From: an uncultured bacterium
GTDB taxonomy: Bacteria > Fidelibacterota > UBA2242 > JAFGTP01
Reading direction: 5' to 3'
NCBI GenBank assembly: GCA_964472715.1
Contig: CAYYMT010000001.1
Coordinates: 13,321-77,320, forward strand
DNA: 64,000 nucleotides
Shown here: positions 1 through 64,000 of the stretch, piece after piece
How the letters are laid out: each line of letters starts with the position of its first letter
How positions within the stretch are numbered: the first letter of the stretch is position 1
Program-made: the position numbers and the translations under genes
Notes under the pieces: model-generated
Database searches by the model: none
What the model was told of the DNA's origin: nothing
Seen by the model: the letters and a program-made list of their open reading frames with translations, nothing else

Positions 1-308
1 AACCCGGCAACACGAACATCTTTATTCAGATTAAGAATACAAATATCAGTTTCATGTCTTTTAAAATAGCGGGCAATTTTACCAACTTTAAAAGGAGCAA
101 AATCGGCTTTAATATCAAAAACCGTTGTTGACAATCCCGCCTTGGATGCACGATCCAAAAAAACAGACCCGTTTTTACCGGCAATAACAACATTATGACC
201 TCGCTTTGCCAGATTTTTACCAGCTGTCAGCATCCATTTTTCACCACCGCCCCATTTGTTTTTGCCGATGGAATTTGAAAACACGATGTTATAGGTTGAC
301 TTTTTCAT
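1..308 (-). CDS. Family-1 glycosyltransferase (GT4-like), N-terminal part; the gene continues past the window edge
   Basis: Reverse translation from an ATG at ~306-308 reads MKKSTYNIVFSNSIGKNKWGGGEKWMLTAGKNLAKRGHNVVIAG. This matches the GT4 N-terminal Rossmann fold. The frame is open to position 1 and overlaps the next GT4 gene by ~20 nt. Confidence 0.5.
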   Translation of the reverse strand, partial: MKKSTYNIVFSNSIGKNKWGGGEKWMLTAGKNLAKRGHNVVIAGKNGSVFLDRASKAGLSTTVFDIKADFAPFKVGKIARYFKRHETDICILNLNKDVRVAG

Positions 309-1377
309 AAAGAAGCCCTTTTTCAGTTGAATTGGTGAAGACCGATTCGATATCATCTAAAAATTTATCTAAAGTAAACTTTGTTTGTAAAGTAGTAATA
401 CCCTGAAAGCCAATTTCATTATATTTTTCAGGGTTCATTATTATGGCTTCCATTTCAGCTGCGAAACTATTCGGTTCCAGATTCACCAGAATGCCATTAA
501 TACCATGATTGATGGCTTCAGGAATACCTGCTGACCGGGCTGCGATAACCGGTTTTTTTACACTCCAGGCTTCCATCAGCACATTGGGAATGCCTTCATT
601 TCTGGAAGGAATCAAGACTGTATCACAATCTGCAAAATAGGATCGAATATCTTCAATAAATCCGTCGAACCTGACAAATTCTTCCAACTTATTTTCTTTG
701 CAATATCGTTGATATTGTCTTAAGTCCGGACCTATTCCGGCAATTTTAACGAGAAAATCACTGCGCCGATTGCTCAATTGTTTAATCGCCCGAAGCAGTA
801 TATCAAATCCTTTTTGAGGCGTTAACCGTCCGGCACAGGCAAATACATGAAAACTTTTACCTGTCTGTTTTATATCGTCTGAATATTCCGCGAAAGAATA
901 GCCATTATAAACTACATGTATTTTTGAATCTGCAATTACCCTATCTTTAATTAATTGCTGTTTAGCCTGGCTGGAATTACAAATAATACCCGATGGCAAA
1001 CTACCATAAATAACGCGTTGTAAAAATTTATACCCGGGCAAAGGTCGGACAATTCCCAAACGAAAATAGACCGGGATGTTCATTAGCCTGCCTACAATAC
1101 CGGCGATCCAATATTCTTTTCGCCGGGTGGGAATAATGAACTCCACATCATTTTCCAGCAGAATATTTATTAGTTTAAGGTAATCGAATATAACCAATTC
1201 ATGTTTTAGTTTTAATTTGTGATGAGTAATTTTTTCTGATAATTTATCATCAAATAATCTGCCCCTGCTGATAAAATGAATATTATGTCCCCGATCTGCC
1301 AGTGCATTCACAGTAGTTGCGGACCAGCGCTCATTTCCACCCCAGAATTTGCTTGAATTGATTATTAATATTTTCAT
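289..1377 (-). CDS. Family-1 (GT4) glycosyltransferase
   Basis: 362-aa ORF. N-terminal MKILIINSSKFWGGNERW is the GT4 N-domain. The C-terminal NEGIPNVLMEAWSVKKPVIA is an EX7E-type motif. Confidence 0.8.
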   Translation of the reverse strand: MKILIINSSKFWGGNERWSATTVNALADRGHNIHFISRGRLFDDKLSEKITHHKLKLKHELVIFDYLKLINILLENDVEFIIPTRRKEYWIAGIVGRLMNIPVYFRLGIVRPLPGYKFLQRVIYGSLPSGIICNSSQAKQQLIKDRVIADSKIHVVYNGYSFAEYSDDIKQTGKSFHVFACAGRLTPQKGFDILLRAIKQLSNRRSDFLVKIAGIGPDLRQYQRYCKENKLEEFVRFDGFIEDIRSYFADCDTVLIPSRNEGIPNVLMEAWSVKKPVIAARSAGIPEAINHGINGILVNLEPNSFAAEMEAIIMNPEKYNEIGFQGITTLQTKFTLDKFLDDIESVFTNSTEKGLLYEKVNL

Positions 1378-1577
1378 TATAAGAAATTACTATCTATATA
1401 TAAACTTATTGTAAACTTGTATTAAACAGTTTGAAAATGTTTGAATTCCATTCATTATGATCAATCTGGCAATTGATAATATAAAATCAAAATGGTGTTT
1501 GAATAGAATTGTTATGAAGGCATTATTTTAAAAATGATAGTTACAAACAAGAGTCGAGTACAATATGAATGAATCAC

Positions 1578-2453
1578 TCATATTTTGATATTTCTGAACC
1601 GCTGTCGTGATGTTTTGTCTTGCCCGGTGCTGTAAACAGTCTGCAATTCTTTTGCAAATTCCACAATATCATTATTTTCACTGCTATTTATATTCCGGTA
1701 AAAGACGGCCGGTGTTTTGGGGGCCGAAGAAAGAACGGTATCAAATTTTTCCAGGATTTCACATTCCGTGATATCTCTGGCAACGATGAACCAAAATCCG
1801 TTATCTTCGTCCAGAAAATGACGTCCGACATTCATAAGGTGCAGCGTATCTTCCGTGATCAATCCATATTCGAGGTATTTCCGGAAACGCGGTTTCAATC
1901 CTTTTTCACAGAGCAGACAGCCGCCACCGGGTGTTGGATAATGAAAATCCCCCAGTTCTTTCACCATATTCATTTGCTGCTCCCGGGACCGGCCGTGAAT
2001 TCCCATTTCCGCCAGAGGCCGCACGATGGGAAAATCCACATCATTGTCGATAATTTCCTGGGCCCGCCGTAATTGTGACATTGGCCGCTGTCCGGGAACC
2101 TCCCCTGTGGCCAGATAATCATAGCCATTTTCTTTGGCATACTGTTTGGCGCGCTCGAACATATAGATTTTACAGTCAATACAGGGATTGGCGCCGGCGC
2201 CGGTGCCATATTTCGGTTTTTTCATAATGGCAAGATAGTCCTGCAGTTCTTTTCCATGCCGGCAGTCAATTACTTTTAAATCAACCTTTTCATTTTTTAA
2301 AAATTCATCATTGATTTCCTTGTCGGAAATAAAGGGTAACCGGAAATGAATAGCCGTAACATCAACCGCTTTTTCTTTTAGTAATTTTATAATTAACCGT
2401 GAATCCAGGCCGCCGGAATAGAGGGCCAGGGCCTTATCTTTTTTATCAGTCAT
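1578..2453 (-). CDS. PP-loop ATP pyrophosphatase, ThiI-like tRNA sulfurtransferase family, no THUMP domain
   Basis: SGGLDS PP-loop near the N-terminus. YLATGEVPGQRPMSQ and PIVRPL resemble the ThiI C-terminal domain (ALVTGESLGQVASQT, PVLRPL). Cys motifs CIDCK and GGGCLLC are present. Only 291 aa, so there is no room for a THUMP domain. Confidence 0.5.
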   Translation of the reverse strand: MTDKKDKALALYSGGLDSRLIIKLLKEKAVDVTAIHFRLPFISDKEINDEFLKNEKVDLKVIDCRHGKELQDYLAIMKKPKYGTGAGANPCIDCKIYMFERAKQYAKENGYDYLATGEVPGQRPMSQLRRAQEIIDNDVDFPIVRPLAEMGIHGRSREQQMNMVKELGDFHYPTPGGGCLLCEKGLKPRFRKYLEYGLITEDTLHLMNVGRHFLDEDNGFWFIVARDITECEILEKFDTVLSSAPKTPAVFYRNINSSENNDIVEFAKELQTVYSTGQDKTSRQRFRNIKI

Positions 2454-2459
2454 GAAAAT

Positions 2460-4922
2460 TTAGGTCAATTCCTCGTCTATTTTGTTTTTCACTTCCTCTT
2501 TTAGATCCTCAACCTCTTTTCCCTCAGGCCGGATTGGGTCAAGATATTTAACTTCAATTTTCACACCGGGTCTCGGAAAATGTTTTCCACGGGGCAATGC
2601 TTTGAAAGCGCCGTCAATAGCCACCGGTACAATGGGAACATTCAGTTCAGCGGATAGGATTGCAAAGGTTTTCTTAAAATCATTGAGTTTACCATCAAAA
2701 GAGCGTGTTCCTTCCGGAAAAATGATAATATTTTTATCTTTGTGTATAACAGCGGCTAATTTTTGCAGGGAGCCTTTTAAATCATCATTGATGTCAACAA
2801 CAATGATATTGCTGGTGCGGGCCAGAAAGCGGATAAACCAATTCTTTACCCATCTCGCCTTGGCAAAGAAATAGGTTTCGCGCAACTGTTTTGTGCTGAG
2901 GCCTGAAACAACTAATACTCCGTCAAGAAAACTTTGATGATTGGGGGCCATGATGTAGGGCGGTTGGGGTAGTTTTTCAATATCTTTAATGGTAACTTTA
3001 AAATAGAGTTTCACGAAAAAACGGAGGATATTGCGCATGATCACGTGAGTGGCCCAACTCTTTGGCAATTTCACATCATGCACTTTTTCTTTGAACACAT
3101 CACTCAGATTCACCGCTTCATGTTTGATCTGTTTTGATTTGCTTTTAATGAATTCCGAAAGTTTATGCACGGTGGGATATTCTTTCAGATGAATTTCCTG
3201 AATATCAACATCAAAGGTTTTTTTGAGAAAAGTCTGCAGGCTGACCTTGTCCAGCGAATCCATACCCAGATCAAATTCCAGGTGGTCATTGGGAAATATC
3301 TTTTTCTCCAATTGACCGCGCATGAAATCACGAATGACAGAATACTCTTTAAATTCCGGCTCTTTGGTTTGGGATTCTTCTTTTTCTGAAATTCCCGGTA
3401 CCAGATCTTTGAGTTTGAAGCGTTTCAGTTTATCCAACCGTGTTTTGGGTAATTCTTCCTCAACAACAGTGATTTTTTTAATTTGCTTATAGGGTGCGAC
3501 ATTATCATTGAATTTACTGATGACCTCTTCCTGGATGTACTTCTTAAAGTCGGTAATTCCTTTTTCTGTTACTTTAGATTTATCAGGAGTGCATACCATT
3601 TGTAGTATGTCCTCATGCATGAATACACCAATTTCATTGATCGTATCCGTTAATTTCAAAATTTCGAATTCCAGGTTCACCGGATTGATGTTCTTGCCGT
3701 TCGGCAGTACAATAATCTCTTTTTTCCGGCCTGTGATAAAGAGATAACCGTCTTTGTCAATGTAACCAACATCGCCGGTATGCAGCCAGCCGTTGATGAT
3801 CGTTTCTTCGGTTTTTTCAGGAAGATTGTAATAACCTTTCATGACATTGGGGCCGCGATTGAGAATTTCTCCGTCAGCAGCAATTTTAATTTCATTGGAA
3901 CCCAGCGATTGACCGACCGCTCCAAAGCGCACTTTTCCCGGCCGGGGAAAGGTTATCATGGGGGCGGTTTCCGTCATTCCATAGCCGGACAATACTTCAA
4001 ACCCCAGGGTGAAAAATCCCTTTTCAACGCTTCGGTTCAAAGCGGCGCCACCGGAAACCATATATTTCAGATGTCCGCCAAATTTCTGATGAATGGTTTT
4101 AAAAACTTTTTTTGAGAAGGTCAGGGAATTGATCCTGCCCGCCAGTTTAAATAGTAATCCGGCAATCTTTTTCTGTTCAATTTTTGCTTTGATACCTTTA
4201 AATAATACGGTATAAAACCGGGGCACGCTGATTATTATAGTAACGTTATTATCATTCAGGGTTTTGACGATATCTTCGGATTCCAGGGTTGGTGTAAAAG
4301 CGACTGTTCCGCCTACATTAAGGGGACAGACAATACAGCCCAAAAGCGGCAATATATGATGCAATGGCAGCATCGCCAGCACTGTTTCATCCTTATTGAA
4401 TATCGGTACGTCTTGTGAGACTGCTTTGACATTAACCCGCAGGTTTTTAAAGGAAAGCATCACTCCTTTGGGACTGCCGGTAGTACCGGAAGAATATATA
4501 ATACAAGCGATATCCTCATCCTTTTTTTCCGGAAAATCTTCGGCTTCGATTTCATCAAAATCATTTTTCACTTCTTCGAATACAATGATTTCCGGTTTGA
4601 TATCCAATTTTTTGAGGGCTTTATTCAGGGTTTCACGATTTTTTTCAGAAGTAAAAATATAATTGGGTTCGCAATCATTCAGAATAAAGGCGACTTCATC
4701 GGGTTTGCTCAGAAAATCAATGGTTACCGGAATAGAATCACTCTTCCAGCAGGCGTAAAATGCATAAACCCATTCCAGCCGGTTTTCCGAAAAAATTGCG
4801 ATTCGCTGCCCTTCTTCCTTTTTAAATAGTTTTGTGTAATGGTCGATAGAAATTAAAAGATTGTTGTAATCAACCTTTTTTTCTCCATAAACTAGCGCTG
4901 TATTTTTACTTTTTTTGATCAC
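2460..4922 (-). CDS. Tri-domain acyl-activating protein: AMP-dependent synthetase/ligase, then an acyl-carrier domain, then a PlsC-type 1-acyl-sn-glycerol-3-phosphate acyltransferase (Aas-like, with rearranged domain order)
   Basis: 820 aa. The AMP-binding signature IIYSSGTTGSPKGVM is in the N-terminal third. A phosphopantetheine-site motif DLGMDSLDKVSL is at ~aa 555. The C-terminal LPLAT motifs are NHQSFLDG (HX4D) and FPEGTRS. Confidence 0.75.
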   Translation of the reverse strand: MIKKSKNTALVYGEKKVDYNNLLISIDHYTKLFKKEEGQRIAIFSENRLEWVYAFYACWKSDSIPVTIDFLSKPDEVAFILNDCEPNYIFTSEKNRETLNKALKKLDIKPEIIVFEEVKNDFDEIEAEDFPEKKDEDIACIIYSSGTTGSPKGVMLSFKNLRVNVKAVSQDVPIFNKDETVLAMLPLHHILPLLGCIVCPLNVGGTVAFTPTLESEDIVKTLNDNNVTIIISVPRFYTVLFKGIKAKIEQKKIAGLLFKLAGRINSLTFSKKVFKTIHQKFGGHLKYMVSGGAALNRSVEKGFFTLGFEVLSGYGMTETAPMITFPRPGKVRFGAVGQSLGSNEIKIAADGEILNRGPNVMKGYYNLPEKTEETIINGWLHTGDVGYIDKDGYLFITGRKKEIIVLPNGKNINPVNLEFEILKLTDTINEIGVFMHEDILQMVCTPDKSKVTEKGITDFKKYIQEEVISKFNDNVAPYKQIKKITVVEEELPKTRLDKLKRFKLKDLVPGISEKEESQTKEPEFKEYSVIRDFMRGQLEKKIFPNDHLEFDLGMDSLDKVSLQTFLKKTFDVDIQEIHLKEYPTVHKLSEFIKSKSKQIKHEAVNLSDVFKEKVHDVKLPKSWATHVIMRNILRFFVKLYFKVTIKDIEKLPQPPYIMAPNHQSFLDGVLVVSGLSTKQLRETYFFAKARWVKNWFIRFLARTSNIIVVDINDDLKGSLQKLAAVIHKDKNIIIFPEGTRSFDGKLNDFKKTFAILSAELNVPIVPVAIDGAFKALPRGKHFPRPGVKIEVKYLDPIRPEGKEVEDLKEEVKNKIDEELT

Positions 4923-5020
4923 AATTAAACTCCTCGTTATTAGTAAGATAGTATACGATTTATTTGGAAATGGTAAAAGAAGTTTTTCACCAGGAAATTG
5001 TAAAAGTATTGTAAAAGTAT

Positions 5021-5062
5021 AAAAAAAAACCGCGCAATTACGAATATCATAATTACGCGGTT
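5021..5062 (-). terminator. Rho-independent terminator for the beta-barrel gene
   Basis: On the minus strand there is an 11-bp stem (ccgcgcaatta / taattacgcgg, one mismatch) with a 9-nt loop, followed by U9. On the plus strand this is the A9 run at 5021-5029. It lies 24 nt past the stop at 5084. Confidence 0.6.
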
Positions 5063-5083
5063 AATGAATTGTTTTATAAAAAA

Positions 5084-6262
5084 TTAAAAACCTGTGGTGA
5101 GGCCTAATACAAACCGGTTGGCCTCATGTTCCATATCCATGGTGTATTCTCCGACAAGACGCAGATTGCGGGATAATAAATAGGTGGTGCTGAGGGTTGC
5201 GGAATGATAATCGGCATCATCCAGTTCAGAATCAATGCGATTATAAAGAAATGTGTAATAAAACCGTGAGCGGTCGTAATTTGGGCTGAAAATCAGTTCG
5301 GCAACAATACCATTGGTCATTATTTCATCACCATTCATAAACAGAGGATCGGAATCCCGGCGCATCAGTAACTGCCCGGTAAAGGCAAAGCGGTCATAGA
5401 CCATATTAACATCCGGTCCGTAATACAAAATTTCATTGGTCATATCTTTTGGCATTCCGGCAATATCCAGTTGGGCTTCTTTGCCGTAATAGACAAAACC
5501 GCCGACACCGATATTTTCACCGATTCCCTGGGCGATACGCAGGCCGAAATTTTTATATTTATCATTATCAAACATTTTTTCCGGGCCGGCGTGGGGTATG
5601 CCATTGCCGTTGACCACCATGGCGACTAAATCAGTGCCGGTTTTTTCAATGCCATAGGTCAAAATAATCCCGCGGTCATAGGCCAGAGTGGTTCCGGAAT
5701 TACCGATTTTTCGTTTATAGATCATATAATCTTCAAAAGTCAGCCGCAGTTCCCGTTTCATTAAGGGATCACAGGTTTGGAATTGCCCGACCATCAGATC
5801 CATTTCCAGTCCTTTGATATTATTAAAATGAATATATGCGTCTTCCAGCCCGGCCACTTCTCCCCTTTCTGAAAGATACATGTAGAAATAATAGCCAATA
5901 TTTTTGTATAATGAACCGCCGGACATCAATTTGACACCCCAGGGCGCCTGCAGATCATTTTTCACAGCGGTATTATCATCGGAAATGGCGTAAGCATCAA
6001 ACCGCACCGCCAGTGGAAAATCACGGCTGAGCCACATCAGATCATCACCGGCAGACACATAATCCCGCGCTCTTTCTTCTTCATCCAGTACAAATCCATT
6101 GCCGGCAAAATCATCACCATAGGGTTTTAACCTGGGAAAGGGATCATGACAGGTTGTGCAGGATATTTTATAACGCCGCGCAAAGGCCGGTATGGCATAA
6201 ACATTTTGCGCAATTAAAAACAACATCATAGTCACCATTAATAATAATTTAATTTTTCTCAT
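5084..6262 (-). CDS. Outer-membrane beta-barrel protein carrying an N-terminal CXXCH heme-binding motif (MtrB/PioB-like porin candidate)
   Basis: Signal peptide MRKIKLLLMVTMMLFLIAQNVYA, followed directly by ISCTTCHD. Alternating amphipathic beta-strand pattern throughout. C-terminal GLTTGF ends in Phe, which is the OMP sorting signature. Confidence 0.55.
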   Translation of the reverse strand: MRKIKLLLMVTMMLFLIAQNVYAIPAFARRYKISCTTCHDPFPRLKPYGDDFAGNGFVLDEEERARDYVSAGDDLMWLSRDFPLAVRFDAYAISDDNTAVKNDLQAPWGVKLMSGGSLYKNIGYYFYMYLSERGEVAGLEDAYIHFNNIKGLEMDLMVGQFQTCDPLMKRELRLTFEDYMIYKRKIGNSGTTLAYDRGIILTYGIEKTGTDLVAMVVNGNGIPHAGPEKMFDNDKYKNFGLRIAQGIGENIGVGGFVYYGKEAQLDIAGMPKDMTNEILYYGPDVNMVYDRFAFTGQLLMRRDSDPLFMNGDEIMTNGIVAELIFSPNYDRSRFYYTFLYNRIDSELDDADYHSATLSTTYLLSRNLRLVGEYTMDMEHEANRFVLGLTTGF

Positions 6263-6309
6263 ACTGTTCCTCCTTTAGTATAACCCTATTTTTTTCGATA
6301 ATGTTACAT

Positions 6310-7647
6310 TTAATCATAAACCAAAAATTCTGTTGATGTTTCATTCATAACCACGATTTCACTCTCTTCTTCCGGAACTTCCAGAAAATCCGCCACCGGT
6401 TTCACCAGTTTTTGGTAATTCAGTGAGGCCCGTACCTTTACTTTTCCAAAGGCGATGTCGTGAGGCATTTCCCAGGTAAAATTTTCGATTTTGGTTTCCC
6501 GCGGCCCAATTCTGTAGTCAACTCCCAGTGAGCGGGTGTTCCACTGCATGATCGTCATAACGCCATTCTGATCGAAGTAGGGCATGCGGAAAATTCGATT
6601 TCCTGTCGGAATGCCATCCCGCTGTACACCTTTGAAATCTTTTTTCCCCAAGGGAATTCCCATGTCTGTATAGGCCAGTTCATCGGCGGCAATTGTATAT
6701 TCTTCTCCGTCAAATCCTTTTTTGTCCACAGGTAAATGATATTCATTTCCGGCTTCGTCAGTAGCGGTTACATCGAGCCATAAAATCCTGTCCTCTACAG
6801 AACCGGTGGGTATCTTGTGTCCGGCTTTGGCATTGAATAATTCCACCTGTACTCTGACAACGCCGTCGTAGGGTACTTCCAGTTGATCACAATGCATGGA
6901 AATCTCAATTGCGCCGCGAAGTTTCGCCGGATTGTGAGCTCCCAGAAAAACATGTTGCGCCACCATTCCTTCCTTTGCCATGGGAGCGCTGCGACCCGGC
7001 GCTTTTGGCATATGGCAGGTAAAGCATTTTACACCTTCTTCGGCATAGGGGCCTTCCGCCCACTCTATTTGCGTGGATTTAACATAAATTCCGTAAGGAT
7101 TTTTTTCATTATGACAAGAGCCGCAAAGCTCGGTTTGACGGAACAGGGCATTTTCCTCTGTAATGTGATGGGGAGATTCCAGGCCCGGTTTCGCGCCGTA
7201 TTTAGTACGGCCGGGCTGTGATATCCAACTGAAATTCACGGCTTCACCGGAAATACCGGTCATGGTATGGCATATATCGCAGGAAACGCCTTCATTGGCG
7301 CGGGACCCTTCTTCGGGACGCGGCGGCGGTACATCTCCGGCCAGATAAGCAAGAGGCGCGTGACAACCATTACAATCATCCGCCACCGGTTTAAAAAAAT
7401 CATCCACTTCACCATGGGGAACAGCCAGATCAAAATATTCGATTTCATCCCAATGATGGGTAAAGGACTGCGACATCATGGAACGCTTCCACTGATAATA
7501 AATATCCACGTGGCAGCTGGCGCAGGCTTGTGGTTTTTCATACTGGCTGTATTGTTTTGACCCCTTGGCCTCTTCCCCGGCCGGCCATTCTTTGGCAAAT
7601 AATAATATGACTAATATCAGGGGAAGAAAGAGTATTATTTTTTTCAT
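6310..7647 (-). CDS. Secreted multiheme c-type cytochrome (five CXXCH motifs)
   Basis: CASCH, CNGCH, CDICH, CGSCH and CFTCH all fall in the N-terminal ~210 aa after a signal/TM segment. A ~240-aa non-heme domain follows. The likely start is the second Met, MKKIILFL, at 7647; the ORF track extends to 7671. Confidence 0.8.
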   Translation of the reverse strand: MKKIILFLPLILVILLFAKEWPAGEEAKGSKQYSQYEKPQACASCHVDIYYQWKRSMMSQSFTHHWDEIEYFDLAVPHGEVDDFFKPVADDCNGCHAPLAYLAGDVPPPRPEEGSRANEGVSCDICHTMTGISGEAVNFSWISQPGRTKYGAKPGLESPHHITEENALFRQTELCGSCHNEKNPYGIYVKSTQIEWAEGPYAEEGVKCFTCHMPKAPGRSAPMAKEGMVAQHVFLGAHNPAKLRGAIEISMHCDQLEVPYDGVVRVQVELFNAKAGHKIPTGSVEDRILWLDVTATDEAGNEYHLPVDKKGFDGEEYTIAADELAYTDMGIPLGKKDFKGVQRDGIPTGNRIFRMPYFDQNGVMTIMQWNTRSLGVDYRIGPRETKIENFTWEMPHDIAFGKVKVRASLNYQKLVKPVADFLEVPEEESEIVVMNETSTEFLVYD

Positions 7648-7878
7648 GATTTCCTCATCGCTTATTGGCACCTTTACTATAATAAGTATTTTATCTAACT
7701 AAAATCAAATAATCCCCCTTTTTTTTCTTTATAATTAAAATAATTACTAATAAAGGCTACAACGGTATTTGACAAACAGTTACCGGACAGACATGATAAA
7801 AGAGATGACTTTTAGGAGAGTCGCCGATTATTCTGTTGAAAGTTATCGGACTTTATTTTATATTGGACTATAAATATT

Positions 7879-8766
7879 ATGGGGACATTAATCATGAAAA
7901 AGAAATTACTGATCTTTTTTCAAATTTTAACACTGGTCATTATAATTTTATTGGCGATTTCTACTTTTTTCATTCAGCACCATGATCCGGCAAATTATAG
8001 TGATAATGCTATTGTCAGATTGTTATGTTTGGACCATTATTACAACTCCTGGCTGAATGTGAGCTTATTTATGCTCATGGCATTGCTGCTATTGTTTTCA
8101 CTCTTGAGTGGCGGAATAAAAAGTCGCTGCCAGCAAATATTACACATCACAATTTTAGGGTCATTTTTCATTATAATGTTTGATAAAGGTTTTAATCAGC
8201 GCACGATAGTACCCTTTCCTGAAAAAGAAACCATCAATTTTTCCGATATTATTAATGATCCCGATACGGACCATACAATTATCCTGGATAAATTTGAAAT
8301 CGATTTGCATACCGGTAGCCGGATGGTCAAAGCCTATGTCAGTCATTTGATCATCAATGAAATGGACACAGTACAATTGAAGGTGAACAAACCGGTCCAA
8401 ATCGGCAAATACAATCTCTACCAAAATGCCTATGACCGGGTACCTGTTTATGACTTAAAAATTAAGGATTATAATTATGGGATATCTCCTTTTGATACTT
8501 TATATGTGGATGGCAATCAAGTGTTTATTGACCTTTCGCAAGATTATAAACAGATGACCTTCCACTTCAATGAACAGGAACATGTCTTGTCGGTTAGAGG
8601 CGGACGCTTCCACATTGCGGAATTTCCGGTTGAAATTGAAATGGAGGGGATGAAGTATGTCAGCATTATTGAAGTCGCTGAAGTGCGTGGCATGGGGCTT
8701 TTGCTGATCTTTGGAATTGGCTATTTGATTTCCCTTGGCTATTGTTTTTGGAGGAAAAAATCATGA
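7879..8766 (+). CDS. ccsB: Cytochrome c biogenesis protein, ResB/CcsB-like (system II), short form
   Basis: N-terminal TM helices, a periplasmic domain and a C-terminal TM helix. The 3' end overlaps ccsA by 25 nt. It is divergent from the multiheme cytochrome. The assignment rests mostly on context. Confidence 0.45.
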   Translation: MGTLIMKKKLLIFFQILTLVIIILLAISTFFIQHHDPANYSDNAIVRLLCLDHYYNSWLNVSLFMLMALLLLFSLLSGGIKSRCQQILHITILGSFFIIMFDKGFNQRTIVPFPEKETINFSDIINDPDTDHTIILDKFEIDLHTGSRMVKAYVSHLIINEMDTVQLKVNKPVQIGKYNLYQNAYDRVPVYDLKIKDYNYGISPFDTLYVDGNQVFIDLSQDYKQMTFHFNEQEHVLSVRGGRFHIAEFPVEIEMEGMKYVSIIEVAEVRGMGLLLIFGIGYLISLGYCFWRKKS

Positions 8767-9518
8767 TCTATGAAACATATTTACTGCTGGCAGCCGCCTT
8801 TAGTTTTTTAATCGCGCTAATTTTTAGTATTAATCTGAACAAAGAATATACCGGCCGTGTGTTCATCTTTTTGGGAATTGCTTTGCAATTACTTTTGTTG
8901 ATCCTCCGATCTTATTACGCCAAGCATCCGCCTTTTACCAACCTTTATGAAACAATGATTCTGCTGCCTTTCCTCTTTTCCCTGCGATTGGTTTTCTGGA
9001 AGGAACAGGTGAAAGGCAATATTCAATATGGCGTAATTGGTATCATTCTGTTGCTGGATGTTATCGCCATCATGATGCCGGAACATTTGAAAATCATCAA
9101 ACCCCTGATGCCGGCCTTGAATAGTTTCTGGATGTATATCCATGTTCCCGCCTATTTTATTGCTTACGCTTCGATGCTGGTTGCCACAGTACTGGCAATA
9201 TTATTACTGGCACGCAAAGATGACCGGAATATACTGGCAAAAAAACTGGATGGCGAGGTTAAAATCGCTTTCTTCTTTCTGAATGCCGGTATGATCACCG
9301 GCGCCATCTGGGCCTATTATAGTTGGGGAACTTACTGGGGTTGGGATCCTAAGGAGGTTTGGTCGCTGATCAATATTTTGGTGCTCTCTTATTATTTTCA
9401 TATCAATAAAAAAGGGGTAATACCCAAAGCCGTCATTGTGATTATAACCTTACTGACGATTATTTTTACTTATATTGGTGTGACTTTTATTTTACCGGGA
9501 CTGCATAGTTATACATAA
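8742..9518 (+). CDS. ccsA: Cytochrome c-type biogenesis protein CcsA/ResC (system II heme handling)
   Basis: Polytopic membrane protein with the tryptophan-rich WWD motif WGTYWGWDPKEVWSL. Confidence 0.8.
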   Translation: MFLEEKIMIYETYLLLAAAFSFLIALIFSINLNKEYTGRVFIFLGIALQLLLLILRSYYAKHPPFTNLYETMILLPFLFSLRLVFWKEQVKGNIQYGVIGIILLLDVIAIMMPEHLKIIKPLMPALNSFWMYIHVPAYFIAYASMLVATVLAILLLARKDDRNILAKKLDGEVKIAFFFLNAGMITGAIWAYYSWGTYWGWDPKEVWSLINILVLSYYFHINKKGVIPKAVIVIITLLTIIFTYIGVTFILPGLHSYT

Positions 9519-9916
9519 GTTTCTTCTAATTTAAAACACCGGTGGTCAGATATAAATCTTGTAGAACGACCTTCCGGGTCGTTCAATGTTTGCCTGAGCG
9601 GTAAAATATATAACCAGAGGAATTAATTGCTTTAGATAACGCTACATAAGCAGGAGGCCTGTGCTACAAATTTATAAATCGCCAAAATACCTTTGATGAA
9701 ATATTCATGCGCAGGATTATGAATATCAACGCTCTTCCTGCGATAATTGACCAAAGACCCGGCGCGATACGTCCGCAAAATTGACCGCGGAACATTCAAA
9801 CCAATCACTTTAATTTGATGGTTTCGTATTATATCCATGAGGATTTTTGTGTAGCCGTAATTGAAACTTTCCCGGGATTTACGGTTTAACAAATTAATAA
9901 TAAACGCATTACATGA

Positions 9917-11749
9917 TTACCTGTTATGTAAACATATCCATATTTTTTCAGCCAGTTTCGGGCCGATTCCTTCCACATCACAGAGATCCTCAACTGACAG
10001 CGCTTTGATTCTCTCAATTGATTTATAGTGATTATACAGCGCCAGTTTCTTCTTCTCACCTAAACCGGGGATGTCATCCAGGATCGATCTGACAGCCGCC
10101 TTATTACGGGTTTTCCGGTGATAGGTAATGGCAAACCGGTGGGATTCGTCACGAATACGCTGCAACAAGGTCAGCGCCGGGTTATCTTTCGCTAAAATAA
10201 TCGGCTCAGATTGTCCGGGACGGAATATCTCCTCCAGCCGTTTTGCTATTCCGATGATTGGAATTTCATCCAGTTCCAGGGTATTTAATTCATATTTTGC
10301 CGCGGACAATTGCCCTTTGCCGCCGTCGATTAAGATAAGATCGGGCAATTCCAGGTTTTCTTTAAGAACCCGTGTATACCGGCGCTTCACCACTTCCGCC
10401 ATGGAGGCGAAATCATTGGCTCCTTTTACTGTCTTAATTCGATATTTGCGGTACTGACTTTTTTTAGCGGCACCATTGACAAAACAAACCATTGAAGCGA
10501 CTTTATACCGGCCGCTAATATTAGAAATATCAAACCCTTCAATTCGACGAGGCAAATCCTTTAGATTAAGTGATTCTTTTAATTTACTGATAGTCAGAGG
10601 TGTATAATTTTCAAACTTATTCTTCTTCGCGATATATTCTTTCAGTTTTAATTGAGCATTTTTTTCCGCCATTCCCAGTAACCGGCTTTTACTTTTACGG
10701 GTTCCCTTCAGAATTTTCACAGCTTTTCCGGCTCTCTGTTTTAACCAGTCATTCAGCAGCTCCCGATTTTCCGGAAGTTCTTCAACAATGATTTCATTAG
10801 GAAAATTTTGGGTATTTGCATAGTAACTTTGGATGAAATTTTCAAGGACAATAGTATAATTGTCCTCATTTTTACAATCCAGGAAGAATGAATCCTGGTT
10901 GATCACTTTTCCCTGCCGGATTTTTAGCAAAATTGCACAGGCTTTTTCCTCGTCAATGGAAATATTGACCAGATCACGGTCTTTCAAATCAGTATCTTCC
11001 ACTACCTGACGTCTATAGAGGTTGTTAATCAACTTGATGTTATCCCGGTACTTAGCCGCTAATTCAAATTTCATTGCACCTGCCGCTTCTTTCATTCGTT
11101 TCTCAAAATACGCCAGCACCTCATCTGTTTTTCCATTGAGAAAGTCTTCAATCTTATTGATCATCTCAATATAATGATCGCGGCTAATATTCTTAATACA
11201 AGGCGCTTCGCAGCGGTTAATATGAAAATTCAAGCAGACTTTCTGATGGTCGGGGCCGGTATTTTCCGGGGTTAATTTCCGGTTGCACCGCCGCACAGGA
11301 AATATTTTTTTAATCAGATTGATAGTGTTTTTCAACTTTCGCGATTCCGTATAGGGACCGAAGTATTTTCCGCCATCATCCTCTAACTTTCTGGTAGTAA
11401 ACACCCTGGGATAATAATCATTGGTGATTTTTACGTAGGGAAAGGTTTTGTCATCGCGTAAAAGGATATTGTATTTTGGTTTATGCTCCTTAATGAGATT
11501 ATTTTCCAGTATCAGGGCATCAATTTCTGAATTTGTTATGATAAATTCCACATCAGCAATATTACGTACCAGTTTACGGGTTTTCAAATCTTTGGAAGAA
11601 GTATTTATAAAATAGGAATTTACCCGTTTTTTAAGGTTTCGCGCTTTACCAATGTATATAATTTTACCCTTTTGATTTTTATAAAGGTAACAGCCGGATT
11701 CTACCGGGGCATTTTTTATTTTTTCTTTTAAATGATCATTCTGCAACAA
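9917..11749 (-). CDS. uvrC: Excinuclease ABC subunit C
   Basis: 610 aa. N-terminal GIY-YIG motif GCYLYKNQKGKIIYIGKARNLKKRVNSY. Length and the C-terminal HhH region are typical of UvrC. Confidence 0.9.
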   Translation of the reverse strand: MLQNDHLKEKIKNAPVESGCYLYKNQKGKIIYIGKARNLKKRVNSYFINTSSKDLKTRKLVRNIADVEFIITNSEIDALILENNLIKEHKPKYNILLRDDKTFPYVKITNDYYPRVFTTRKLEDDGGKYFGPYTESRKLKNTINLIKKIFPVRRCNRKLTPENTGPDHQKVCLNFHINRCEAPCIKNISRDHYIEMINKIEDFLNGKTDEVLAYFEKRMKEAAGAMKFELAAKYRDNIKLINNLYRRQVVEDTDLKDRDLVNISIDEEKACAILLKIRQGKVINQDSFFLDCKNEDNYTIVLENFIQSYYANTQNFPNEIIVEELPENRELLNDWLKQRAGKAVKILKGTRKSKSRLLGMAEKNAQLKLKEYIAKKNKFENYTPLTISKLKESLNLKDLPRRIEGFDISNISGRYKVASMVCFVNGAAKKSQYRKYRIKTVKGANDFASMAEVVKRRYTRVLKENLELPDLILIDGGKGQLSAAKYELNTLELDEIPIIGIAKRLEEIFRPGQSEPIILAKDNPALTLLQRIRDESHRFAITYHRKTRNKAAVRSILDDIPGLGEKKKLALYNHYKSIERIKALSVEDLCDVEGIGPKLAEKIWICLHNR

Positions 11750-12060
11750 TTAATATTCTCCTGATATTGCTGTAAATTACTGAAACTTTATTTATTTAAC
11801 AAAGGTTTGACAAAATGACAGACAAAAAATTCACTTTAAATATTTATCGTAACCTACTCATTTAAAGTATATTAAATTTATTAACTGTCAAGATCTTCAA
11901 GTGTTTTTATTATGTATGGTTTTTCCGTGCGTTGGCACTCATAGTTTTTGTTTTTTTAATTATGAAAATTTTTAAATTGATCTGTACGCTTGTTCTTCTG
12001 ACATTATAAAAAATTATCATTAAAAAAGGTAAATAACTGATGTTAAGAATTTTATATTGT

Positions 12061-12087
12061 TTGAGATGCTACCCAAAATGGTATAAT
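12061..12087 (+). promoter_or_regulatory. Sigma70-type promoter with an extended -10 (TTGAGA, 15 nt spacer, TGgTATAAT)
   Basis: TTGAGA at 12061-12066 and TGGTATAAT at 12079-12087, inside the ORF-free tract. Transcription would start at ~12094 and run into the palindrome at 12126. Confidence 0.4.
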
Positions 12088-12125
12088 CATTATTAAAATT
12101 CGAATCTATTTCATATTTCACTGTA

Positions 12126-12147
12126 GTGGACAATTCGAATTGTCCAC
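12126..12147. promoter_or_regulatory. Perfect 22-bp palindrome GTGGACAATTCGAATTGTCCAC (candidate operator or RNA hairpin)
   Basis: The sequence and its reverse complement are identical. It sits ~30 nt downstream of the predicted promoter and just upstream of a second TTGACA...TATAAA-like element. Confidence 0.5.
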
Positions 12148-12975
12148 AAGGTTTGACAGAGCCTCGAGTTTATAAAATTTACCGTTTTGGGGGAAGCTTA
12201 GCGAAAACAGAGGCAGTTGTTTATCTTTTCAGGTAATATTTTTTAACCAAGGAAAAGTGAAGATCGTTAGTTTTAATCAACCACTACAATCCAACAAATA
12301 TCATGTAATCTCACAGTTGTTTTTACTATAGGTAATCCGTATTACCACGTTTTACAAGTAAAGAAGAACAAAATCCAAAAATAACAACTGGTCCACCAGA
12401 CATGTAGGTTGTCAATTACTGAGTGTATATCTTTTAAGATACCAGATTGTTATAATATTTCAAATATAACTATATATTACTGTTTTTAACTTCAATCAAA
12501 CTCTATAATAGTTTGATATATAGTTTATTAAAGAATTTGGATAAAGTTAAAGTATATATGCGTTTTATTTGGATGATTTTAGTTTATTATACTGGCTGAT
12601 ACCGTGGAATTTTAAGACTCCTCTCCTACTCCCTGTTATTTTAAAATTACCTGGTTACTATTTTGGTTGATTTTTTCTTCCCTGGTTTTAGTCTGATGAT
12701 TTATAGGTACTTTTTTTGTACTGTAGATGACATTTCCGATTGTCATATTTCGGGTTATTTCATGTGACCACGAATTTTATACGAACAAGTATCCGGATGG
12801 CTATAAACAAGACATGCAAAAAGATTTTTTTCGCACGTAAAGAGGGACTTTATGAGATTTATTTGATTTATTAGAGGAGAGATTTAATTACAGGCCACCA
12901 GAGAAACGATCTCACTATGGCCTGTATTCTAAGTTGGAATTTTTGAAATCTTAAATTGATTTATGACAAAATATT

Positions 12976-13359
12976 TCATTTTGGAAAGAAAATTTTGTCC
13001 AAACTAAATTTTCCTGAACCTTTGGCGGCGATAAACAAAAAAACGAAACAGTAGAGTGCCGCTAATTCTCCCCCATTTTGAATCGGCAGCAGGGCATTGG
13101 TTCCATGCGCCATCCAATAGGCAAAAGCCATCAGGCCACTAGCCAGAAACGCAGCCCAGCGTGTCAGGAATCCGGCCATTACAAATAAGCCGCCAATGAG
13201 TTCTATCCCCCCGGCAATATATTTTACCATTGCAGGCGCGCTATTGGAAGAGGGCGGAAATCCTAATAATTTTTGACTACCATGCCATAATAATAAAAAT
13301 CCCGCGACAATCCTGAGCGCAACATAAATTTCTTCTTCATACTTTTTTAAAAACGTCAT
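12976..13359 (-). CDS. DoxX-family membrane protein
   Basis: 127 aa with 3-4 TM segments. ALRIVAGFLLLWHGSQKL and the C-terminal hydrophobic helices are typical of DoxX. Confidence 0.6.
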   Translation of the reverse strand: MTFLKKYEEEIYVALRIVAGFLLLWHGSQKLLGFPPSSNSAPAMVKYIAGGIELIGGLFVMAGFLTRWAAFLASGLMAFAYWMAHGTNALLPIQNGGELAALYCFVFLFIAAKGSGKFSLDKIFFPK

Positions 13360-13688
13360 TGCATTCCTCCCTATTTTTCATGTCAGATATGTATTTATTA
13401 AATTTTTACTTCTTCTTCCAGTTTATATTAAATTTTTTTGAAAACCACTTCTATTATCTTAAGAATGGAATACAAGACTCATGAAATGGCGTCCATTTCG
13501 CATAAACATCACCCTTTAGTGGCTGTCAGATCGCAAGGGTATACTGTATTATAAATTTCGGAGATCTTCCAAAACTCAGATATTTTTTTGTTGACTGAAA
13601 AATTAAAAACCCAAAAAAGTCCTTTTATTTTTATTTTTCCGGCAATATATTTAGTTGATGTTACCGATAACATTAGAAATAACAAGGG

Positions 13689-16379
13689 ATGAATATGAAA
13701 AAAATTTGTATCTTAGCATTAACGATCATTACCGGAGGTATGCTGATGGCTTCTGAAAATTTTCAAACAAGTTTAGCGACTAACTGGCAATTATTTTCAT
13801 CTGAAAATATTGAACAAACAGGTGATGTAATTTCTACAATTACCTTTAAACCAATTGAATATTACCCAACTAATATTCCAAACACAGTAATGGCGACACT
13901 GGTGGAAAATGGCGAATATGAAAACATTTTCTTTGGAAAAAATCTCGAAAAAGTCGATAAATCCCGCTTTGAAAAGCACTGGTGGTACCGCAAAACCTTT
14001 GATTTCGATCAACAGGACATGGAAAATATTCAGTTGATCTTCCAGGGACTAAACTACAAAGCAAACATTTGGCTGAACGGAGAAAAAATCGGAGACTCCT
14101 CGAAAATTGAACAGTCTTTTCGTATATTCAATTTTAATGTTACCGGTAAACTCAAATCTAAAAATAATGTCCTGGCAGTCGAAATTATTCCTCCTGTAAA
14201 AGGTGATCTGGCAATCGGATTTGTAGACTGGAATCCCTGGCCCCCGGATAATAATATGGGGATTTGGCGACCCGTAAAGTTACAATTTTCACGTGCTGTT
14301 TCCATGGAAAAAACCTTTGTCCAAACCGACGTTAATACCACGACACTCGAAGAAGCTGACATAAAAATTTCAACTACAGTAAAAAATCATTCCGATAAAA
14401 ATGAAACTGTCACCATTGCCGGAAAATTTGATAATATTTCTTTTTCCAAAAAACTGACCTTAAAGCCAAGTGAAAAACAAAAAGTAAATTTCTGTTCAAA
14501 GGATTATCCACAATTACATATAGAAAACCCAAAACTCTGGTGGCCCAATGGCCTGGGGGAACAACCCCTTTATGACCTGAAACTTACCGCAACCGCAAAC
14601 AAAACCCTCTCTGATATGGAAACTGTGCGTTTTGGCGTCCGTGAATTTGGTGCTTACATGAACAATCTTGGTCATAAGCAATACACCGTCAATGGCAAAC
14701 GTGTCCTTATAAAAAGCGCCGGCTGGGTGGATGATATTTTTCTCAATGATACGGACCGGAAAGTCCGCGATCAACTGGCCTATGTCAAGCACATGAATCT
14801 CAATTCTGTCCGTCTGGAAGGCTTCTGGGGAAGCAGTAAAGCCCTTTATGAAGCAGCTGATGAACTGGGGCTGATGCTGATGATCGGCTGGAGTTGTCAC
14901 TGGGAATGGGAGGGCTATTGCGGTCGGCCTGAAACCCAATATCTCTCGATCCATACCAAAGAAGATCAGGCCCTTCATACGCAAGCCTATATAGACCAGG
15001 TGGAATGGCTGAGAAATCATGCCGCCATTTTTACCTGGGTGTTTGGCAGTGACAAACTTCTTCGTCCTGAATTTGAAAAATCACTGACGGCAGCAATTGT
15101 TGACGCCGATCCTACCCGTCCGGTTTTATCCACCTGCAAAATGATGGATTATGATGTGGCATACACAATGAAAAACAGTTGGAACTATGATGAGGTTGAA
15201 GATTACCCGGATTTCGACGGCTTCCCCAATAATCCAAACTATAGTGAAATCTCCGGCAATCCCGGCGTAAAGATGTCCGGCCCTTACGCTTACACACCGC
15301 CGAAATACTGGTATGAAAACCGTAAACTCGGCGGCGCTTACGGATTCAACACAGAGACCGGTCCCGGCGCTCAGGTTCCGCCTCTGGAATCCCTGAAAAA
15401 AATGATTCCCAAAGACAAACTCTGGCCGGTAACCAATGATGTTTTTCAATTCCATAATGGCAGGAATGAGTTTCAGACCCTTGACCGTTTTCTCAATGCC
15501 TTCAATAAAAAATATGGTGAATTTGACAATATCGATGAATTCGCAAGCTACTGTCAGTTATCCAATTACGAAACCATGCGTCCGATGTATGAAGCCTTCC
15601 AGGTGAACCGCCCGGTTGCCACAGGAATCGTGCAGTGGATGCTTAATTCCGCCTGGCCGGAAACCTTCTGGCAATTATACGACTGGTATCTGATGCCCAA
15701 TGGCGCTTTTTACGGGGCTTTGCATGGTTGCCGGCCGATAAATATCGCGTTCAATTATGACGACAGAAATATCTATGCTGTGAATGAAAAACTTCATGCC
15801 CTGGAAAACTTAAGGGCAGAAATTCAGGTATTCGATATTAATTCCAACCTACTGCTATCCCATGCGACAAAAGTCAGTATTCCGGCCAATGAATCAGCAT
15901 TGATATATGACATGCCGCATATTGAAGGACTTACAAAAACCTACTTCCTGTCCTTAAAATTAAAAAATGATCAGAATGACCTGGTGGCTGATAATTTTTA
16001 CTGGCTCTCAACCCGTGAAGCGGAACTGGATTATAAAAATTCCGTCTGGTTTTTCACACCAATGACGCAATACGAAGATTTCACAGCTCTTCGCAATATG
16101 GATAGAGTGAAAATTCAAGAGTCCCATAACTTTACGAAAACCAAAGAGGGAACTGAACTATCAGTGACGTTCGAAAATCCAAGCGATAAGATCGCCTTTT
16201 TTATTGAATCGAAAATTGTCGACAAACAAACCGGCGAATCAATCCTGCCGGTATTTTTCAGCGACAATTATATCTCTCTCCTGCCGGGAGAAAAACGAAC
16301 ACTTACGGCACATATAAATGGAAGGGATCTCAACGGGAAAACTCCGGTGTTCAAATACTCCGGGATAAACCTTAAATAA
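13689..16379 (+). CDS. Glycoside hydrolase family 2 (beta-mannosidase / exo-beta-glucosaminidase-like), secreted
   Basis: 896 aa with a signal peptide. GH2 N-terminal sugar-binding region WWYRKTFD...LIFQGLNYKANIWLNGEKIG. TIM-barrel region with NSVRLEGFWG and WSCHWEW. Confidence 0.65.
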   Translation: MNMKKICILALTIITGGMLMASENFQTSLATNWQLFSSENIEQTGDVISTITFKPIEYYPTNIPNTVMATLVENGEYENIFFGKNLEKVDKSRFEKHWWYRKTFDFDQQDMENIQLIFQGLNYKANIWLNGEKIGDSSKIEQSFRIFNFNVTGKLKSKNNVLAVEIIPPVKGDLAIGFVDWNPWPPDNNMGIWRPVKLQFSRAVSMEKTFVQTDVNTTTLEEADIKISTTVKNHSDKNETVTIAGKFDNISFSKKLTLKPSEKQKVNFCSKDYPQLHIENPKLWWPNGLGEQPLYDLKLTATANKTLSDMETVRFGVREFGAYMNNLGHKQYTVNGKRVLIKSAGWVDDIFLNDTDRKVRDQLAYVKHMNLNSVRLEGFWGSSKALYEAADELGLMLMIGWSCHWEWEGYCGRPETQYLSIHTKEDQALHTQAYIDQVEWLRNHAAIFTWVFGSDKLLRPEFEKSLTAAIVDADPTRPVLSTCKMMDYDVAYTMKNSWNYDEVEDYPDFDGFPNNPNYSEISGNPGVKMSGPYAYTPPKYWYENRKLGGAYGFNTETGPGAQVPPLESLKKMIPKDKLWPVTNDVFQFHNGRNEFQTLDRFLNAFNKKYGEFDNIDEFASYCQLSNYETMRPMYEAFQVNRPVATGIVQWMLNSAWPETFWQLYDWYLMPNGAFYGALHGCRPINIAFNYDDRNIYAVNEKLHALENLRAEIQVFDINSNLLLSHATKVSIPANESALIYDMPHIEGLTKTYFLSLKLKNDQNDLVADNFYWLSTREAELDYKNSVWFFTPMTQYEDFTALRNMDRVKIQESHNFTKTKEGTELSVTFENPSDKIAFFIESKIVDKQTGESILPVFFSDNYISLLPGEKRTLTAHINGRDLNGKTPVFKYSGINLK

Positions 16380-16406
16380 AAGAATCCTTTTGTCGCACCA
16401 CTAACA

Positions 16407-16445
16407 GAAAGGCGGTTGTTAATAGCCGCCTTTCTTCTATTTTGG
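16407..16445 (+). terminator. Rho-independent terminator after the GH2 gene
   Basis: 9-bp stem gaaaggcgg / ccgcctttc with a 10-nt loop, then a T-rich run ttcttctatttt. It overlaps the 3' end of the convergent glycerate kinase gene. Confidence 0.55.
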
Positions 16446-17537
16446 ATGTTTATGGAAAACCTGTGAAATTGCCTGTGGTAAATATTTTTTAGGATTTTTA
16501 ATAGTATCCTCGGAATCGTCAAAATCAATCAATTGTATAACTTCTTGAAAATCAGAACTATCAGCAGAATCATACTTTCCAAAAATACCGGTCACCGGTT
16601 TATTTTGATTCCGGCAGCGGGATACTATTTCCGCGATGATCTTTCCCTGTCCCGATTGCTCATCAAATTTTCCTTCGCCGGTCAGGACATGATCGACATC
16701 CTTTAGAATATCATCAAATCCTAAAGTATCAAGAACAAGGTTACTGCCGGAAACCAACTGCGCATCCAGAAAAGCGATTAAACCCGCTCCCAGTCCGCCG
16801 GCGGCCCCGGCACCCGGAATATTTTTAATATTGCGGCACAGGTTTGTTTGAAACAGACTGCTTAAATTTTCCATATTTCTTTCCAGAATTGGCAGGTCTT
16901 TTTTTGTGGCGCCCTTTTGTTCCGCATAGGTAAAAACCGCGCCCCTTTTGCCCAATAACGGATTATTGACATCGCAGGCGACGTTGATTTTCAGGACCGG
17001 CAGAATTGGCGCTTTGATCTCTGCTATTTTTCCTATTAAATGACCAGTCATTTTTTCATCGATCCGATTGCCCTGCTTATCATAAAATTCAAATCCCAGC
17101 GCCTGTGCCATTCCGGCGCCGCCGTCACAGGTGGCGGAACCGCCAATTCCCAAAACAAAATTTGTAATGCCCCGGTCAACAGAATTCCTGATGATTTCAC
17201 CCAATCCATATGTCGTCGTTTTTAAAGGATTTTTTTTCCTGTCTGACAATAATTGCAGGCCGGCGGCATGTGCCATTTCTATATAAGCTGTGTCATCTTT
17301 GATACCATAGGCGGCATGAACCGGATTTCCGAGGGGCCCGGCAACATCCAGTTCTATTCGTTGCATGGAAATATTATTCATCATAATTTCCAGAAAATGC
17401 TCTCCTCCGTCGGACACCGGTAAAGTCAATATCTCAATTTCCGGCCATTTCCTGTGGATTTCATCAGCAAGAAATTCACACAAATCAATCGCGTTGATAC
17501 TTTCCTTAAAAGAATCAAAAGCAAGTAGTAGTTTCAT
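16437..17537 (-). CDS. glxK: Glycerate kinase
   Basis: MKLLLAFDSFKESINAIDLCEFL...LPVSDGGEHFLE matches the glycerate kinase N-terminus (MKIVIAPDSFKESLSA...PIADGGEGT). 366 aa. Confidence 0.85.
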   Translation of the reverse strand: MKLLLAFDSFKESINAIDLCEFLADEIHRKWPEIEILTLPVSDGGEHFLEIMMNNISMQRIELDVAGPLGNPVHAAYGIKDDTAYIEMAHAAGLQLLSDRKKNPLKTTTYGLGEIIRNSVDRGITNFVLGIGGSATCDGGAGMAQALGFEFYDKQGNRIDEKMTGHLIGKIAEIKAPILPVLKINVACDVNNPLLGKRGAVFTYAEQKGATKKDLPILERNMENLSSLFQTNLCRNIKNIPGAGAAGGLGAGLIAFLDAQLVSGSNLVLDTLGFDDILKDVDHVLTGEGKFDEQSGQGKIIAEIVSRCRNQNKPVTGIFGKYDSADSSDFQEVIQLIDFDDSEDTIKNPKKYLPQAISQVFHKHPK

Positions 17538-18346
17538 TTTTGTTTCGATAATTGGTGAACGGTTTTCAAAATGAGTTTTCGCGGTAATAACCGGTTGGAA
17601 AAGGCCATGATCTTGTTCATCAACCCGTGGACAGCCAGTCGTTTTCCTTTCATCATGGCATTAATCCCGTATGCTGCCACTTCTCCGGCGTCAGCAATTT
17701 TCGTTTGTTTGAAAAGTCCCGAATTCCCCAGTTCGGCATTGTCTTTAAAACCGGTTCCCGTGGGTCCGGGGCAAAGTGTTGTAATCGTCACATTGCTGCT
17801 GCTGATTTCCTCGGCAATCGCCTCCGACAGATAGAGTACAAAACTTTTGGTCGCATAATAAACAGCCATCAATGGGCCGGGCTGAAAAGCAGCGGTTGAA
17901 GCGACATTCATGATCCGTCCCTCATTTCTTTTCAGCATATCTTTCAGGAATAATTTGGTCAGCCAGGTCAGGGCAATAATATTGAGCTGAATCATATCAT
18001 ATTCCTTTTCCCAGTCGGTTTCGGTAAACCTGCCATAATATCCAAAACCCGCATTATTGATCAAATAATCAATCTGTATATTTTCAAGTCTGACAATGTC
18101 ATAGATGTCCTTTGCCGAGTCAATTTCACTCAGGTCGCGGATAATATTGAAAACTTTGATATTATGTTCTGCTTCCAGATCGATCTTCATTTTTTCCAAA
18201 ACATGTTCGCTGCGGGCGACCAGCACCAGGTTGATATTTTTTGCGGCCAGGATCTTTGCCATTTCATATCCTATTCCTCCGCTGGCGCCTGTAATTAATG
18301 CGGTTTTTGACATCTGCCTACCTCCTTTTTTAATTCCTTCGTTCAC
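17534..18346 (-). CDS. Short-chain dehydrogenase/reductase (SDR) family oxidoreductase
   Basis: ALITGASGGIGYEMAKILA matches the TGxxxGxG cofactor motif. NAG, YxxxK and the overall length (270 aa) also fit an SDR. Confidence 0.8.
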   Translation of the reverse strand: MNEGIKKGGRQMSKTALITGASGGIGYEMAKILAAKNINLVLVARSEHVLEKMKIDLEAEHNIKVFNIIRDLSEIDSAKDIYDIVRLENIQIDYLINNAGFGYYGRFTETDWEKEYDMIQLNIIALTWLTKLFLKDMLKRNEGRIMNVASTAAFQPGPLMAVYYATKSFVLYLSEAIAEEISSSNVTITTLCPGPTGTGFKDNAELGNSGLFKQTKIADAGEVAAYGINAMMKGKRLAVHGLMNKIMAFSNRLLPRKLILKTVHQLSKQK

Positions 18347-18365
18347 CTGTAATTTCTTTATTCTA

Positions 18366-18818
18366 TCAGGATTTATTATCCAGCAATGTGTTCATTTTTT
18401 TTATGTTATTCACCAGCCGTTGAATGATCTTATCCTTGATTTTATTTTTTATGGAAAGATGAAGTCGTTCCATGACAATATCATCAATTTTCATTACCAG
18501 GGAATCTTCATTGGCTATCACCGTTGCCGATCTGGGCTCGCGGGTCAGGAAAGACATTTCCCCAAAAAAACTGCCGGCGTTAATTCTTTTGACAATATTA
18601 TTGTCCGTTACAATCGAGACGGAGCCTGACAGGACAATATAGAAATCAAAATCCCGCTTTCCTTTACGGATTATGGGTTCGGCTTTATCATACAGAAAAA
18701 CTTCGGTTTCCCGAATCAGCATCCGTCGCAAATCCAGTTTTGAAAAATTCTCAAAAAAATCCAGCCGTGACATTATATTGAGCATTTTTTCCGTATCAAT
18801 AGTAATATTTTTTGGCAT
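18366..18818 (-). CDS. Stand-alone cyclic-nucleotide-binding domain protein
   Basis: 150 aa. FFGEMSFLTREPRSATVIA matches the cNMP-binding PBC motif FGE...R.A. There is no DNA-binding or other output domain. Confidence 0.65.
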   Translation of the reverse strand: MPKNITIDTEKMLNIMSRLDFFENFSKLDLRRMLIRETEVFLYDKAEPIIRKGKRDFDFYIVLSGSVSIVTDNNIVKRINAGSFFGEMSFLTREPRSATVIANEDSLVMKIDDIVMERLHLSIKNKIKDKIIQRLVNNIKKMNTLLDNKS

Positions 18819-18998
18819 ATAAGACTATCCTGTTTTTGAGTTTAAATATTCACATAATTCCGGTCATTATCAAGAACCAATTTATCGGTGCCGCCGGTCA
18901 CCAAAAATAAATAGAAATAATATCCTTTTTCATTGCTTGTTACGTGAATGATTAATATTTTTGTCAGCGAGGAAATTAACAATGAGGGGAATATTATA

Positions 18999-20693
18999 AT
19001 GGACTTTATTCATCGTTTTCTAACAAGTTTTGCTGATCTGATCTGGGCAACACCGGAATTTTTTCCACTGATGGTTGTCTTACTGATTTTTACCGGTTTT
19101 TTAATGACAATTAAGACGAGATTTATCCAGTTCCGGAAATTCTTTCACGGCTGGAAAGTGATGTTCGGTGTGTATGATGATCCGGAAGATCAGGGAGAAA
19201 TCTCCTCTTTTCAGGCTATTTCCGCGGCCCTGTCCGCAACGGTGGGAATTGGTAACATTGCCGGTGTGGCGACCGCCATTCACTATGGTGGCCCCGGCGC
19301 TTTATTCTGGATGTGGATCACCGCGATCTTAGGCATGTCGCTTAAATTCGCCGAAATAACCCTGGCGATCAAGTTTCGTAGTATCGATCGCGACGGTGAA
19401 GTTGCCGGCGGTCCCATGTATTACATTGAAAAGGGATTAGGCAAAAACTGGAAATGGATGGCCGTGGTTTTTGGCGGCGCTGTAATGCTGTCAGCATTAG
19501 CCACAGGAAATACGATTCAATCTTTTACAGTGGCCGACCAGTTCCGTTCCGTTTTTAATATTCCCACCTGGATCACCGGACTGGTGGTGGCTTCCCTCGT
19601 CGGTATGGTTGTCCTGGGCGGCATTAAGCGGATCGGCCGGGTGGCTTCAATTTTAGCTCCCGGAATGTGTATTATCTATATTGTCGGTGGCTTGGTAATC
19701 TTAGCCCTGAATATCACGGAAATTCCCGATACTTTTGCACTGATTTTTCGATCCGCCTTTTCAAAAACAGCAAAGATCGGCGGGTTTGCCGGCAGCGGAT
19801 TTTTATTCATGATGATGTGGGGTATCAAGCGCGGGTTGTTCTCCAATGAGGCCGGTCAGGGCAGCGCGCCGATTGTATTCGCCGCCGCCAAAAGCAGCGA
19901 ACATGTCAGAGACGGTATTTTGTCCATGCTGGGGCCCTTTATCGACACCCTCAGTGTTTGTACCATTACCGGATTAGTGATCGTTATAACAGGCGTCTGG
20001 CAGGATAAAGATGATGTGGTATTGCCAATCAACACCCAGGCAAACCTGCAGATCATTACAGCCGATTCACAGGTTGCTGAAAATTCCGAAATTGACGGCG
20101 AATTGCTGGCCAGTACAACTGTCCCTGTCTCTGATGGTATTGCAAAAAATATTTATTTTGTGCGGAATCATTCAATTGTAGAAGCAGCTCTGGTTCTGCT
20201 TGATGATAAACCTTTCAGTGGAGAATTGATACTGAATAAGAATGGCAATGTTACCAATGATTTTGATGAAAACCTGGTATTACAGGGAAAAATGATGAAA
20301 AACGGTTCCCCCCTGACCACCTGGGCTTTTAAACGGGGATTAGCGCCTGTTGCCGGTGATTATGGTGGCTACCTGATCACGATCTCGGTGTTCTTTTTTG
20401 CCATCTCCACAACAATTTCCTGGTCTTATTACGGGAACCGTGGCGCCTTTTATCTCTGGGGCCATAAAGTGAGCGAAATATACAAATGGATTTTCGTGAT
20501 CATGGTCTTTTTCGGGGCTATTGTTTCTTTGGAAACTGTCTGGGCTTTCGGTGATGTGGCCATTGGGTTTATGGCGATTCCGAATCTGATTGCTTTGATC
20601 TTGCTGTCCAATGTGGTAAAAAAAGATACCGCCGACTACACCGCCCGTAAACATTTAACCTATAAAGAAAAATTGCAACAAAGACAAAAATAA
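18999..20693 (+). CDS. agcS: Alanine/glycine:cation symporter (AGCS family) with a ~110-aa insertion
   Basis: SAALSATVGIGNIAGVATAIHYGGPGALFWMW is the AGCS signature. A good RBS (gagggga) lies 8 nt before the ATG at 18999; the ORF track starts at 18948. An extra hydrophilic segment sits at ~aa 340-450. Confidence 0.75.
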   Translation: MDFIHRFLTSFADLIWATPEFFPLMVVLLIFTGFLMTIKTRFIQFRKFFHGWKVMFGVYDDPEDQGEISSFQAISAALSATVGIGNIAGVATAIHYGGPGALFWMWITAILGMSLKFAEITLAIKFRSIDRDGEVAGGPMYYIEKGLGKNWKWMAVVFGGAVMLSALATGNTIQSFTVADQFRSVFNIPTWITGLVVASLVGMVVLGGIKRIGRVASILAPGMCIIYIVGGLVILALNITEIPDTFALIFRSAFSKTAKIGGFAGSGFLFMMMWGIKRGLFSNEAGQGSAPIVFAAAKSSEHVRDGILSMLGPFIDTLSVCTITGLVIVITGVWQDKDDVVLPINTQANLQIITADSQVAENSEIDGELLASTTVPVSDGIAKNIYFVRNHSIVEAALVLLDDKPFSGELILNKNGNVTNDFDENLVLQGKMMKNGSPLTTWAFKRGLAPVAGDYGGYLITISVFFFAISTTISWSYYGNRGAFYLWGHKVSEIYKWIFVIMVFFGAIVSLETVWAFGDVAIGFMAIPNLIALILLSNVVKKDTADYTARKHLTYKEKLQQRQK

Positions 20694-20720
20694 ATTAATT
20701 TCAAAATGATCTTTCAAATA

Positions 20721-20755
20721 AAAAGCGGCAATTTCGGTTGTCGCTTTTCTTTATT
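20721..20755 (+). terminator. Rho-independent terminator after agcS
   Basis: Stem aagcggcaa / ttgtcgctt with one G-U pair, followed by ttttctttatt. Confidence 0.5.
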
Positions 20756-20773
20756 AACAACAGGGAGTCGCAA

Positions 20774-21544
20774 ATGAATACCGGTTACATAAGAAATATT
20801 CTGCAGGAAACCGGCCGGGAAGCCGCCGGATTTATCAGAAATAATGCCGCTGATTTCGGTGATAAAAAATTCAAGGGACGGGTGGATATGGTAACGGATA
20901 TTGATCTGGGCGCCGAAAAGATCATTTTAAATAAAATCCGGCAACACTTTCCTGACCACTCAATCGTTACAGAGGAATCCGATAACAAGGATACTTCTTC
21001 GAATTATCGCTGGATCATTGACCCTCTGGACGGGACCACAAATTTTGTCCATTCCTTTCCTTTTGTGGCGGTATCAATTGGACTTGAGTACAGAAGTGAA
21101 ATGATCATGGGAATCGTGTATAATCCGTTTATGCGGGAGTATTTTTTTGCGGAGAAAGACAAAGGCGCCTTTTTAAATGATAAACCCATCCATGTTTCCG
21201 GCAATAAAACATTAAAAGCATCCCTCCTGTCAACGGGTTTCCCCTATGACCTCTCAAAGCATTTTGAACGCAATATGCAGCTTTTCAGCAAAATCTACCG
21301 GAAAACCCAGGGCATTCGCAGAGCCGGTTCGGCGGCGCTGGACTTATGCTATGTGGCTTGTGGAAGGTTTGACGGATTCTGGGAGTATGACCTCAATCCC
21401 TGGGATGTTGCGGCCGGATCGCTAATTGTCAGCGAAGCCGGAGGAAAACTTTCAAATTTTAGCGGTGATAACCTGGATATCTATAGTGATGAGATCATGG
21501 CGACAAATGGATTGATCCACAAGGAATTACTGGAAAATTTTTAG
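20774..21544 (+). CDS. suhB: Inositol monophosphatase family protein (SuhB-like)
   Basis: WIIDPLDGTTNFVHSFPFVAVSIGL is the IMPase metal-binding motif. RBS agggag sits before the ATG at 20774; the ORF track begins at 20738. Confidence 0.85.
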   Translation: MNTGYIRNILQETGREAAGFIRNNAADFGDKKFKGRVDMVTDIDLGAEKIILNKIRQHFPDHSIVTEESDNKDTSSNYRWIIDPLDGTTNFVHSFPFVAVSIGLEYRSEMIMGIVYNPFMREYFFAEKDKGAFLNDKPIHVSGNKTLKASLLSTGFPYDLSKHFERNMQLFSKIYRKTQGIRRAGSAALDLCYVACGRFDGFWEYDLNPWDVAAGSLIVSEAGGKLSNFSGDNLDIYSDEIMATNGLIHKELLENF

Positions 21545-21556
21545 CACAATCCTGAA

Positions 21557-21946
21557 TTAATTACTCTTAACAGTATTCGCGATATTATTGATCGCCTCCT
21601 CTATTAAGGAAATATCTGTTACAGGCTTGAAAAAAATTTCATTATAAACCTGGTCAAGATTGACAATTTTTTCCGATACAGTGAATTCTGTTGATCCGGT
21701 GTAAATAATATAGCCGAGATGAGGATTTTCCTGGTAAGTTTGTTCGATAAATACATCGCCGTCAATACCGGGCAGGCGTAAGTCAACAATAACAACATCG
21801 ACTTGCTCGTCTTTAATTTTTTGCAGGGCATCTTCAGCGGTTTCAGAAGTTAAAACATTATAACCGCAATCTTCCAAATAGGAAAAAAGACTGAACCGTA
21901 CTGCTTCGTCATCATCCAAAACAAGAATTGATATCTCTTGCGTCAT
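21557..21946 (-). CDS. Single-domain response regulator (CheY-like receiver)
   Basis: ILVLDDDEAVRFSL...VDVVIVDLRLPGIDG carries the phospho-acceptor Asp (DLRLP) and a conserved receiver layout. 129 aa with no output domain. Confidence 0.7.
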   Translation of the reverse strand: MTQEISILVLDDDEAVRFSLFSYLEDCGYNVLTSETAEDALQKIKDEQVDVVIVDLRLPGIDGDVFIEQTYQENPHLGYIIYTGSTEFTVSEKIVNLDQVYNEIFFKPVTDISLIEEAINNIANTVKSN

Positions 21947-22137
21947 GCTAACCTACTCCTTTATCAGCAAATTACTGCTTTTAATTATCGACATATAAGT
22001 GCGTAAGATTAATTATTTTATTAAAAAAAAACAATAAAAATCTTATTCTGTAATAAAATAATGAATTTTATTGTTTTTTATTAAATTTGTATTAAAATTA
22101 TATAAATTTTCAGTCAGTAACTATTTCCGGACATTCC

Positions 22138-24264
22138 TTAATATTCATAAATCGGTACCTCTTTAAAGGCTTTGACCCTCTCACCCGCTGTTTGGTTGAA
22201 TTCATCAATGGGTGAATAAGTCCCGCTTTTATAAGGGTAAATATGGATAGCCTGTCCGCCACTGGGTGATAAAACCGCGTGTATGTGATCCTGGCCGGTT
22301 ACCAAATATTTTCCGATTTCAATTTCAGTGGGTGACGTTTTCCAGTTTGTCAATACCGCATCGGCAAAGATATGGGCGACATATTTTGTATCATCATCAA
22401 GGAATTTTAAATCGATTTTAAAATCACGGCCCAATTCATCGGTCGTGGCGCCGATAAACCACTCTTTTCCTTTTCGCCTGGCCATTACCAAATAATCACC
22501 AACTGCCGCGGTCAGCACTTTTGACTCATCCCAGTCGGTATAAACGGCATCTATAAAATCAAAGGCCGGCTGTCCTTCATAGTTTTCAATCAGGTCAGCG
22601 GCCATTTGCCAGGGCGAATAAATATTGATGTAGTAGGACAATTGCTTGGCCAGAGTTGTGTAAACCCTGAAATCTTTTTTATAGCGGTCGAACGTAATAT
22701 CAAAAATTCCCGGTGTAAAATCCATTGGCCCGCCCAGTAAGCGCGTAAACGGTAATATCACGGTATGTTGCGGGGAAAGGCCTGCACTCCAGGCATTGTA
22801 CTCCATTCCCATGGCGCCTTCTCTGGTCATCATGTTCGGATATGTCCTGCGAATGCCGGTGGGCTTTATGGGTTCATGGGCATTGATCATAATTTTGTGA
22901 TCAGCGGCCATTTTTATCACATCCCGGTAATGATTGACCATCCACTGGCCATGATGATGCTGTCCTCTGGGAATGATGTCCCCCACATAACCGGTTTTGA
23001 TCAATGGAATATCGAGTCTTTCGTAATAGTCAAAGGCATCTTCCATCTGATCGATGTAATTTAAAACATTGGCAGCGGTTTCATGATGGCCAATAATATT
23101 GACGCCATGTTTTTTACCGTAGGCCACAACTTCTTCATAATCCATATCATCATAGGGAGTTGTATAATTCTGGGCGGTTTCACGGGCTCCAAAACCTTCC
23201 CAGCCGATGTTCCAGCCTTCGATGAGTAAACCGCTGATATCATGCTGAGCGGCAAAATCAATATAGGCTTTGGCGTTTTCTGTGGTGGCGCCATGATCCG
23301 GTCCGGCGAACCAGGTGTGTTTATTCAGGTGCATGCTCCACCAGATACCCATATATTTTCCCGTGGTGATCCAGGAGGTATCATTCAACTTGTTTGGTTC
23401 ATTCAGATTTAAGATCATACCGGATTCAATCAATCCCGCGGCATCATCGGATATTTGTATTGTGCGCCAGGGAGTTAACATAGGATAGGTGGATCTTACT
23501 TTAATTCCGTCAGGCCACGGGACCAATTCCGATTTAAGGCCCTTATCATCTTTAATCAATGTCATGCCCGCATAATCAGTCAATGCGGCCTCATGAATGC
23601 TGAGATGCCGGTGACCGGTTTTAGATTTAAAAGTTATTGGCGTATTGACAGCGACAACTTTTTCATAATCAGTTACTTCATAATTTCTTTCATAAGAATC
23701 AAAATCCTGGGGAATCCACCAGGTCAGATAATCGCCGGTAAGGTTGAACTCACTATTTTCGGAAATTACCTTAATGCTGTCCCCCGGAGTTCCCTTTACT
23801 TTATAACGAAACCCAATACCATCATCAAAAGCCCGAAAATAGATATCCATACCAAAATTTTTATCGGCCTGTGAAATCAAAGAAATTTTCATTTCATTGT
23901 AATGATTGCGAATTCTTTTGTTTTCACCCCAAACCATTTCCCAGGTATCATCCAATGAGTGTCTGGCAACTGCGCCTATTTTAAATTTCTCAAAGATCTT
24001 CTCCCGGCCCTGGATCAAAAATCCAAGTGATGAAGGCATGATTATTTGTTCTTCATTATGATTCACTGAATAACAGGGAATTCCGTCGTTTAGTGAAAAA
24101 TTTACTATAATAGTCTTATCCGGTGATGTTAGCTGTTGTTCCCGTTTAGATGAACTGCAATTACTTACTAGCAATCCGATCAAAATTACAAAAATATTGA
24201 ATTTTAAATGTTTCATTCCTAACCTCATTTTGATTCCCTGTTTTACAGTTGTTAATGCTGTCAA
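22138..24264 (-). CDS. Glycoside hydrolase family 97 (alpha-glucosidase/alpha-galactosidase-like) lipoprotein
   Basis: HHHGQWMVNHYRDVIKMAADHKIMINAHEPIKPTG resembles the GH97 catalytic core (QWMVNHY...MVNAHEA.RPTG). A lipobox LLVSNC follows MKHLKFNIFVILIG, so the true start may be an internal Met near 24216. Length is 708 aa. Confidence 0.65.
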   Translation of the reverse strand: MTALTTVKQGIKMRLGMKHLKFNIFVILIGLLVSNCSSSKREQQLTSPDKTIIVNFSLNDGIPCYSVNHNEEQIIMPSSLGFLIQGREKIFEKFKIGAVARHSLDDTWEMVWGENKRIRNHYNEMKISLISQADKNFGMDIYFRAFDDGIGFRYKVKGTPGDSIKVISENSEFNLTGDYLTWWIPQDFDSYERNYEVTDYEKVVAVNTPITFKSKTGHRHLSIHEAALTDYAGMTLIKDDKGLKSELVPWPDGIKVRSTYPMLTPWRTIQISDDAAGLIESGMILNLNEPNKLNDTSWITTGKYMGIWWSMHLNKHTWFAGPDHGATTENAKAYIDFAAQHDISGLLIEGWNIGWEGFGARETAQNYTTPYDDMDYEEVVAYGKKHGVNIIGHHETAANVLNYIDQMEDAFDYYERLDIPLIKTGYVGDIIPRGQHHHGQWMVNHYRDVIKMAADHKIMINAHEPIKPTGIRRTYPNMMTREGAMGMEYNAWSAGLSPQHTVILPFTRLLGGPMDFTPGIFDITFDRYKKDFRVYTTLAKQLSYYINIYSPWQMAADLIENYEGQPAFDFIDAVYTDWDESKVLTAAVGDYLVMARRKGKEWFIGATTDELGRDFKIDLKFLDDDTKYVAHIFADAVLTNWKTSPTEIEIGKYLVTGQDHIHAVLSPSGGQAIHIYPYKSGTYSPIDEFNQTAGERVKAFKEVPIYEY

Positions 24265-25934
24265 TATGAACTCACTGCCGACTGTCTGCGCCTGTCAGCC
24301 ACTCCCAAAAACAATCCCGCGTTTTCATCGACAGCAATTGCATTTAAATCACCCATAAATCCTCGCTCCGTCAGATCGTATCCCATTTTGATCAGCGCTT
24401 CTTCCAGTTGCGGGTACAGGCTATACCGCTCAAAATATATTTTGTCCGGAAACCACTGGTGGTGAAAGCGTGGCGCGTGGACCGCCTGCCTGATATCCAT
24501 CTTGAAATCAACCAGATTAACAATGGCCTGGGTAACGGTCGTGATAATTGTTGACCCTCCGGGTGTGCCAAGAATATATTTCAAACTGTCATTTTTAGTC
24601 ACAATGGTTGGCGTCATGGCGCTTAGCATTTTCTTTCCCGGCTGTACAGAATTTGCCTCTGAGCCCAATAGTCCGTATTGATTAGGCTCACCCGGTTTAA
24701 TTGAGAAATCATCCATCTCATTATTCATCAAAATACCTGTGCCTTCGACAACAAAGGCGCTGCCATAGGATGAATTCAGAGTTGTGGTATTGGCAATGGC
24801 AAGGCCATTTTTATCAATGATTGAAAAATGGGTGGTTTGTTCGCTCTCATCAATATAAACCGGATTGATGGCTGGGCTTTTTCCGGCGGTATTATATTTT
24901 ATTTCTGTTGCCAAGGAATCATTAAGACGGTCGGAAAGGAGATAGTCGGAATGATTATTCACAAAAGCCGGGTCTCCCAGATATTTCGACCGGTTTGCAT
25001 AGGCAAAGCGCTCGGCTTCCACCAATTTATGAATTGCGTCTTTTGAATAATAACCATAATGACCCATGGGGAAATTCTCAATAATTTTTAATATCTGTCC
25101 CATGCAGATTCCACCGCTGCTGGGCGGCCCCATGCTGATAATATCATAATCACGATAGGAAAAACCCAAAGGCTGACGTTCAATAGCGCGATATCCTTTC
25201 AGGTCCTCATAGCGGATAATTCCCCCGTTGGCAGACATGGAACGGGCGATTTTCAGGGCGGTAAGTCCGCGATAAAATTCGTCAGCGCCTTCTTCTGCTA
25301 TGCGCGTTAATGTTTCCGCCAAATCCGGAAATTTGATCAATTCACCCACCGCCGGCACTTCTTCGGAAGGAAAAAACATTGCTCTGGTAGAAGGATACTG
25401 GTTCATCTCATCATAATGACCTTTCAGACCGGTATAGATGTGGTAAGTGACCGGAAAACCATTTTCAGCCAGATCAATGGCCGGCTGGATCAGTTTGTTC
25501 CAGGGCAGAAGTCCGTATTTTTCCCAGGCCAAGGCCATTCCGGCAACGGTTCCCGGAACACCCGCCGACATAGGACCTTCGGTGGATAAGCCGGGTATCG
25601 GATTACCATTGGAATCCAGGTACATGTCTTCGGTGGCTTTTTGCGGGGCTTTTTCCCGGTAATCGATAGTTGTGGATGTGCCGTCGGGAAACCTGATAAC
25701 CATAAATCCGCCGCCGCCGATATTACCGGCTTCCGGCCAGACTACTGACAGCGCAAAACTAACAGCCACAGCCGCATCTACGCTGTTGCCGCCATCTTTC
25801 ATGATTTGGATACCGATGTCGGAAGCGATTTTTGAGGCTGATACGACAACGCCATTTTTTCCGGCTTCAAAGGTCTGTGCCTGTACCAATGAAATAATAA
25901 TCAATAAACAAAAAAGTAATTTTGGGGGTTTCAT
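24261..25934 (-). CDS. ggt: Gamma-glutamyltranspeptidase
   Basis: Signal peptide present. GGGGFMVIRF and the autoprocessing/nucleophile region TTHFSIIDKNGLAIANTTTLN are both GGT hallmarks. 557 aa. Confidence 0.85.
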   Translation of the reverse strand: MKPPKLLFCLLIIISLVQAQTFEAGKNGVVVSASKIASDIGIQIMKDGGNSVDAAVAVSFALSVVWPEAGNIGGGGFMVIRFPDGTSTTIDYREKAPQKATEDMYLDSNGNPIPGLSTEGPMSAGVPGTVAGMALAWEKYGLLPWNKLIQPAIDLAENGFPVTYHIYTGLKGHYDEMNQYPSTRAMFFPSEEVPAVGELIKFPDLAETLTRIAEEGADEFYRGLTALKIARSMSANGGIIRYEDLKGYRAIERQPLGFSYRDYDIISMGPPSSGGICMGQILKIIENFPMGHYGYYSKDAIHKLVEAERFAYANRSKYLGDPAFVNNHSDYLLSDRLNDSLATEIKYNTAGKSPAINPVYIDESEQTTHFSIIDKNGLAIANTTTLNSSYGSAFVVEGTGILMNNEMDDFSIKPGEPNQYGLLGSEANSVQPGKKMLSAMTPTIVTKNDSLKYILGTPGGSTIITTVTQAIVNLVDFKMDIRQAVHAPRFHHQWFPDKIYFERYSLYPQLEEALIKMGYDLTERGFMGDLNAIAVDENAGLFLGVADRRRQSAVSSY

Positions 25935-26923
25935 AATTGGAATGCATCCTCTATGTGTTTAATATTGAATTTATTGTTTTTTATGATAATGGAAATAATA
26001 TCAAATCTACAGTTCATATCTTCCAGCGCCTTCTCAGCCAGGTAAGCTTCGGCAATTTTATACAGCTGTGTTTGCTTGGCCTCATCCACCTTTTCCTCAG
26101 GCAGACCAAAATTGTCACTGCGCAGGGTTTTGACTTCCACAAAACTCAGCACATCATCCCTGCTGGCAATGATATCAATTTCACCAAACCTGGAAAAGTG
26201 ATAGTTCCTGTCAATTATTTTATATTTTTTTTGATGTAAATAATAGGCGGCATGATTTTCACCAATGGCGCCTAAAGTGCGGTTATTGGTAATTCGCCTG
26301 ATATCGAATTCAAAACCGGCAACCCGTTTGAAACTGAAACGATGAATAGGTGAAGCGCCATATTTTTCAATGGCGGCACAATGGTCTCTGGTACCATATC
26401 CTTTGTGTTTTCCAAAGCCATACTGCGGGAAGATCCGGTCAAAATCCTGCATCAACCGATCACGATATACTTTTGCGATAATTGAAGCCGCGGCAATGGA
26501 ATAGCATTTTCCGTCGCCGCCGACAATTGATTCCTGGGGAATAATTGCATTTTTCAGAGGTCTCCCGTCGACCAGTAATAAATCTATCGGAAGCCGTGTC
26601 TGGCCGATTGCCATTCGCATGGCTTTATGGGTGGCATTGAGAATATTGATTTTATCGATCAGGGTAAAATCTGCTATTCCGATACCAACAGCCCGGGCTT
26701 CCGCCATGATCCGGTCATAAAGAAGCGCACGTTTATTTTCTGTCAATGTTTTAGAGTCATTAACACCTTCGATGGGTGAATGGTCTTCATCGAAAATGAC
26801 TGCGGCGGCAACCACAGGGCCGGCCAGTGGACCGCGGCCCGCTTCGTCGACACCGGCAAGAATTTTTCTTCCCTGAATCCAGTGGTTTTGTTCAATATCC
26901 AGTGTTAATGTTTTCGCAGACAT
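25931..26923 (-). CDS. rnhB: Ribonuclease HII fused to a C-terminal YraN/UPF0102-family endonuclease domain
   Basis: N-terminal ILAGVDEAGRGPLAGPVVAAAVIF is the RNase HII active-site motif. C-terminal GENHAAYYLHQKKYKIIDRNYHFSRFGEIDIIASRDDVLSFVEVKTLRS matches the YraN consensus (GEiDli...vFVEVK.R). Confidence 0.8.
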   Translation of the reverse strand: MSAKTLTLDIEQNHWIQGRKILAGVDEAGRGPLAGPVVAAAVIFDEDHSPIEGVNDSKTLTENKRALLYDRIMAEARAVGIGIADFTLIDKINILNATHKAMRMAIGQTRLPIDLLLVDGRPLKNAIIPQESIVGGDGKCYSIAAASIIAKVYRDRLMQDFDRIFPQYGFGKHKGYGTRDHCAAIEKYGASPIHRFSFKRVAGFEFDIRRITNNRTLGAIGENHAAYYLHQKKYKIIDRNYHFSRFGEIDIIASRDDVLSFVEVKTLRSDNFGLPEEKVDEAKQTQLYKIAEAYLAEKALEDMNCRFDIISIIIKNNKFNIKHIEDAFQL

Positions 26924-27023
26924 TGGTTAATATATTTAGTTCCCGGCTTTTGATAATTACCCAGGGAATTTATAAATAAACTTGTTTTGTACAAAATATA
27001 AATTAAAAAGGATACCCTATTAT

Positions 27024-27056
27024 AAAAATCCCGGAAAATATTCCGGGATTTTTACG
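27024..27056 (-). terminator. Bidirectional rho-independent terminator downstream of the SDR gene
   Basis: Perfect 12-bp stem aaaatcccggaa / ttccgggatttt with a 4-nt loop, flanked by A/T runs on both sides. Confidence 0.65.
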
Positions 27057-27090
27057 GTTATTATTATTTCTGTTTTTCAGGGAACTAAAT

Positions 27091-27861
27091 TTATTGAGCG
27101 GTATATCCGCCATCTATCACAAGTTCAGCACCTGTGACAAATTTTGATTCATCGGACGCGAGATAGACAACACCATAACCAATATCGTCAGGCTCACCTA
27201 CATGGCCAATGGGATGCCTGGCATCCAGCTGTTTGCGAAATTCATCAACGCCTTCCGGTGATTCTTTAGCCAGATTCTCGACCAAAGGTGTCCAGATAAA
27301 CGCGGGATGAATTGAATTGACCCTGATTCCATCTTTGGCATAAAACAGGGCATCATTTTTACTTATCAGTGTAACGGCGCCTTTGGAAGCGTGATAGGGT
27401 GGCAAATCAGCGGCTCCCTGTATGCCATAAATCGATGACATATTGATAATGCTGCCACCGCCATTATCTTTCATATACGGGACAATATGTTTTGTGCAAT
27501 AAAAAACGCCATTGATGTTGACATCAATCACTTTCTTCCATTCATCCCTGTCAACTTTATGTGTGGGTTTATTAACTCCGGCAATTCCGGCATTATTGAC
27601 AAGGATATCAACTTTTCCAAATTCTTCTACAACTTCCGAAAACACTTTTTCGACTTCTTCTTCATTTGATGTATCCAGATGCCAGTACTTTGCTTTACCA
27701 TCGGTTTCATTTATATTATCGGCAACCTGTTTGCCTTCCGCATCTTTGATATCTGTTACAGCTACTTTTGCGCCTTCTCTGGCAAGTAATTCACAGGCGG
27801 ATTTCCCGATTCCCAGGGCTCCACCGGTAATGATTGCAACTTTATCCTGAACTCTTTTCAT
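27091..27861 (-). CDS. SDR family oxidoreductase (glucose 1-dehydrogenase / 3-oxoacyl-ACP reductase-like)
   Basis: VAIITGGALGIGKSACELLAREGAKV, NNAG, and S...Y..ASK are the classical SDR motifs. Confidence 0.8.
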   Translation of the reverse strand: MKRVQDKVAIITGGALGIGKSACELLAREGAKVAVTDIKDAEGKQVADNINETDGKAKYWHLDTSNEEEVEKVFSEVVEEFGKVDILVNNAGIAGVNKPTHKVDRDEWKKVIDVNINGVFYCTKHIVPYMKDNGGGSIINMSSIYGIQGAADLPPYHASKGAVTLISKNDALFYAKDGIRVNSIHPAFIWTPLVENLAKESPEGVDEFRKQLDARHPIGHVGEPDDIGYGVVYLASDESKFVTGAELVIDGGYTAQ

Positions 27862-28040
27862 AATACCTCCATTTTTATATTAAACTTACAACACTTCAAG
27901 ATATTGTTTATTTGAAGTTTATCTAACGAATCAATATAAACGTACAATATGCCAGCCGGAATGTCAAACGGGTGTGAAATCATCTGTTTAATAAAATCAG
28001 ATAATTATTTGTAATTTTAAAAAATCTTAAATTCTCTTTT

Positions 28041-28976
28041 ATGAGGTTAAATTCATTTAAGTCTCTAATTTTTAATATAAACATGATAATTTTTGCATTA
28101 TTAATCGCAGAGATTGAAAAAGAGAAAGCACAGCCATTGGAAAAGAAAAAACCAACCAAAAGCAACTGTCCTATTGGAATTTTTGATTCCGGCCTGGGCG
28201 GCATATCAGTGGTGAATGAAGTAGCCAAATTACTTCCCGCAGAATCAATTATCTATTTTGGCGATTCTGCAAATTGTCCATATGGTGAAAAATCAATTGA
28301 TGAAGTTATCTGGCTATCGGAAAAGATCACGGAATTCCTGATTTCCCGCAATTGTAAACTCATCATCACAGCCTGCAATACCGCCACCGGCCTGGCCATA
28401 AGGCATTTAAGAAAAAAATATGACCTGCCCTTCATTGGTATCGAGCCGGCGGTAAAACCGGCGGCAAAAGCATCCAAAACCGGCCATATCGGGGTTTTAG
28501 CCACCAGTAATACCTTCCGGAGTGATCATTTCATTAATACCAGGAGTCAACATGCCAATCATGTGAAAGTTCACGGCCAACCGGGAATTGGCCTGGCAGA
28601 AGCCGTGGAAAATAATCTTATTGAAGCGGGTTCAACAGAAGCACTGCTGACAAAATATCTGCAACCAATGATCAGTGAAAATATTGACGCCCTTGTGCTG
28701 GGATGCACCCATTATCCGTTTTTAGAGAAAAAGATACGGGGGATGCTTCCCGATGGGGTCAAAATGTACAATCCCGCGCCGGCAATTGCAGCAAGGACTC
28801 AACATGTATTGGCGGCAGACAATCTCCTAACCGAGGAAAAATCGGGTCGCTATCAATTTTTCACATCCGGAGATGTGCAGGTAATGCGATCATTTATCAG
28901 GAAAAATTTCACAGGATATAAACCCGGTGAAACAAAAGTCACAAATAACCCAATTGCCCCAGCCTCCTCAACCTAA
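28041..28976 (+). CDS. murI: Glutamate racemase with an N-terminal ~40-aa hydrophobic extension
   Basis: IGIFDSGLGGISVV and ACNTATG...FIGIEP match the two catalytic Cys regions of MurI. The start is uncertain; an alternative Met lies at 28083. Confidence 0.8.
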   Translation: MRLNSFKSLIFNINMIIFALLIAEIEKEKAQPLEKKKPTKSNCPIGIFDSGLGGISVVNEVAKLLPAESIIYFGDSANCPYGEKSIDEVIWLSEKITEFLISRNCKLIITACNTATGLAIRHLRKKYDLPFIGIEPAVKPAAKASKTGHIGVLATSNTFRSDHFINTRSQHANHVKVHGQPGIGLAEAVENNLIEAGSTEALLTKYLQPMISENIDALVLGCTHYPFLEKKIRGMLPDGVKMYNPAPAIAARTQHVLAADNLLTEEKSGRYQFFTSGDVQVMRSFIRKNFTGYKPGETKVTNNPIAPASST

Positions 28977-29023
28977 ACCTCAACCTTAACCTTAACCTCA
29001 ACCTTAACCTCAACCTTAACCTC
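28964..29023. repeat. Hexanucleotide microsatellite (CCTYAA)x10 spanning both convergent stop codons
   Basis: The sequence reads cctcaa cctaaa cctcaa ccttaa ccttaa cctcaa ccttaa cctcaa ccttaa cctcaa. The murI stop TAA (28974-28976) and the minus-strand MORN-gene stop (29022-29024) both lie inside the repeat. Confidence 0.85.
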
Positions 29024-30044
29024 AACCAACCGGATTCCCATCAGGATCATAAAAAATCGGTTTCCCCTTCTTTTCACCGGAATCATAAAAATGTTTGGAC
29101 ATGATATCACCGGATTTATAATAGGACATTTGCGGGCCGTGCTTTTGATCCTTGCGGTAGCGTTTTTCAGTTTTTATGGTACCGTCTTCGTAAAACTCTT
29201 TTGCCACACCTTCTTTTTTATCCATCTCGAAGTCGACTTCAGATTTTATTGTACCGTCGGGAAAATATTCAATTGTCTTACCGTGAATGAGATTATCCCG
29301 GTATTCGGTTTCCTTAATTAAATTTTCCTTTTCATCATATTCTTTGGTTTTGCCGTATTTGCGGCCGTCTTTGAAGTTTTCCTCACGAATTTTATTACCG
29401 CTCTTACCATCATAAAAAACCGACAGTCCGTGAGGGACGCCATTGCGAAAATTTTCTTCCGATACCAGATTGCCTGTATCTTTGTCATACGTTTTTGAAG
29501 TACCGTGAAGATGGGCGCCTTTATAGCTTTTTTCCCTTTTCACACCATTAACATCGGTTTCAATATTCATTCCGTCAATATCACCTTGCCGGTAAGTGGC
29601 GGATTTTCGTATTTTACCGTTGACACCGTAGGTTTTGACTTCACCCCAGATTTTACCCTTTTTGTAGGGAGTTTCCTGAAATAATGTGCCGTCCTGCCGG
29701 TATTCACGGAGCATGAGCAGGTTTCGAATACGGAATTGTGATGAAAAGGGAGAAGTGGCCAGATACTTTTTTTCAACCCGATAGAAATTGACCTCCCCCA
29801 TCAGGCGAAATTGTTCCAGCGAAGATTTTGTGATCACAAAGGGATTGTTTTTTTTTGTCGCATTAAAGATCATTATAGTTACCAAACTCGCTATTCCCAC
29901 TAACACCAGAAAAAGTTTAAAATCATCCAGAAACAGCCAGGCCCCAAAAGCAAAAAGAACTGTAAAAATAAAAAACAGGATTGTAATTTTTTGGATCGCA
30001 TTAAATCTCTGAAAAGATTCTTTTATATTTACTTTCTTTTTCAT
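29022..30044 (-). CDS. Membrane-anchored MORN-variant / YwqK-family repeat protein
   Basis: N-terminal TM segment, then ~9 tandem ~23-aa repeats of the pattern G.....Y..G....E..Y.DG (for example GKTIEYFPDGTIKSEVDFEMDKKEG and AKEFYEDGTIKTEKRYRKDQKHG). Confidence 0.6.
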   Translation of the reverse strand: MKKKVNIKESFQRFNAIQKITILFFIFTVLFAFGAWLFLDDFKLFLVLVGIASLVTIMIFNATKKNNPFVITKSSLEQFRLMGEVNFYRVEKKYLATSPFSSQFRIRNLLMLREYRQDGTLFQETPYKKGKIWGEVKTYGVNGKIRKSATYRQGDIDGMNIETDVNGVKREKSYKGAHLHGTSKTYDKDTGNLVSEENFRNGVPHGLSVFYDGKSGNKIREENFKDGRKYGKTKEYDEKENLIKETEYRDNLIHGKTIEYFPDGTIKSEVDFEMDKKEGVAKEFYEDGTIKTEKRYRKDQKHGPQMSYYKSGDIMSKHFYDSGEKKGKPIFYDPDGNPVG

Positions 30045-30046
30045 TT

Positions 30047-31423
30047 TTACTTTTCCTTTAAATTCTGCTGAAAGGCAATCAGCAATTGCTCAGCTTCTTC
30101 ACGGCGACCTGTTTTTGCCAGTAAACCCACCAGTTTTTTCAGAGCCTCCTGATCATTATTATCCAAAGTCAGAATTAAATCAAACACAAAAATCGCTTCG
30201 CTGTATTTATGATTTTTAATCAGCAGCGTACCGACAATAGTCAGGTATTTTATATCCTTGACAGTAAAATGTGGCTTTAATTTTTCCAGATGTTGAAAAG
30301 CCTGGTCAAAAGACTGCTTATCCATATAGTAATTTAACAGTGTTTGATGAGCAAAGATATTGTTTTTGTTTAATTTCAATATTTCTTTACAAGTGGCGAC
30401 ACAATCTTTGACATCTTTGGTTTTTAAGTCAATTTTAGCGATTTCCTGCAGTATTTTTTCATCCTCAATGATAACATCTGTTGAGCCCCGTTTCCCTGAT
30501 TTTCGCAGTAATTGATTTTTATTCAGCAGATATTTCAGCCATTTTCCGGCCTCCACCCGGTTTCCCTGTTCAAGCGCGATTTTATAGAGCAGATAGTAGG
30601 CGCCGGTCTGGTCCTTTTCCAATTTTAAGGACTGGTTGATCTTTTCTACGGCGGCCTTATATTCTGCCGTTTTCATGAGTACTTCCGCATAAGTGACCAG
30701 CAGGGATGCGGTCATTTGCTTGTTCAATTGTTTCAGTTCCAGGGCTTTTTGGAAATTTTTTGCCGCGGCTTCATAGTCATTGCTCATGGCGTAATTCTGC
30801 GCCAATGTGTAGTAACCATAGGCATAATCCGGTTCTTCATGCACCATCTGCTTCAGTAATTCCAGGTTTCTGGCATTTTTTTTCTGCTGAACTGTTTCAT
30901 CCAGATTATAGCCGTAATGCAATATTTCAATATTGGTGGTAAATTCTCTGCCGCCAAGTTTTTTTAAACCGGTAGAAATCTGTTCATGAATCCGGCCCTT
31001 GAATTCAATGCCAAAGTGATTGGCAAACAACCGGTGGGCATCGGAAATATAAAAATAATCCCCTTTTTGAAAATTCTTAATATTGACCTTGTAAATTTCC
31101 GGCCGGGAGGGCTTATTATTAATAATTGATAAGAGTTCATTTTTCGAATCAGAATCCAGCCGTTCATCGGCATCCAGCCAGAGAATCCAGGTGCCGCCGG
31201 CATATTTGATGGATTCATTACGGGCGGCGGAGAAATTCCCATTCCATTTAAAATGGTGCACATCAGCGCCATATTTCTCGGCAATGTCAATTGTCTTATC
31301 TGTTGAGCCGGTGTCAATAATGATCATTTCATCCACGATACCGGCCACGCTTTCCAGACAGCCGGACAGCATTTTTTCTTCATTTTTTACAATCATGCAG
31401 AGGGATAATTTTTTATTGGTCAT
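30047..31423 (-). CDS. Family-2 glycosyltransferase with C-terminal TPR repeats
   Basis: The N-terminal GT-A fold is LSLCMIVKNEEKMLSGCLESV...IIIDTGSTDKT...WILWLDADE, with a DxD-like DADE. The C-terminal half is TPR-like helical repeats. Confidence 0.75.
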   Translation of the reverse strand: MTNKKLSLCMIVKNEEKMLSGCLESVAGIVDEMIIIDTGSTDKTIDIAEKYGADVHHFKWNGNFSAARNESIKYAGGTWILWLDADERLDSDSKNELLSIINNKPSRPEIYKVNIKNFQKGDYFYISDAHRLFANHFGIEFKGRIHEQISTGLKKLGGREFTTNIEILHYGYNLDETVQQKKNARNLELLKQMVHEEPDYAYGYYTLAQNYAMSNDYEAAAKNFQKALELKQLNKQMTASLLVTYAEVLMKTAEYKAAVEKINQSLKLEKDQTGAYYLLYKIALEQGNRVEAGKWLKYLLNKNQLLRKSGKRGSTDVIIEDEKILQEIAKIDLKTKDVKDCVATCKEILKLNKNNIFAHQTLLNYYMDKQSFDQAFQHLEKLKPHFTVKDIKYLTIVGTLLIKNHKYSEAIFVFDLILTLDNNDQEALKKLVGLLAKTGRREEAEQLLIAFQQNLKEK

Positions 31424-34400
31424 TCATGTCCTTTGTTTTGATGGTTTTCCAGCTGACTTTTCAATTGCAATGCCAGCTCATTTTGCGGGTCACCTTCCAA
31501 TATGCGGGAAATGTACTTTCCGGCCTCATCAACCCGGCCGGTTTCCAGGCTGAATTGGGCCATTCGCGATAATGCTGTTATATCGGCGGGATGCCGCTTA
31601 ATCACCTCGATAAATTCTTTGATTCCCTCCTCATATTGTTCAGTGAGGATATAGACCTCAGCCAGGTTGCGGCGCGGGTCAAGGGAATCTTCATTGTATG
31701 CCAGTGATTTTTTCAGATTATCGATGGCTTTGTCAGGTTCTCCCAATTCAAAATAAATTATCCCGATTAAATTCAGTACGAAGGAATTGTCACCATAAAT
31801 TTTTTCTAAATGCGGTAAATATTTCCGTAATGTTTTCTCATCCTGCATATTTTTAGCACACAAAACCCATCCTAATAAGCGGTTGCTCAGAGAACTTTTC
31901 TCATATTCCCATTGGTATTGTCTGGCCAGATCTGCCAGGTTATTTTGCCCGGCTGCCTCATTCACCTCATTGATAATCTTGAATATATCCTTTTGAAAAC
32001 GGATGATCGGTTTGGAGGCCAGTTTCTGAATTCGGTTTTGAGTTAGAAAAGTAACCACATTCCAATCCCAGTTCTTTTTCACGTAATCAGCAGCATATCG
32101 TCCCATTTTGGTCATAATATCCGGATTACGCCAGGCAAATTGCATTTTTTGCGCAAGATCGATTTTATCGGCTTCCCAAAACCAGGCTTTTTCCACTAGT
32201 TTCTCATTAGAAACTTTATCAAAATTTTGCACTCTCTTTTCCGCTTTGACCAAAAGTGATGTCCGCTTATTGCAAAAATCCAGGGCGGCACCGCCATTGG
32301 TAATAATTGTGGGAATGCCACAGGCCATGGCTTCCAGGATCGGCAACCCAAACCCTTCACCACGGTACGGATGAACCAGAACGTCACAGGCGGTGTAAAG
32401 CCCGACCAGTTCTTCATCACTTAGTGTGTCGTCAATATACTCAATTTCAGGATTATTTTTCCCATGAATCATGGTAGCGATTTTTTCCTTAAAATTTTGA
32501 TTTTTATAAAAAGACTCCCCGCCGAAATCCTTGATAACCAGACAAACTTCATCAGTTCGGGAAAAAGTATTAATATAAGATTCCAGCAAAATATCAATGC
32601 CCTTGCGGTAAATTGTGCCGCCAATAAACAGGAATTTGAATTTTTTACTGGTCTGGAGTTTATATGGCATTGCCTCAGGATTAAACCTCTCAGTATCCAC
32701 CCCATTGGGAACAACGAAAACTCTTTCTCTGTCGATCCCACTGTCCAGATAGACCTGTTTGACGTAGGTGGATGGTACCCACATTTCATCAACCTGATCG
32801 TTGAATGCATTTACCCATTTCTCCGGTAAAAAGCCAAATTCCCAGGGCTGAATAACCACCCAGTGTCCGGTTTTAGGCGGTTTCAGCTTGGGCGGCCACT
32901 GGTGGCGGACATGTATATCAGCGACACCAATCTGTTTATTTTCCAGTTTTTTAAGTTGCTTCCATTTACCTTCCGGCTGAAATTGATCTTTTTTATAGGG
33001 AAATAGTGACAGATTATAACCCGTTTGTGCCAGACGCAATGATTGTTCACGGTTTACCAAAGCCAGGGAATGATAGGCGAATTGATCTCCCTCCCAGACA
33101 ACTTTAATTTCTCCGGCCGGTTGATCATAAGGATTAATGGGTATATTTTTTATGGAATTGATTTTGCCTGCCAGTTCCTGATTGACCGAAGGTTTTTTTA
33201 AAATATGAGTTCCAAGGTACAGGGCTTCACCCTTCCGGTTGGTGAACCAGTAAATTTCCATCAATTTTTCCAATGCTTCCAAATCTTCAGGATGATGCAA
33301 TAAATAGATTTCCAATAAGTTTCCGGACTCTTCAAACTCTTGTTGATAGAAGAGAGAAATTCCCAATATTTTATTTAATTGATAGTCAAAGGGATCCAGT
33401 AAAAGCGCCTGGCGAAATAATTTTTCACTTTGGTCATAAATTTTATTATAGAGGCATATCTCTCCCAGTTTTTTGGCCACAAAATAATTATTGGATTTAT
33501 CCATCCGGAGATAGTGCAATGACCGCATAATGCCATTAACATCACCTTTTTCATGATAGATATTGGCCAGTTCTTTATTGGCAACAGGATGAAAAGGATT
33601 AATTTCTAATATTTTCTGAAAATGTACAGGTTTACGGGTGGCTTGCCCTTTTTTGAGCAAGGATTTTATTTCTGTTATATTTTCAGCCATATTTTTCAGG
33701 TAATTTGAATAGTTTTGCAAATCCTTTTTTCTGCGCCGCGCTTCCTCATCATCATTACTCAGTATATCGGCATAAATCCAGCGAAAAATTTGAATTTCCT
33801 CATCTTTGCCCTGTACACGGTAGTAATTTTCATTTAAAAATGTCTGAAAACGAACAAACCCCCTGGTTTCAGCAATAACGACAATATATTTCGGCGGCCG
33901 GCTTTCCAGACTTTGCATAATATTTTCTTCTTCCCTGAAGGGAGCCGGTACATATCCGGTAACACTTGGATGGGGACAAAACAGAGTGTTTGTCGGAGAG
34001 GGCCGTTCCGCCCAGAGAAAAATTTCATATTGCGCGCCCCAGACATAAATCTCATCTTCCCTTGTTGTTACTTCCTGTAAGGATTTGCCAATTTTTTCGC
34101 CCAGTGTGAAAAAGAGCCATTCATTGGGATGATTGATGTACATTAATCCGCGCTGAACCTTTTCCCGTTTAAAAATCCCCCTGATTTCCTTGCTGGTCAG
34201 CAACAGGCTCAAAATAACAATTACCAACACAATTGGAATTGATAAGATAAAAAACTTATTCCAGACAGCATAAATCCCCAGCGCCGATAAAATAGCCATA
34301 GGGGCCGCCACAGGCAGCAAATGATATGGCATGATGTGCTTGTTCAGGTAAACGGCTATTAATGCAAAAATCAGCCAACTACCAATTATAATTACAAAGG

Positions 34401-35319
34401 TATATGCAGAAAAATTTCCAAGAAATATCAGCGGAATGAATATTGTAAAAACCAGTGTCTGGCGAAAAAATTTACCATATATATCACGGGCAAATTGTTT
34501 TTGTTGTGACTGAAACCCCTGATTTTCCTTATCAATATAAACACGACGTTCCTTATCAACCTTTATTTCCCGATCTTTTCTGCCTGCGAAATTTTTCCGC
34601 CCATAAAAAATATTGTCTAAATGCATTAAAAAGGCTTTCGGTGTGAGGGAAAATATATCGAGAAAATGAGGGAACATTCTTTTTTTGTAAAAATAGAATC
34701 CCGTTAAAAACAACCCCGGTATAGCCCCCGCAAAAAACAGCAAATAATTATTCCAGGTAAACTCAATCAGAGCAATCGCGATAAGTACCGGCGGAAAGGT
34801 GTTAATATATGCCGATTGTTTGAAAAATAACGCCATAAAACTCATCAGACCGGCCAGAACGAAAACCCAGTTGCCATTCACAGGGCTGATACAAACCAGG
34901 GCAATGGCTAAAGCAGTGAAAGCGCTTTGTTCAATTTCATCACTGGATTGCACCCACACAAAGGTGGGCAGGGAAACCAGAATACCATAGAGCAAGGTCG
35001 CCACAAAGGCAAAATTAACCGGTAAAAACGCAGATGAAATAATAAAAACGGCAATTTGTGTTATCAACATGAAAAAAATTGCGCTATAGCGAAACAGAGA
35101 CCTTGAAACAGCAAAAAAATTTAATAAAAAGGCATACAGCAGCCAGCGCCCTGGCGGATGATTTTCCTGTGTATCTCTCACCGGCATTCTTTGTTTACGT
35201 AGCCAAAAAAGTCCGTGGTATCCATAAATACCAAAATCAGCATCCAGGGGCACTTGCAGATAAGGTATCTTTATCAAAATTGTAAAAATACATATCAGTG
35301 ATAAATATAAAATAACCAT
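31420..35319 (-). CDS. Giant multi-domain glycosylation protein: polytopic GT-C-like membrane region (PMT/ArnT-like), TPR block, GT4 glycosyltransferase domain, and C-terminal TPR block
   Basis: 1299 aa. At least 10 TM helices at the N-terminus, with a first-loop LDADFGIYGYHG acidic motif. TPR repeats around aa 560-700. GT4 motifs KFKFLFIGGTIYRKGID and HPYRGEGFGLPILEAMACGIPTI (EX7E). TPR repeats again at aa ~1130-1290. Confidence 0.7.
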   Translation of the reverse strand: MVILYLSLICIFTILIKIPYLQVPLDADFGIYGYHGLFWLRKQRMPVRDTQENHPPGRWLLYAFLLNFFAVSRSLFRYSAIFFMLITQIAVFIISSAFLPVNFAFVATLLYGILVSLPTFVWVQSSDEIEQSAFTALAIALVCISPVNGNWVFVLAGLMSFMALFFKQSAYINTFPPVLIAIALIEFTWNNYLLFFAGAIPGLFLTGFYFYKKRMFPHFLDIFSLTPKAFLMHLDNIFYGRKNFAGRKDREIKVDKERRVYIDKENQGFQSQQKQFARDIYGKFFRQTLVFTIFIPLIFLGNFSAYTFVIIIGSWLIFALIAVYLNKHIMPYHLLPVAAPMAILSALGIYAVWNKFFILSIPIVLVIVILSLLLTSKEIRGIFKREKVQRGLMYINHPNEWLFFTLGEKIGKSLQEVTTREDEIYVWGAQYEIFLWAERPSPTNTLFCPHPSVTGYVPAPFREEENIMQSLESRPPKYIVVIAETRGFVRFQTFLNENYYRVQGKDEEIQIFRWIYADILSNDDEEARRRKKDLQNYSNYLKNMAENITEIKSLLKKGQATRKPVHFQKILEINPFHPVANKELANIYHEKGDVNGIMRSLHYLRMDKSNNYFVAKKLGEICLYNKIYDQSEKLFRQALLLDPFDYQLNKILGISLFYQQEFEESGNLLEIYLLHHPEDLEALEKLMEIYWFTNRKGEALYLGTHILKKPSVNQELAGKINSIKNIPINPYDQPAGEIKVVWEGDQFAYHSLALVNREQSLRLAQTGYNLSLFPYKKDQFQPEGKWKQLKKLENKQIGVADIHVRHQWPPKLKPPKTGHWVVIQPWEFGFLPEKWVNAFNDQVDEMWVPSTYVKQVYLDSGIDRERVFVVPNGVDTERFNPEAMPYKLQTSKKFKFLFIGGTIYRKGIDILLESYINTFSRTDEVCLVIKDFGGESFYKNQNFKEKIATMIHGKNNPEIEYIDDTLSDEELVGLYTACDVLVHPYRGEGFGLPILEAMACGIPTIITNGGAALDFCNKRTSLLVKAEKRVQNFDKVSNEKLVEKAWFWEADKIDLAQKMQFAWRNPDIMTKMGRYAADYVKKNWDWNVVTFLTQNRIQKLASKPIIRFQKDIFKIINEVNEAAGQNNLADLARQYQWEYEKSSLSNRLLGWVLCAKNMQDEKTLRKYLPHLEKIYGDNSFVLNLIGIIYFELGEPDKAIDNLKKSLAYNEDSLDPRRNLAEVYILTEQYEEGIKEFIEVIKRHPADITALSRMAQFSLETGRVDEAGKYISRILEGDPQNELALQLKSQLENHQNKGHE

Positions 35320-35579
35320 AACTTGCTCCCTTGAATTCTGTTTTTTATTGTTTTATCCATAATCAGCCAATATTCCAGTTACAGATTCAGCCTTCTTGCT
35401 GAAAACTTACTTTTTTAAACCCTTAGTTCGAACCATATTGGGACCGGTTTCCGGATAAAACGGAACTGCAAAAATCAATATTTTCTTTCGTTTTGTTTTC
35501 ATATCAGATTTCACTGCTGTAACAACACATACTAATTAGTGTGTACTCTAAACATAAATTATACATTATAAAGCATGTA

Positions 35580-35831
35580 TTAAGCCGACTTGTAAGTATC
35601 ATAAATTCCTTTCCAGCCGGCGGGTGTCAAAAATTTGAAATGGTAATCATCGTCTGAACAATTGGCTTTAATCGTTATTGAACCGGGGCTGTTTTGGGTT
35701 AACGGATATGTTTCAATTTCCGGAATCAATCCTGAATTATTAAATTCTGAATAGAATTCAGGGGGATGAAAAGGATCATCAGGATATTGACATTGTGGCA
35801 ACTTTGCTATAAATACATCAGGTTTTGTCAT
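35580..35831 (-). CDS. Hypothetical small protein (83 aa), probably translationally coupled to the upstream adenylating enzyme
   Basis: The ORF overlaps the preceding gene's stop by 14 nt. No recognisable motif. Pro, Asp and aromatic-rich. Confidence 0.3.
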   Translation of the reverse strand: MTKPDVFIAKLPQCQYPDDPFHPPEFYSEFNNSGLIPEIETYPLTQNSPGSITIKANCSDDDYHFKFLTPAGWKGIYDTYKSA

Positions 35832-37158
35832 TTTTCACCTTTGAAAATACAAATTGGTATTTCCCCGATTTAAGTTTGGGTAGGGACTCGATAATGTTGA
35901 ATTTTATTTCACATGGCTCTCCCATAATATAATTAATTTTATTTTTTACTTTATCTAAATTATTATCACTTACTTCACTTTTTTGGGCTTCCAGATTAAT
36001 GGTGAATTTTTGATAATCCTCCTGAATCAGTTGAAATTTTTTCACAGACCTCATGAAATAGAACAAATGGGTAAACAGTTCACCATGAATAATATTGCCG
36101 TCCTTGCGAATAATGTGGGCGTTTTCACGGCCGTTTAATCCGGATAAGGAGCGAACGGCAGTACCGTCTATAGTATGACTTTCGCCAATATCGCCGGTAT
36201 CGAATTTTATCAGCGGCATGGCATAATTATTCAGCTGCGTTATAATGACATTGCCAACGCCCGCGTTCCTGATATATTGCCGGGAATTTTTGTTAAATAA
36301 CTCCAGATAAACGGAATGGCTGAATATATCGATATCCTCAGTTCCGATTCCAATAATACCAACTTCCTTTGAACCATATTGGTTAGCAATAATGGATTCC
36401 GGAAAAGCCGCCTTGATTTCCTCTTTTAACTCCGAATACATGGTTCCGGCGGTACAAACAATAACGTGGGGCTGAAAAACCTTCAGATTGGGATTACGAT
36501 TTTTATATTTGGCGATTTCAAAGATCGAATCCACATAAGTCCAGATCATTTTGGGGCGCACCGCATTGATTACCTCAATATAGTTTTCAATCAGGCGATG
36601 ATTGAGTTTGAAACTATTAAGCAAAATCCGGTTAAAGAAGTAATTTTTTAATTTACCGGAAAAGGATTTCTTTTCGTTGAAAATATCCTTTTCCGACCCC
36701 CATAGTTTGATCTCCTGCTCGCCGGGATGTTTATCATATAATTCGCCAAAATACAAGGTGTCCGCTACCATGCGGTTATAATAGTCGCTATCTTGTATAA
36801 AAACCACCGGCTCACCCGTTGATCCGCAGGAATTATTTTTGTAAATTTTTCGGCGGTGATTGTCTTTTGAGCATATTTGCTCATAGTTTTCCCGAATAAT
36901 TTTCTTAGTCAGAAGGGGAATTTGATTAAATTTCTCCCAATTGATTTTATCGTCTTTAATCAGGCCGATTTCATTAAAAAGTCTGTGATAATAAGTAGTA
37001 TTATGATAAGCATGAAATATTAATTTTCGCAACCGGAATAATTGATAATTATAAACATTTTCCCTATTTACATAGAGTTTTCTGGTCTGACGTAAATATT
37101 TAAGCACATCGGGTTTATATAATCTCAGTAAAATTGGCGCTATTTTGGTCTTAATCAT
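35818..37158 (-). CDS. CapK / phenylacetate-CoA ligase (PaaK)-like adenylate-forming enzyme
   Basis: NSCGSTGEPVVFIQD resembles the PaaK/F390-synthetase P-loop (SSGTTGKP). The size and the C-terminal lysine region fit. The start is taken at MIKTK (37158) to avoid overlapping the asnB-like gene; the ORF track extends to 37227. Confidence 0.6.
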   Translation of the reverse strand: MIKTKIAPILLRLYKPDVLKYLRQTRKLYVNRENVYNYQLFRLRKLIFHAYHNTTYYHRLFNEIGLIKDDKINWEKFNQIPLLTKKIIRENYEQICSKDNHRRKIYKNNSCGSTGEPVVFIQDSDYYNRMVADTLYFGELYDKHPGEQEIKLWGSEKDIFNEKKSFSGKLKNYFFNRILLNSFKLNHRLIENYIEVINAVRPKMIWTYVDSIFEIAKYKNRNPNLKVFQPHVIVCTAGTMYSELKEEIKAAFPESIIANQYGSKEVGIIGIGTEDIDIFSHSVYLELFNKNSRQYIRNAGVGNVIITQLNNYAMPLIKFDTGDIGESHTIDGTAVRSLSGLNGRENAHIIRKDGNIIHGELFTHLFYFMRSVKKFQLIQEDYQKFTINLEAQKSEVSDNNLDKVKNKINYIMGEPCEIKFNIIESLPKLKSGKYQFVFSKVKNDKT

Positions 37159-39031
37159 AATATACATCCAGCCATTTTTGAAAGACATAAAGCGTCCACA
37201 ATAATTTCCGGTTATCCTTTTTTTCATTTAGATGATCCTGCATGAGACTGTCGATATAATCGTAATTAAAAATATTATAATGCTGAATATTTTGCCTGGA
37301 CAGCGTTTGCAGAAATTCTGATTTCAAATCTGATTTTATCCACTTGGTAACGGGAATGCCAAATCCTTTTTTGGGACGATTGATAATTTTTTCCGGAAGA
37401 TATTTTTTGGCCAGGCGTTTCAGTAAATATTTTGACGTCAGGCCGCGATATTTTAGCCGGGCCGGCACTTTCGCCATGAACTCCACCACTTCCTTGTCCA
37501 AAAACGGAACCCTAACCTCCAGGGAATTCATCATACTGGCGCGGTCAACCTTGACCAGCATATTATCCTGCAGATAAAAGCGCATGTCCAGCCACAAAGA
37601 CCGCTCCCAGTTATTTTCTGTCTGGCACCGTTTCATATGCTGCCTGATGATTTCTAATTTTTGAACCTTCTTACCCAGCACATTCAATAATTCAGGTGAT
37701 AGCAGATGTTTTTTTTGGTTAGTATCAAAGGAGCCGAGCCATATCTGATGGCGAATATCAGGATCATACTTCAGGCCTGCAACAAATTTCTTGGCTTTAA
37801 AATCAAAACTTATATTCTCGTCTGATGTTGGTAACAAATTCACCACCGGATTAAGCAGATAATGTGAAAATCGCGGCATAAAACCACCGATTTTCCGGGC
37901 TAAATAAGTTGGATATCCGGCAAATATTTCGTCACCCCCATCACCGCTCAGAGCAACAGTGACATTTTCCCTGGTGAGTTGCGACAGCAGATAAGTGGGC
38001 AAAATGGAATCGTCAGCAAAGGGTTCGTCCATATTGCGGACAATTTCCGGCAGGATGTCCATCATTTCACCAGGTGTAAAAATTTTTTCAAAGTGTTCCG
38101 TATCCAGATAGCCCGACATAAACCGGGCGTAACTGGTTTCATCAAAAGAATCTTCGGCAAATCCAATACTGAAGGTTTTCAGGTTATTTTTCATGCTTCT
38201 TGATAAGTAGGCCGCAATCAGGCTGGAATCAAGGCCACCGCTGAGGAAAGACCCCAACGGCACATCACTGACTTTGCGGCGCTCCACGGCCTTCCTGATC
38301 AGCCAATCCAGTTCCTGAACATAAAAATCAACATCACGGGAGCTATACTTTGGCTGAAATTCTAAAAAATAATATTGATGCCTGGTTAATTTATTCCTTG
38401 ATAATTCCAGATAATGGCCCTGTTCAAGCTTATGAATATTATTAAAGATCGATAAGGGAGCCGGTACCGATTCGAATGTCAGGTAATAATTCAGCGCTTC
38501 ATAGTTGAGTTCTTTTTTGAAAGCAGGAAAAGTGAGAATGGATTTTAGTTCCGAAGCAAAAATGAAATCGCCATCTTTATGGTAATAATATAACGGCTTG
38601 ATGCCAAAGCGGTCCCGGGCCAGGAAAAGTGAGTCCCGGTTGAGATCAAGAATAGCAAAAGCAAACATGCCGTTCAGTTTATCCAGGCAGTTCACCCCTT
38701 CTTCTTCATAAAGATGCAAAATGACTTCTGTATCGGATTGGGTTTTAAATTGATGACCCGCCGCCTGTAACCTTTTTCTCAGTTCCCGGAAATTATAGAT
38801 TTCGCCGTTAAAAACAATCGCCAGTGATCTGTCCTCATTAAAAATCGGCTGGTCTCCGGTGTTGATATCAATCACCCGCAACCTGCGCATGCCAATGGCA
38901 AAATCATCGATCACAAAATATCCGCTGTCATCCGGGCCGCGATAAGCGATTTTATCGCACATTTTTTCCAGTATATTGGATTTTTCCTGCTGTGAAAATT
39001 TTTTTGATATGAATCCGGCTATCCCACACAT
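37151..39031 (-). CDS. asnB: Asparagine synthetase (glutamine-hydrolysing) family amidotransferase (AsnB/PseA-like)
   Basis: N-terminal MCGIAG Ntn-Cys. PP-loop SGGLDSS in the synthetase domain. 626 aa. Confidence 0.85.
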   Translation of the reverse strand: MCGIAGFISKKFSQQEKSNILEKMCDKIAYRGPDDSGYFVIDDFAIGMRRLRVIDINTGDQPIFNEDRSLAIVFNGEIYNFRELRKRLQAAGHQFKTQSDTEVILHLYEEEGVNCLDKLNGMFAFAILDLNRDSLFLARDRFGIKPLYYYHKDGDFIFASELKSILTFPAFKKELNYEALNYYLTFESVPAPLSIFNNIHKLEQGHYLELSRNKLTRHQYYFLEFQPKYSSRDVDFYVQELDWLIRKAVERRKVSDVPLGSFLSGGLDSSLIAAYLSRSMKNNLKTFSIGFAEDSFDETSYARFMSGYLDTEHFEKIFTPGEMMDILPEIVRNMDEPFADDSILPTYLLSQLTRENVTVALSGDGGDEIFAGYPTYLARKIGGFMPRFSHYLLNPVVNLLPTSDENISFDFKAKKFVAGLKYDPDIRHQIWLGSFDTNQKKHLLSPELLNVLGKKVQKLEIIRQHMKRCQTENNWERSLWLDMRFYLQDNMLVKVDRASMMNSLEVRVPFLDKEVVEFMAKVPARLKYRGLTSKYLLKRLAKKYLPEKIINRPKKGFGIPVTKWIKSDLKSEFLQTLSRQNIQHYNIFNYDYIDSLMQDHLNEKKDNRKLLWTLYVFQKWLDVYYD

Positions 39032-40137
39032 TGTTTCAGCATCTCCTCATATTTTGGATATAAATTGTCCCAGTTATTGTTCCGGACAATAAATTTTCTC
39101 ATTTGTTGACCCGACTGATTGATTAGAGCGGGATTCTCAAGCAGGTATTGCAATTTTTCTTTCCATGCCATAGGATTTTGATAATCACTGACCACCCAAT
39201 TACTTATGATCGTCTCATCCTCCCACTGAAGATGAGCATTGGCAGAGCTTAAAAGCGCGCATTGATTAGCCACGGCTTCCAGAGCGGAATTTGACATCCC
39301 TTCATCCAGCGAGGGTAAGACAAAAATGTGAGCGTCCCGGTATTGTCGCACCAATGCTTCCCGGTTTTTCCAGGTATCAAATATCACTTTTTCCCCAAGA
39401 CCTTTTTCCCTGACCAGGGATTGTAAGTTCGTTTTGCAAGGCCCGTCGCCAATTAGTTTAAATTGGAAATCCTTTTGCAATAATGCCAATGCTTTTATGA
39501 AAACCCCGAGATTTTTTTGTTCCGATAAGCGGCCGGTGTAAAGGAATTTAATTTTACACTGCTGCAAATTGTCACGCGCCGGCATCTCCCGAATCGTAAT
39601 TCCGTTGGGTAATATTTTGATTTTTCCGGAATTAATACCGGTTTGCCCGGCTAAATATGCCAGCCGCCGGGAATTGACATGCACAACAGCGGCATGATTA
39701 CAGACCATCTTAATAAAAGGCCGGGCGAAAAACTGTAACCGATTATACCGGGCGCCTAATTGAAAACCGGGCACATCACCACCGCGGAGGGAGACAATAT
39801 AAGGAACTTTAAATAAAAATTTATACCACATGGCAAGAAAGCCGCCGGGAATAGTGAAAAAGGCCAGGATAATATCCGGCGAAAAAGACCGGTTGACAGG
39901 TCTTAATTTCAAAAATCCCTTAACAATAAATAACAAAAATTCATTGACAGAGCCTTTTGAGGCCGCTTTTCGTCCTGATTGAACAGTCGTCATTTCTTCA
40001 TTTTTCTGATCAACAGGCCCGGTCAGTAAATGAACCTTGTGGTTATGTTGTTTTAATCGCTTGTATAATTCCTTTGTAATAGTTGCAGCGCCGCCGCCAT
40101 TGGGTGGAAACTCGTGATTGATCAATAATATTTTCAT
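39019..40137 (-). CDS. Family-1 (GT4) glycosyltransferase
   Basis: MKILLINHEFPPNGGGAATITKELYKRL is the GT4 N-domain. LPSLDEGMSNSALEAVA is an EX7E-type motif. Confidence 0.75.
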   Translation of the reverse strand: MKILLINHEFPPNGGGAATITKELYKRLKQHNHKVHLLTGPVDQKNEEMTTVQSGRKAASKGSVNEFLLFIVKGFLKLRPVNRSFSPDIILAFFTIPGGFLAMWYKFLFKVPYIVSLRGGDVPGFQLGARYNRLQFFARPFIKMVCNHAAVVHVNSRRLAYLAGQTGINSGKIKILPNGITIREMPARDNLQQCKIKFLYTGRLSEQKNLGVFIKALALLQKDFQFKLIGDGPCKTNLQSLVREKGLGEKVIFDTWKNREALVRQYRDAHIFVLPSLDEGMSNSALEAVANQCALLSSANAHLQWEDETIISNWVVSDYQNPMAWKEKLQYLLENPALINQSGQQMRKFIVRNNNWDNLYPKYEEMLKQCVG

Positions 40138-40167
40138 TCATATGTCCCGGTTATATCTTACTTAAAA

Positions 40168-41241
40168 TCAATAATAAATGGTATTATTGTTCATTAAAAA
40201 ATTATAAGCCTCAGAAACGTCATTGTTTTCCGGAAGACTTTTCTGAAAAATGCCATAGACCTTTGCAGCCTGTGTCTTCATATCCAGTCTAAACAAAGTA
40301 TTTATAAACAATCTGACAATTTCAGGGTTCAATGGATTTTTTTCATACAGCGGCTTTAGCTTGTTCATTACTTGCATTAGGTTGTTATTTTGCAAATCAT
40401 GAATTACCAGTTCATATTCATCAGTGGAAGAACTTCTGTTTCCAGGAGAAACAATGGGGTTATGGAATAAATATTCCCAACCATTTAGTTCGAGAAACAA
40501 TTTAGACTCAGAATAATTATTAAGTAAATCCTGAAGATTATCTGGATTTGTCTTAATCAGGTCCGTTTTCAGATTAAAATTATAATCAATTGCAAAAAAA
40601 TCATAAATTCGTTTCAAAACGCCACTGTTTATTTTACCGCTATCCAGAGAGTTAGGATCGAAGAAATCCTCATAATAAATTTCCAGATAATTATCTTTAA
40701 ATAAATTTTTAAATCTGTTTCTATTTTCTGTAATACTCCTTTTAATAATAGCAAGATCATTAAGTAAACGTTGGTCAATTGGGAGGGTTATTTTATGAGG
40801 TGCATATTTTTCCGTGCTGTGGGATTTCCGGCCTAATTGTTCTTTCCTGATATTTAAAATAGTTGAAATCAACGTTTTGAGACTATTTTTTCTGATCAGG
40901 TGAATTACTTTATTAAATTTACGATTCAGAATGTGCATTTGATCAGGAATGATCGCCAACTGGTCATATTTGATATTCATACCAACAATTTTACAGTTCT
41001 TTTTCTTTTTAAATGTTGTATCAAAAAATTCACTTAACACCTGTTTCTGGCCGGGCGGCGTAATGTTGACGGCTGATTTCTTGACTTTTTTTCTCCAGAA
41101 ATGGAAATAATTATCTTTTTCCATAAAATCCTGCCACAGAAGTAATTCCGGATAAACATGAATTTCAGGATGGCTGGTAAGCAGTGAGGAAAGAAATCCT
41201 GTACCGGATCGCTGAGTGGCAAGTAATATAAATTTTTCCAT
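40168..41241 (-). CDS. Sulfotransferase (Stf0-like PAPS-dependent sulfotransferase domain) with a C-terminal helical extension
   Basis: MEKFILLATQRSGTGFLSSLL resembles the 5'-phosphosulfate-binding loop of Stf0-type sulfotransferases (ATQRSGS). 357 aa. Confidence 0.6.
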   Translation of the reverse strand: MEKFILLATQRSGTGFLSSLLTSHPEIHVYPELLLWQDFMEKDNYFHFWRKKVKKSAVNITPPGQKQVLSEFFDTTFKKKKNCKIVGMNIKYDQLAIIPDQMHILNRKFNKVIHLIRKNSLKTLISTILNIRKEQLGRKSHSTEKYAPHKITLPIDQRLLNDLAIIKRSITENRNRFKNLFKDNYLEIYYEDFFDPNSLDSGKINSGVLKRIYDFFAIDYNFNLKTDLIKTNPDNLQDLLNNYSESKLFLELNGWEYLFHNPIVSPGNRSSSTDEYELVIHDLQNNNLMQVMNKLKPLYEKNPLNPEIVRLFINTLFRLDMKTQAAKVYGIFQKSLPENNDVSEAYNFLMNNNTIYY

Positions 41242-41256
41242 ATTTATTTATTTTTT

Positions 41257-43143
41257 TTATTTTATTATTTGTTCAACCAAATATTCATCACTTTTTTTCG
41301 CCTCAAAAAATCCGCGGGTAATGATTTCACTCAGCAGGCCGACGATAATAAATTGTAATCCCCCGAGCATTGTAAAGATCAGAAATATTAAAAAGGTCTG
41401 TCCGGTTATGCCAATCCCCAACAGCCGGTGTGAGAAAAAAAGGAGCAGGGACAATGTAAACCCGCTGAAGATCGTCATCAGGGCAAATTTTCCAAAAAAC
41501 AACAGCGGATGGGTACGAAAACCGGTATAAAAGCGTAAAGTGATCAGGTCGAGAATCACTCGCCAGACCCGCTCCAGTCCGTATTTTGCTTCCCCGAATT
41601 TCCGGCTGTGATGGGTGACCGGAATTTCCGCTACTTTGATGCCCAGCCAGGCGGCATAGGCGGGAATGAAACGATGCATTTCACCGTAGAGTTTAATGCG
41701 CTTGACAATCGCTTTTTTATAAGCTTTCAGGGAGCAGCCAAAATCATGAATTCGAATGCCTGTGCCTTCAATCAGTTTATTAATGATCCTGTTGGCTATT
41801 TTTGAAGGTATTTTTCGTGTCAATTTCTTGTCCTGCCGGTTTTTGCGCCAGCCGCTGACCAGATCATAGCCTTCACTCATTTTAGCCAGCAATTTGGGAA
41901 TATCCACGGGATCATTTTGCAAGTCCGCATCCATAGTGATCACGATATCGCCGGAAGCATACTTAAATCCGGCAGCAAAGGCCGCGGTCTGTCCGTAATT
42001 GCGGCGAAACTTCAGGGTAACCACATTGTCATTCTGCCGGGACAAACTTTCCAGTATTGTCAGGGAATTATCCGTGCTGCCGTCATCAATAAATATAATT
42101 TCATAGTTTTTTCCCAGTTCCTGCAAAACCGATTTGATTTTATCGAACAGGATGATCAGGGATTCCTCTTCATTGTAAACCGGTATAACGATGGATAATT
42201 CAGTGCTCTTTTGCTTTTCCTGACTATCAAAAGTATCAATAATTTTCATAGGCTGAATTTTTCCGATCACTGCCTGCCGGGACTTTGGGCCGGCCTGTTT
42301 GGTTAAAATCGGAAAAAATTCTTTCCACACATCGATCGAATGGGATACTTTCCCTTCTAAAGTGTAGGTTAGGGCCAGGGTCGCGTGGATGTCATCGGCA
42401 TCGGGTTTGAGTTTCAGACAGTTTTGAAAATCTTCCCGGGCTTTTTGCACTTCATTGAGATTCAAATAGCAAAAACCACGGTGATACAGCGCGTCGACTG
42501 CATTGCCGGAAAGATTAAGAATTTGTGTAAAAGTTTGAATGGCTGTTTCATAATCATTGTCTTGTATGTCAATGATTCCTTTTCGAAAGAGCAGATCCCT
42601 GTTTTTGGTATTTTTGTTAAAATACCGGTGTATCAAAGTTTTGGCTTTATCCAGTTCATTGGATTCGGAATAGAATTCCAGCAGATAGACCAGGGATTCA
42701 TTGTTGTAATTTACAATTTCAGCCGCTTGCAGATAGAAGGATTCAGCCTTGGCGCGGTTATTCTGATCACTGTAAATTTCTGCCAGGTCCCGGCAAATAT
42801 CATATTTTCCCGGCGCCAGGCTGTAGGCTTTTTCCATAGCTGTCAGGCCGTCATCAATTTTTCCCCGGAGATAGAGTGTTTTTCCCATTCCGTAAAGGGC
42901 CTGAAAATGGTTGTCGTCTATATTCATAGCATTGTGAAAATATTTTTCCGCTTCCCGCATCTGACCGATAGCCAGATGCATTTCCCCGATCAATAGATTA
43001 ATATGCAGATCAGCACTATTATGAATATAAACAGACTCCAGCAGGTCGAGAGCGGCCACATACTCCCGGTTGCGGATCTTTTCCTCAATTAAATTTAATT
43101 TTGAATTCAGGGAATTCTGGGGTTTCATAAAATCCTCCGGCAT
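41257..43143 (-). CDS. TPR-repeat protein fused to a polyprenyl-phosphate-type GT2 glycosyltransferase (DPM1/ArnC/GtrB-like) with C-terminal TM helices
   Basis: The N-terminal ~300 aa are TPR repeats. Then SIVIPVYNEEESLIILF...IIFIDDGSTDNS...DADLQN follow, which is the GT2 DXD pattern. The C-terminal hydrophobic helices end in GLLSEIITRG. A GGAGG RBS sits 7 nt before the ATG, and the gene starts only 9 nt after csrA. Confidence 0.75.
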   Translation of the reverse strand: MPEDFMKPQNSLNSKLNLIEEKIRNREYVAALDLLESVYIHNSADLHINLLIGEMHLAIGQMREAEKYFHNAMNIDDNHFQALYGMGKTLYLRGKIDDGLTAMEKAYSLAPGKYDICRDLAEIYSDQNNRAKAESFYLQAAEIVNYNNESLVYLLEFYSESNELDKAKTLIHRYFNKNTKNRDLLFRKGIIDIQDNDYETAIQTFTQILNLSGNAVDALYHRGFCYLNLNEVQKAREDFQNCLKLKPDADDIHATLALTYTLEGKVSHSIDVWKEFFPILTKQAGPKSRQAVIGKIQPMKIIDTFDSQEKQKSTELSIVIPVYNEEESLIILFDKIKSVLQELGKNYEIIFIDDGSTDNSLTILESLSRQNDNVVTLKFRRNYGQTAAFAAGFKYASGDIVITMDADLQNDPVDIPKLLAKMSEGYDLVSGWRKNRQDKKLTRKIPSKIANRIINKLIEGTGIRIHDFGCSLKAYKKAIVKRIKLYGEMHRFIPAYAAWLGIKVAEIPVTHHSRKFGEAKYGLERVWRVILDLITLRFYTGFRTHPLLFFGKFALMTIFSGFTLSLLLFFSHRLLGIGITGQTFLIFLIFTMLGGLQFIIVGLLSEIITRGFFEAKKSDEYLVEQIIK

Positions 43144-43152
43144 TAGCCAGGG

Positions 43153-43383
43153 CTATTTTTTTTTGCTGAAGGATTTTAGTATATCAGCATTCAAGGTGCT
43201 GTTAAAAACGGAAGCGCGATTTTTTGCCTTGATTCGTTCGTATACCTCTTCACGATGCACCGGAACCTCGCGGGGCGCGTTAATTCCGATTTTGGTGTGG
43301 CCGTTACTGCATTCCAAAACTCTGATGACGATGTTGCTTCCAATTCTGATACTCTCTTCGGTTTTTCTGGTTAAAACAAGCAT
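43153..43383 (-). CDS. csrA: Carbon storage regulator CsrA
   Basis: MLVLTRKTEESIRIGSNIVIRVLECSNGHTKIGINAPREVPVHREEVYERIK matches CsrA almost along its full length, including the GxxG RNA-binding region. Confidence 0.9.
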   Translation of the reverse strand: MLVLTRKTEESIRIGSNIVIRVLECSNGHTKIGINAPREVPVHREEVYERIKAKNRASVFNSTLNADILKSFSKKK

Positions 43384-43413
43384 ACTCCCTCCATGGAATA
43401 TTATTAAAATAGT

Positions 43414-43848
43414 TTAAAATTTGTCTAATTTGTGTTCCTCGGACAATTTCGGATCATCCAATATGATCTGTTTGCCATTGCCTGTAAAGGTATTCAATAT
43501 CAATGGCGCTTTGGTATTGGCCACAAAATGTTTTGTTTCTTCGTCAATCCGCAGGATTACAAAAAGGCGTAAATACTTTTGATCCTCAATTTCAAGATTA
43601 CGCATTTCATTTTTTGGAAATGAAATATCGTCAAAAATATTCAGAAGGCTTCCATCCAGAACGATCATGGATATATCCGGCAATTCTGTGGATTGAAACA
43701 ATTTGAAGGGTGGAAAGTCTTCCAGGTTTTTGAATTCAAATTCTGACAAATGTTCAAATCCCGGCAAGCCATATTCAAAATTGAATATTGTCGCACTTCC
43801 GGTTTTTGCTTCTTTAGTCATTACATTGCTCATCTTCATATCTTTCAT
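43414..43848 (-). CDS. fliW: Flagellar assembly factor FliW
   Basis: IFNFEYGLPGFEHLSEFEF...FKLFQSTE...MIVLD follows the FliW pattern. It sits immediately upstream of csrA in the conserved fliW-csrA pair. The true start may be an internal Met near 43821. Confidence 0.75.
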   Translation of the reverse strand: MKDMKMSNVMTKEAKTGSATIFNFEYGLPGFEHLSEFEFKNLEDFPPFKLFQSTELPDISMIVLDGSLLNIFDDISFPKNEMRNLEIEDQKYLRLFVILRIDEETKHFVANTKAPLILNTFTGNGKQIILDDPKLSEEHKLDKF

Positions 43849-43852
43849 TTAG

Positions 43853-44734
43853 TTATCGGAGAAAATTCAATATATTGAGATTGATCGCATTTGAGGTGGA
43901 ATGCAAAGCAGCCTGATAAGCGGTTTCTTCATTCTTGTAATTGGTAATCGCTTCAGCCATATCCGCATCCTCCAGGTTGGATAAATAGGACTTCAGATTC
44001 ACATTGGCGGTGTTCAGACGGTTTTCCGTATTGATGATCTGAATTTTTGACGAACCAATAGCTGAACTGCGTTTGCCGATTTCCGCCGATGAATCATCGA
44101 GCAGGTCAATGGCTTTGGTAATCGCGTCAGTATCACCATTATCCAGAGCATTCTTAAAATTGATCAAATTTTCAAAAGCCTCTGTTTCAATTAATTCCTG
44201 ACCGGTGGTATTAATATCCACATAATAATTATCAGCTATTTTACGGTTCACTTTTTTATCATTACCCGTGTAAGTGATTGAATTGCCATTGTATATAAAA
44301 GCTTTGTCTGTTTTGGATTTTGTGCCGGCAAAGACAGCTTTACCCATGAATGTTGAGTTTGACAAGGAAACAGTATCCTCAATAATATCATTGACCTGAT
44401 CCCGGAAAGTTTCCCAATTGTCGCCATTATTGGATATATCAGCCGCGCGAATGGCGATTTCCTTGGCTGTTACCAGTCCTTCATTGATCTGGTCCAAAGC
44501 AGACAGGGATACATCGATCCAGCCTTTTGCCAGACTAATGCCCTCCAGGTATTGGCTGTTGTTGGAAATAGCATTCCGGAAAGATTCCACTTTCGTGTAA
44601 TCCACAGGATCATCGGAAACTTTTTCCAGTTTTTTCCCGGTGGCAGTCTGATTTTGGTATACCGCCATTTTTTCACGGCTTGAATTAATGTTGGTTAATA
44701 AATTTCTTGATATCATACCTTCTGTTATTCGCAT
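43853..44734 (-). CDS. flgL: Flagellar hook-associated protein 3 (FlgL)
   Basis: MRITEGMISRNLLTNINSSREKM...ATGKKLEKVSDDPV matches the flagellin-N/FlgL N-terminus. The C-terminal ...AINLNILNFLR fits as well. 293 aa. Confidence 0.8.
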   Translation of the reverse strand: MRITEGMISRNLLTNINSSREKMAVYQNQTATGKKLEKVSDDPVDYTKVESFRNAISNNSQYLEGISLAKGWIDVSLSALDQINEGLVTAKEIAIRAADISNNGDNWETFRDQVNDIIEDTVSLSNSTFMGKAVFAGTKSKTDKAFIYNGNSITYTGNDKKVNRKIADNYYVDINTTGQELIETEAFENLINFKNALDNGDTDAITKAIDLLDDSSAEIGKRSSAIGSSKIQIINTENRLNTANVNLKSYLSNLEDADMAEAITNYKNEETAYQAALHSTSNAINLNILNFLR

Positions 44735-44746
44735 AATTACCTCTGA

Positions 44747-46105
44747 TTAGATCAAAGTTAATATTGTATCTACCAGCGTTTGCACCGTACCGATAACTTT
44801 GGCTGAGGCCTGGTAGGCTTGCTGATATTTTGATAAATTGACAAGTTCTTCATCGAGACTGACCCCGGATTCGGAATCCTGCTGGTTCTTGATAGTCATC
44901 ACTATTTTTTCCTGGCTGGACATCAGATCTTCGGATTTTTTTACCTTAGCGCCTACATCCGTCGCAATTCCACTATAATAATTATTTAAAGAAACGCCAT
45001 TCAGGGTGTTCCGGTTTTGGATTTCATTGATCTGCCGGGCAATATTGGAGTTGGCGCTCTCCCCTATTTGATCGGAAGTGGCGACTAAGTAGGGATTTGT
45101 GGCAATCAGATTATTCACGGCAAAATTACCGGCGCTATTAATGTTTTCCTTAAAAAATGGAATTCCGGTGTGGTCTTCCAGGTCATAGCCCTTTTGATGA
45201 ATTTTATTGACTTCATTGGCTAAATTGGTAGCCACCCGGTCCAGCCGGGAACGATAATCCGGAAGATGCTGATTGGATATGGCAAGTAAACTTCCTAATT
45301 CACCGGATTTGAGGTTAATATTCTTATCATTTTTTTTCAATCGGATGTGATAATTACTGGAATTGCCGATATTCTCGGAAACCACTTCCAATTCATTAAC
45401 CTGGTCACCGGATACTAAAATCTGTCCCGCTGCGGCGACAGTGACATCACCGAATTTTCCCGCTGATGTTTGAATCTCAAAATATTCAGACAGGTTACTG
45501 ACCAAGCGGTCCCGTTCATCCATAATAGCATCGGAATTATTAGCTGTGATTTCCTTGTTGATTTCCGCCAGAGCGTGGAGTTTGTTATTTATGTCTTCCA
45601 CATTACCGTTCATATTCGTGGCAATATTTTTTTTCAGGTTGATCAGATCATTGTTGACACGATTAAAGGCTTTTTCCAAGGCAACGGCTTTGTCTACTAC
45701 CACCATTCGGGCCGGTTCACTTTCCGGATCAGAAGCCAAATCTCCCCAGGCGCCCCAAAATTCATTGAGATGCTGCGAAATCCCGCTTGCGCCGGGTTCA
45801 CCAAAAATATCCTCAATCTGGGTAAACATCTGGGAATCCATGGAATATTTTGCCAGATTCGGATTCTGTGTCAAAAATTGTTCATCAATAAAATCATTGC
45901 GCTTTCGTGCCAGTTCTTTACTGATCTGACTGTTGGTAATTGTGCCAAATTTAGCCGTTTGAGAATTCATGTCGGAAAAAGTTGCCAGCCGCCGGGAATA
46001 TCCCGGTGTATTGATATTGGCAATATTTTCAGAGGTGAGTTCCAGCGCGGATTTATTCGACTGAACGCCTCGTTTTGAATGATCTAATATTCCTGAGATT
46101 GACAT
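44747..46105 (-). CDS. flgK: Flagellar hook-associated protein 1 (FlgK)
   Basis: GVQSNKSALELTSENIANINTPGYSRR is the rod/hook N-terminal motif. 452 aa. The C-terminal YQQAYQASAKVIGTVQTLVDTIL is the conserved FlgK C-terminus. Confidence 0.85.
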   Translation of the reverse strand: MSISGILDHSKRGVQSNKSALELTSENIANINTPGYSRRLATFSDMNSQTAKFGTITNSQISKELARKRNDFIDEQFLTQNPNLAKYSMDSQMFTQIEDIFGEPGASGISQHLNEFWGAWGDLASDPESEPARMVVVDKAVALEKAFNRVNNDLINLKKNIATNMNGNVEDINNKLHALAEINKEITANNSDAIMDERDRLVSNLSEYFEIQTSAGKFGDVTVAAAGQILVSGDQVNELEVVSENIGNSSNYHIRLKKNDKNINLKSGELGSLLAISNQHLPDYRSRLDRVATNLANEVNKIHQKGYDLEDHTGIPFFKENINSAGNFAVNNLIATNPYLVATSDQIGESANSNIARQINEIQNRNTLNGVSLNNYYSGIATDVGAKVKKSEDLMSSQEKIVMTIKNQQDSESGVSLDEELVNLSKYQQAYQASAKVIGTVQTLVDTILTLI

Positions 46106-46117
46106 AAATACTCCGAA

Positions 46118-46627
46118 TTAAATTTGCTGATTAACAAATTTTTGATTCACTTCCTTGATATATTTCTTCCCCTTGATACTGTACATATTGTTCTCTTCTT
46201 TTCCCGAATGTAGAAAAATATTGGTCATTTGCCGAATATGATCGATGGAAAAATGCAGCAGGCTTTCATTTTGGCGATTGACGGTCTTGATTTCATTGAG
46301 GATATTTTTCAGATCGTAGTGCAAAACTTCCATTTTTTTCTTTTCCGGTTCCGGACTAAAGCCGACAAAATCCCTAAGCGGTATATTCACGCCCCTGATA
46401 TTTCTCCGCTCGCAAAAATCATTGATAAAATCCACCCGTTCCTGAGCTACGGTAACACTATCATTGATGGTTTTCTTTTCTTTCATGATAAGATCGCGTA
46501 ACTCGTCAACCTTTCCCCGAATCACACAAGATTGTTTATCTTTCAGTAAATTCAAAAGGAGTTTGTATACATCTTTTTCCTTTTCCAGTATATTTATCAT
46601 GGTGATATAATCATTATGAGAGTCCAT
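46118..46627 (-). CDS. flgN: FlgN-family flagellar export chaperone (putative)
   Basis: 169 aa, coiled-coil rich. It occupies the position immediately upstream of flgK, as in the Bacillus flgN-flgK-flgL-fliW-csrA arrangement. Confidence 0.45.
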   Translation of the reverse strand: MDSHNDYITMINILEKEKDVYKLLLNLLKDKQSCVIRGKVDELRDLIMKEKKTINDSVTVAQERVDFINDFCERRNIRGVNIPLRDFVGFSPEPEKKKMEVLHYDLKNILNEIKTVNRQNESLLHFSIDHIRQMTNIFLHSGKEENNMYSIKGKKYIKEVNQKFVNQQI

Positions 46628-47025
46628 TATTTAAACACCTCGCTGTCAAGATTAAAGCCCTGGGTTTTATCCTGGTTTAAACTTTCATTGATTTTTGACA
46701 ATTCTTCGCCAATATCCATATCCCTGTCCTGCAAGGACTGATAAATGATCTTAGCCAGTCCGATACCGCCATTTTTCGCCATGGATTTTCCCATTTCCGA
46801 ACTGAACATCATGGAACTCAAAGATCCTGAAGAACTGTTTTCATCTTTTGGAATTGTCTTTTCCATAGTTTTAATTAGTTTGGTTAAAAATATCGCTTCC
46901 ATTTCCTCGGCCTGAGCCTTTAGTTTTCGTTCCCGTTTTAATTGGGGATCGGCAAAATCTGTCCGATTTTTATGAATTTTGGTGGAATTGATTATATTTT
47001 CTGCTGATTTGTCATTTATTTTCAT
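46627..47025 (-). CDS. flgJ: Flagellar rod-binding protein (FlgJ N-terminal-domain type, no muramidase domain)
   Basis: AEEMEAIFLTKLIKTMEKT and GGIGLAKIIYQSL match the Rod_binding family pattern (FEAmFL..mLKsMR...GGlGLa). It follows flgI directly. Confidence 0.7.
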   Translation of the reverse strand: MKINDKSAENIINSTKIHKNRTDFADPQLKRERKLKAQAEEMEAIFLTKLIKTMEKTIPKDENSSSGSLSSMMFSSEMGKSMAKNGGIGLAKIIYQSLQDRDMDIGEELSKINESLNQDKTQGFNLDSEVFK

Positions 47026-47040
47026 GATTATTCACCTGAT

Positions 47041-48168
47041 TTATATAATTATTAAATCGGCATTTAAGGCACCGGCCTGCTTAATGGATTGAAAAATCGC
47101 GATGACATCCCGGGGCCGGAGTCCCAGTTCATTCAAGGCGGCGGCCAGGTCCTGCACGCTGGATGTTTCACGAACCGCGGCGGTTTGGGCAATATCTTCC
47201 TGGGTGGTGGTTTCAGTTACATATTCCACCACTGTGCGGCCAGTATTGGCAAAAGAAGCTGATGGTTGTGAAATAACCGGACGACGTCGAATGTGAATGG
47301 TCAGTGAACCGTGACTGATCATGATTTCGCTGATCGTGACATCACCGCCGGCAACCACTGTTCCTGTTCTCTCGTTGATCACGACACGGGCTTCCACATC
47401 AGGATCGACCTGCAAAGTTTCGATCTCCGCGATAAACTGCACAGCCTGGTGATTGCTTTGCAGATTAGCCGGAACAAGTATTTCAACAACACCGGCGTTT
47501 AATGTAGTTGCCAGTGTGGTATCGATGTTTGGCAATCCGTTAATGGACTCGGCGATTCGGGTAGCAGTTACAAAATCCGGTTCATTGAGTAAAAATCTGA
47601 TGGGCTGGGAAAAATCAAAGCGATTGTTGGGGTCAATCCGGTTCATCACCGCGCCACCGGGAATTCTGCCGACCTGGGCGTGATTTTTTCGCACCTTTTC
47701 ACCGGCGGCAGTTTCGATATTGAATCCACCGACAGAGATCGGGCCCTGAGCCATAGCGTACTGCTGTCCGTCATCGGCCAATAATGGCGCCATCAATAAT
47801 ATGCCCCCTTCAAGACTGGTGGCATCGCCCAGCGAACTGACTGTAACGTCAAAACGGGAGCCGATACGACCAAAGGCCGGCGCATTTGCTGTCACCATGA
47901 CAGCGGCCACATTTCGTGTCCGCAGGTTTTCACGCGGCACAGTAATACCGAAACGTTCCAACATATTAGTAATGGTTTGAACCGTAAAAACCGATCCGTA
48001 GTTGCGGCTGGCTCTGTCACCGGAACCGTCAAGACCGGTTACCAGTCCGTAGCCGATAAGTGATTTGGATGTGGCATTTTCCATGCTCACAATATCTTTG
48101 ATCCGAACCTGACCGGACAAAGTAAGGTTCATAAATATGACAGTTGATATCAGTATTAATTTCTTCAT
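47041..48168 (-). CDS. flgI: Flagellar P-ring protein FlgI
   Basis: Signal peptide present. LIGYGLVTGLDGSGD is the FlgI hallmark. 375 aa. Confidence 0.9.
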   Translation of the reverse strand: MKKLILISTVIFMNLTLSGQVRIKDIVSMENATSKSLIGYGLVTGLDGSGDRASRNYGSVFTVQTITNMLERFGITVPRENLRTRNVAAVMVTANAPAFGRIGSRFDVTVSSLGDATSLEGGILLMAPLLADDGQQYAMAQGPISVGGFNIETAAGEKVRKNHAQVGRIPGGAVMNRIDPNNRFDFSQPIRFLLNEPDFVTATRIAESINGLPNIDTTLATTLNAGVVEILVPANLQSNHQAVQFIAEIETLQVDPDVEARVVINERTGTVVAGGDVTISEIMISHGSLTIHIRRRPVISQPSASFANTGRTVVEYVTETTTQEDIAQTAAVRETSSVQDLAAALNELGLRPRDVIAIFQSIKQAGALNADLIII

Positions 48169-48800
48169 TATGCAAAAAATCCTATATATGCTAAAGCCAT
48201 TAGACCGGCACCAATTCCAACAGTTAATAATTGTTGAATTGCACCGGGTTTGATAAACCGTTTATGTAAATTTCCTTTTTGGTAAGAAATTTCCGCATCA
48301 GCGATATTGTAGGAATAGACTGTGTTGTCAGTGAGAATATCTTTGGGACGAACCATTCCTTTTACCTGCATCAGATTTTTTTCGCCGTTCACTTCCAACA
48401 TGCGGCGCCCTTTGATTTCCAGGATCCCATTATCACTTCGCCCGGTGATCGTTGCAGTGACTTTTCCCACCAGTTTTTCATTTTGCTCCGTCCCTTCCTG
48501 GCCGTCGTGTTCATTTTTAATTGTGCTGCTGGTACCGAAAAGAGGTAAAAAGGACATAATATTTCCTGAAGATTTGCCTTCGGCGCTCATGGAGGATTGG
48601 CTCATGTTTTCGGTTTTGGAATTCTGTTCGGCTTTTGTCTGCTCCACAATAATGACAGTGATTACATCGCCGATATTATGGGCTTTGATATCCGAGAACA
48701 TTGAATTTCTCATACCTTCAAAAACCTGTGCTGACAGACTTGAAAAGGCTAAAATTAAGACAATTGTGATACTACTCATTTTTCTCATTTTCTTACTCAA
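48168..48800 (-). CDS. flgH: Flagellar L-ring lipoprotein FlgH
   Basis: Signal/lipoprotein N-terminus. NIGDVITVIIVEQTKAEQNSKTE matches the FlgH DIITV.I.E motif. 210 aa. Confidence 0.8.
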   Translation of the reverse strand: MSKKMRKMSSITIVLILAFSSLSAQVFEGMRNSMFSDIKAHNIGDVITVIIVEQTKAEQNSKTENMSQSSMSAEGKSSGNIMSFLPLFGTSSTIKNEHDGQEGTEQNEKLVGKVTATITGRSDNGILEIKGRRMLEVNGEKNLMQVKGMVRPKDILTDNTVYSYNIADAEISYQKGNLHKRFIKPGAIQQLLTVGIGAGLMALAYIGFFA

Positions 48801-49479
48801 TATTTATTACCACGGTTTGTGGCGATTCAACAATTCCAAAATAATGTTTGCGTGTTTCCCTGTTGTATACACGAATTTTTTCTCCCCGGCTTCCTTCTTC
48901 TTTGGCAATGCCATTCATTTCGATGAGGATGTTACCGCTTTTTACCTTTAAAGAAACATCCTGTCCCCGGTCTATGACCGGTTTTGTGCGCAGGTCTGTT
49001 TTCATTAAAATGTCGCCTTTGCGAAGAATTGTCTTGGCGATCATGTTATCCGGGATTTTTGTATCCCGTAAATATTTATCATAGTTGTTGCTGACAGAGC
49101 GCTTTTCCAGGCTTAGATCTGCAGCAGTTATGATCCTGCCAAATTTCACATCACGGGTCAATACGGGAGTTAATATTTCAATTTTCGCTGTATAGGTTAT
49201 TCTGATTTCATTCTGGACCCGGTCATTTTTCAGTATCTGGAGTTTAAGACGATTATAACCCACTTCCAGGTCTCTGCTCCGGTTGACAATTTGCAACTCC
49301 CTATTACGAAAATCCAATTCCGGTAAATGGTAGAGTTTCATCTCTACATCGGACTGCTCAATATCATATTTTTCCGCCATTGCATCGATAAGGAAATTTT
49401 TCACAATCCCATGGGAATCATTTTCCCCGGCCAGGAGGAAAAACGCAAATATTAATGATATGAAAATCAGTCGTTTCAT
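48793..49479 (-). CDS. flgA: Flagellar P-ring assembly chaperone FlgA
   Basis: Signal peptide present. The C-terminal SAF-like region reads GDILMKTDL...GQDVSLKVKSGNILIEMNGIAKEEGSRGEKIRVYN. Confidence 0.7.
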   Translation of the reverse strand: MKRLIFISLIFAFFLLAGENDSHGIVKNFLIDAMAEKYDIEQSDVEMKLYHLPELDFRNRELQIVNRSRDLEVGYNRLKLQILKNDRVQNEIRITYTAKIEILTPVLTRDVKFGRIITAADLSLEKRSVSNNYDKYLRDTKIPDNMIAKTILRKGDILMKTDLRTKPVIDRGQDVSLKVKSGNILIEMNGIAKEEGSRGEKIRVYNRETRKHYFGIVESPQTVVINIE

Positions 49480-49482
49480 AGT

Positions 49483-50271
49483 TTACCGCTTCAGGTTATT
49501 GGTCATTGACAGTAATTCATCCGAGGTTTTTATGGCCTTGGAATTGATTTCATAGGCACGCTGGGCCACAATCAGTCCGACCATTTCTTTGACAACATCA
49601 ACATTGGATTTTTCCAGATAGGATTGCACTACTGTTCCAACGCCTTCTTCACCGGGCATTGAAAAAATCGGTTCTCCGGAAGCGGCAGTTTTATCAAACA
49701 AGTTTCCGCCGACAGATTCCAGGCCCGCGGGATTAACAAAAGTCGCCAGTTCAATTTGTCCGATCTCTTCCGGTTGAATTTCATCGGGATATTTGATGGA
49801 AATAATACCGTCTTCACTGATATTGATGCTTTCGGCATTATCAGGAATCGAGATTTCCGGATATACGGAAAGTCCGGAAGCCGTCACCAGGTTGCCGGTG
49901 CTGTCAAGTCTGAGGGAGCCATCCCGTGTAAATCCAATAGTTCCGTCGGGTTTCATCACCTGGAGAAAGCCGCGTCCGTTGATGGCAACATCCAGAGGAT
50001 TACCGGTTTCTTCCAGGTTACCCTTAGTAAAAGAACGAAAAGAAGCAACCGGCTTGTTACCGTGTCCCACCTGAATGGTACCGGGTTTTTCTTTGCCATT
50101 GCGCTGATCAATGTTGCCTGACTGAATATTCTGATACATCAGATCCTGAAACTGAACATCTGATTTTTTATAACCGGTGGTATTCACATTGGCTAAATTA
50201 TTGGAAATTGTGTCAACTTTTAATTGTTGTGCTGACATTCCCAGTGCGGCTGATCTTAATGAACGTATCAT
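49483..50271 (-). CDS. flgG: Flagellar distal rod protein FlgG
   Basis: MIRSLRSAALGMSAQQLKVDTISNNLANVNTTGYKK, with the C-terminal VDVVKEMVGLIVAQRAYEINSKAIKTSDELL, fits FlgG. 262 aa. Confidence 0.9.
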   Translation of the reverse strand: MIRSLRSAALGMSAQQLKVDTISNNLANVNTTGYKKSDVQFQDLMYQNIQSGNIDQRNGKEKPGTIQVGHGNKPVASFRSFTKGNLEETGNPLDVAINGRGFLQVMKPDGTIGFTRDGSLRLDSTGNLVTASGLSVYPEISIPDNAESINISEDGIISIKYPDEIQPEEIGQIELATFVNPAGLESVGGNLFDKTAASGEPIFSMPGEEGVGTVVQSYLEKSNVDVVKEMVGLIVAQRAYEINSKAIKTSDELLSMTNNLKR

Positions 50272-50286
50272 TTATATTACTCCTTT

Positions 50287-51006
50287 TTATACCCTACTGA
50301 TTTGAGTGGACGCCTTACTTAAGGCTTCATCGAGGATTCGAATTGTTCGCTGGGAACTTTCAAAGCCACGTTGCAACTCAATCAGGTTAACCATTTCTTT
50401 AACAGGATTTACATTGGACTGTTCTATTTTTCCCTGCACGACGACCGCATCGCTCTGTTGCTCCGAAACGGCATCTGGGTTCTTCAATCTAAATACACTG
50501 CCGGACAATCTTTCCACCTGCGCGCTATCATTAAAACCGGACAGTTTGAACTGGTCAGCCAGTATATTATCAACATAAATCTCACCTTCGCCATTAACAA
50601 AAATATTATTAACGGTTTCAAAATTTGTCTGCAGATTGATTCTTCCGTTTTCACCTAATACGTAATTTCCCTGATTATCCACCAGATATCCTTCATCATT
50701 CAGTTCAAAATGTCCGTTTCGTGTGTAAACCGTTTCACCATCCGCGTCAATATTAAAAAAACCATCGCCGGAGATTGCAAAATCCAAAGGGTTGTTGGTA
50801 TCTTCAAATTCTCCCTGGGAGAAATCTTTTACCGTTTGAATCGAAAGATTATTGACCTTAGCCATTTTTTTCTCATAGGCATCGAAAAATGTATAGTCTT
50901 TTTTGAAACCAATGGTGTTAACATTCGCCAGATTGTTCGATACAATATCGTTTTTCTTAGTCTGGATTAACATTGCTGATTTCAATTCGTCTAAAGTAAA
51001 GTCCAT
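50287..51006 (-). CDS. flgF: Flagellar proximal rod protein FlgF
   Basis: SNNLANVNTIGFKKDYTFF, with the C-terminal VNPVKEMVNLIELQRGFE, fits a rod protein. It lies immediately upstream of flgG. Confidence 0.8.
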   Translation of the reverse strand: MDFTLDELKSAMLIQTKKNDIVSNNLANVNTIGFKKDYTFFDAYEKKMAKVNNLSIQTVKDFSQGEFEDTNNPLDFAISGDGFFNIDADGETVYTRNGHFELNDEGYLVDNQGNYVLGENGRINLQTNFETVNNIFVNGEGEIYVDNILADQFKLSGFNDSAQVERLSGSVFRLKNPDAVSEQQSDAVVVQGKIEQSNVNPVKEMVNLIELQRGFESSQRTIRILDEALSKASTQISRV

Positions 51007-51042
51007 TATTCTTAATTCTCCTTTTTTCTGGTTTTGACTATA

Positions 51043-51058
51043 CGCAAATCGATTGCCA
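51043..51058 (-). promoter_or_regulatory. Sigma54-type -24/-12 promoter element (TGGCAA-N5-TTGCG) upstream of flgF
   Basis: The minus strand reads TGGCAATCGATTTGCG, giving GG-N10-GC spacing. It sits ~37 nt upstream of the flgF ATG, with an AGGAG RBS in between. Confidence 0.5.
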
Positions 51059-51133
51059 TAAATGCCATTGATTTATATATTTTTATTTAAATTCTTGTTT
51101 TATAGTGGATTATAAAGAATGAAAGAGGTGAGA

Positions 51134-51210
51134 GTTATTACTGTTTGTTGAATTTTATAGAATTTTATTATTTGTTAGCGGAATTTTATTACTGTTTGTG
51201 GAATTTTTTT
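51134..51210. promoter_or_regulatory. Three tandem imperfect ~26-bp direct repeats (TTATTACTGTTTGTKGAATTTT) upstream of the flgF operon, candidate activator/enhancer sites
   Basis: Copies at 51135-51157 and 51187-51209 are 22/23 identical. A degenerate middle copy lies at 51161-51186. They are ~130-200 bp upstream of flgF. Confidence 0.5.
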
Positions 51211-51220
51211 CCATCATAGG

Positions 51221-51793
51221 TTATTCAATTATCTTTTTAGTGATTCTTGCGGCGCGGTCAGTACTTAATGCTTTTAAAACCATGGGGCGTTTTCTGGAAC
51301 TCATATTATTGTACAGGGCAATGATCGTTTCATCGTCCAATTGAGTAAAAATCGGTTTGATCTCACTGACTTTCATGCTCTCATAGGTCTTTGCCATCTG
51401 TTTTATCTGTTCACTGGTTATGCCGGCATTTTGATCGGGTTGGTTGTTGGCCTGTGCGAGTTCTTCTTCCAGTTTTTTTATTTCCAGACTATCGGCGATA
51501 ATCTCTCTGTTTTGTTGTTGTGCAAGCCCGGTCAAACTATCGATATCGGATTGCAATGTGTCCCGGGCCAACAAATGTTCCTGATTTAACGCTTGCAAGG
51601 AATCAATAATAGTTTGCTTCTCTGATAACAATAATCCCAGAATCGAATTATCCTCCTCCACCGGCCCGCTGTTCACCGGAACAATATTCGGCTTTGCCAA
51701 TCCATCCATCAAACTCAGTACGCCAAAGACCAATCCCACAAGGATCAGAAAAAAGAGTAAGCCGCCGACAATTAATAAAATTATTCTTTTCAT
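51221..51793 (-). CDS. Flagellar operon membrane protein with an MgtE_N-like domain (YlxF/MotE/FlbB-like)
   Basis: N-terminal TM helix, a coiled coil, and a C-terminal KPIFTQLDDETIIALYNNMSSRKRPMVLKALSTDRAARITKKI. It occupies the position after fliJ, as ylxF does in Bacillus-type operons. Confidence 0.4.
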   Translation of the reverse strand: MKRIILLIVGGLLFFLILVGLVFGVLSLMDGLAKPNIVPVNSGPVEEDNSILGLLLSEKQTIIDSLQALNQEHLLARDTLQSDIDSLTGLAQQQNREIIADSLEIKKLEEELAQANNQPDQNAGITSEQIKQMAKTYESMKVSEIKPIFTQLDDETIIALYNNMSSRKRPMVLKALSTDRAARITKKIIE

Positions 51794-51794
51794 A

Positions 51795-52247
51795 TTATAG
51801 TGTACTTTTGATAGTTTTTCTCAAGGCAATCTCACTATTATCTTTTTCTTCTTTGCGGCGCAGGTCTTTTTTGAACAACTCCATTTGCCGCTCTTTGAGT
51901 TTTTCCAGGATCTTTTTCTTTTTGGTTTCTTCGTTCAGATCGTCTGTGGCCTGCATAACCTTTGTTCGTGAATGGTCAACACGCTGATGTTGCTTTGTGA
52001 TAGATTCATTTATTTGATCCACGTAGCCATCATAAATTTTGCGGTGCAAAAGGCTGAACTGCTCATTCTGATTACCGGTTATTGCTTCAGACAGAGTTTT
52101 TTCTTTCAGGGTTCTGATATTTTGTAATTTTGACTCTTCATTGTCAAGTTCAATTTTTTTATTATGCAATTTCAGGGTTTTATCGTCCTGTAAATTTTTT
52201 CTGTACCGCAAAATATTTTCCAATGAAAAACTGAACTTTTTTGGCAT
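51795..52247 (-). CDS. fliJ: Flagellar export protein FliJ
   Basis: 150-aa coiled-coil protein immediately downstream of fliI. The N-terminal FSLENILRYRKNLQDDKTL fits FliJ. Confidence 0.6.
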   Translation of the reverse strand: MPKKFSFSLENILRYRKNLQDDKTLKLHNKKIELDNEESKLQNIRTLKEKTLSEAITGNQNEQFSLLHRKIYDGYVDQINESITKQHQRVDHSRTKVMQATDDLNEETKKKKILEKLKERQMELFKKDLRRKEEKDNSEIALRKTIKSTL

Positions 52248-52250
52248 GGA

Positions 52251-53570
52251 TTATCCCCGGGCTAATTGTTGTAATTCCTGTTTGGTCGTTTCCATATCAC
52301 AGGATTCATTCATATCTTGCTTCAAAAAATCATTAACCGGTTCGATCTTTTGCAATGCTTCGTCAATTTTAGGATTGGTTCCTTCCTGATATGCCCCGAT
52401 ATTGATCAGGTCTTCGGATTCATAGTAGCTGGACAAAATCTCCAGCAACTTAATAGAGTTTTTACGGTGTTCTTCTTCGACCACTTCGTTTTTTAATCGC
52501 GATACACTTTCCAATACATCAATCGCCGGATAGTGCCCACGGTTCGCCAGTCGCCTGGACAGAACAATATGACCGTCGAGTATCGAGCGGGCCGCGTCAC
52601 TGATCGGCTCATCCATATCATCACTTTCCACCAGTACGGTATAAAGCCCGGTAATTGTTCCTTTGGCGGAAGTTCCGGCGCGTTCCAGCAATCTTGGCAA
52701 CGCCGCAAAAACCGAGGGTGTATAGCCTTTTGTAGCCGGCGGTTCACCGGCTGCCAGTCCGATTTCCCGCTGAGCCATGGCAAAGCGTGTCAGCGAATCC
52801 ATCATCAGCATGACATTCCTGCCCCGGTCACGAAAATATTCCGCAATCGCAGTGGTCATGAAGGAGGCTTTGACCCGCACCATGGCCGCCTGGTCTGATG
52901 TTGCCACAACGACAACCGACCTTTTCAACCCTTCTTCTCCCAGGTCCCGCTCAATAAATTCTTTTACTTCACGGCCACGTTCACCAATCAGGCCGATGAC
53001 ATTGATCTCGGCATTGGTATATTTGGCAATCATCCCCAGGGTGACACTTTTGCCCACGCCGCTACCGGCAAATATTCCCACACGTTGACCATGGCCAATG
53101 GTGATCATTCCGTCAATAGCGCGAATACCGGTTGTCAGAGGTTCCGTGATACGTGCCCTTTCCATTGGTCCGGGTGGCGTATTATAGACCGGAACTTTAT
53201 GTTTTGTTGTAATGGGGCCTTTGCCATCGATGGGATTACCGAAACCATCAATAATTCGTCCCAGAAGTTCTTTTCCCGCCATGGTAGAAAGCGGTTTTCT
53301 GCTTTTGATCACTCTGCTGCCAGGAGAGATACCAACAGTTTCGTCCAGAGGCATCAGCAGGATTTTATTTTCCCTGAAGCCGACAACTTCCGCCCTGACA
53401 AATTTTCCATCGCGTTTATATATCTCACATAATTCACCCAGTGTGGCATCCGGTAGTGTGGCCTCTATGACCAGGCCCACAACTTTTGTGACCTTGCCGA
53501 TAATTTTATCAGCGGTCATCAATGGAATTTGTTCATAGTAGGATTTTATTTCGTCTAAGAAAAAATTCAT
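52251..53570 (-). CDS. fliI: Flagellum-specific ATP synthase FliI
   Basis: Walker A GIFAGSGVGKSVTLGMIA. The T3SS/F1-ATPase-like core includes LMMDSLTRFAMAQREI. 439 aa. Confidence 0.9.
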   Translation of the reverse strand: MNFFLDEIKSYYEQIPLMTADKIIGKVTKVVGLVIEATLPDATLGELCEIYKRDGKFVRAEVVGFRENKILLMPLDETVGISPGSRVIKSRKPLSTMAGKELLGRIIDGFGNPIDGKGPITTKHKVPVYNTPPGPMERARITEPLTTGIRAIDGMITIGHGQRVGIFAGSGVGKSVTLGMIAKYTNAEINVIGLIGERGREVKEFIERDLGEEGLKRSVVVVATSDQAAMVRVKASFMTTAIAEYFRDRGRNVMLMMDSLTRFAMAQREIGLAAGEPPATKGYTPSVFAALPRLLERAGTSAKGTITGLYTVLVESDDMDEPISDAARSILDGHIVLSRRLANRGHYPAIDVLESVSRLKNEVVEEEHRKNSIKLLEILSSYYESEDLINIGAYQEGTNPKIDEALQKIEPVNDFLKQDMNESCDMETTKQELQQLARG

Positions 53571-53572
53571 GA

Positions 53573-54289
53573 TTAACTATTCAGTAATTGTGATTCGATA
53601 TTATCCAATTGTTGCGCAAACTTTCCTTCCACCAGAAGATTTGTAGATTCCAGGATACACTCGCCCGGTTTCAACTTTCTGTCTTCATAAAATTTGACTT
53701 TCAGGCTTCCGGGCAAATGAAACTCCTTTTCCAGGTCCTTGTTCATAATCCATTCGATTTGTGATGAGGAAACGTGAATGGTAATGGTCTCCTGGTCAAT
53801 TAATTCATGCAAAATCCTGCTGATCTGTTCCAGCAAAATATCATTATACAGGTCTTCATTTTGTAATTCCGCATTTAATATTTTTTCGGCGATTATCCGC
53901 CCCAGTTTGACAATATGGGGATGCAGTTTTTTTAATTCTTTAGTAAAATCCTCACGAACTGTATTGATGACAGTACGCAGAGATTCAACTTCTTTATAAA
54001 CCTGGCTTTCCAGTTCATGACGTAACTGTTCTTTGCCTTCTTCAATACCGGAAAGAAAGGTTTCTTCACGGGCTTGTTGCAGGGATTGTTCCAGAATTTC
54101 GACCCGTTTTCTAAGGTCATTGTTTTCCTTTTGAAGGTCTTTGTGGTGTGTGCTGAGATTTAGCTGTAAAGGCTTATTTTTATCTGTTTCCGGGGATTTT
54201 AGTGAAGCGGAATTTTTTTTTTGCGGCTGATTGTTTGATCCCTGTATACCTTTTACTTTGGATTTTAAAGGAATTCGAATCTGTGTCAT
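53573..54289 (-). CDS. fliH: Flagellar assembly protein FliH
   Basis: Coiled-coil N-terminus plus a C-terminal FliH-type domain. It lies between fliG and fliI. Confidence 0.6.
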   Translation of the reverse strand: MTQIRIPLKSKVKGIQGSNNQPQKKNSASLKSPETDKNKPLQLNLSTHHKDLQKENNDLRKRVEILEQSLQQAREETFLSGIEEGKEQLRHELESQVYKEVESLRTVINTVREDFTKELKKLHPHIVKLGRIIAEKILNAELQNEDLYNDILLEQISRILHELIDQETITIHVSSSQIEWIMNKDLEKEFHLPGSLKVKFYEDRKLKPGECILESTNLLVEGKFAQQLDNIESQLLNS

Positions 54290-55308
54290 TCAATCATCTC
54301 CTCTTCACCGGCAGCCATGTTGATTTCTCCGGACTCATCAAGTTCACGAATAGCATCCAGAATAACCGACTGGGCGTTTTCCACTTCTTTGACACGAACC
54401 GGCCCGAGATACTGCAATTCATCTTTGAGCATTTCGGAAGCGCGTTCAGACATATTGCGCATGATCTTATCCTTTAATGTGGGTGAAGCGGCTTTGAGTG
54501 AGAGCGCCAGTGTCTTGGAATCAATCTCGCGGGTGATCCGCTGAATGGTTGCATCACCGAGTTTTTCAACATCTTCAAAAGTAAACATGAGGTTCTTAAT
54601 TTCTTCATAAAGAGTAGGATTACGGCCTTCAATAGATTCAAGAATATTTTTCTCAGCGGTCCGGCTGGTAGAATTGAGAATCTCCGCAATGGCCTCTGTT
54701 CCGCCGATTTTGCTCATCTGGCCGCCAAAAACAGAACCTAATTGTTCCCGCAGGGCATTTTCAATTTCCCGGATCAATTCCGGCGATGTTTTTTCCATAG
54801 TTGCCAGACGGTAGGAAATTTCTCCCTGCATTTCTTCCGGCAAATCGGAAAGAATTGCTGCCGCCTGAATGGATTTTAAATTAGCCAGAATCAGGGCCAC
54901 AGTCTGGGGGTGTTCATTGGATAAAAAGTTCAGTAATTGTTTATCATCAACTGTCTGGAGCAGATAAAAGGCGCTGACTTCTGTGGTGGCTTCCACCCGC
55001 TGAATGATTTCATCGGCCTTTTTATGTCCCCAGGCATCTTCCAGAATCTTTTTTGCATAACTCAAACCACCGGAAAGAATGTGCTTTTTGCCTTCGATCA
55101 TTTGATAATATTCTTCAATTGCCCCGCCAATTTTATCGGCTTCAACATTTCTGTTGCGGGCGATTTCGATTGTAATCCGTTCAGTTTCGCTGTCAGTAAA
55201 ATGTTTGATCACTTCCGAAGCGTGCTCCTCACCAAGAGCAATCAGCACTAAGGCTGCTTTCTGAATTGGCGGTGTTGCCTTGGGTGCTTTTTCTGGTACT
55301 GTTTCCAT
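54286..55308 (-). CDS. fliG: Flagellar motor switch protein FliG
   Basis: 340 aa. FliG middle and C-terminal domain pattern (EEHASEVIKHF...ERITIEIA... ...FTFEDVEKLGDATIQRI). Downstream of fliF. Confidence 0.85.
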   Translation of the reverse strand: METVPEKAPKATPPIQKAALVLIALGEEHASEVIKHFTDSETERITIEIARNRNVEADKIGGAIEEYYQMIEGKKHILSGGLSYAKKILEDAWGHKKADEIIQRVEATTEVSAFYLLQTVDDKQLLNFLSNEHPQTVALILANLKSIQAAAILSDLPEEMQGEISYRLATMEKTSPELIREIENALREQLGSVFGGQMSKIGGTEAIAEILNSTSRTAEKNILESIEGRNPTLYEEIKNLMFTFEDVEKLGDATIQRITREIDSKTLALSLKAASPTLKDKIMRNMSERASEMLKDELQYLGPVRVKEVENAQSVILDAIRELDESGEINMAAGEEEMIE

Positions 55309-56952
55309 TTATTTTTCCCTCTGTGTTATCCAAAGTCTAAATAACTGGGAAGCGTCATCCGGATTAGTTTTACAGAAATCACGGACTGCATCTACCATTT
55401 TTTCTTTGGCTTTTAAGCGGGCTTTTGCTTCCGGACTTAAATGAGCGATGAATTGGTCTTCATCGATTTCAATCTCTTCTTCCCTTTCCTGAATTTTTTT
55501 CCTGGACTTCAGTTTTTTAACATCCTCACCTTCGCCTAATTGTCCCTGCCCATCTTCCCCGCCACCGGTGGCCAGCGCCAAACGCTGACCTGGTTCCGGC
55601 AGACCAAGCGCCTGAGCAGAACTTTTTGTTAACCGTCGAATAATAATGAAAGCGATGATTATGGTTAATACGATCACTCCCCTGGTTATCATTGTGTTAA
55701 TAAATTCTTTGCGCTCCATTTGTGCAAAATATTCCTGGTTTTCTTCAATTTCGCTGCGATCAAATTGTAGATTCCGTACTTCAATCAGATCATCACGCTG
55801 TTGGTCAAACCCAACCGCGCCGCGCACCAAACCGGCAATAAAATCAAGTTCTTCCTGTGTACGGGGCTGGTATTCCCGGCTCACTTCACCTTCATCATTT
55901 TCAACCCTTGTAAAACGTCCGTTAACTAACACAGCAACACTAACTCTCTTCAGGTTACCGGTTCCACTGGAGAATCGTTCTTCGATCTGTGCGGTTTCAT
56001 AATTAGTGATTATATTTTCTCTGCTAATATTTTCGTTCAGATTATCAGTCGTCGTATCCACATTAGTGCGGGTCTCGATTTGTGATTCTTCACTGATCAC
56101 CGCTACATTTTCAGGATCAACCCGGCGGGCAGTGCGTTCGAGTCGATCCATATTTAATTCAGCGGACACCTGCACCACAGTATTGCCTTTGCCCACAATA
56201 TTTTCCACAATTTTTTCAACCTTGTTCTGCAACTGGTTTTCAATACTGGACCGCAGTTCCCAATGGCTGCCGGCGCTGGTGATATTGGACTCATCATTAC
56301 CCTGGGAAAGCATATTGCCGTCATTATCAACAATGACCACATTTTCCCGTTCAATTCCCTTAACGCTGTTAGCCACCAGCATTTCGATGCCTTTAATTTG
56401 CGTATCTTTCAAATAGCGGCCCTCTTCCAGATAAAGGACCACCGAGGCGCTGCCATTTTTTTCTTCTTCAAATAGTTTTTCTTCCGGAAGTACCAGGTGA
56501 ACCCGGGAATTTCGGACAACGGGAAATTCATTGATTGACTTTGCCAGCTCGCCTTCCAGTGCCCGCTTCATATTCAACTGCTGCATAAAGGATGTCATAC
56601 CGATTCGCTGCTCATCAAAAACATCATAGCCTTTTTCGGTAATGTCGGCTGTAAGTCCTTTTTCCGCCAGATCAAGACGTACTTCCGAGACATGCTTTGC
56701 CGGAATTTTAATTGTTTCACCGCCATGATCTAGTTTATATTTGATACTGCGGTCTCTTAATTCCGTCAATATTTTGCTGGCTTTGGCCGGGTCCAGATCT
56801 GAATAAAGCACCTGGTATTCCGGTCTGTTAGCCCAGAAAAAAAGCGTCACAACCGAACTGATAATCCCCAGAAATACTAACAGTATAAGGATTCTCTGAA
56901 CAGGTGTAAATCGTCTTAAAAATTGAATTATTTGTGCAAATACTTGGTCCAT
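55309..56952 (-). CDS. fliF: Flagellar MS-ring protein FliF
   Basis: 547 aa. N-terminal QRILILLVFLGIISSVVTLFFW TM helix, a periplasmic ring-building region, and a second TM near the C-terminus. Confidence 0.85.
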   Translation of the reverse strand: MDQVFAQIIQFLRRFTPVQRILILLVFLGIISSVVTLFFWANRPEYQVLYSDLDPAKASKILTELRDRSIKYKLDHGGETIKIPAKHVSEVRLDLAEKGLTADITEKGYDVFDEQRIGMTSFMQQLNMKRALEGELAKSINEFPVVRNSRVHLVLPEEKLFEEEKNGSASVVLYLEEGRYLKDTQIKGIEMLVANSVKGIERENVVIVDNDGNMLSQGNDESNITSAGSHWELRSSIENQLQNKVEKIVENIVGKGNTVVQVSAELNMDRLERTARRVDPENVAVISEESQIETRTNVDTTTDNLNENISRENIITNYETAQIEERFSSGTGNLKRVSVAVLVNGRFTRVENDEGEVSREYQPRTQEELDFIAGLVRGAVGFDQQRDDLIEVRNLQFDRSEIEENQEYFAQMERKEFINTMITRGVIVLTIIIAFIIIRRLTKSSAQALGLPEPGQRLALATGGGEDGQGQLGEGEDVKKLKSRKKIQEREEEIEIDEDQFIAHLSPEAKARLKAKEKMVDAVRDFCKTNPDDASQLFRLWITQREK

Positions 56953-56976
56953 GGTTTTCCGATTTTTTTATTTCAA

Positions 56977-57294
56977 TTAAACTTGCATTCTGTTGAGTTC
57001 ATTATAAGCATCCACCAGCTTGTTTTTTATCTCAAGCATAAGTTGAAAACTGAGATTGGCTTCTTCCAGTTTCGTCATGGCATCTGCCAGGGTTTCAGAT
57101 TCACCCAGGATAAAATTTTCAACGGACTGGGATGCCTCCTTTTGATCTTTATTTACGGCATCCAGAAAGTCCTTGATTGTATCGGAGAAATTTAATTTTG
57201 AAGACCCTTCGCTTTTTTCGCCGGGTTTTGCATTCTGTGTATTTTCCACACCTGGAAGATTTCTGGATCGGATTATATCATTTATTGTAGCCAT
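56977..57294 (-). CDS. fliE: Flagellar hook-basal body protein FliE
   Basis: 105 aa. The C-terminal LEEANLSFQLMLEIKNKLVDAYNELNRMQV is the FliE signature. Confidence 0.8.
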   Translation of the reverse strand: MATINDIIRSRNLPGVENTQNAKPGEKSEGSSKLNFSDTIKDFLDAVNKDQKEASQSVENFILGESETLADAMTKLEEANLSFQLMLEIKNKLVDAYNELNRMQV

Positions 57295-57299
57295 AAGAA

Positions 57300-57584
57300 T
57301 TAACCTCGTAAGTCCAGTAATTGACCTTTGTTAATTTGTTTGATATCATTGTGTCCGTATAATTTCATATCATCGGGCATTTGTGTGCCGAAAAACATGT
57401 GCAGGGTACTTTTTTCATTATTGGATAGCAATTTTGCTGTTTTATCTTTTCTTTCCTGCATAGCCGCCGGGTCCATCAACAGCTCGTTATCATCATTAAA
57501 ATTTTGATTGTTGACCTGACGTTCATTTTGGTCTTTATAAAAGTTGCCGGAAAGGTTGTTTTGTATGGATGATAAAATACTCAT
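57300..57584 (-). CDS. Hypothetical N/Q-rich small protein inserted between flgC and fliE
   Basis: 94-aa ORF sitting exactly in the gap between two tightly spaced flagellar genes. No recognisable motif. Confidence 0.35.
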   Translation of the reverse strand: MSILSSIQNNLSGNFYKDQNERQVNNQNFNDDNELLMDPAAMQERKDKTAKLLSNNEKSTLHMFFGTQMPDDMKLYGHNDIKQINKGQLLDLRG

Positions 57585-57591
57585 AATTCAC

Positions 57592-58083
57592 CTATATCTT
57601 CAAGGTATCCTGGGCCATTTTTTTCCCAGCGTTCATTACGTTAATATTGGCTTCATAAGCCCGGCTGGCCGCCATCAGATCCACCATTTCTTCTACCATA
57701 TTTATTTTTGGCATTCTGACATACCCATTTTCATCGGCTCTTGGATGGGCCGGATTATAAACAAGTTTTTCGTCGGCTATTTCCATAACTTCCAATATAT
57801 CTTTGGATTTTCTTTTCTCGATTTCATCACTATCGGAAAAAGTGGACCGATGGCGGTTTTCATTTCCCTTTAATTGCAGATTCATCTGTGATTCGAAATC
57901 CAGGTCGCGATTCGCTTTGGCATATTTGGACAAAACAACTTTTTTGTTGTAAACCCGACCGTTTTCATCGGGAGCGCGTTCGGCATTGGCAACATTCTCG
58001 GAAATTGTTTCCAATTTTTTCATCTCCGTGCGAAGTCCCCGCAATGTTGTCTGAAATGCTGAAAATATTCCTTCTACTGCCAT
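57592..58083 (-). CDS. flgC: Flagellar basal-body rod protein FlgC
   Basis: ISENVANAERAPDENGRVYNKKVV, with the C-terminal AYEANINVMNAGKKMAQDTLKI. 163 aa. Follows flgB. Confidence 0.85.
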   Translation of the reverse strand: MAVEGIFSAFQTTLRGLRTEMKKLETISENVANAERAPDENGRVYNKKVVLSKYAKANRDLDFESQMNLQLKGNENRHRSTFSDSDEIEKRKSKDILEVMEIADEKLVYNPAHPRADENGYVRMPKINMVEEMVDLMAASRAYEANINVMNAGKKMAQDTLKI

Positions 58084-58084
58084 T

Positions 58085-58462
58085 TTACATCCGTCCTTTT
58101 ATACTGAGTTCCATTTTTTTAAACCATCTTGACAATCGCTTTGTGGCAAATTCATTACGGATTTGGTTTTCCGCCAGGTCCGCCATTTCTTTGGTTACCT
58201 CAACTTTCTCTTTTCCCCGGTCTTCCGGAAATAAAGTTGCCTGATAATGGGGAGAGGTAATATGCTTTGTATTGGATTTTTTCAGTGCTGAATTTTCCTG
58301 AGCGATTTTCAATTCTTCAGAAAAATCGGTTTTGGTCCTTCTGTAATAGGGATCATTGACATTGGCAATATTCCTGGAGATTGCCTGATGTTGCTTATTA
58401 TAAACGTCAACTGCATTTTTGACTAGTTTTTTTTGATTTGTTCCAAATATATCAAATTCCAT
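58085..58462 (-). CDS. flgB: Flagellar basal-body rod protein FlgB
   Basis: AISRNIANVNDPYYRR rod N-terminal motif. 125 aa. First gene of the flgB-to-fliJ block. Confidence 0.8.
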   Translation of the reverse strand: MEFDIFGTNQKKLVKNAVDVYNKQHQAISRNIANVNDPYYRRTKTDFSEELKIAQENSALKKSNTKHITSPHYQATLFPEDRGKEKVEVTKEMADLAENQIRNEFATKRLSRWFKKMELSIKGRM

Positions 58463-58949
58463 AGCACTTCTCTTTTTTTATTGGCTTTGAAAATGTCAAG
58501 AGCTATGCCAAAAAAAATTATCTCAATATATAAAAAATATACAAAATGAGATAATCCTCTAGTATACATTCAGATAGAATAAATTATCAGGGATTATTTT
58601 TTTACCGGGAAAGACTACGGCAATATAAAATATAGAATAAATTCGCTGGAATTTTTTTCCAATTCAAATCAAAAACCGTATTTTTTACTGCCGGACACGC
58701 ACTTTCCATTATCGGTTATTGAATAAATTTCTTTAATATTTTATTGTGACTTTATTGTTTTTTATCAAAAAATGAGATTTTTTATTGTAATGTTAACTTT
58801 TTACCCGCTTTTATGAAAAATATTCCTGTTTACTGGAAAAATATTATGTCTCAATCTTACGTTTATTAAGTTTTCAACCTGCCAGACTACTTTTTTTTTA
58901 AAATCTATTGTATTAAATTGACCGGTCAAAAATTAAATTATGAAGGAGA

Positions 58950-61052
58950 ATGAGAATGAAGAATTTACCAATTTTATTGCTGTTAATCGTATTGGTAGCA
59001 ATATCCTGTACCAGGGAAACAAATCCCTTTTTCAGGGAATGGGATACCCCTTTTGGAATCCCCCCTTTTGAAGATATTGAAATTGCCCATTACATGCCCG
59101 CTTTTGAAGAAGGGATCAAGCAGGAAAAAGCAGAAATCAAAGCCATTGTCAATAACCAGGAAGCGCCTACTTTTGACAACACTATTGTGGAACTTGAAAA
59201 GACCGGCCAGTTGCTGGACAAAGTTTCCGGTGTTTTTTATAATTTAAAGTCGGCCCATACCAATGATGCCATGAATGACCTGGCTAAAGAACTGGCGCCC
59301 ATGTTATCCAATCATAATGACGAAATCGCGCTGAATGATAAACTTTTTCAACGGATAAAAACCGTTTATGACAACCAGGACCAGGAAGACCTGACTGCTG
59401 AGGAAAAAACAGTTCTTGAAAAATATTACAAAGATTTCGTTCGCGCCGGCGCTCTGCTTTCCGAAAAAAATAAAGAACGGATCAAAGAAATCAACAGTCA
59501 ATTAAGTTCATTAACACTCGAATTCGGGGACAATGTACTCAAGGAAGTTAATAATTTCGAACTGGTGATCCGGGATGAAAAAGACCTGGCCGGTTTACCG
59601 GAAAATGTCCGTACCCTTGGACGTGAAAATGCTGAAGAAAAAGGATATGAAGATGTCTGGGTTTACACTATTCAGCGAACCAGCCTCTACCCTTTCCTGA
59701 CCTATTCCGAACGACGTGACCTGCGTGAAAAATTATTCAAAGGGTATATCAATAAAGGTGACAACAACAACGAATATGACAACAAGGAAAACATCAAAAA
59801 AATCCTTAAACTGCGTCTGGAAAAAGCAAATATGCTGGGTTATGATACCCATGCCGATTATGTGCTGGAAAAAACCATGGCCAAAACGCCGGAACGTGTC
59901 AATGACCTGCTGATGAAAATCTGGGACCCGGCCCTTGAAAAAGCAAAAGTAGAAGCTTATGACCTGCAAAAAATGATCGATGCCGAAGGTAAAGATTTTG
60001 ATCTGAAACCCTGGGACTGGTGGTATTACGCGGAAAAACTGAAAAAAGAAAGATACGGACTGGAAGAAAGTATGCTGACACCTTATTTCCAGATGGAAAA
60101 TGTCCGACAGGGAGCTTTTGACCTGGCCACAAAACTCTGGGGAATAAAATTCAAAAAAATCGAAGATGTTGTCCTCTATCATGAAGATGTCGAAGCCTTT
60201 GAAGTGATTGACAAGGACGGCAGCCATATTGGTGTTTTTATGACCGATTATTATCCCCGCGCCAGTAAACGTGGCGGCGCCTGGATGAACAGCTGGCGAA
60301 AACAGCATAACATTGATGGCAATTCGGTAAGACCGATCGTATATAATGTAGGTAACTTTGCGAAACCCAGTGGTGATGATCCGTCATTATTAAGTTTTGA
60401 CCAGGTGATGACGCTTTTTCATGAATTTGGCCACGGGTTGCACGGATTATTAACAGATTGTCATTATCCACGTGTATCAGGTACAAGTGTACCCCGAGAT
60501 TTTGTGGAACTCCCGTCACAGATTATGGAAAACTGGGCCGGCGATCCGGAATACATCAAAGAATATGCAAAACACTATAAAACCGGCGAACCGATTCCCG
60601 ATGAATTGATTGAAAAAATCAAAGAAGTCGGTACCTTTAACCAGGGATTTGCAACCGTCGAATACACAGCCGCCGCCCTGTTGGATATGGCTTATCATAC
60701 AAAAACCGACTATACCGCTCTGGATGTCAATGAATTTGAAAATAAAACACTGGATGAACTGGGACTGATCCCGGAAATCGTGGTCCGCTACAGAAGCACT
60801 TATTTCAACCACATTTTTGCCGGTGGTTATTCTTCCGGATATTATTCATACATCTGGGCCGGTGTTTTGGATACCGATGGCTATCAGGCCTTTAAAGAGA
60901 CCGGTAATATCTTTGACCAGGAAACAGCCCGCAGTTACCGGGAAAATATCCTTGAAAAAGGCGGATCCGAAGATGCAATGGAAATGTATATTAAATTCCG
61001 CGGCAGAGAACCAAAACCCGACGCTTTACTGGAAAAACGCGGATTAAAATAA
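58950..61052 (+). CDS. dcp: M3-family zinc metallopeptidase (peptidyl-dipeptidase Dcp / oligopeptidase A-like) lipoprotein
   Basis: LFHEFGHGLHGLL contains the HEXXH zinc motif in M3 context. 700 aa. Signal peptide with a lipobox AISC. Confidence 0.8.
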   Translation: MRMKNLPILLLLIVLVAISCTRETNPFFREWDTPFGIPPFEDIEIAHYMPAFEEGIKQEKAEIKAIVNNQEAPTFDNTIVELEKTGQLLDKVSGVFYNLKSAHTNDAMNDLAKELAPMLSNHNDEIALNDKLFQRIKTVYDNQDQEDLTAEEKTVLEKYYKDFVRAGALLSEKNKERIKEINSQLSSLTLEFGDNVLKEVNNFELVIRDEKDLAGLPENVRTLGRENAEEKGYEDVWVYTIQRTSLYPFLTYSERRDLREKLFKGYINKGDNNNEYDNKENIKKILKLRLEKANMLGYDTHADYVLEKTMAKTPERVNDLLMKIWDPALEKAKVEAYDLQKMIDAEGKDFDLKPWDWWYYAEKLKKERYGLEESMLTPYFQMENVRQGAFDLATKLWGIKFKKIEDVVLYHEDVEAFEVIDKDGSHIGVFMTDYYPRASKRGGAWMNSWRKQHNIDGNSVRPIVYNVGNFAKPSGDDPSLLSFDQVMTLFHEFGHGLHGLLTDCHYPRVSGTSVPRDFVELPSQIMENWAGDPEYIKEYAKHYKTGEPIPDELIEKIKEVGTFNQGFATVEYTAAALLDMAYHTKTDYTALDVNEFENKTLDELGLIPEIVVRYRSTYFNHIFAGGYSSGYYSYIWAGVLDTDGYQAFKETGNIFDQETARSYRENILEKGGSEDAMEMYIKFRGREPKPDALLEKRGLK

Positions 61053-61073
61053 TAAAAATATATTTATAAAAAT

Positions 61074-61110
61074 AAAAGGGCTGTTCATAAAACAGCCCTT
61101 TTATTTTTTA
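61074..61110 (+). terminator. Bidirectional rho-independent terminator
   Basis: 10-bp stem aagggctgtt / aacagccctt with a 5-nt loop, followed by ttattttttatttt. An A-rich run upstream lets it serve the minus-strand kinase gene too. Confidence 0.65.
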
Positions 61111-61135
61111 TTTTCCACTAGGAAAAAAATCGTTA

Positions 61136-62242
61136 TTATTTACCGATCTGTTGCAGCGCAAAGGCATAAGCGCCGATGCTGATGGCTTCCGATGTACCAA
61201 TTTTTGAAACGCCGACACCAATTCGCATCATCGGATCATAAGTGATTTTTTTATGGGAAAATGGCACGGCTATCTCTTTTTTCTCCCCTTTTAAGAAGGA
61301 TTGTAATTCTTCAGGGTCATCGGTGTTAAAAGCTTTTACCGCCATACGCGGAAAACTGCTTCCGTCAAAATCCTGAAAATTGCTGTTCATTTCTTTAATC
61401 ACATCCGGCATAAAAATATCCCTGGCCCCGGAAAGTCCACCGCCAAATACAACCAGTCCGTCAATCAATGTGGCAACATTAGCCGCCGCGTCACCGATGG
61501 CTTCCGCCATATGTTGAAAGGCGCGGACAGCAGCTGCTTGGTTGCCGGATTGTTTTCTTGTGGCTATTTCATAAATATCTTTGGGTTGCGGCACCTCATT
61601 CATATCCAATTCCGCATTTTTTGCATATTCCCGTCTGATTGCCCGAATTGAAGCAGAGGCCTCGGCATTAATATTTTTGAAAAACTTATTTCTCAGCAAC
61701 CAGACTTCACCGGCATTGGAATTGTCACCAATGATCAACTGGTTGTTGATCACAATTCCGGCTCCAAAACCGGTACCTAGGGTAAACCCGACCAAATTTT
61801 TAAACCGGCGCGGACTGCGGCTATCAGCCAGTTTTTGATTGATTTCCGGTAAATAGCCGGCAATGGCTTCGCCGTATGCATAAAGATTGCCGTCATTATT
61901 AATATAAACCGGAATATTGAACTTTTCTTCCAGCATCGGGCCCAGTGCCACTCCGCCTTTAAATGCCGGTAAATTAGCAAGCTCTGCAATAATGCCGGTT
62001 TTGTAGTCTGCCGGTCCCGGAAAGGCAAAACTGATAGCCACCGGTTTCGCTTTGCCCAATTGTTTCTTTACATCATTAAAACCCTTGATAATATTTTTCA
62101 GGCAAGGTTCCAGTTCGTCAGCCATGGCGGGAGTTCTGATGGGTTCAATGATCATTTTATTGCGCTGCATGGCGGAAAACACAAAATTTGTTCCTCCGGC
62201 ATCCAGTGTCATAACAATTCTATCGTCATTTTCAAAATTCAT
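61136..62242 (-). CDS. ROK-family-like sugar kinase (glucokinase / N-acetylglucosamine kinase-like)
   Basis: VMTLDAGGTNFVFSAM is a phosphate-1 motif. FTLGTGFGAGIVINNQLIIGDNSNAGEVW fits a ROK-like glycine-rich pattern. 368 aa. Confidence 0.55.
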   Translation of the reverse strand: MNFENDDRIVMTLDAGGTNFVFSAMQRNKMIIEPIRTPAMADELEPCLKNIIKGFNDVKKQLGKAKPVAISFAFPGPADYKTGIIAELANLPAFKGGVALGPMLEEKFNIPVYINNDGNLYAYGEAIAGYLPEINQKLADSRSPRRFKNLVGFTLGTGFGAGIVINNQLIIGDNSNAGEVWLLRNKFFKNINAEASASIRAIRREYAKNAELDMNEVPQPKDIYEIATRKQSGNQAAAVRAFQHMAEAIGDAAANVATLIDGLVVFGGGLSGARDIFMPDVIKEMNSNFQDFDGSSFPRMAVKAFNTDDPEELQSFLKGEKKEIAVPFSHKKITYDPMMRIGVGVSKIGTSEAISIGAYAFALQQIGK

Positions 62243-63396
62243 GATATATTCTTTTCACTGCTAAAGTTTTTGAAAGAGAGCAATGCGATGTAAACCAGCG
62301 CCGCCAGGGGTACCAGAAAACCAATGGAAATAGTGGTCAAATCCTGCAGAAATCCCATTAATAAAGGCACAAAAGCACCGCCCACAATAGCGGTCACCAT
62401 TAATCCGGATAGCTCATTGGTCTTTTCCGGAAGACGTTCAATTGTAATGGAAAAGATTAAAGGAAAAATATTGGCAAATCCCAGCCCGATAATGATAACA
62501 CTTAAGATTGCGATACCCTGGTTGCCCAGAAACAGCCCGAGTATTCCGAAAATTGACAGCAAACTGGTGATCATAAAAAACTTCTCAGGCTTTAGCCAGT
62601 TCAGGATCATGCCGCCCAGGAAACGGCCAATCATCAAAGTCGTGAAAAACAGACCAGTGCCAAGCACACCAAATTTCACAATATCAATGCCAAAATTATA
62701 TTCCAGATACAGCGGAATGCCGGAACTCATACATACTTCAGCGCCGACATAGAGGAAAATTCCGGCCACCATCATCAGAACATATTTATCGGAAAGAAGG
62801 AGTAAACTGGATTTCAGAGTTGTCGGTTCACGATGGGCTTCTTTTTCTTCCTCAATATTGGTAACAGCCAGCATTAACAGGGTCACCAGCAATCCCACAC
62901 TGAAGACAGGAAAAATAACTTTCCAGTCAGCGCCAAACCAGGCTGCAGCCAAAGGCGGAATAACCGGGCCGGCCAGAGAACCAATGGCTTTCACAAATTG
63001 CCCGATGGAAAGATTTCTGGAATATTTACCTTCCCGGGATACATCGCGCATAATCGGATTGCCGGCAACCTGCAATATAGTCGCCCCTCCCCCAAGCATT
63101 AAAATTGTCAGTAGAAAAAGGGGAAAAGTATTCAAGTTGAATAAAGGCAAAATCATACCCGCCAGCGCGATCAGCAGGCCCAGCATCAGGGTGAATTTTT
63201 TTCCTTTCCGATCCTGAAAAATTCCCATCGGCACTGAGAGTAAACCAAACATAATAAACCCCATGAATGGAATGACCATAGCCATAAAATTACTCAGATT
63301 GAATTCTGTTTTTGCTAATCCCACAAAGGGACCCACCGCATCACCAAAGCCCATACATAGAAAGGCCAATAAAATCGGCACAACTTTTTTATTCAT
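62239..63396 (-). CDS. MFS transporter, FucP / glucose-galactose (GluP) family
   Basis: 12-TM layout with typical loops. The N-terminal half (GFGDAVGPFVGLAK...FMAMVIPFMGFIMFGLLSVPMG) is characteristic of the FucP/GluP subfamily. It overlaps the kinase gene by 4 nt. Confidence 0.65.
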   Translation of the reverse strand: MNKKVVPILLAFLCMGFGDAVGPFVGLAKTEFNLSNFMAMVIPFMGFIMFGLLSVPMGIFQDRKGKKFTLMLGLLIALAGMILPLFNLNTFPLFLLTILMLGGGATILQVAGNPIMRDVSREGKYSRNLSIGQFVKAIGSLAGPVIPPLAAAWFGADWKVIFPVFSVGLLVTLLMLAVTNIEEEKEAHREPTTLKSSLLLLSDKYVLMMVAGIFLYVGAEVCMSSGIPLYLEYNFGIDIVKFGVLGTGLFFTTLMIGRFLGGMILNWLKPEKFFMITSLLSIFGILGLFLGNQGIAILSVIIIGLGFANIFPLIFSITIERLPEKTNELSGLMVTAIVGGAFVPLLMGFLQDLTTISIGFLVPLAALVYIALLSFKNFSSEKNIS

Positions 63397-63906
63397 TCAA
63401 TTCTCCTTTTTTAGCGATTAATTTTGCACTAATTTATATTTTTATGAATAGTTCCATAACGTTACGCACTGTTATATGAAATATAAAGACTAAGTGTCAA
63501 CTTATGCAAAGATTTTCTTTTATAATCTGGTTCCCAAAACAATTATTATTTTACAATAAATGGAAATTTTTTCCTCATAATTAATAAACAATTTAATTTA
63601 AAGGAAAATAATCCGGGTTTCTTTCCGGGATAATAGCAAATATTTTATGTACTTTGTTATTATTGAAAAGATAATACAAAAACCCGTTATTTTATGTCAT
63701 TTTTCTGAGGGAACAATTAGATTACAGAGGATCAATTATTTCGCAAAGCTGATAAATTTTCAGGTGCGCAGCAAAAAACATTTAACATCTGTTATCAATT
63801 GGCAGGCTTTATGATAGTAGAAAAATTCTGACATATAGTTAATTAATTTTAAAGTTTGCGACCTATAATATTTATTAAGTATTGACTATAAGAATCTTGA
63901 GGGTAT

Positions 63907-64000
63907 GAATAAAAAAGTTAAAATCAAAAATAGTATAGTTAATAATTTGATCCTGTGGCTGACCATCACAGTTGCAATATTGATGATTCTCATCAATTTT
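63907..64000 (+). CDS. 5' end of a membrane-protein ORF that continues beyond the window
   Basis: The ATG at 63907 opens a frame reading MNKKVKIKNSIVNNLILWLTITVAILMILINF, with a hydrophobic helix. The window ends before any stop. Confidence 0.25.

Follow-up and report, generated by a model that had tools for sequence, protein, structure and literature searches.

A long gene in an uncultured member of the Fidelibacterota raises the question of how one chain can carry both a GT-C-like membrane module and a GT4 domain of the nucleotide-sugar-using type, and on which face of the membrane the two would act. We examined the gene, its relatives and its neighborhood within a 64,000-nucleotide stretch of genomic DNA (hereafter the window; Table 1).

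One chain with two glycosyltransferase modules

The gene is a single intact ORF of 1299 codons with an ATG start, the first start codon past an in-frame stop, preceded by a Shine-Dalgarno sequence (GGGAG) about 8 nt upstream. Its product, found in the Fidelibacterota (Marinimicrobia), is anchored in the membrane and carries two glycosyltransferase modules. A preliminary description of this DNA had taken it for one polypeptide, naming a frameshift or assembly error as what would overturn that view. Full-length orthologues with the same architecture, at 92%, 57%, 56% and 56% identity, come from separate Fidelibacterota/Marinimicrobia assemblies; five or more independent assemblies (56-100% identity) show the architecture uninterrupted. 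GT2-bearing variants of the membrane module also retain the same junction, which speaks against a chimeric assembly. With nothing found in its favor, we reject the fusion of two or more genes by such an artefact, to which we attach a negligible probability.

Table 1. Features of the 1299-residue protein, its gene and the surrounding island, in window coordinates
Feature	Residues	Position	Strand	Evidence or remark
Complete ORF: GT-C module, alpha/beta domain, TPR block 1, GT4, TPR block 2	1-1299	31420-35319	-	ORF; full-length orthologues
GT-C (ArnT/PMT_2-like) membrane module	1-388	34156-35319	-	AF2 secondary structure
TM helices (11, arranged 1-6-4)	2-16; 73-98, 101-122, 127-143, 152-166, 175-186, 189-212; 289-300, 306-325, 331-355, 357-374		-	AF2
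Juxtamembrane helices of GT-C module	27-40, 57-68		-	AF2
First-loop acidic motif LDADFGIYGYHG / PLDADFGIYGYH	25-36 / 24-35	35215-35250	-	Homologue alignment; ArnT mapping
ENHPPGRW, start of second juxtamembrane helix	52-59	35143-35166	-	Equivalent of ArnT E84-K85 / PMT_2 'KPP' phosphate-binding motif
QSSDE, loop EL2	124-128	34936-34950	-	Alignment; D127 equivalent to ArnT D158
FFKQSAY, loop EL3	165-171	34807-34827	-	Alignment; K167 equivalent to ArnT K203
Long loop of GT-C module	213-287		-	Equivalent of ArnT PL4
NKHIMPYH, conserved EL5 motif between TM9 and TM10	326-333	34321-34344	-	Alignment
Amphipathic helix and small alpha/beta domain	389-520	33760-34155	-	AF2 secondary structure; two-stretch matches; alignment
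Long linker helix and TPR block 1	521-725	33145-33759	-	Pfam TPR_17 at 567-594; 11 AF2 helices
GT4 (GT-B fold) domain	738-1105	32005-33108	-	Pfam; invariant residues; AF2 and Foldseek; homologues
TPR block 2	1112-1299	31423-31986	-	Pfam TPR_19/TPR_2/TPR_1; AF2 helices
MORN-repeat protein, N-terminal hydrophobic segment		29022-30044	-	Conserved downstream neighbor
GT2 (SunS-like peptide glycosyltransferase type) with TPR, 458 aa		30047-31423	-
PaaK/CapK-like ligase		35818-37227	-	Island sugar-modifying/transferase gene
AsnB-type amidotransferase		37151-39031	-	Island sugar-modifying/transferase gene
GT4		39019-40137	-	Island sugar-modifying/transferase gene
Sulfotransferase-like protein		40168-41241	-	Island sugar-modifying/transferase gene
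TPR (~300 aa, N-terminal) with ArnC/GtrB-type polyprenyl-phosphate glycosyltransferase, two C-terminal TM helices		41257-43143	-	PDB; NCBIfam
csrA		43153-43383	-	Flagellar boundary of island
fliW		43414-43848	-	Flagellar boundary of island
flgL		43853-44734	-	Flagellar boundary of island
flgK		44747-46105	-	Flagellar boundary of island

The GT4 domain is recognized by Pfam above the curated cut-offs of two models, Glycos_transf_1 at aa 891-1032 (64.5 bits against 26.4) and Glyco_transf_4 at aa 803-878 (29.4 against 28.5). The two acidic residues of its EX7E motif EGFGLPILEAMACGIPTI (aa 988-1005; E988 to E996 at nt 32332-32358) and the basic diphosphate-binding residues R905 and K906 (within GGTIYRKG) are invariant in an alignment of 34 sequences. 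The AF2 model of the C-terminal region (pLDDT 87.9) displays the two-Rossmann GT-B fold; Foldseek relates the domain to GlgM, MshA, PglA, PimB' and BshA (TM 0.6-0.77), and the best full-length matches of the model are SPINDLY and bacterial OGT. The domain has 977 homologues, and hundreds of soluble GT4s share 40-55% identity with it. On these sequence features it is predicted to be a normal Leloir enzyme, probably catalyzing retaining transfer. The flanking TPR blocks, seen both by Pfam and as AF2 helical repeats, span about aa 563-724 and aa 1112-1295, and the alpha/beta domain further upstream is common to stand-alone PMT_2-type relatives of ~500 aa.

The membrane module is less readily placed. 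Residues 1-559 match no Pfam or NCBIfam family (E<=0.01; the N-terminal region has none even at E<=1), the module falls below every Pfam GT-C model and so carries no curated PMT_2, PMT or NCBIfam assignment, the full-length protein matches PDB sequences only through its TPRs and GT4, and a profile of 19 homologues of the module retrieved nothing real from the PDB sequences. A word-indexed search with the N-terminal region gave one fragment; a full-length query and an exhaustive profile search were required, and in the latter the relatives recovered at E values of 1e-13 to 1e-27 are Pfam PMT_2 proteins. The link to the GT-C families is hence transitive. The AF2 model (pLDDT 86.8) nevertheless superposes on ArnT over 430 residues and shows an 11-helix 1-6-4 core, the general GT-C layout (PMC6801728), with long first and fourth loops.

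The motifs follow the same pattern, with an acidic motif soon after helix 1 and later loops that hold conserved residues, both basic and acidic. In the alignment D26 and D28 are the equivalents of ArnT D55/E56, and the spacing from the KPP-like motif to D127 is identical to that in ArnT (73 residues). Further, D26, D28, E52, R58, R73, D127, K167 and H328 are invariant in all 19 homologues, which are just 35-40% identical, and these residues map onto the catalytic and phosphate-binding positions of ArnT and Pmt1. The protein differs from ArnT (GT83) and PMT_2 in having 11 helices as against the 13 of ArnT, a histidine (H54 in this clade) at the position of the ArnT K85 lysine, no Pfam match, a reversed K/R bias (33 vs 1) and an extra TPR-GT4-TPR extension of 780 residues. 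Judged by its model, the N-terminal region is GT-C/ArnT/PMT-like, and it may use a polyprenyl-phosphate-linked sugar donor, for which the ArnC/GtrB-type synthase of the same island offers indirect support.

Much of the preliminary description thus survives: its GT-C-like N-terminal region with at least 10 helices (exactly 11 in the model) and a first-loop acidic motif (D26/D28), and its classical EX7E-bearing GT4 domain between TPR arrays. Of the checks that it proposed, structure prediction returned a GT-C-like, ArnT-superposable model, whereas the HMMER search against Pfam recovered the GT4 and TPRs but no PMT_2 match for the N-terminal region. The fusion that it called unusual is indeed uncommon but not unique: relatives from Fidelibacterota, KSB1 and Brocadiaceae also join the same membrane module to GT2+TPR or GT4+TPR. 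Proteins of this family are currently annotated merely as 'glycosyltransferase' or 'TPR protein'.

Charge bias and the predicted orientation of the membrane module

With 11 helices in a 1-6-4 arrangement and no further membrane segment between the GT-C module and the C-terminus, the C-terminus shares a side of the membrane with the catalytic loops. The charge distribution points to the cytoplasm as that shared side: 33 K+R residues lie on the catalytic-loop/C-tail side as against 1 on the opposite side (15 vs 1 without the long loop). This call combines the positive-inside rule with a helix count from the predicted model, the parity coming from the helix list and homology. In E. coli ArnT, the canonical comparison, the N-tail and CL loops are rich in K/R at just the places where our protein has none. 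The charges therefore predict the reverse of the topology described for GT-Cs, with a cytoplasmic N-terminus and extracytoplasmic catalytic loops, which holds for every characterised member (PMC6801728; PMC11127046) and places ArnT D55/E56, K85, D158 and K203 in extracytoplasmic loops (PMC7801869). A GT-C that faces the cytoplasm was without precedent in our literature search. We consider it likely, going by the model and the charges, that the GT-C module is inverted with its catalytic side in the cytoplasm; this goes against the preliminary assignment of the GT-C site to the outside and the GT4 to the inside, as both would be cytoplasmic.

The bias extends to a distinct subset of the family. 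Among 152 aligned relatives, 123 are canonical and 29 are low in K/R on the canonically cytoplasmic side, with median CL1-5 counts of 13 and 2, respectively; conversely, the EL1+EL4 median is 22 in the low-K/R set and 9 in the canonical one. The low-K/R set holds all 19 GT2/GT4-fused proteins, as well as every other C-terminally extended relative above 640 aa (7 proteins), 4 of which bear TPR or GT2+TPR, with the extensions of P0037, P0075 and P0144 lacking an identified domain. The last three members are two stand-alone proteins of ~500 aa and P0124 (632 aa, with a weak TPR match). The sole N-terminal GT2 fusion, P0125, has the canonical bias. The fused GT2 domains, like the GT4, are of a generic soluble type and not ArnC-like. 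A coherent core clade comprises the 19 fused proteins together with P0023 and P0024. A single origin of the whole set is not supported, as the 8 other members are scattered at ~20% identity.

The flagellar-flanked island and a candidate mechanism

The gene belongs to an island directly downstream of flgK-flgL-fliW-csrA, with further flagellar genes past flgK up to ~58083; the window contains no flagellin gene. The adjacent GT2-TPR gene, which overlaps the stop of the 1299-residue gene by 4 nt, is a conserved neighbor of the family, being also present in L003, L009, L010, L005 and L011. Scans of 28.8-44 kb for promoters (56 vs 42.5 +/- 8.3) and terminators (15 vs 14.7) gave counts at chance level, and we accordingly draw no operon boundaries. 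Within the island, the TPR-ArnC/GtrB-type protein matches ArnC (9hwj, E 3e-66) and GtrB (5ekp, E 2e-40) over its full length; a TPR+GT2 gene of the same size (627 aa) occupies the matching position in L009. Judged by its sequence, this protein probably produces the lipid-linked donor. The presence of this complete synthase in the same island makes it unlikely that the 1299-residue protein itself builds the lipid-linked glycan, as had been suggested. To our knowledge, GT4 enzymes are not among the known makers of polyprenyl-phosphate sugars.

Parts of this arrangement have counterparts in known systems. In the three-component systems, a GtrB/ArnC-type synthase and a GtrA/ArnEF/MATE flippase accompany a GT-C (PMC11127046). 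The island likewise encodes a GT-C and a polyprenyl-phosphate GT2 with C-terminal TM helices; in contrast to those systems, both enzymes carry TPRs, the 29-43 kb region has no GtrA/SMR/MATE-like membrane ORF that might serve as a dedicated small flippase (although the rest of the genome may encode one), and the predicted cytoplasmic GT-C would use the donor where it is made. The predicted orientation also speaks against an extracytoplasmic acceptor for the GT-C, as used in the three-component systems. The eukaryotic O-mannosyltransferases TMTC1-4 similarly join an 11-helix ArnT-like GT-C to TPRs on the catalytic-loop side, but these TPRs are lumenal, the orientation is canonical and there is no Leloir domain (PMC7801869). 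Finally, FlmG, GmaR, OGT and SPINDLY share the coupling of a TPR array and a nucleotide-sugar glycosyltransferase on one chain, and FlmG and GmaR also the flagellar gene neighborhood; unlike our protein with its 11 N-terminal TM helices, they are soluble enzymes with no GT-C module in the membrane (PMC7591256), and their catalytic domains are GT41 or GT2 rather than GT4.

Against this background we advance the following mechanism. The GT-C would be upside-down relative to every described GT-C, with the N-terminus outside and loops EL1-EL5 and the C-terminal 900 residues in the cytoplasm, a step that we regard as probable. Its donor would be a polyprenyl-phosphate sugar produced on the same face by the neighboring TPR-fused ArnC/GtrB-type synthase, with no need for a flippase; here we see the chances as evenly poised. 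More tentatively, the TPR arrays of the 1299-residue protein, the synthase and the adjacent GT2-TPR protein might hold a cytoplasmic substrate, most likely flagellin prior to its export, to which the GT2-TPR, GT4 and GT-C would add successive sugars. Flagellin is a plausible target solely for a cytoplasm-facing enzyme, because its glycosylation takes place in the cytoplasm, ahead of export, and it bypasses the periplasm, and the TPR of the flagellin enzyme FlmG binds it there (PMC7591256). Three GT2-type relatives (P0009, P0014 and P0020) have neither an ArnC-like neighbor nor flagellar genes within 10 kb; hence, the proposed donor and target may be specific to the present orthologue group, or wrong. 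Candidate ArnC-like neighbors in L005 and L006 were rejected, as the adjacent GT2 genes match only over the generic N-terminal 100 residues. Taken whole, the combination of inverted GT-C, same-face donor and cytoplasmic protein substrate is a tentative reading, whose chances we place a little under even.

Competing readings and what an inverted GT-C would mean

Even if the enzyme is inverted, its acceptor might be a lipid-linked or other non-protein glycan on the inner face, such as a capsule, S-layer or envelope precursor, with the TPRs assembling a multi-enzyme complex rather than holding flagellin. The occurrence of same-module relatives in clusters for general sugar biosynthesis that lack flagellar genes, and of TPRs on three different island transferases as expected of enzyme-enzyme docking, would suit such an acceptor; we nonetheless consider it unlikely, given that the island here begins right after fliW-csrA, that the conserved GT2-TPR partner resembles SunS-type peptide glycosyltransferases and that TPR with GT-B is typical of protein glycosyltransferases. 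It is rather more doubtful that the GT-C module, in whichever orientation, is catalytically dead and serves as an anchor or polyprenyl-phosphate-binding scaffold placing the TPR-GT4 unit at the membrane. The invariance of its mapped active-site residues at such low identity and the ArnC-type synthase in the same island argue against this, despite the sub-threshold Pfam scores, H54 in place of the lysine and the lack of a nearby ArnC-like donor synthase in GT2-type relatives.

The remaining two readings concern topology, and we regard both as quite improbable. In the canonical orientation the active site would be in the periplasm, and the GT4 would be exported there along with the alpha/beta domain and the two TPR blocks. 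All characterised GT-Cs are so placed (PMC6801728; PMC11127046) and TMTC1-4 show that a GT-C can bear C-terminal lumenal TPRs (PMC7801869); yet flagellin would be out of reach in the periplasm (PMC7591256), 33 K+R would lie outside against 1 inside, and only in the clade with C-terminal extensions have the N-tail and all five cytoplasmic loops lost their K/R residues. Alternatively, the segment 57-71 might span the membrane, giving 12 helices with both termini inside, so that only the first acidic loop is outside and the GT4 inside. This split was the implicit assumption of the preliminary description. The segment is fairly hydrophobic (mean Kyte-Doolittle 1.39), predictors are known to call false TM helices in the GT-C first loop (PMC6801728), and the charge rule is also satisfied (27 vs 6). 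Against this, the AF2 helix there is just 12 residues long, the model superposes on ArnT over 430 residues, and the N-tail and CL1 are both K/R-rich in the canonical relatives, so that the helices separating the two must be even in number. Moreover, the split would cut off D26, D28 and E52 from R73, D127 and K167 across the membrane, destroying a GT-C site whose residues are all invariant. A further consideration favors the inverted orientation over the canonical one: nucleotide-sugar donors are absent from the periplasm, where an intact Leloir GT4 or GT2 would be left without its donor.

In practice, the GT-C class is defined by the use of lipid-linked donors and by activity on the far face of the membrane, hence the flippases and the three-component systems. 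It is possible, at somewhat less than even confidence, that a clade of ArnT/PMT-like GT-Cs has flipped to bring its active site to the cytoplasmic face, using polyprenyl-phosphate sugars without a flippase and, together with fused Leloir and TPR domains, glycosylating cytoplasmic proteins such as flagellin. If true, this would be a new way of using lipid-linked sugars and would break the rule that glycosyltransferases with lipid-linked donors act exclusively outside the cytoplasm. It would also open a route by which sugars available solely in lipid-carrier-bound form are attached to proteins in the cytoplasm, and would account for how flagellin could be a GT-C substrate at all. In evolutionary terms, it would present a large natural case of whole-protein topology inversion by charge redistribution, in an 11-helix protein, and the prediction of an inverted topology bears on how the proteins of this family are annotated.

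Architecture of the fusion protein

The target gene is a single unbroken 1299-codon ORF that starts with ATG and has a GGGAG ribosome-binding site about 8 nt 5' of it; as this ATG is the first start codon past an in-frame stop, a longer N-terminal tail is impossible. Its stop and the beginning of the following gene share 4 nt. The same parts recur, in the same order and at full length, in two loci of our genome collection, L001 (92% identity) and L003 (56%; a Candidatus Neomarinimicrobiota MAG), and further relatives at 100%, 57%, 56% and 56% identity are present in the protein collection; a member of its identical cluster is annotated 'tetratricopeptide repeat protein [Fidelibacterota bacterium]'. 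These full-length relatives rule out a frameshift or assembly artefact, and the gene codes for one polypeptide, as the preliminary description had held. More broadly, a full-length search uncovered a family common over aa 1-515 (35-41% identity) and continuing as either GT2+TPR or GT4+TPR, with hosts in Neomarinimicrobiota, KSB1 and Brocadiaceae; a first, word-indexed search with the N-terminal region had returned one fragment.

Within aa 1-560 neither Pfam (even at E<=1) nor NCBIfam yields a match. The AF2 model of aa 1-535 (19 family sequences; pLDDT 86.8, pTM 0.87) shows 11 helices in a 1-6-4 order, the general organisation described for GT-C enzymes (PMC6801728), and Foldseek agrees with a GT-C assignment. 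An exhaustive profile search gathered 1361 relatives at E<=0.001, most of them stand-alone proteins of ~500 aa matching the membrane part plus a small C-terminal alpha/beta domain; Pfam PMT_2 was detected in nine of ten scanned. Across the 19-sequence alignment D26, D28, E52, P56-W59, R73, S125, E128, K167, Q168, N326, H328 and H333 are invariant, with H54, P55 and D127 conserved in at least 90%, and a published motif analysis of ArnT and TMTC (PMC7801869), together with an alignment including E. coli ArnT, furnished the motif equivalences (Table). Predicted fold, PMT_2-bearing relatives and ArnT-mapped motifs thus place the N-terminal region among the GT-C enzymes of ArnT/PMT_2-like type.

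The remainder contains Pfam Glyco_transf_4 (aa 803-878) and Glycos_transf_1 (aa 891-1032; 64.5 bits against a cut-off of 26.4), with TPR families at ~aa 567-594 and aa 1166-1295. In the AlphaFold2 model of aa 516-1299 (34-sequence input, pLDDT 87.9), the GT-B part resembles the GT4 enzymes GlgM, PBCV B736L, sucrose-phosphate synthase, MshA, PglA, PimB' and BshA (Foldseek TM 0.6-0.77), while the whole TPR-plus-GT-B arrangement matches SPINDLY and bacterial OGT. The EX7E residues E988/E996, along with R905/K906, are invariant across the 34 sequences, and this domain shares 40-55% identity with hundreds of soluble 370-650-aa proteins, some of which carry a fused TPR, methyltransferase or GT2 domain. 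Hence, as judged from its conserved residues and relatives, it is an ordinary Leloir enzyme of cytoplasmic type; the two modules that the preliminary description had placed here, a GT4 domain with EX7E and a pair of TPR blocks, are both borne out.

Features of the target protein (aa), the island and related loci (nt)
Feature	Position	Strand	Remarks
Membrane helices	2-16; 73-98, 101-122, 127-143, 152-166, 175-186, 189-212; 289-300, 306-325, 331-355, 357-374		AF2
Short first-loop helices	27-40, 57-68		AF2
D26/D28	EL1		ArnT D55/E56 equivalent
H54	start of second juxtamembrane helix		ArnT K85 equivalent
R73	TM2 start		equivalent of the Pmt1 arginine pairing with the acidic motif
D127	EL2		ArnT D158 equivalent; 73-residue spacing from KPP-like motif identical
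K167	EL3		ArnT K203 equivalent
Long loop (EL4)	213-287		ArnT PL4 equivalent; partly low confidence, AF2
EL5 motif	326-333		EL5
Long linker helix	before 563		before TPR block 1; AF2
TPR block 1	563-724		eleven TPR-like helices; AF2
GT-B domain	738-1105		two-Rossmann; AF2
TPR block 2	1112-1295		thirteen TPR helices; AF2
Flagellar run		-	in order: rod protein, fliF, fliG, fliH, fliI, fliJ, flgF/G-type rod proteins, flgA, flgH, flgI, flgN, flgK, flgL
fliW	43414-43848	-
csrA	43153-43383	-
TPR-ArnC/GtrB-type synthase	41257-43143	-	~300-aa TPR, complete polyprenyl-phosphate glycosyltransferase, two C-terminal helices; solved ArnC E 3e-66, GtrB E 2e-40
Sulfotransferase-like protein		-	next in island
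GT4		-	next in order
AsnB-type amidotransferase	37151-39031	-	next in order
PaaK/CapK-like ligase	35818-37227	-	next in order
Deletion scar	35320-35831	-	between ligase and target gene
Target gene	31420-35319	-	1299 aa
GT2-TPR, SunS peptide-glycosyltransferase type	30047-31423	-	directly after target; best NCBIfam match SunS-family peptide S-glycosyltransferase, E 2e-31, below cut-off
MORN-repeat membrane protein	29022-30044	-	N-terminal hydrophobic segment
~460-aa GT2-TPR partners	L003 13734-15116; L009 13797-15167; L010 13639-15021; L005 15151-16551; L011 16737-18101

Membrane orientation

As the modelled chain has 11 helices and no hydrophobic segment after them, aa 375-1299 lie on the side of the catalytic loops, so that these loops and the whole C-terminal region share one face of the membrane. 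This contradicts the earlier proposal of a GT-C site on the outer face and a GT4 domain on the inner face. In every described GT-C enzyme the catalytic-loop side is extracytoplasmic (PMC6801728; PMC11127046); the usual orientation would thus export an intact Leloir GT4 into a compartment free of nucleotide sugars.

The distribution of lysine and arginine (K+R) bears directly on this. The catalytic-loop/C-tail side of the target carries 33 such residues (EL1 7, EL3 1, EL4 18, EL5 1, and 6 in the C-tail, counting its first 25 residues), against a single one on the N-tail and the opposite-side loops CL1-5; leaving out the long EL4 gives 15 versus 1. E. coli ArnT, taken as the canonical reference, has an N-tail MKSVRY and K/R-rich CL1-CL4, at positions where the target has none. 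A MAFFT alignment of 152 relatives resolves into two groups whose CL1-5 K+R distributions do not overlap: 123 canonical proteins (median 13, range 8-19; EL1+EL4 median 9) with a K/R-rich N-tail, and 29 low-K/R proteins (median 2, range 0-5; EL1+EL4 median 22), whose N-tail has 0-4 residues and is uncharged in nearly all. The latter group takes in all 19 GT2/GT4-fused proteins and all seven other C-terminally extended relatives above 640 aa in length (P0037, P0060, P0070, P0075, P0078, P0101, P0144), TPR or GT2+TPR domains being recognised in four of these extensions (the other three are those of P0037, P0075 and P0144); it is completed by P0023 and P0024, which stand alone at ~500 aa and fall near the fused clade, and P0124 (632 aa, weak TPR match). 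P0125, the sole relative with an N-terminal GT2 fusion, in GtrB-like order, has canonical charges. Under the positive-inside rule, this reversed bias predicts an opposite insertion for the C-terminally extended clade: the N-terminus would be outside, and the catalytic loops inside together with the alpha/beta domain, the TPRs and the GT4.

A different helix count, in which the region of helix 57-68 spans the membrane to give 12 helices, would also fit the charge bias (K+R 27 versus 6) and likewise leaves the C-terminus inside; a helix in the first loop of GT-C enzymes is often mis-called by predictors (PMC6801728). Nevertheless, it would put invariant residues of the active site on opposite faces of the membrane, and the N-tail and CL1 of the canonical relatives are both positive, which again confirms 57-68 as a non-spanning helix. 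We accordingly regard this count as improbable and retain the 11-helix topology.

Beyond the core clade, at ~20% identity, fall eight distant PMT_2-type proteins that are C-terminally extended and poor in K/R in their 'cytoplasmic' loops (P0037, P0060, P0070, P0075, P0078, P0101, P0124, P0144). Their scatter suggests that the predicted inversion may have more than one origin, or that it may be the marker of a deep lineage.

The island and its neighborhood

All genes from ~58 kb down to 29 kb lie on the minus strand. The flagellar set of the window is nearly complete (basal body, hook junction, fliW-csrA), yet the scanned ORFs of window 1-64000 yielded no flagellin gene; a 293-aa Flagellin_N/C protein after flgK (43853-44734) is read as FlgL. 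The TPR domain on the lipid-sugar synthase implies a protein partner for it; we found no discussion of this fusion in the literature. None of the island ORFs encodes a GtrA-, SMR- or MATE-like membrane protein.

L003 and L009, the orthologous loci, show synteny with the island, and at the position of the synthase L009 has a same-sized TPR+GT2 gene (627 aa; compared by size and domains) that is truncated at the locus boundary. In six loci (the window, L003, L005, L009, L010, L011), a ~460-aa GT2-TPR gene lies directly after or near a member of the GT-C fusion family, suggesting that its product is an obligate partner of that family. Directly 3' of it, L003 has a MORN-repeat gene, and L009 and L010 have unannotated genes of matching size (340 aa) in that place. 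The GT2-type relatives occur in general sugar-biosynthesis clusters, with flagellar genes and an ArnC-like synthase absent within 10 kb.

Several further observations concern the surrounding sequence. In the deletion scar, an 83-aa ORF (35580-35831) joins the two ends of a DUF362 gene that relatives possess (aa 3-38 of its N-terminal part, aa 433-483 of its C-terminal part), and a 31-codon ORF (35407-35502) is the leftover N-terminus of a GT4; at this position L003 and L009 have extra genes for DUF362, a GT4, either Glf (UDP-galactopyranose mutase) or an amidohydrolase, and an 'unknown' protein of 532-542 aa. The AsnB-type gene and the CapK-like ligase ORF overlap by 77 nt (37151-37227), the true start of the ligase probably being a later codon than the first of its ORF. 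Unrelated to the target, in the region 5084-7671 (-), a 392-aa protein without a family match adjoins a multihaem cytochrome c (6310-7671).

Proposed mechanism and comparison with known systems

Briefly, we advance the following scheme, in which the target enzyme would face the cytoplasm. The TPR-ArnC-like synthase would load a sugar onto polyprenyl phosphate at the inner face, where the GT-C site would consume it without flipping, while the GT4 site of the target would draw on a nucleotide sugar. The TPR arrays of the three transferases might hold a common cytoplasmic protein. In this genome flagellin is the best candidate: the island comes after fliW-csrA, and TPR-bearing transferases such as FlmG glycosylate flagellin in the cytoplasm, ahead of its export (PMC7591256).

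The synthase and GT-C pair is shared with the three-component Gtr/Arn systems (PMC11127046), whereas their flippase is missing from the island. In TMTC, too, TPRs follow an 11-helix GT-C module, there on the lumenal side; FlmG, GmaR, OGT and SPINDLY combine TPRs with a Leloir domain as the target does, but are soluble; and ArnT/PMT_2 enzymes, which the GT-C module resembles in fold and motifs, lack the additional fusion to a GT4. In the literature we found neither a GT-C described as facing the cytoplasm nor one described as modifying flagellin.

Follow-up and report, generated by a model that had tools for sequence, protein, structure and literature searches.

In bacteria, glycans bearing sulfate are rare and little explored. 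Sulfotransferases are defined by a strand-loop-helix 5'-phosphosulfate-binding (PSB) element with a catalytic Lys or Arg, and the Arg type of this element, with the sequence R-x-G, is known from NodH and Stf0 (PMC11625862). Two further hallmarks are a strand-turn-helix for the 3'-phosphate, in which a Ser (and Arg) is conserved, and a His or Glu near the PSB element as the catalytic base. NodH, the Nod-factor GlcNAc 6-O-sulfotransferase of Sinorhizobium meliloti (PDB 9vki), works in the cytoplasm and sulfates a carbohydrate. It has been assigned to PF13469 (PMC11625862). Stf0 is the mycobacterial trehalose 2-sulfotransferase (PDB 1TEX; PF09037). Anionic sulfur groups also occur on filament glycans, namely, on the N-glycan of the Halobacterium archaellin and on the type B flagellin of C. 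difficile (PMC11980604, PMC5207245). In the Caulobacter FlmG-type systems, TPR domains are fused to modifying enzymes, and the one in FlmG binds flagellins (PMC7591256). The ArnC/GtrB class of glycosyltransferases (GTs), in turn, feeds extracytoplasmic glycosylation (PMC11127046, PMC7389260).

The gene described here lies on the minus strand at positions 40168 to 41241 of the window, by which we mean the whole 64-kb stretch of DNA that was analysed. In all likelihood, its product does transfer sulfate to sugars. The host belongs to the Fidelibacterota (Marinimicrobia/SAR406), a little-studied bacterial phylum.

Family, fold, and conserved residues of the sulfotransferase

The open reading frame (ORF) fills positions 40168 to 41241 exactly, beginning with ATG and encoding 357 amino acids, and the plus-strand frame at the same place is interrupted by many stops. 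It is not a chance ORF, as it has homologs and a confident fold. The structure model (pLDDT 87.7, pTM 0.84) predicts a sulfotransferase alpha/beta fold. Model secondary structure and the family profile delimit a catalytic alpha/beta domain of aa 1 to 262 (40456 to 41241, minus strand), which is followed by a C-terminal TPR tail of five model helices at aa ∼275 to 351 (40189 to 40419, minus strand). The profile matches consensus TPR proteins with an E value of 2e-11, three homologs (P0005, P0006, and L011) match PF14559, and 38 of 154 close family representatives are extended by 60 aa or more at the C terminus. Neither this tail nor the resemblance of the upstream glycosyltransferase to ArnC had been noticed in the initial annotation. 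No transmembrane (TM) segments were found in the sulfotransferase, which is predicted to be soluble and cytoplasmic.

The only Pfam match of the 357-aa protein is to PF13469 (Sulfotransfer_3). It covers just 39 residues (aa 6 to 44) and, at 30.3 bits against a gathering threshold of 27, is marginal. An NCBIfam scan gave no match. Standard annotation misses this family: the Pfam threshold is passed by 3 bits, and PGAP labels an 88% relative "hypothetical protein." In a sample of 98 relatives, PF13469 was matched by 95 (best E value, 4e-20), PF00685 by 53, and PF09037 by 29, the last of these weakly (best E value, 1.9e-9). The 357-aa protein itself had no match to PF09037 at E≤0.01.

A word-indexed search with the single protein as the query returned 8 matches, a profile search of the same database added little, and a scan of metagenome contigs found nothing. 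A reading of the protein as a rare orphan, based on those 8 homologs, was dropped when an exhaustive search with the catalytic-domain profile recovered 6,914 relatives at E≤1e-3. The analysis defines a large, mostly unannotated clade of NodH/Stf0-like sulfotransferases, which at E≤1e-10 has about 2,700 cluster representatives.

Compared with PDB, the catalytic-domain profile gave 47 matches, 46 of which are sulfotransferases. NodH was the best match and spanned the whole catalytic domain (E value, 1.3e-13; positions 3 to 222 of 247), followed by TPST1 (1.5e-9), OLS-ST (2e-8), and Stf0 (2.5e-8; positions 3 to 230). A profile built from the eight close homologs alone reached NodH only at an E value of 0.23, so the relationship with NodH is remote. 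By structure, Stf0 ranked below OLS-ST, the TPSTs, and 3RNL. The protein had been described as Stf0-type, and this is loosely right: it appears to be a PAPS-dependent sulfotransferase with an Arg-x-Gly PSB loop, but PF09037 is unmatched and Stf0 is not the nearest neighbor.

TPST1/2 rank high in both the structural and the profile comparisons, which, together with a TPR tail that suggests a protein partner, raises the possibility of a protein (tyrosine) sulfotransferase whose substrate is recruited via the tail. We consider this very improbable. The best full-domain profile match is a carbohydrate sulfotransferase, NodH, whereas the sequence match to TPST lies mostly in aa 5 to 80, the PAPS-binding N terminus, with a short second stretch. 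Moreover, the gene lies in glycan gene clusters and always has a GT4 gene as its partner.

The motif ATQRSGTGF, from which the family had first been proposed, is present at aa 8 to 16 (41194 to 41220, minus strand) and is the predicted PSB loop, of the Arg-x-Gly type. Within QRSGT (aa 10 to 14), R11 and G13 are invariant in the 98 relatives, and the loop aligns with ARSGSS of NodH and PRSGTT of TPST. A predicted 3'-phosphate-binding strand-turn-helix, HLIRKNSLKTLIS, occupies aa 114 to 126 (40864 to 40902, minus strand). There, R117 is invariant, at least 90% of the relatives retain H114, N119, L121, and S126, and the Arg and Ser align with those of the NodH element ERENKLASYSS. E32, retained at the same level (at least 90%), corresponds in the alignments to the Glu in NodH "hDEiF" and in TPST "CGEE"; E32 and H114 are the candidate catalytic bases near the PSB loop. 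Judging from conservation and alignment, R11, S12, G13, and T14 would hold the 5'-phosphosulfate, R117 and S126 would hold the 3'-phosphate, and E32 would act as the general base.

These residues also bear on whether the protein could be a P-loop-fold nucleotide or sugar kinase or an inactive relic, which we regard as barely credible. The loop reads QRSGT and has no GxxxxGK[ST] Walker A sequence, the sulfotransferase-specific Arg/Ser 3'-phosphate-binding element is conserved, and kinases rank below sulfotransferases in every search, the PDB comparison above included. A P-loop kinase was rejected on the motifs and the search ranking, and conservation of the catalytic residues across 98 relatives argues against a decayed relic. 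The sulfotransferase identity is well supported, and from its sequence we would group the protein, within the Sulfotransfer_3 family, with the NodH/Stf0-like enzymes that have an Arg-x-Gly PSB loop; a short TPR tail is added to it.

Gene neighborhood and conserved module

The neighboring genes named in this and the next paragraph are, like the sulfotransferase gene, on the minus strand. Farthest upstream are the late flagellar genes flgK, flgL, and fliW (43414 to 46105), identified by Pfam, NCBIfam, and synteny; FlgL matches TIGR02550 with 187.7 bits (cut-off, 127), and FliW matches PF02623. Directly downstream is csrA (43153 to 43383), recognized as a 76-aa ORF from its sequence and from PF02599 on its orthologs. 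A gap of 9 nt separates it from the first module gene (41257 to 43143), whose product was assigned from Pfam, NCBIfam, and the PDB matches given below: a TPR region (aa ∼10 to 300) is joined to a polyprenyl-phosphate GT2 of the ArnC/GtrB type that ends in a TM hairpin (TM segments at aa 550 to 609). In PDB, the catalytic half of this protein matches ArnC over its full length (2.4e-66), GtrB (5e-41), and DPMS (6.5e-22). Downstream of the sulfotransferase gene are a Pfam-assigned GT4 glycosyltransferase (39019 to 40137), which also matches the PEP-CTERM stp2 model of NCBIfam, and an AsnB-like glutamine-dependent amidotransferase (37151 to 39031; PF00733, 1e-99). The best NCBIfam match of the latter is TIGR03108, the XrtA/PEP-CTERM exopolysaccharide (EPS) amidotransferase, at 586 bits and under the cut-off of 817. 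The sulfotransferase gene is indeed flanked by glycosyltransferase genes on both sides, as had been noted, with the TPR-GT2 upstream and the GT4 downstream.

The tail of the island (29022 to 37227) is lineage specific and was not found in more distant loci. It encodes a CapK/PaaK-like adenylating enzyme (its L001 ortholog carries a CapK_C annotation), an 83-aa ORF, a 1,299-aa protein with multiple TM segments, TPR, GT4, and a second TPR region, a soluble SunS-like GT2+TPR protein (30047 to 31423), and a MORN protein. The N-terminal ∼10-TM domain of the 1,299-aa protein has no Pfam match, one homolog, and a model pLDDT of 41. It is the sole candidate for a GT-C partner of the ArnC-like enzyme.

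The order flgK-flgL-fliW-csrA, TPR-GT2, (AsnB-like), sulfotransferase, GT4 was found at seven loci, across which FlgK identity drops from 96% to 38% and FlgI identity from 98% to 62%. In four of the seven, the gap between csrA and the next gene is 6 to 24 nt. The physical linkage of the module to flagellar genes is thereby conserved across deep divergence, in agreement with the operon downstream of csrA that the initial annotation had described. Its further claim of translational coupling did not hold for the window: the sulfotransferase gene starts 15 nt past the upstream stop, and 30 nt lie between its end and the GT4 start. In the relatives L002 and L017, the sulfotransferase and GT4 genes do overlap, by 4 nt. 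The sole overlapping pair among the module junctions in the window is GT4/AsnB-like (13 nt). A scan for promoters and terminators gave counts equal to those in shuffled sequences and nothing usable, with no convincing terminator inside the operon; no Rfam or tRNA match was found in the window.

The sulfotransferase and GT4 genes are adjacent in all 12 loci examined, and the AsnB-like gene is part of the module in 8. All four genes occur together in L002, L006, L007, L011, L014, and L017, as well as, in a different order, in the window and L001; in L008 and on the P0004 contig, the TPR-GT2, sulfotransferase, and GT4 genes are visible before the contigs end. The L017 organism has a GC content of 73%, which indicates that the module crosses phyla. 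Homologous modules or pairs lie in generic glycan clusters in L007, L016, L017, and L018, the distant copies of the module are in clusters without flagellar genes, and one sulfotransferase-GT4 pair adjoins a Wzm/Wzt-like ABC exporter. Related islands also carry genes for methyltransferases, DegT, WbqC, and a second sulfotransferase, like variable surface-glycan islands. No flippase or recognizable GT-C is conserved in the module.

The GC content of the sulfotransferase gene is 0.323, versus 0.40 to 0.43 in its neighbors. Recent horizontal transfer was considered and rejected, since an equal dip was present in 6 of 6 compared loci, including one of 73% GC; a gene-specific composition is the likelier cause.

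With regard to PAPS supply, no cysC, cysN, cysD, or sat gene was found among the scanned ORFs of the 64-kb window. An IMPase-family ORF at 20738 to 21544 was tried as CysQ, the PAP phosphatase. It scores better as a SuhB-type inositol monophosphatase, both scores being below the cut-offs.

Possible acceptors of the sulfate group

Our best explanation, to which we give about an even chance, is that the gene encodes a cytoplasmic PAPS-dependent sugar O-sulfotransferase within a conserved four-enzyme module at the tail of a late flagellar operon, the acceptor being either part of the flagellum or a glycoconjugate of the envelope in general. The TPR-fused ArnC/GtrB-type GT, the AsnB-like amidotransferase, the sulfotransferase, and the GT4 always beside it would assemble on the inner membrane face, docked perhaps through the TPR segments that the GT2 and the sulfotransferase carry. 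Together they would build a sugar or short glycan, sulfated and probably amidated, either on a lipid carrier or on an acceptor close by. Sulfation itself would be cytoplasmic, as PAPS is, and the product would then be displayed outside the cytoplasm. It would be unusual for a GT4 to act on a polyprenyl-monophosphate sugar, and for this reason the four enzymes may work on more than one intermediate. In the Fidelibacterota, the module would be transcribed as the tail of the late operon flgK-flgL-fliW-csrA, and from that position the sulfated glycan would be made at flagellum completion. Coexpression of the glycan with the flagellum is plausible.

The initial annotation predicted a sulfated flagellar glycan if the island modifies flagellin. 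In such a classical flagellin glycosylation island, TPR-GTs would O-glycosylate flagellin in the cytoplasm, the sulfotransferase would sulfate the flagellin glycan before export, and its TPR tail would bind flagellin or a GT. The position right after flgK-flgL-fliW-csrA, kept in seven loci, fits this proposal, and the FliW-CsrA pair controls flagellin synthesis. Also in line with it are the several TPR+GT fusions of the island, including the soluble GT2+TPR resembling SunS-type peptide glycosyltransferases, the flagellin-binding TPR domain of FlmG as a precedent (PMC7591256), the soluble, cytoplasmic nature predicted for the sulfotransferase, and the additional genes of the related islands. 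However, the sole conserved GT adjoining csrA is a full-length ArnC/GtrB-type polyprenyl-phosphate GT, of the class associated with extracytoplasmic glycosylation. Bacterial flagellin bypasses the periplasm, and we know of no flagellin glycosylation that uses polyprenyl-phosphate GT chemistry. Furthermore, no flagellin gene (fliC) was found among the scanned ORFs of the 64-kb window, where FlgL is the sole Flagellin_N/C protein, nor was a Maf-type transferase, and the distant copies of the module sit in polysaccharide clusters without flagellar genes, with one pair beside the exporter. These observations weaken the proposal as a whole, which we regard as possible but rather unlikely, and flagellin as the acceptor is similarly doubtful.

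The same ArnC-like GT2 would suit a sulfated envelope polysaccharide, lipopolysaccharide, or EPS unrelated to the flagellum, for which the site after csrA would be a lineage-specific insertion site. The PEP-CTERM matches of the AsnB-like and GT4 proteins and the homologous modules and pairs in generic glycan clusters point in this direction, and the substrates of known bacterial relatives, NodH among them, are glycolipids or polysaccharides (PMC11625862). However, the tight csrA junction is kept down to 38% FlgK identity, which is hard to reconcile with an accidental neighbor, and the window island lacks genes for Wzx/Wzy, Wzm/Wzt, and exosortase. An envelope glycan unrelated to the flagellum is, on balance, improbable. 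If it were the acceptor, only the operon would be unusual, and the enzyme would be an ordinary sulfotransferase of surface polysaccharides.

A bolder and tentative form of the flagellum-linked reading, which we think unlikely, is that the Fidelibacterota late flagellar operon has its own sulfation module and that the flagellum, through a filament protein or another exposed part, bears a PAPS-dependent O-sulfated glycan. In its most radical version, the ArnC-like enzyme may build the glycan on a polyprenyl-phosphate carrier for attachment outside the cytoplasm, a route that, to our knowledge, is so far known for archaella and not for bacterial flagella. A flagellar component as the acceptor would represent a new type of flagellar modification, and a sulfated flagellum would be the first case of a sulfate-ester glycan on a bacterial flagellum. 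The analysis in any case defines a four-gene module (TPR-ArnC-like GT, AsnB-like amidotransferase, sulfotransferase-TPR, and GT4), and its fixed place after fliW-csrA in the Fidelibacterota predicts a strongly anionic sulfated surface glycan made with the flagellum. Such a glycan would bear on filament bundling, recognition by phages and grazers, and particle attachment.

Comparison with known systems

NodH and the window protein have in common the Arg-x-Gly PSB loop, a Glu after helix 1, and an Arg/Ser 3'-phosphate-binding element. They differ in that the window gene has no nod or nodPQ context and NodH has no TPR tail. The TPR tail likewise sets the window protein apart from Stf0, and in place of a sulfolipid (trehalose/SL-1) context it has TPR-GT2, GT4, AsnB-like, and flagellar genes as neighbors. 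The sulfotransferase domains of TPST1/2 and OLS/CurM are only 17 to 19% identical to the window protein and act on peptide or acyl-ACP acceptors in the Golgi or embedded in a polyketide synthase, whereas the window gene lies in a glycan biosynthesis context.

Among filament-modifying systems, the Halobacterium enzymes have an alkaline-phosphatase/sulfatase fold and belong to an archaeal N-glycosylation pathway, and in C. difficile the sulfur is that of a sulfonate (taurine) instead of a sulfate ester, with no sulfotransferase mentioned in that paper. The FlmG-type systems resemble this locus in their linkage to flagellar genes and in the fusion of TPR to modifying enzymes. However, the conserved GT here is of the ArnC/GtrB type and not a soluble protein O-glycosyltransferase, and there is no adjacent flagellin gene; our literature search found no PAPS sulfotransferase linked to TPR-glycosyltransferase systems for flagellin glycosylation. 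Three-component extracytoplasmic glycosylation, which combines an ArnC/GtrB-type GT, a flippase, and a GT-C, shares with this locus a full-length ArnC/GtrB homolog, here the first gene of the module. In contrast to that system, the module has no conserved flippase or recognized GT-C beside its GT, the GT itself carries a ∼300-aa N-terminal TPR region, and the module adds an amidotransferase, a sulfotransferase, and a GT4.

Fold and active site of the sulfotransferase

The gene under study is an ATG-initiated open reading frame of 357 amino acids on the minus strand (41241..40168), at the coordinates given by the initial annotation; the plus-strand reading of 40168-41241 is riddled with stops. 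That annotation had called the product a Stf0-type sulfotransferase from the motif ATQRSGTGF, which occupies residues 8 to 16. The sole Pfam match is to Sulfotransfer_3 (PF13469; 30.3 bits, cut-off 27), covering residues 6 to 44 only, and neither Pfam Stf0 (PF09037) nor any NCBIfam model matched. The NCBI pipeline labels the 88% identical relative, from a Fidelibacterota MAG, a "hypothetical protein"; a 35% relative comes from a "Candidatus Neomarinimicrobiota" MAG. Searched exhaustively by HMM, the catalytic domain yielded 6914 cluster representatives at an E value of ≤1e-3 and 2709 at ≤1e-10. Among 98 sampled relatives, 95 matched Sulfotransfer_3, 53 matched Sulfotransfer_1, and 29 matched Stf0, which bears out the sulfotransferase call.

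The AlphaFold2 model, built with eight homologs, is confident (pLDDT 87.7, pTM 0.84) and shows an alpha/beta domain (residues 1 to 262) followed by five helices (residues 275 to 351); a Foldseek comparison agrees with the sulfotransferase assignment. When a profile of 71 catalytic domains was compared with the PDB, 46 of the 47 matches were sulfotransferases. The best was NodH (9vki; E value, 1.3e-13, whole domain), followed by TPST1/2 (about 1e-9 to 1e-8) and OLS-ST/CurM-ST, and Stf0 also matched over its full length (2.5e-8). The model, family membership, and PDB profile make the assignment solid, and a non-sulfotransferase is hardly credible. We likewise consider it very improbable that the enzyme is a protein sulfotransferase, the TPST matches ranking behind NodH.

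The superfamily is recognized by a 5'-phosphosulfate-binding (PSB) loop containing Lys or Arg, a Ser in the helix of the 3'-phosphate-binding element, and a catalytic base that is either His or Glu (PMC11625862). Judged from the alignments, all of these features appear to be present and conserved. R11 and G13 of the PSB loop are invariant among relatives, as is R117, and S126 and E32 are each kept in at least 90% of them, with E32 lining up with the corresponding Glu in NodH and the TPSTs. The loop is of the Arg-x-Gly type described for NodH and Stf0 (PMC11625862), so "Stf0-type" was a sensible initial guess as far as the branch goes. The protein does not, however, belong to PF09037, and "NodH-like Sulfotransfer_3" describes it better.

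The PAPS-site residues are thus intact in a sulfotransferase fold that also carries a tetratricopeptide repeat (TPR) tail. The final ~85 residues match consensus TPR proteins in profile comparison (E value, 2e-11), several homologs match PF14559, and 38 of the 154 nearest family representatives extend at the C terminus by 60 residues or more. TPRs serve in protein contacts. FlmG of Caulobacter binds flagellins through its TPR domain (PMC7591256). A search for transmembrane segments in the sulfotransferase found none, so sulfation would take place in the cytoplasm.

A conserved module closing the late flagellar operon

The position downstream of csrA and the glycosyltransferase flanks, both proposed initially, hold. 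On the minus strand, flgK (46105-44747), flgL (44734-43853), fliW (43848-43414), and csrA (43383-43153; 76 amino acids) are followed after 9 nt by a TPR-GT2 protein (43143-41257), the sulfotransferase, a GT4 (40137-39019), an AsnB-like amidotransferase (39031-37151), and a CapK/PaaK-like adenylate-forming enzyme (37227-35818). The rest of the flagellar cluster lies upstream (fliF, fliG, fliH, fliI, fliJ, flgF, flgG, flgA, flgH, flgI, flgJ, and flgN). The sulfotransferase gene begins 15 nt past the GT2 stop, and 30 nt separate it from the start of GT4; with such gaps it is tightly packed but, contrary to the initial annotation, not literally translationally coupled. A 4-nt overlap with GT4 does occur in relatives. 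As annotated, the CapK/PaaK-like gene starts 77 nt inside the AsnB-like gene (within 35580-37227), so its true start probably lies further downstream. An 83-residue open reading frame with no family match follows it on the minus strand (within 35580-37227), and then, also on the minus strand, come a 1299-residue TPR/GT4 protein (31420-35319), a GT2+TPR protein (30047-31423), and, last in this order, a MORN protein. Elsewhere in the window, a 1.2-kb AT-rich stretch (11750-12975) between uvrC and a small membrane-protein gene holds palindromes, such as GTGGACAATTCGAATTGTCCAC near 12127; it contains no open reading frame of at least 45 amino acids and no Rfam or tRNA match, and the 12001-14000 bin has a GC content of 0.33.

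The order flgK-flgL-fliW-csrA, then TPR-GT2, (AsnB-like), sulfotransferase, and GT4, recurs in seven independent loci (the window, L001/L009, L008, the P0004 contig, L002, L006, and L011). Across them, FlgK ranges from 96% down to 38% identity with the window copy and FlgI from 98% down to 62%, which indicates that the arrangement is old. The module is thus a conserved four-gene unit, headed by an ArnC-type enzyme and kept at the late flagellar operon end in Fidelibacterota, in which the sulfotransferase is obligatorily paired with GT4. The sulfotransferase diverges faster (88% identity) than the flagellar genes (93 to 98%) or the other module genes (91 to 95%), and its GC content is below that of its neighbors in every locus checked (the window, L001, L002, L006, L008, L011, and L017); it is 0.323 against 0.40 to 0.43 in the window and 0.711 against 0.71 to 0.80 in L017, a locus of 73% GC. 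Related islands have added methyltransferases, DegT, WbqC, and a second sulfotransferase. The last, unrelated looking and a few genes downstream, is seen in L011 (13745-14713; Sulfotransfer_3, 3.5e-28) and L002 (13263-14033; Sulfotransfer_1, 7e-14) and suggests multiply sulfated products.

The heading TPR-GT2 protein fuses a ~300-residue N-terminal TPR region to a full-length ArnC/GtrB-type polyprenyl-phosphate glycosyltransferase in every locus examined, the TPR part being a separate open reading frame in L008. The last 323 residues of the protein align with ArnC from end to end, membrane hairpin included (E value, 2.4e-66), and also match GtrB (5e-41) and dolichol-phosphate mannose synthase (6.5e-22). 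Enzymes of this type charge polyprenyl phosphate with a sugar that is then used extracytoplasmically (PMC11127046, PMC7389260). The 1299-residue protein might be a GT-C-like membrane transferase partner: it has about ten transmembrane segments in residues 1 to 383, with an invariant PLDADFG just past the first, and then TPR, a GT4 domain (residues ~803 to 1032), and further TPR. Its transmembrane domain had no Pfam match, a single homolog among 5.8 billion proteins, and an unusable AlphaFold2 model (pLDDT 41). The soluble GT2+TPR protein finds its best NCBIfam match in the SunS peptide S-glycosyltransferases, at 109 bits and well short of the 350-bit cut-off, and is a lineage-specific candidate protein glycosyltransferase.

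Acceptor and PAPS supply

The initial annotation predicted a sulfated flagellar glycan if the island modifies flagellin. Bacterial flagellin glycosylation, as far as described, takes place in the cytoplasm, and a classical flagellin island, with cytoplasmic sulfation of a flagellin-linked glycan, is a possible but doubtful reading. Against it, the conserved csrA-adjacent gene is of the ArnC/GtrB type, serving extracytoplasmic sugar use, and our literature searches found no paper in which flagellin glycosylation involves such enzymes or a PAPS sulfotransferase. The window also holds no flagellin gene, its Flagellin_N/C protein being FlgL. Furthermore, the module occurs in clusters where no flagellar gene was seen. 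In L017 (5693-11613; JGI 3300032155, a 168-kb contig), the order TPR-GT2, AsnB-like, sulfotransferase, GT4 lies inside a large glycan cluster with DUF268 and other methyltransferases, an epimerase, DegT, a second AsnB-like gene, a radical SAM gene, and a PglD-like gene, and the 9 kb available contain no flagellar gene; this order in a 73% GC organism indicates that the module crosses phyla. L007 likewise has no flagellar gene near the module, and in L018 a more distant sulfotransferase-GT4 pair adjoins a Wzm/Wzt-like ABC exporter. The closest NCBIfam models for the AsnB-like enzyme and GT4, below cut-off, are those of exopolysaccharide (PEP-CTERM) systems. An envelope glycan unrelated to the flagellum would accommodate these loci, but set against the seven flagellar ones we judge it unlikely.

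In the reading we prefer, PAPS would donate sulfate to a hydroxyl group on a sugar that the module makes or extends, on the cytoplasmic side, in a membrane-associated complex held by the TPR segments, and the sulfated, probably amidated product would be shown at the cell or flagellar surface upon late flagellar gene expression. Whatever the acceptor, we judge this picture as a whole about as likely as not to be right. No cysC, cysDN, or sat was found among the window reading frames scanned. An inositol-monophosphatase-family gene (20738-21544, plus strand) was considered as CysQ and set aside as it looks like SuhB (207 bits against SuhB-type IMPase, 95 against CysQ, both below cut-offs), and so gives no evidence for PAP recycling.

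Relation to known sulfur-bearing glycans

The enzyme is a poorly annotated addition to the bacterial glycan sulfotransferases of surface-glycan gene clusters, and what is new is its setting, with a conserved module joined to the fliW-csrA operon. A bacterial flagellar glycan bearing sulfate would be noteworthy if real, but on present evidence this is a minority reading. Among the nearest documented cases, the filament glycans of Halobacterium, with sulfatase-fold enzymes (PMC11980604), and of C. difficile, with a taurine sulfonate (PMC5207245), both involve unrelated chemistry.

Follow-up and report, generated by a model that had tools for sequence, protein, structure and literature searches.

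At glnAp2, two dyads that share one helical face and lie over 100 bp upstream of the GG-N10-GC promoter nucleate a looping oligomer of NtrC, an enhancer-binding protein (EBP). In Caulobacter crescentus, FlbD binds ftr dyads approximately 100 bp or more upstream of the sigma-54 flagellar promoters of several operons. The general scheme of response-regulator EBPs acting at sigma-54 flagellar genes has been reviewed (PMC3930126). FlgR of Helicobacter pylori is without a DNA-binding domain and is enhancer-independent, and the C-terminal domain of Campylobacter jejuni FlgR is dispensable (PMC3930126). In the reconstructed DVU1063 regulon of Desulfovibrio vulgaris, variant GAFTGA loops are tolerated and most sites are situated 40–70 bp downstream of promoters (PMC4641369). 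The FlrA/FleQ-type site is a GTCA-N6-TGAC repeat (PMC4641369).

Here, we analyze the gap before flgF in a 64-kb stretch of DNA (64,000 nucleotides; hereafter, the window) from an uncultured Marinimicrobia-like bacterium. This 214-bp gap is probably an internal, enhancer-dependent sigma-54 promoter region (Table 1). Marinimicrobia (SAR406/Fidelibacterota) and Calditrichota are abundant and mostly uncultured, and, to our knowledge, what has been learned about flagellar gene control comes almost wholly from Proteobacteria, Firmicutes, and spirochaetes. A full-text literature search found no paper in which Marinimicrobia are mentioned along with rpoN or sigma-54. Flagellar sigma factors of Caldithrix abyssi were likewise absent from the results of a literature search on that species.

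Table 1. Features of the flgF and flgB regions, in window coordinates (regulatory elements are predictions).
Feature	Sequence	Position	Strand	Basis or remark
Sigma-54-type -24/-12 promoter, flgF operon	TGGCAATCGATTTGCG	51043–51058	minus	conservation and uniqueness
Doublets in flgF promoter	GG; GC	51056–51057; 51044–51045	minus	sequence
Shine-Dalgarno	AAGGAG	51018–51023	minus	sequence; 11 nt before flgF ATG
flgF start codon	ATG	51004–51006	minus	sequence
Upstream activating site 1 (predicted), perfect 15-bp palindrome	TGGAAAAAAATTCCA	51199–51213	.	conservation
Upstream activating site 2 (predicted), imperfect dyad	GTAATAAAATTCC	51180–51192	minus	conservation
AT-rich block with helically phased A-tracts, includes proximal repeat copy		51135–51179	minus	conservation
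flgF-flgG-flgA-flgH-flgI-(rod-binding)-flgN-flgK-flgL-fliW-csrA unit		43153–51006	minus	Pfam and NCBIfam
csrA		43153–43383	minus	last gene of flgF unit
Sister promoter, flgB-flgC-...-fliJ-orf190 operon	TGGCATAGCTCTTGAC	58495–58510	minus	-24/-12-like, one mismatch
Palindrome upstream of flgB	TGGAAAAAAATTCCA	58647–58661	.	same 15-mer; 136 nt before its TGGCA

On the minus strand, the gap reads TGGCAATCGATTTGC at 51044–51058, followed by G at 51043. The GG-N10-GC motif that a sequence-only reading of this DNA had placed approximately 37 nt before the flgF start codon is indeed present, and it ends 36 nt before that codon. All nine specified bases of TGGCA-N6-TTGC are matched (TGGCAA-TCGAT-TTGCG), and, in agreement with the pattern TGGCAC-N5-TTGCW, exactly 10 nt separate the GG doublet from the GC doublet. 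The exact TGGCA-N6-TTGC pattern occurs only once in the window, before flgF and in the right orientation. Because shuffled sequence yields a mean of 0.8 matches (128 kb, counting two strands), this lone match is by itself not significant. Neither the loose pattern GG-N9-TGC (85 observed versus 99 expected) nor the motif with one mismatch (20 observed versus 19.6 expected) is enriched in the window, the latter being at chance level. The weight of this predicted promoter is in its position and conservation, and not in motif counts.

We compared 18 flgF loci, which range from Marinimicrobia to Caldithrix and in which FlgF identity falls from 87 to 38 per cent; among the matches listed in a FlgF profile search of genome contigs, relatives have at most 43 per cent identity. 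TGGCA-N6-TTG(C/A) precedes flgF in all 18 loci, with the T of TGGCA 42–57 nt from the ATG, and the TTGC of the -12 element is kept in 15 of them. In an alignment with nine relatives, the TGGCA and TTG columns do not vary, while the spacer takes five forms (TCGAT, TTGAT, TCCAT, TTCAT, and AGATG). At the same position, the flgF loci of distant Marinimicrobia and of Calditrichia carry the canonical TGGCAC-N5-TTGCA, the Caldithrix abyssi version being TGGCACCACATTTGCAT. Such phylogenetic footprinting strongly backs the earlier assignment of the motif to sigma-54. Transcription is predicted to start near 51032, giving a leader of approximately 26 nt; the Shine-Dalgarno and start region of flgF, AAAAAGGAG, is also kept across the aligned relatives.

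The second conserved element of the gap is the palindrome of site 1, which is located 140 nt before the TGGCA of flgF and is centered approximately 149 nt upstream of the -24 GG. The pattern TGGAA-N5-TTCCA has exactly two matches in the window, against 0.19 expected, and both are in flagellar promoter regions (those of flgF and flgB). Six relatives of the window's clade retain the exact palindrome, with a gap to TGGCA of 139–142 nt. The more permissive G[GT]AA-N4-6-TTCC, which has a background rate of 0.03 per window, is found in 18 of the 18 flgF promoters, starting 122–191 nt upstream of TGGCA. The composite pattern of palindrome and promoter had 36 matches in metagenome contigs. Five precede recognizable flagellar genes, and there only flgB and flgF. 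The other 31 were rejected: most are within ORFs, and the inspected intergenic ones, among them the start of a Bacteroides-like gene, one sequence that is probably eukaryotic, and locus L125, are without flagellar context.

Both elements recur before flgB. The flgB promoter has TTGA instead of TTGC at its -12 element, and the T of its TGGCA is 48 nt before the flgB ATG. The TGGCA-N6-TTGA core is invariant in seven aligned flgB relatives, five of which have TGGCATAGCTATTGAC in common, and the canonical, nearly universal -12 C is missing from all flgB promoters seen (TTGA in eight, TTGT in one). One relative, L082, carries a symmetric variant of the flgB palindrome, AAGAAAAAAATTCTT. Because the palindrome of flgB is identical and equally far from its TGGCAT-N5-TTGA, a single regulator probably activates the two operons. 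Separately, a conserved motif of the sigma-28 (FliA) type is situated at 58709–58735, approximately 50 nt upstream of the flgB enhancer element.

Pfam and NCBIfam assignments bear out the flgF-to-csrA gene context described in the sequence-only reading. Gaps within the unit do not exceed 15 nt and its gene order is identical in relatives, consistent with probable co-transcription from flgF to csrA. Given the gap of 9 nt after csrA and the conserved synteny, read-through from the unit into the glycosylation genes is plausible. Read-through could, in principle, also account for flgF itself: there might be no internal promoter, with flgF transcribed only from flgB and the gap elements either acting at the RNA level or binding a protein unrelated to initiation. 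We found no intrinsic terminator between the 190-aa ORF and flgF, so flgF could also be reached by transcripts begun at the flgB promoter, and the flgB and flgF blocks are adjacent and on the same strand throughout the window's clade. Yet the gap repeats the palindrome and TGGCA of flgB element for element and with the same spacing, and flgB itself has no upstream operon on its strand. Moreover, the motif is kept in locus L090 and in distant loci despite other upstream neighbors of flgF, and an Rfam scan of the gap returned no family match. We regard read-through as the sole source of flgF transcripts as very improbable, and favor an internal promoter.

Some 130–200 bp upstream of the promoter motif, the sequence-only reading had described three tandem repeats at a spacing of approximately 26 bp and had proposed them as EBP sites. 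There are two near-perfect 22-nt copies (51135–51156 and 51186–51207; 95 per cent identical, with starts 51 bp apart) and a weaker middle copy (51165–51187) that requires one indel. Since the copies start at 51135, 51165, and 51186, the spacings are 30 and 21 bp rather than a constant 26 bp; the periods given by Tandem Repeats Finder are 20, with 2.3 copies at 51160–51207, and 10, with 1.9 copies at 51150–51168. In the alignment, only the two distal repeat units are conserved. The proximal copy is recognizable only in the window and, partly, in its closest relative, L107 (87 per cent), and a pattern scan found no G[GT]AA-N4-6-TTCC site in it. The enhancer idea was thus right in spirit, with two dyads whose centers are 20 bp apart, but the conserved unit is a 13–15-bp dyad, G[GT]AA-N4-6-TTCC, that runs across the repeat boundaries, and the third copy is unconserved and without a dyad.

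The second of these dyads, site 2, retains its right half, A(A/T)ATTCCG, in all eight window-clade sequences of the alignment, and its left half is variable. Two full tandem G[GT]AA-N4-6-TTCC sites, 21 bp apart, occur in L004 and in Caldithrix abyssi (L010), and in L006 and L011 a second TTCC-ending element can be read from the raw sequence, approximately 20–22 bp from the scored site. Site 2 is, in our interpretation, a probable second EBP dimer site. It is also possible, though doubtful, that the three-unit array is mostly architectural, being an A-tract bend or an IHF/HU-like site and in part a recent local duplication, and that only the distal palindrome is protein-specific. Across the window's clade, A-tract/T junctions are found approximately 10, 30, 40/43, 51, 61, and 70 nt from the palindrome, that is, roughly every 10 bp over 60–70 bp, in keeping with the Tandem Repeats Finder periods; TAATAAAAnnnTATAAAAT within the AT-rich block is kept in the alignment of relatives, and the block may have a role in DNA bending. 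The lack of conservation of the proximal copy beyond the closest relative points in the same direction, as does the flgB region, which has the palindrome and no such array. On the other hand, the conservation of the ATTCCG half-site in every sequence of the clade is stronger than AT-richness needs, and the second dyads of L004 and L010 and the TTCC-ending elements of L006 and L011 argue for a specific site. An architectural role for the array complements the enhancer-dependent promoter and does not exclude it.

Searches with E. coli RpoN (phmmer) and with an RpoN-box regular expression found no rpoN in the window or in loci L001–L126. This result would fit transcription by another sigma factor (a housekeeping factor of the FCB type, FliA/sigma-28, or ECF), with the palindrome serving a conventional activator or repressor. 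The TTGAC(A/T) of flgB also resembles a sigma-70 -35 hexamer, the TTCCGATAA that relatives conserve at site 2 is similar to GCCGATAA, the -10 element of sigma-28 promoters, and the motif farther upstream of flgB is a true sigma-28-type one. However, no conserved -10 element follows TTGAC at 16–18 nt, and TTGAC is only 33 nt from the flgB ATG in the window (approximately 30–35 nt in most relatives), which leaves too little room, and we reject the sigma-70 reading. The sigma-28 reading of TTCCGATAA is likewise rejected, because no sequence has TAAA 14–16 nt before it, and Bacteroidetes-type TAnnTTTG promoters are absent or unconserved. We found no sigma-70-like promoter on the coding (minus) strand of the flgF gap, and no conserved sigma-70, TAnnTTTG, or sigma-28 pattern in nine flgF and seven flgB regions. 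The invariant positions are instead exactly GG and TTG(C) at a fixed spacing of 10 nt, with TGGCAC-N5-TTGCA in distant relatives, and a site at a fixed distance 120–190 nt upstream is typical of an enhancer and not of a class I/II activator. We consider another sigma factor highly unlikely and retain sigma-54 as the predicted factor.

An EBP gene was sought with the GAFTGA motif and with E. coli NtrC (phmmer) and was not found in the window or in the approximately 20-kb loci of its closest relatives. Across the window and loci L001–L126, EBPs occur only in L019, L020, and L042, which are from unrelated phyla, and in L092. In L092, L127, and L128, from lineages with approximately 42–46 per cent identity to the window in their flagellar rod proteins, a gene with receiver, Sigma54_activat, and HTH_8 domains is located directly upstream of the flgB palindrome and promoter. 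Sigma-54-type EBPs are present in related MAGs, and, judging from these more distant relatives, the window's own genome is predicted to encode sigma-54 and a cognate EBP. At least 10 members of the L092-type EBP family match a FlgF homolog in the length of their longest contig, which suggests that the two genes may share a contig. Of the best 120 members of the family, 119 have an intact Walker A motif, GESGTGK, and most carry G[AS]FT[NHS]A as their sigma-54 contact loop in place of the canonical GAFTGA. The loop variants GAFTHA, GAFSGA, and GSFTGA have been listed as compatible with activation (PMC4641369).

Assignment of this EBP to the FleQ/FlrA/FlgR class, as first suggested, proved imprecise. 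Its receiver/HTH_8 architecture is common to FlgR (Campylobacter), FlrC, FleR, and FlbD, but all of its scores are below cut-off: NCBIfam FlbD gives 339 bits for the L092 EBP and 372 bits for P0179, and FlgR gives 333 and 337 bits (cut-off of 750 in both cases), and the top match of the two proteins is AtoC, with 446–449 bits against a cut-off of 714. As it reaches the curated cut-off of none of the named families, the L092-type EBP is best described as a putative unnamed member of the NtrC family.

From these comparisons, we infer the following binding events, start position, and DNA looping. Sigma-54 RNA polymerase would form a closed complex on TGGCAA-N5-TTGCG. A response-regulator EBP of the NtrC family, with receiver, AAA+, and Fis-type HTH domains, would bind the palindrome of site 1 and probably also the weaker dyad of site 2, two helical turns away on the same helix face. 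The EBP would then oligomerize, reach the polymerase by looping out approximately 120 bp of AT-rich DNA with phased A-tracts, and open the promoter with ATP, so that the flgB and flgF operons would probably be switched on together by one regulator. The absence of the -12 C at flgB, the TTGC of flgF, and the altered loop of the EBP mean that one activator could drive two promoter classes; it is nevertheless unlikely that the lineage runs a modified sigma-54 system of this kind, in which the classes differ in -12 fork-junction locking. If it did, flgB-fliF-fliI would be early or leaky and flgF-flgK-csrA tightly activator-dependent without a second regulator, and the conserved FliA-type promoter that precedes the flgB enhancer would bring in feedback.

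The enhancer-dependent arrangement provides a testable regulon signature, G[GT]AA-N4-6-TTCC approximately 140 bp upstream of TGGCA-N6-TTG(C/A), for which a candidate cognate regulator family is now available, and thereby a route to annotating flagellar class structure in MAGs. It would place the genes for the rod, the L/P-ring, the hook-filament junction, and FliW-CsrA, and probably those for flagellin glycosylation, in a single activator-dependent unit. Because the mechanism is conventional, its value is in annotation and comparison and not in a new concept.

The closest parallels are FlrC of Vibrio and FleR of Pseudomonas, two-component activators with receiver, AAA+, and HTH domains that act with sigma-54 promoters before basal-body and hook-associated operons, as is predicted here, where histidine kinase genes adjoin flgF in L090. 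Unlike in those systems, no FlrA/FleQ-type master regulator was seen in the window and the loci searched, and the predicted site, GGAA-N5-TTCC, is unrelated to GTCA-N6-TGAC. The lineage also belongs to the FCB group and not to Gammaproteobacteria, and its candidate EBP is no equivalog of any NCBIfam family. The FlgS/FlgR system of Campylobacter and Helicobacter likewise uses a response-regulator EBP for sigma-54 rod and hook genes, and the FlgR model gives the L092 EBP the 333 bits noted above, far under its cut-off; in contrast to FlgR, the EBP here retains HTH_8, and the conserved dyad, upstream at a constant distance, points to enhancer dependence.

With FlbD, the system predicted here shares dyads common to several flagellar operons and a partial resemblance of the activator (339–372 bits, below the cut-off of 750), but the site sequence is different and nothing here points to a cell-cycle link. 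Like the DVU1063 regulon, it is supported by comparative evidence for conserved EBP dyads paired with -24/-12 flagellar promoters, whereas its sites are 120–190 bp upstream. The geometry of NtrC at glnAp2, where a pair of same-face dyads precedes a GG-N10-GC promoter by more than 100 bp, is also that of the flgF gap; here, however, the regulon is flagellar, the site sequence is another one, and the EBP loop is G[AS]FT[NHS]A and not GAFTGA. The regulatory design is an ordinary one, of the FlrC/FleR/FlbD-like kind, in a lineage for which this design was previously undescribed.

The flagellar genes of the window lie in two neighboring blocks, both on the minus strand. In the second block, the intergenic spaces from flgF to csrA are at most 15 nt long, and csrA is followed after 9 nt by the first of several genes encoding TPR-glycosyltransferase, sulfotransferase-like, GT4, and asparagine-synthase-like proteins. 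The nearest database proteins come from MAGs of uncultured FCB-group bacteria; the label of the FlgF at 100% identity is "Bacteroidota bacterium", and those of the closest named relatives are Candidatus Marinimicrobia or Fidelibacterota. The 94-aa ORF between flgC and fliE has a counterpart of 92–93 aa at the same position in every relative, including the distant loci L127 and L128, and is a conserved unnamed flagellar-cluster gene. The 190-aa ORF found no match in an NCBIfam search and is kept in all relatives.

Features of the flagellar cluster and of its putative regulatory elements
Feature	Position	Strand	Remarks
flgB	58085-58462	minus	First gene of block 1
Block 1 order		minus	flgB, flgC, 94-aa ORF, fliE, fliF, fliG, fliH, fliI, fliJ, 190-aa ORF
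94-aa ORF	57300-57584	minus	Between flgC and fliE; no Pfam match
190-aa ORF	51221-51793	minus	After fliJ; MgtE_N match sub-threshold (21 bits, cut-off 25.9)
Gap between blocks	51007-51220		214 bp, upstream of flgF
flgF	50287-51006	minus	First gene of block 2
Block 2 order		minus	flgF, flgG, flgA, flgH, flgI, rod-binding-domain gene, flgN, flgK, flgL, fliW, csrA
csrA	43153-43383	minus	Last gene of block 2
469-aa ORF	35818-37227	minus	End of tightly packed flagellar and glycosylation block; no Pfam match
392-aa ORF	5084-6262	minus	Separate from block; no Pfam match
flgF -24/-12 motif	51044-51058	minus	TGGCAATCGATTTGC; sole exact TGGCA-N6-TTGC in window
Repeat copies, 95% identical	51135-51156, 51186-51207		22 nt each
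Weaker middle repeat copy	51165-51187		One indel
Second site	51180-51192		Imperfect dyad GTAATAAAATTCC; window version of second element
Palindrome, flgF copy	51199-51213		15 bp, same 15-mer as at flgB; overlaps distal repeat copy
Palindrome, flgB copy	58647-58661		15 bp, TGGAAAAAAATTCCA
flgB -24/-12-like motif	58495-58510		TGGCATAGCTCTTGAC; first base 48 nt before flgB ATG
FliA/sigma-28-type consensus	58709-58735	minus	TAAAG-N14-ACCGATAA; starts 273 nt before flgB ATG

On the minus strand, the gap upstream of flgF reads ...ATGGCATTTATGGCAATCGATTTGCGTATAGTCAAAACCAGAAAAAAGGAGAATTAAGAATAATG. Since shuffled sequences contain a mean of 0.8 exact TGGCA-N6-TTGC motifs, the single one observed in the window proves nothing alone, and looser versions occur at chance level. 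The window was compared with syntenic loci of its relatives, whose FlgF proteins are 87% (L107), 77% (L082), 72% (L084/85), 68% (L086/87), 67% (L088), 66% (L089), and 53% (L090) identical to that of the window, and with distant Marinimicrobia and Calditrichia loci (L002–L011, including Caldithrix abyssi; 38–43% identity). TGGCA-N6-TTG(C/A) starts 42–57 nt before the flgF ATG in all 18 loci, with TTGC at -12 in 15 of them. In the alignment of the window's clade, TGGCA and TTG are invariant columns, the 5-nt spacer is variable (TCGAT, TTGAT, TCCAT, TTCAT, and AGATG), and the flanking sequence has diverged; the distant loci match textbook sigma-54 promoters (TGGCACCACATTTGCAT, TGGCACCGCATTTGCAA, and TGGCACTGTGTTTGCAT). 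The motif that the sequence-only reading placed before flgF is real, its reading as a sigma-54-type promoter is well supported by conservation, and its bipartite -24/-12 element leaves a clean phylogenetic footprint.

A consensus scan of the coding strand of the gap revealed no sigma-70-like promoter and no terminator, the orthologous promoter regions share no conserved sigma-70, Bacteroidetes-type TAnnTTTG, or sigma-28 pattern, and an Rfam scan of the gap returned no family match. Because no terminator was found before flgF, read-through from flgB into flgF is possible, in which case an internal promoter would add to this transcription and not replace it.

Upstream of the sigma-54-type promoter, the three tandem direct repeats of the sequence-only reading do exist, but not at a spacing of ~26 bp: successive copies start 30 and then 21 bp from each other, and the periods given by Tandem Repeats Finder are 20 and 10. 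The window has exactly two TGGAA-N5-TTCCA sites, one before flgF and one before flgB (0.19 expected), at 140 and 136 nt, respectively, from TGGCA. Among relatives with exact TGGAA...TTCCA arms, this distance is 139–142 nt at flgF and 136–140 nt at flgB, and in one relative the palindrome has a double change that keeps it symmetric (AAGAAAAAAATTCTT). The flgF gap also holds a second element (ATAAAATTCCG), the TTCC of which lies 20 bp past that of the first; the right half of this second site is kept in all eight aligned sequences of the window's clade. Two Calditrichia loci (L004 and L010) have two full GTAA-N4-5-TTCC copies 21 bp apart, and in the raw sequences of L006 and L011 another element ending in TTCC lies ~20–22 bp from the scored site. 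In 18 of 18 flgF promoters, one or more G[GT]AA-N4-6-TTCC sites start 122–191 nt upstream of TGGCA, against a background rate of 0.03 per window of that size, a figure that overstates independence because the pattern was refined after some of the same sequences had been viewed. The repeat units are thus offset from the functional unit, and every dyad straddles a junction between two of them. The promoter-proximal copy (51135-51156), which lacks a dyad, is recognizable in the window, partly in the 87% relative, and nowhere else. In the window's clade, A-tract junctions lie at about 10, 30, 40/43, 51, 61, and 70 nt past the palindrome; this pattern looks like intrinsically bent DNA, which would help looping.

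At all flgB promoters seen (the window, L084, L086, L088, L092, L121, L127, and L128 among them), the -12 element is TTGA (eight cases) or TTGT (one case), never the canonical TTGC. The absence of this C at flgB, when most flgF promoters keep it, might be more than ordinary. TGGCATAGCTATTGAC is common to five of seven aligned flgB regions, a degree of conservation beyond what a sigma-54 site by itself should require. Scanning metagenome contigs for TGGAAAAWWWTTCCA-N130-150-TGGCA-N6-TTG yielded 36 stretches, five of which precede flgB or flgF homologs (L092, L105, L107, L121, and L122); with this strict pattern, recognizable flagellar genes follow only at the flgB and flgF operons. The other 31 matches are mostly inside open reading frames, and the intergenic ones inspected were a Bacteroides-like gene start, probable eukaryotic sequence, and a locus without flagellar context (L125). 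The sigma-28-type motif is the window's sole match to TAAA-N15-[GA]CCGATA[AT], and its -10 ends ~50 nt before the flgB palindrome. The motif is kept in L121 and L084/L122 (GCCGATAA), where its spacer varies, and part of it is visible at the L086 contig edge; it could give rise to a small RNA or to a long leader for flgB, or could feed back on the sigma-54 promoter.

A candidate enhancer-binding protein (EBP) is encoded at L092, where FlgB is 44% identical to that of the window and the exact palindrome is accompanied by TGGCACAATAGTTGA. The EBP gene (1304-2665, minus strand) lies directly upstream of this element on the same strand, and its 453-aa product combines a receiver domain with a sigma-54-interaction AAA+ domain and a C-terminal Fis-type HTH. 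By its NCBIfam scores, the protein falls in the NtrC family, below every equivalog cut-off (AtoC, 446 bits vs 714; FlbD, 339 vs 750; FlgR, 333 vs 750). Its homologs, 55–84% identical among the best 120 listed (P0121–P0240), are common in MAGs labeled Marinimicrobia, Neomarinimicrobiota, Calditrichaeota, or FCB group, and for at least 10 of them the longest contig is exactly as long as that of a FlgF homolog, a sign of possible linkage to the flagellar cluster. Among these 120, Walker A is intact in 119, and the sigma-54 contact loop, G[AS]FT[NHS]A, is GSFTNA in 37, GAFTNA in 29, GAFTHA in 11, GSFSGA in 11, and other variants besides, with the canonical GAFTGA in one. This departure might be more than ordinary; Kazakov et al. 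(PMC4641369) count GAFTHA, GAFSGA, and GSFTGA among the loop variants that should remain active.

At L127 and L128, the loci of the two homologs inspected, che genes, FapA, two response regulators (the first with a weak GAF domain match in L127), and the EBP precede an intergenic region that holds GGAA-N5-TTCC as well as TGGCAT-N5-TTG(T/A), followed by flgB-flgC-ORF-fliE-fliF-fliG-fliH-fliI-fliJ. In the window's clade, a rearrangement has placed a divergently oriented M3 peptidase gene next to flgB (region compared in the window, 58463-58949), in place of the EBP gene found before flgB in more distant relatives. As no EBP gene occurs in the sequence available for this clade, we infer its presence in the window's genome from the conserved binding site; no rpoN was found in the window or in the loci of relatives searched. 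The 190-aa ORF is followed by the flgF operon in the window's clade vs fliK in L127 and L128 (plus flgD in L128); L127 has TGGCATATTCATTGAA before fliK. In the 53% relative (L090), genes for PAS/HATPase and GAF/HisKA histidine kinases (7140-9622) are the immediate upstream neighbors of the flgF enhancer and promoter and are preceded by flhB, flhA, flhF, flhG, and the gene of a FliA-like sigma factor; these kinases may be the sensors that partner the EBP.

Under the proposed mechanism, sigma-54 holoenzyme would sit on TGGCAA-N5-TTGCG as a closed complex, and the phosphorylated response-regulator EBP would bind two sites on one face of the helix (the strong palindrome and, next to it, the weaker dyad), oligomerize, loop across ~120 bp of bent AT-rich DNA, and open the promoter with ATP. 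Transcription would start near 51032, run through flgF to csrA, and probably continue into the glycosylation genes; the same EBP would switch the flgB operon.

The flgF element is useful for annotation and no surprise to a specialist, being a well-known type of regulatory unit, now in a poorly studied phylum. We know of no described flagellar EBP site, the motifs quoted in PMC4641369 included, that GGAA-N5-TTCC matches. The flgF and flgB elements share their design with the tier in which sigma-54 works with a response regulator in Vibrio (FlrC), Pseudomonas (FleR), and Caulobacter (FlbD with ftr enhancers) (PMC3930126, PMC4641369). The Desulfovibrio DVU1063 regulon shares this design, but most DVU1063 sites are downstream of the promoter (PMC4641369). 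H. pylori FlgR, unlike the EBP predicted here, lacks a DNA-binding domain and needs no enhancer (PMC3930126).
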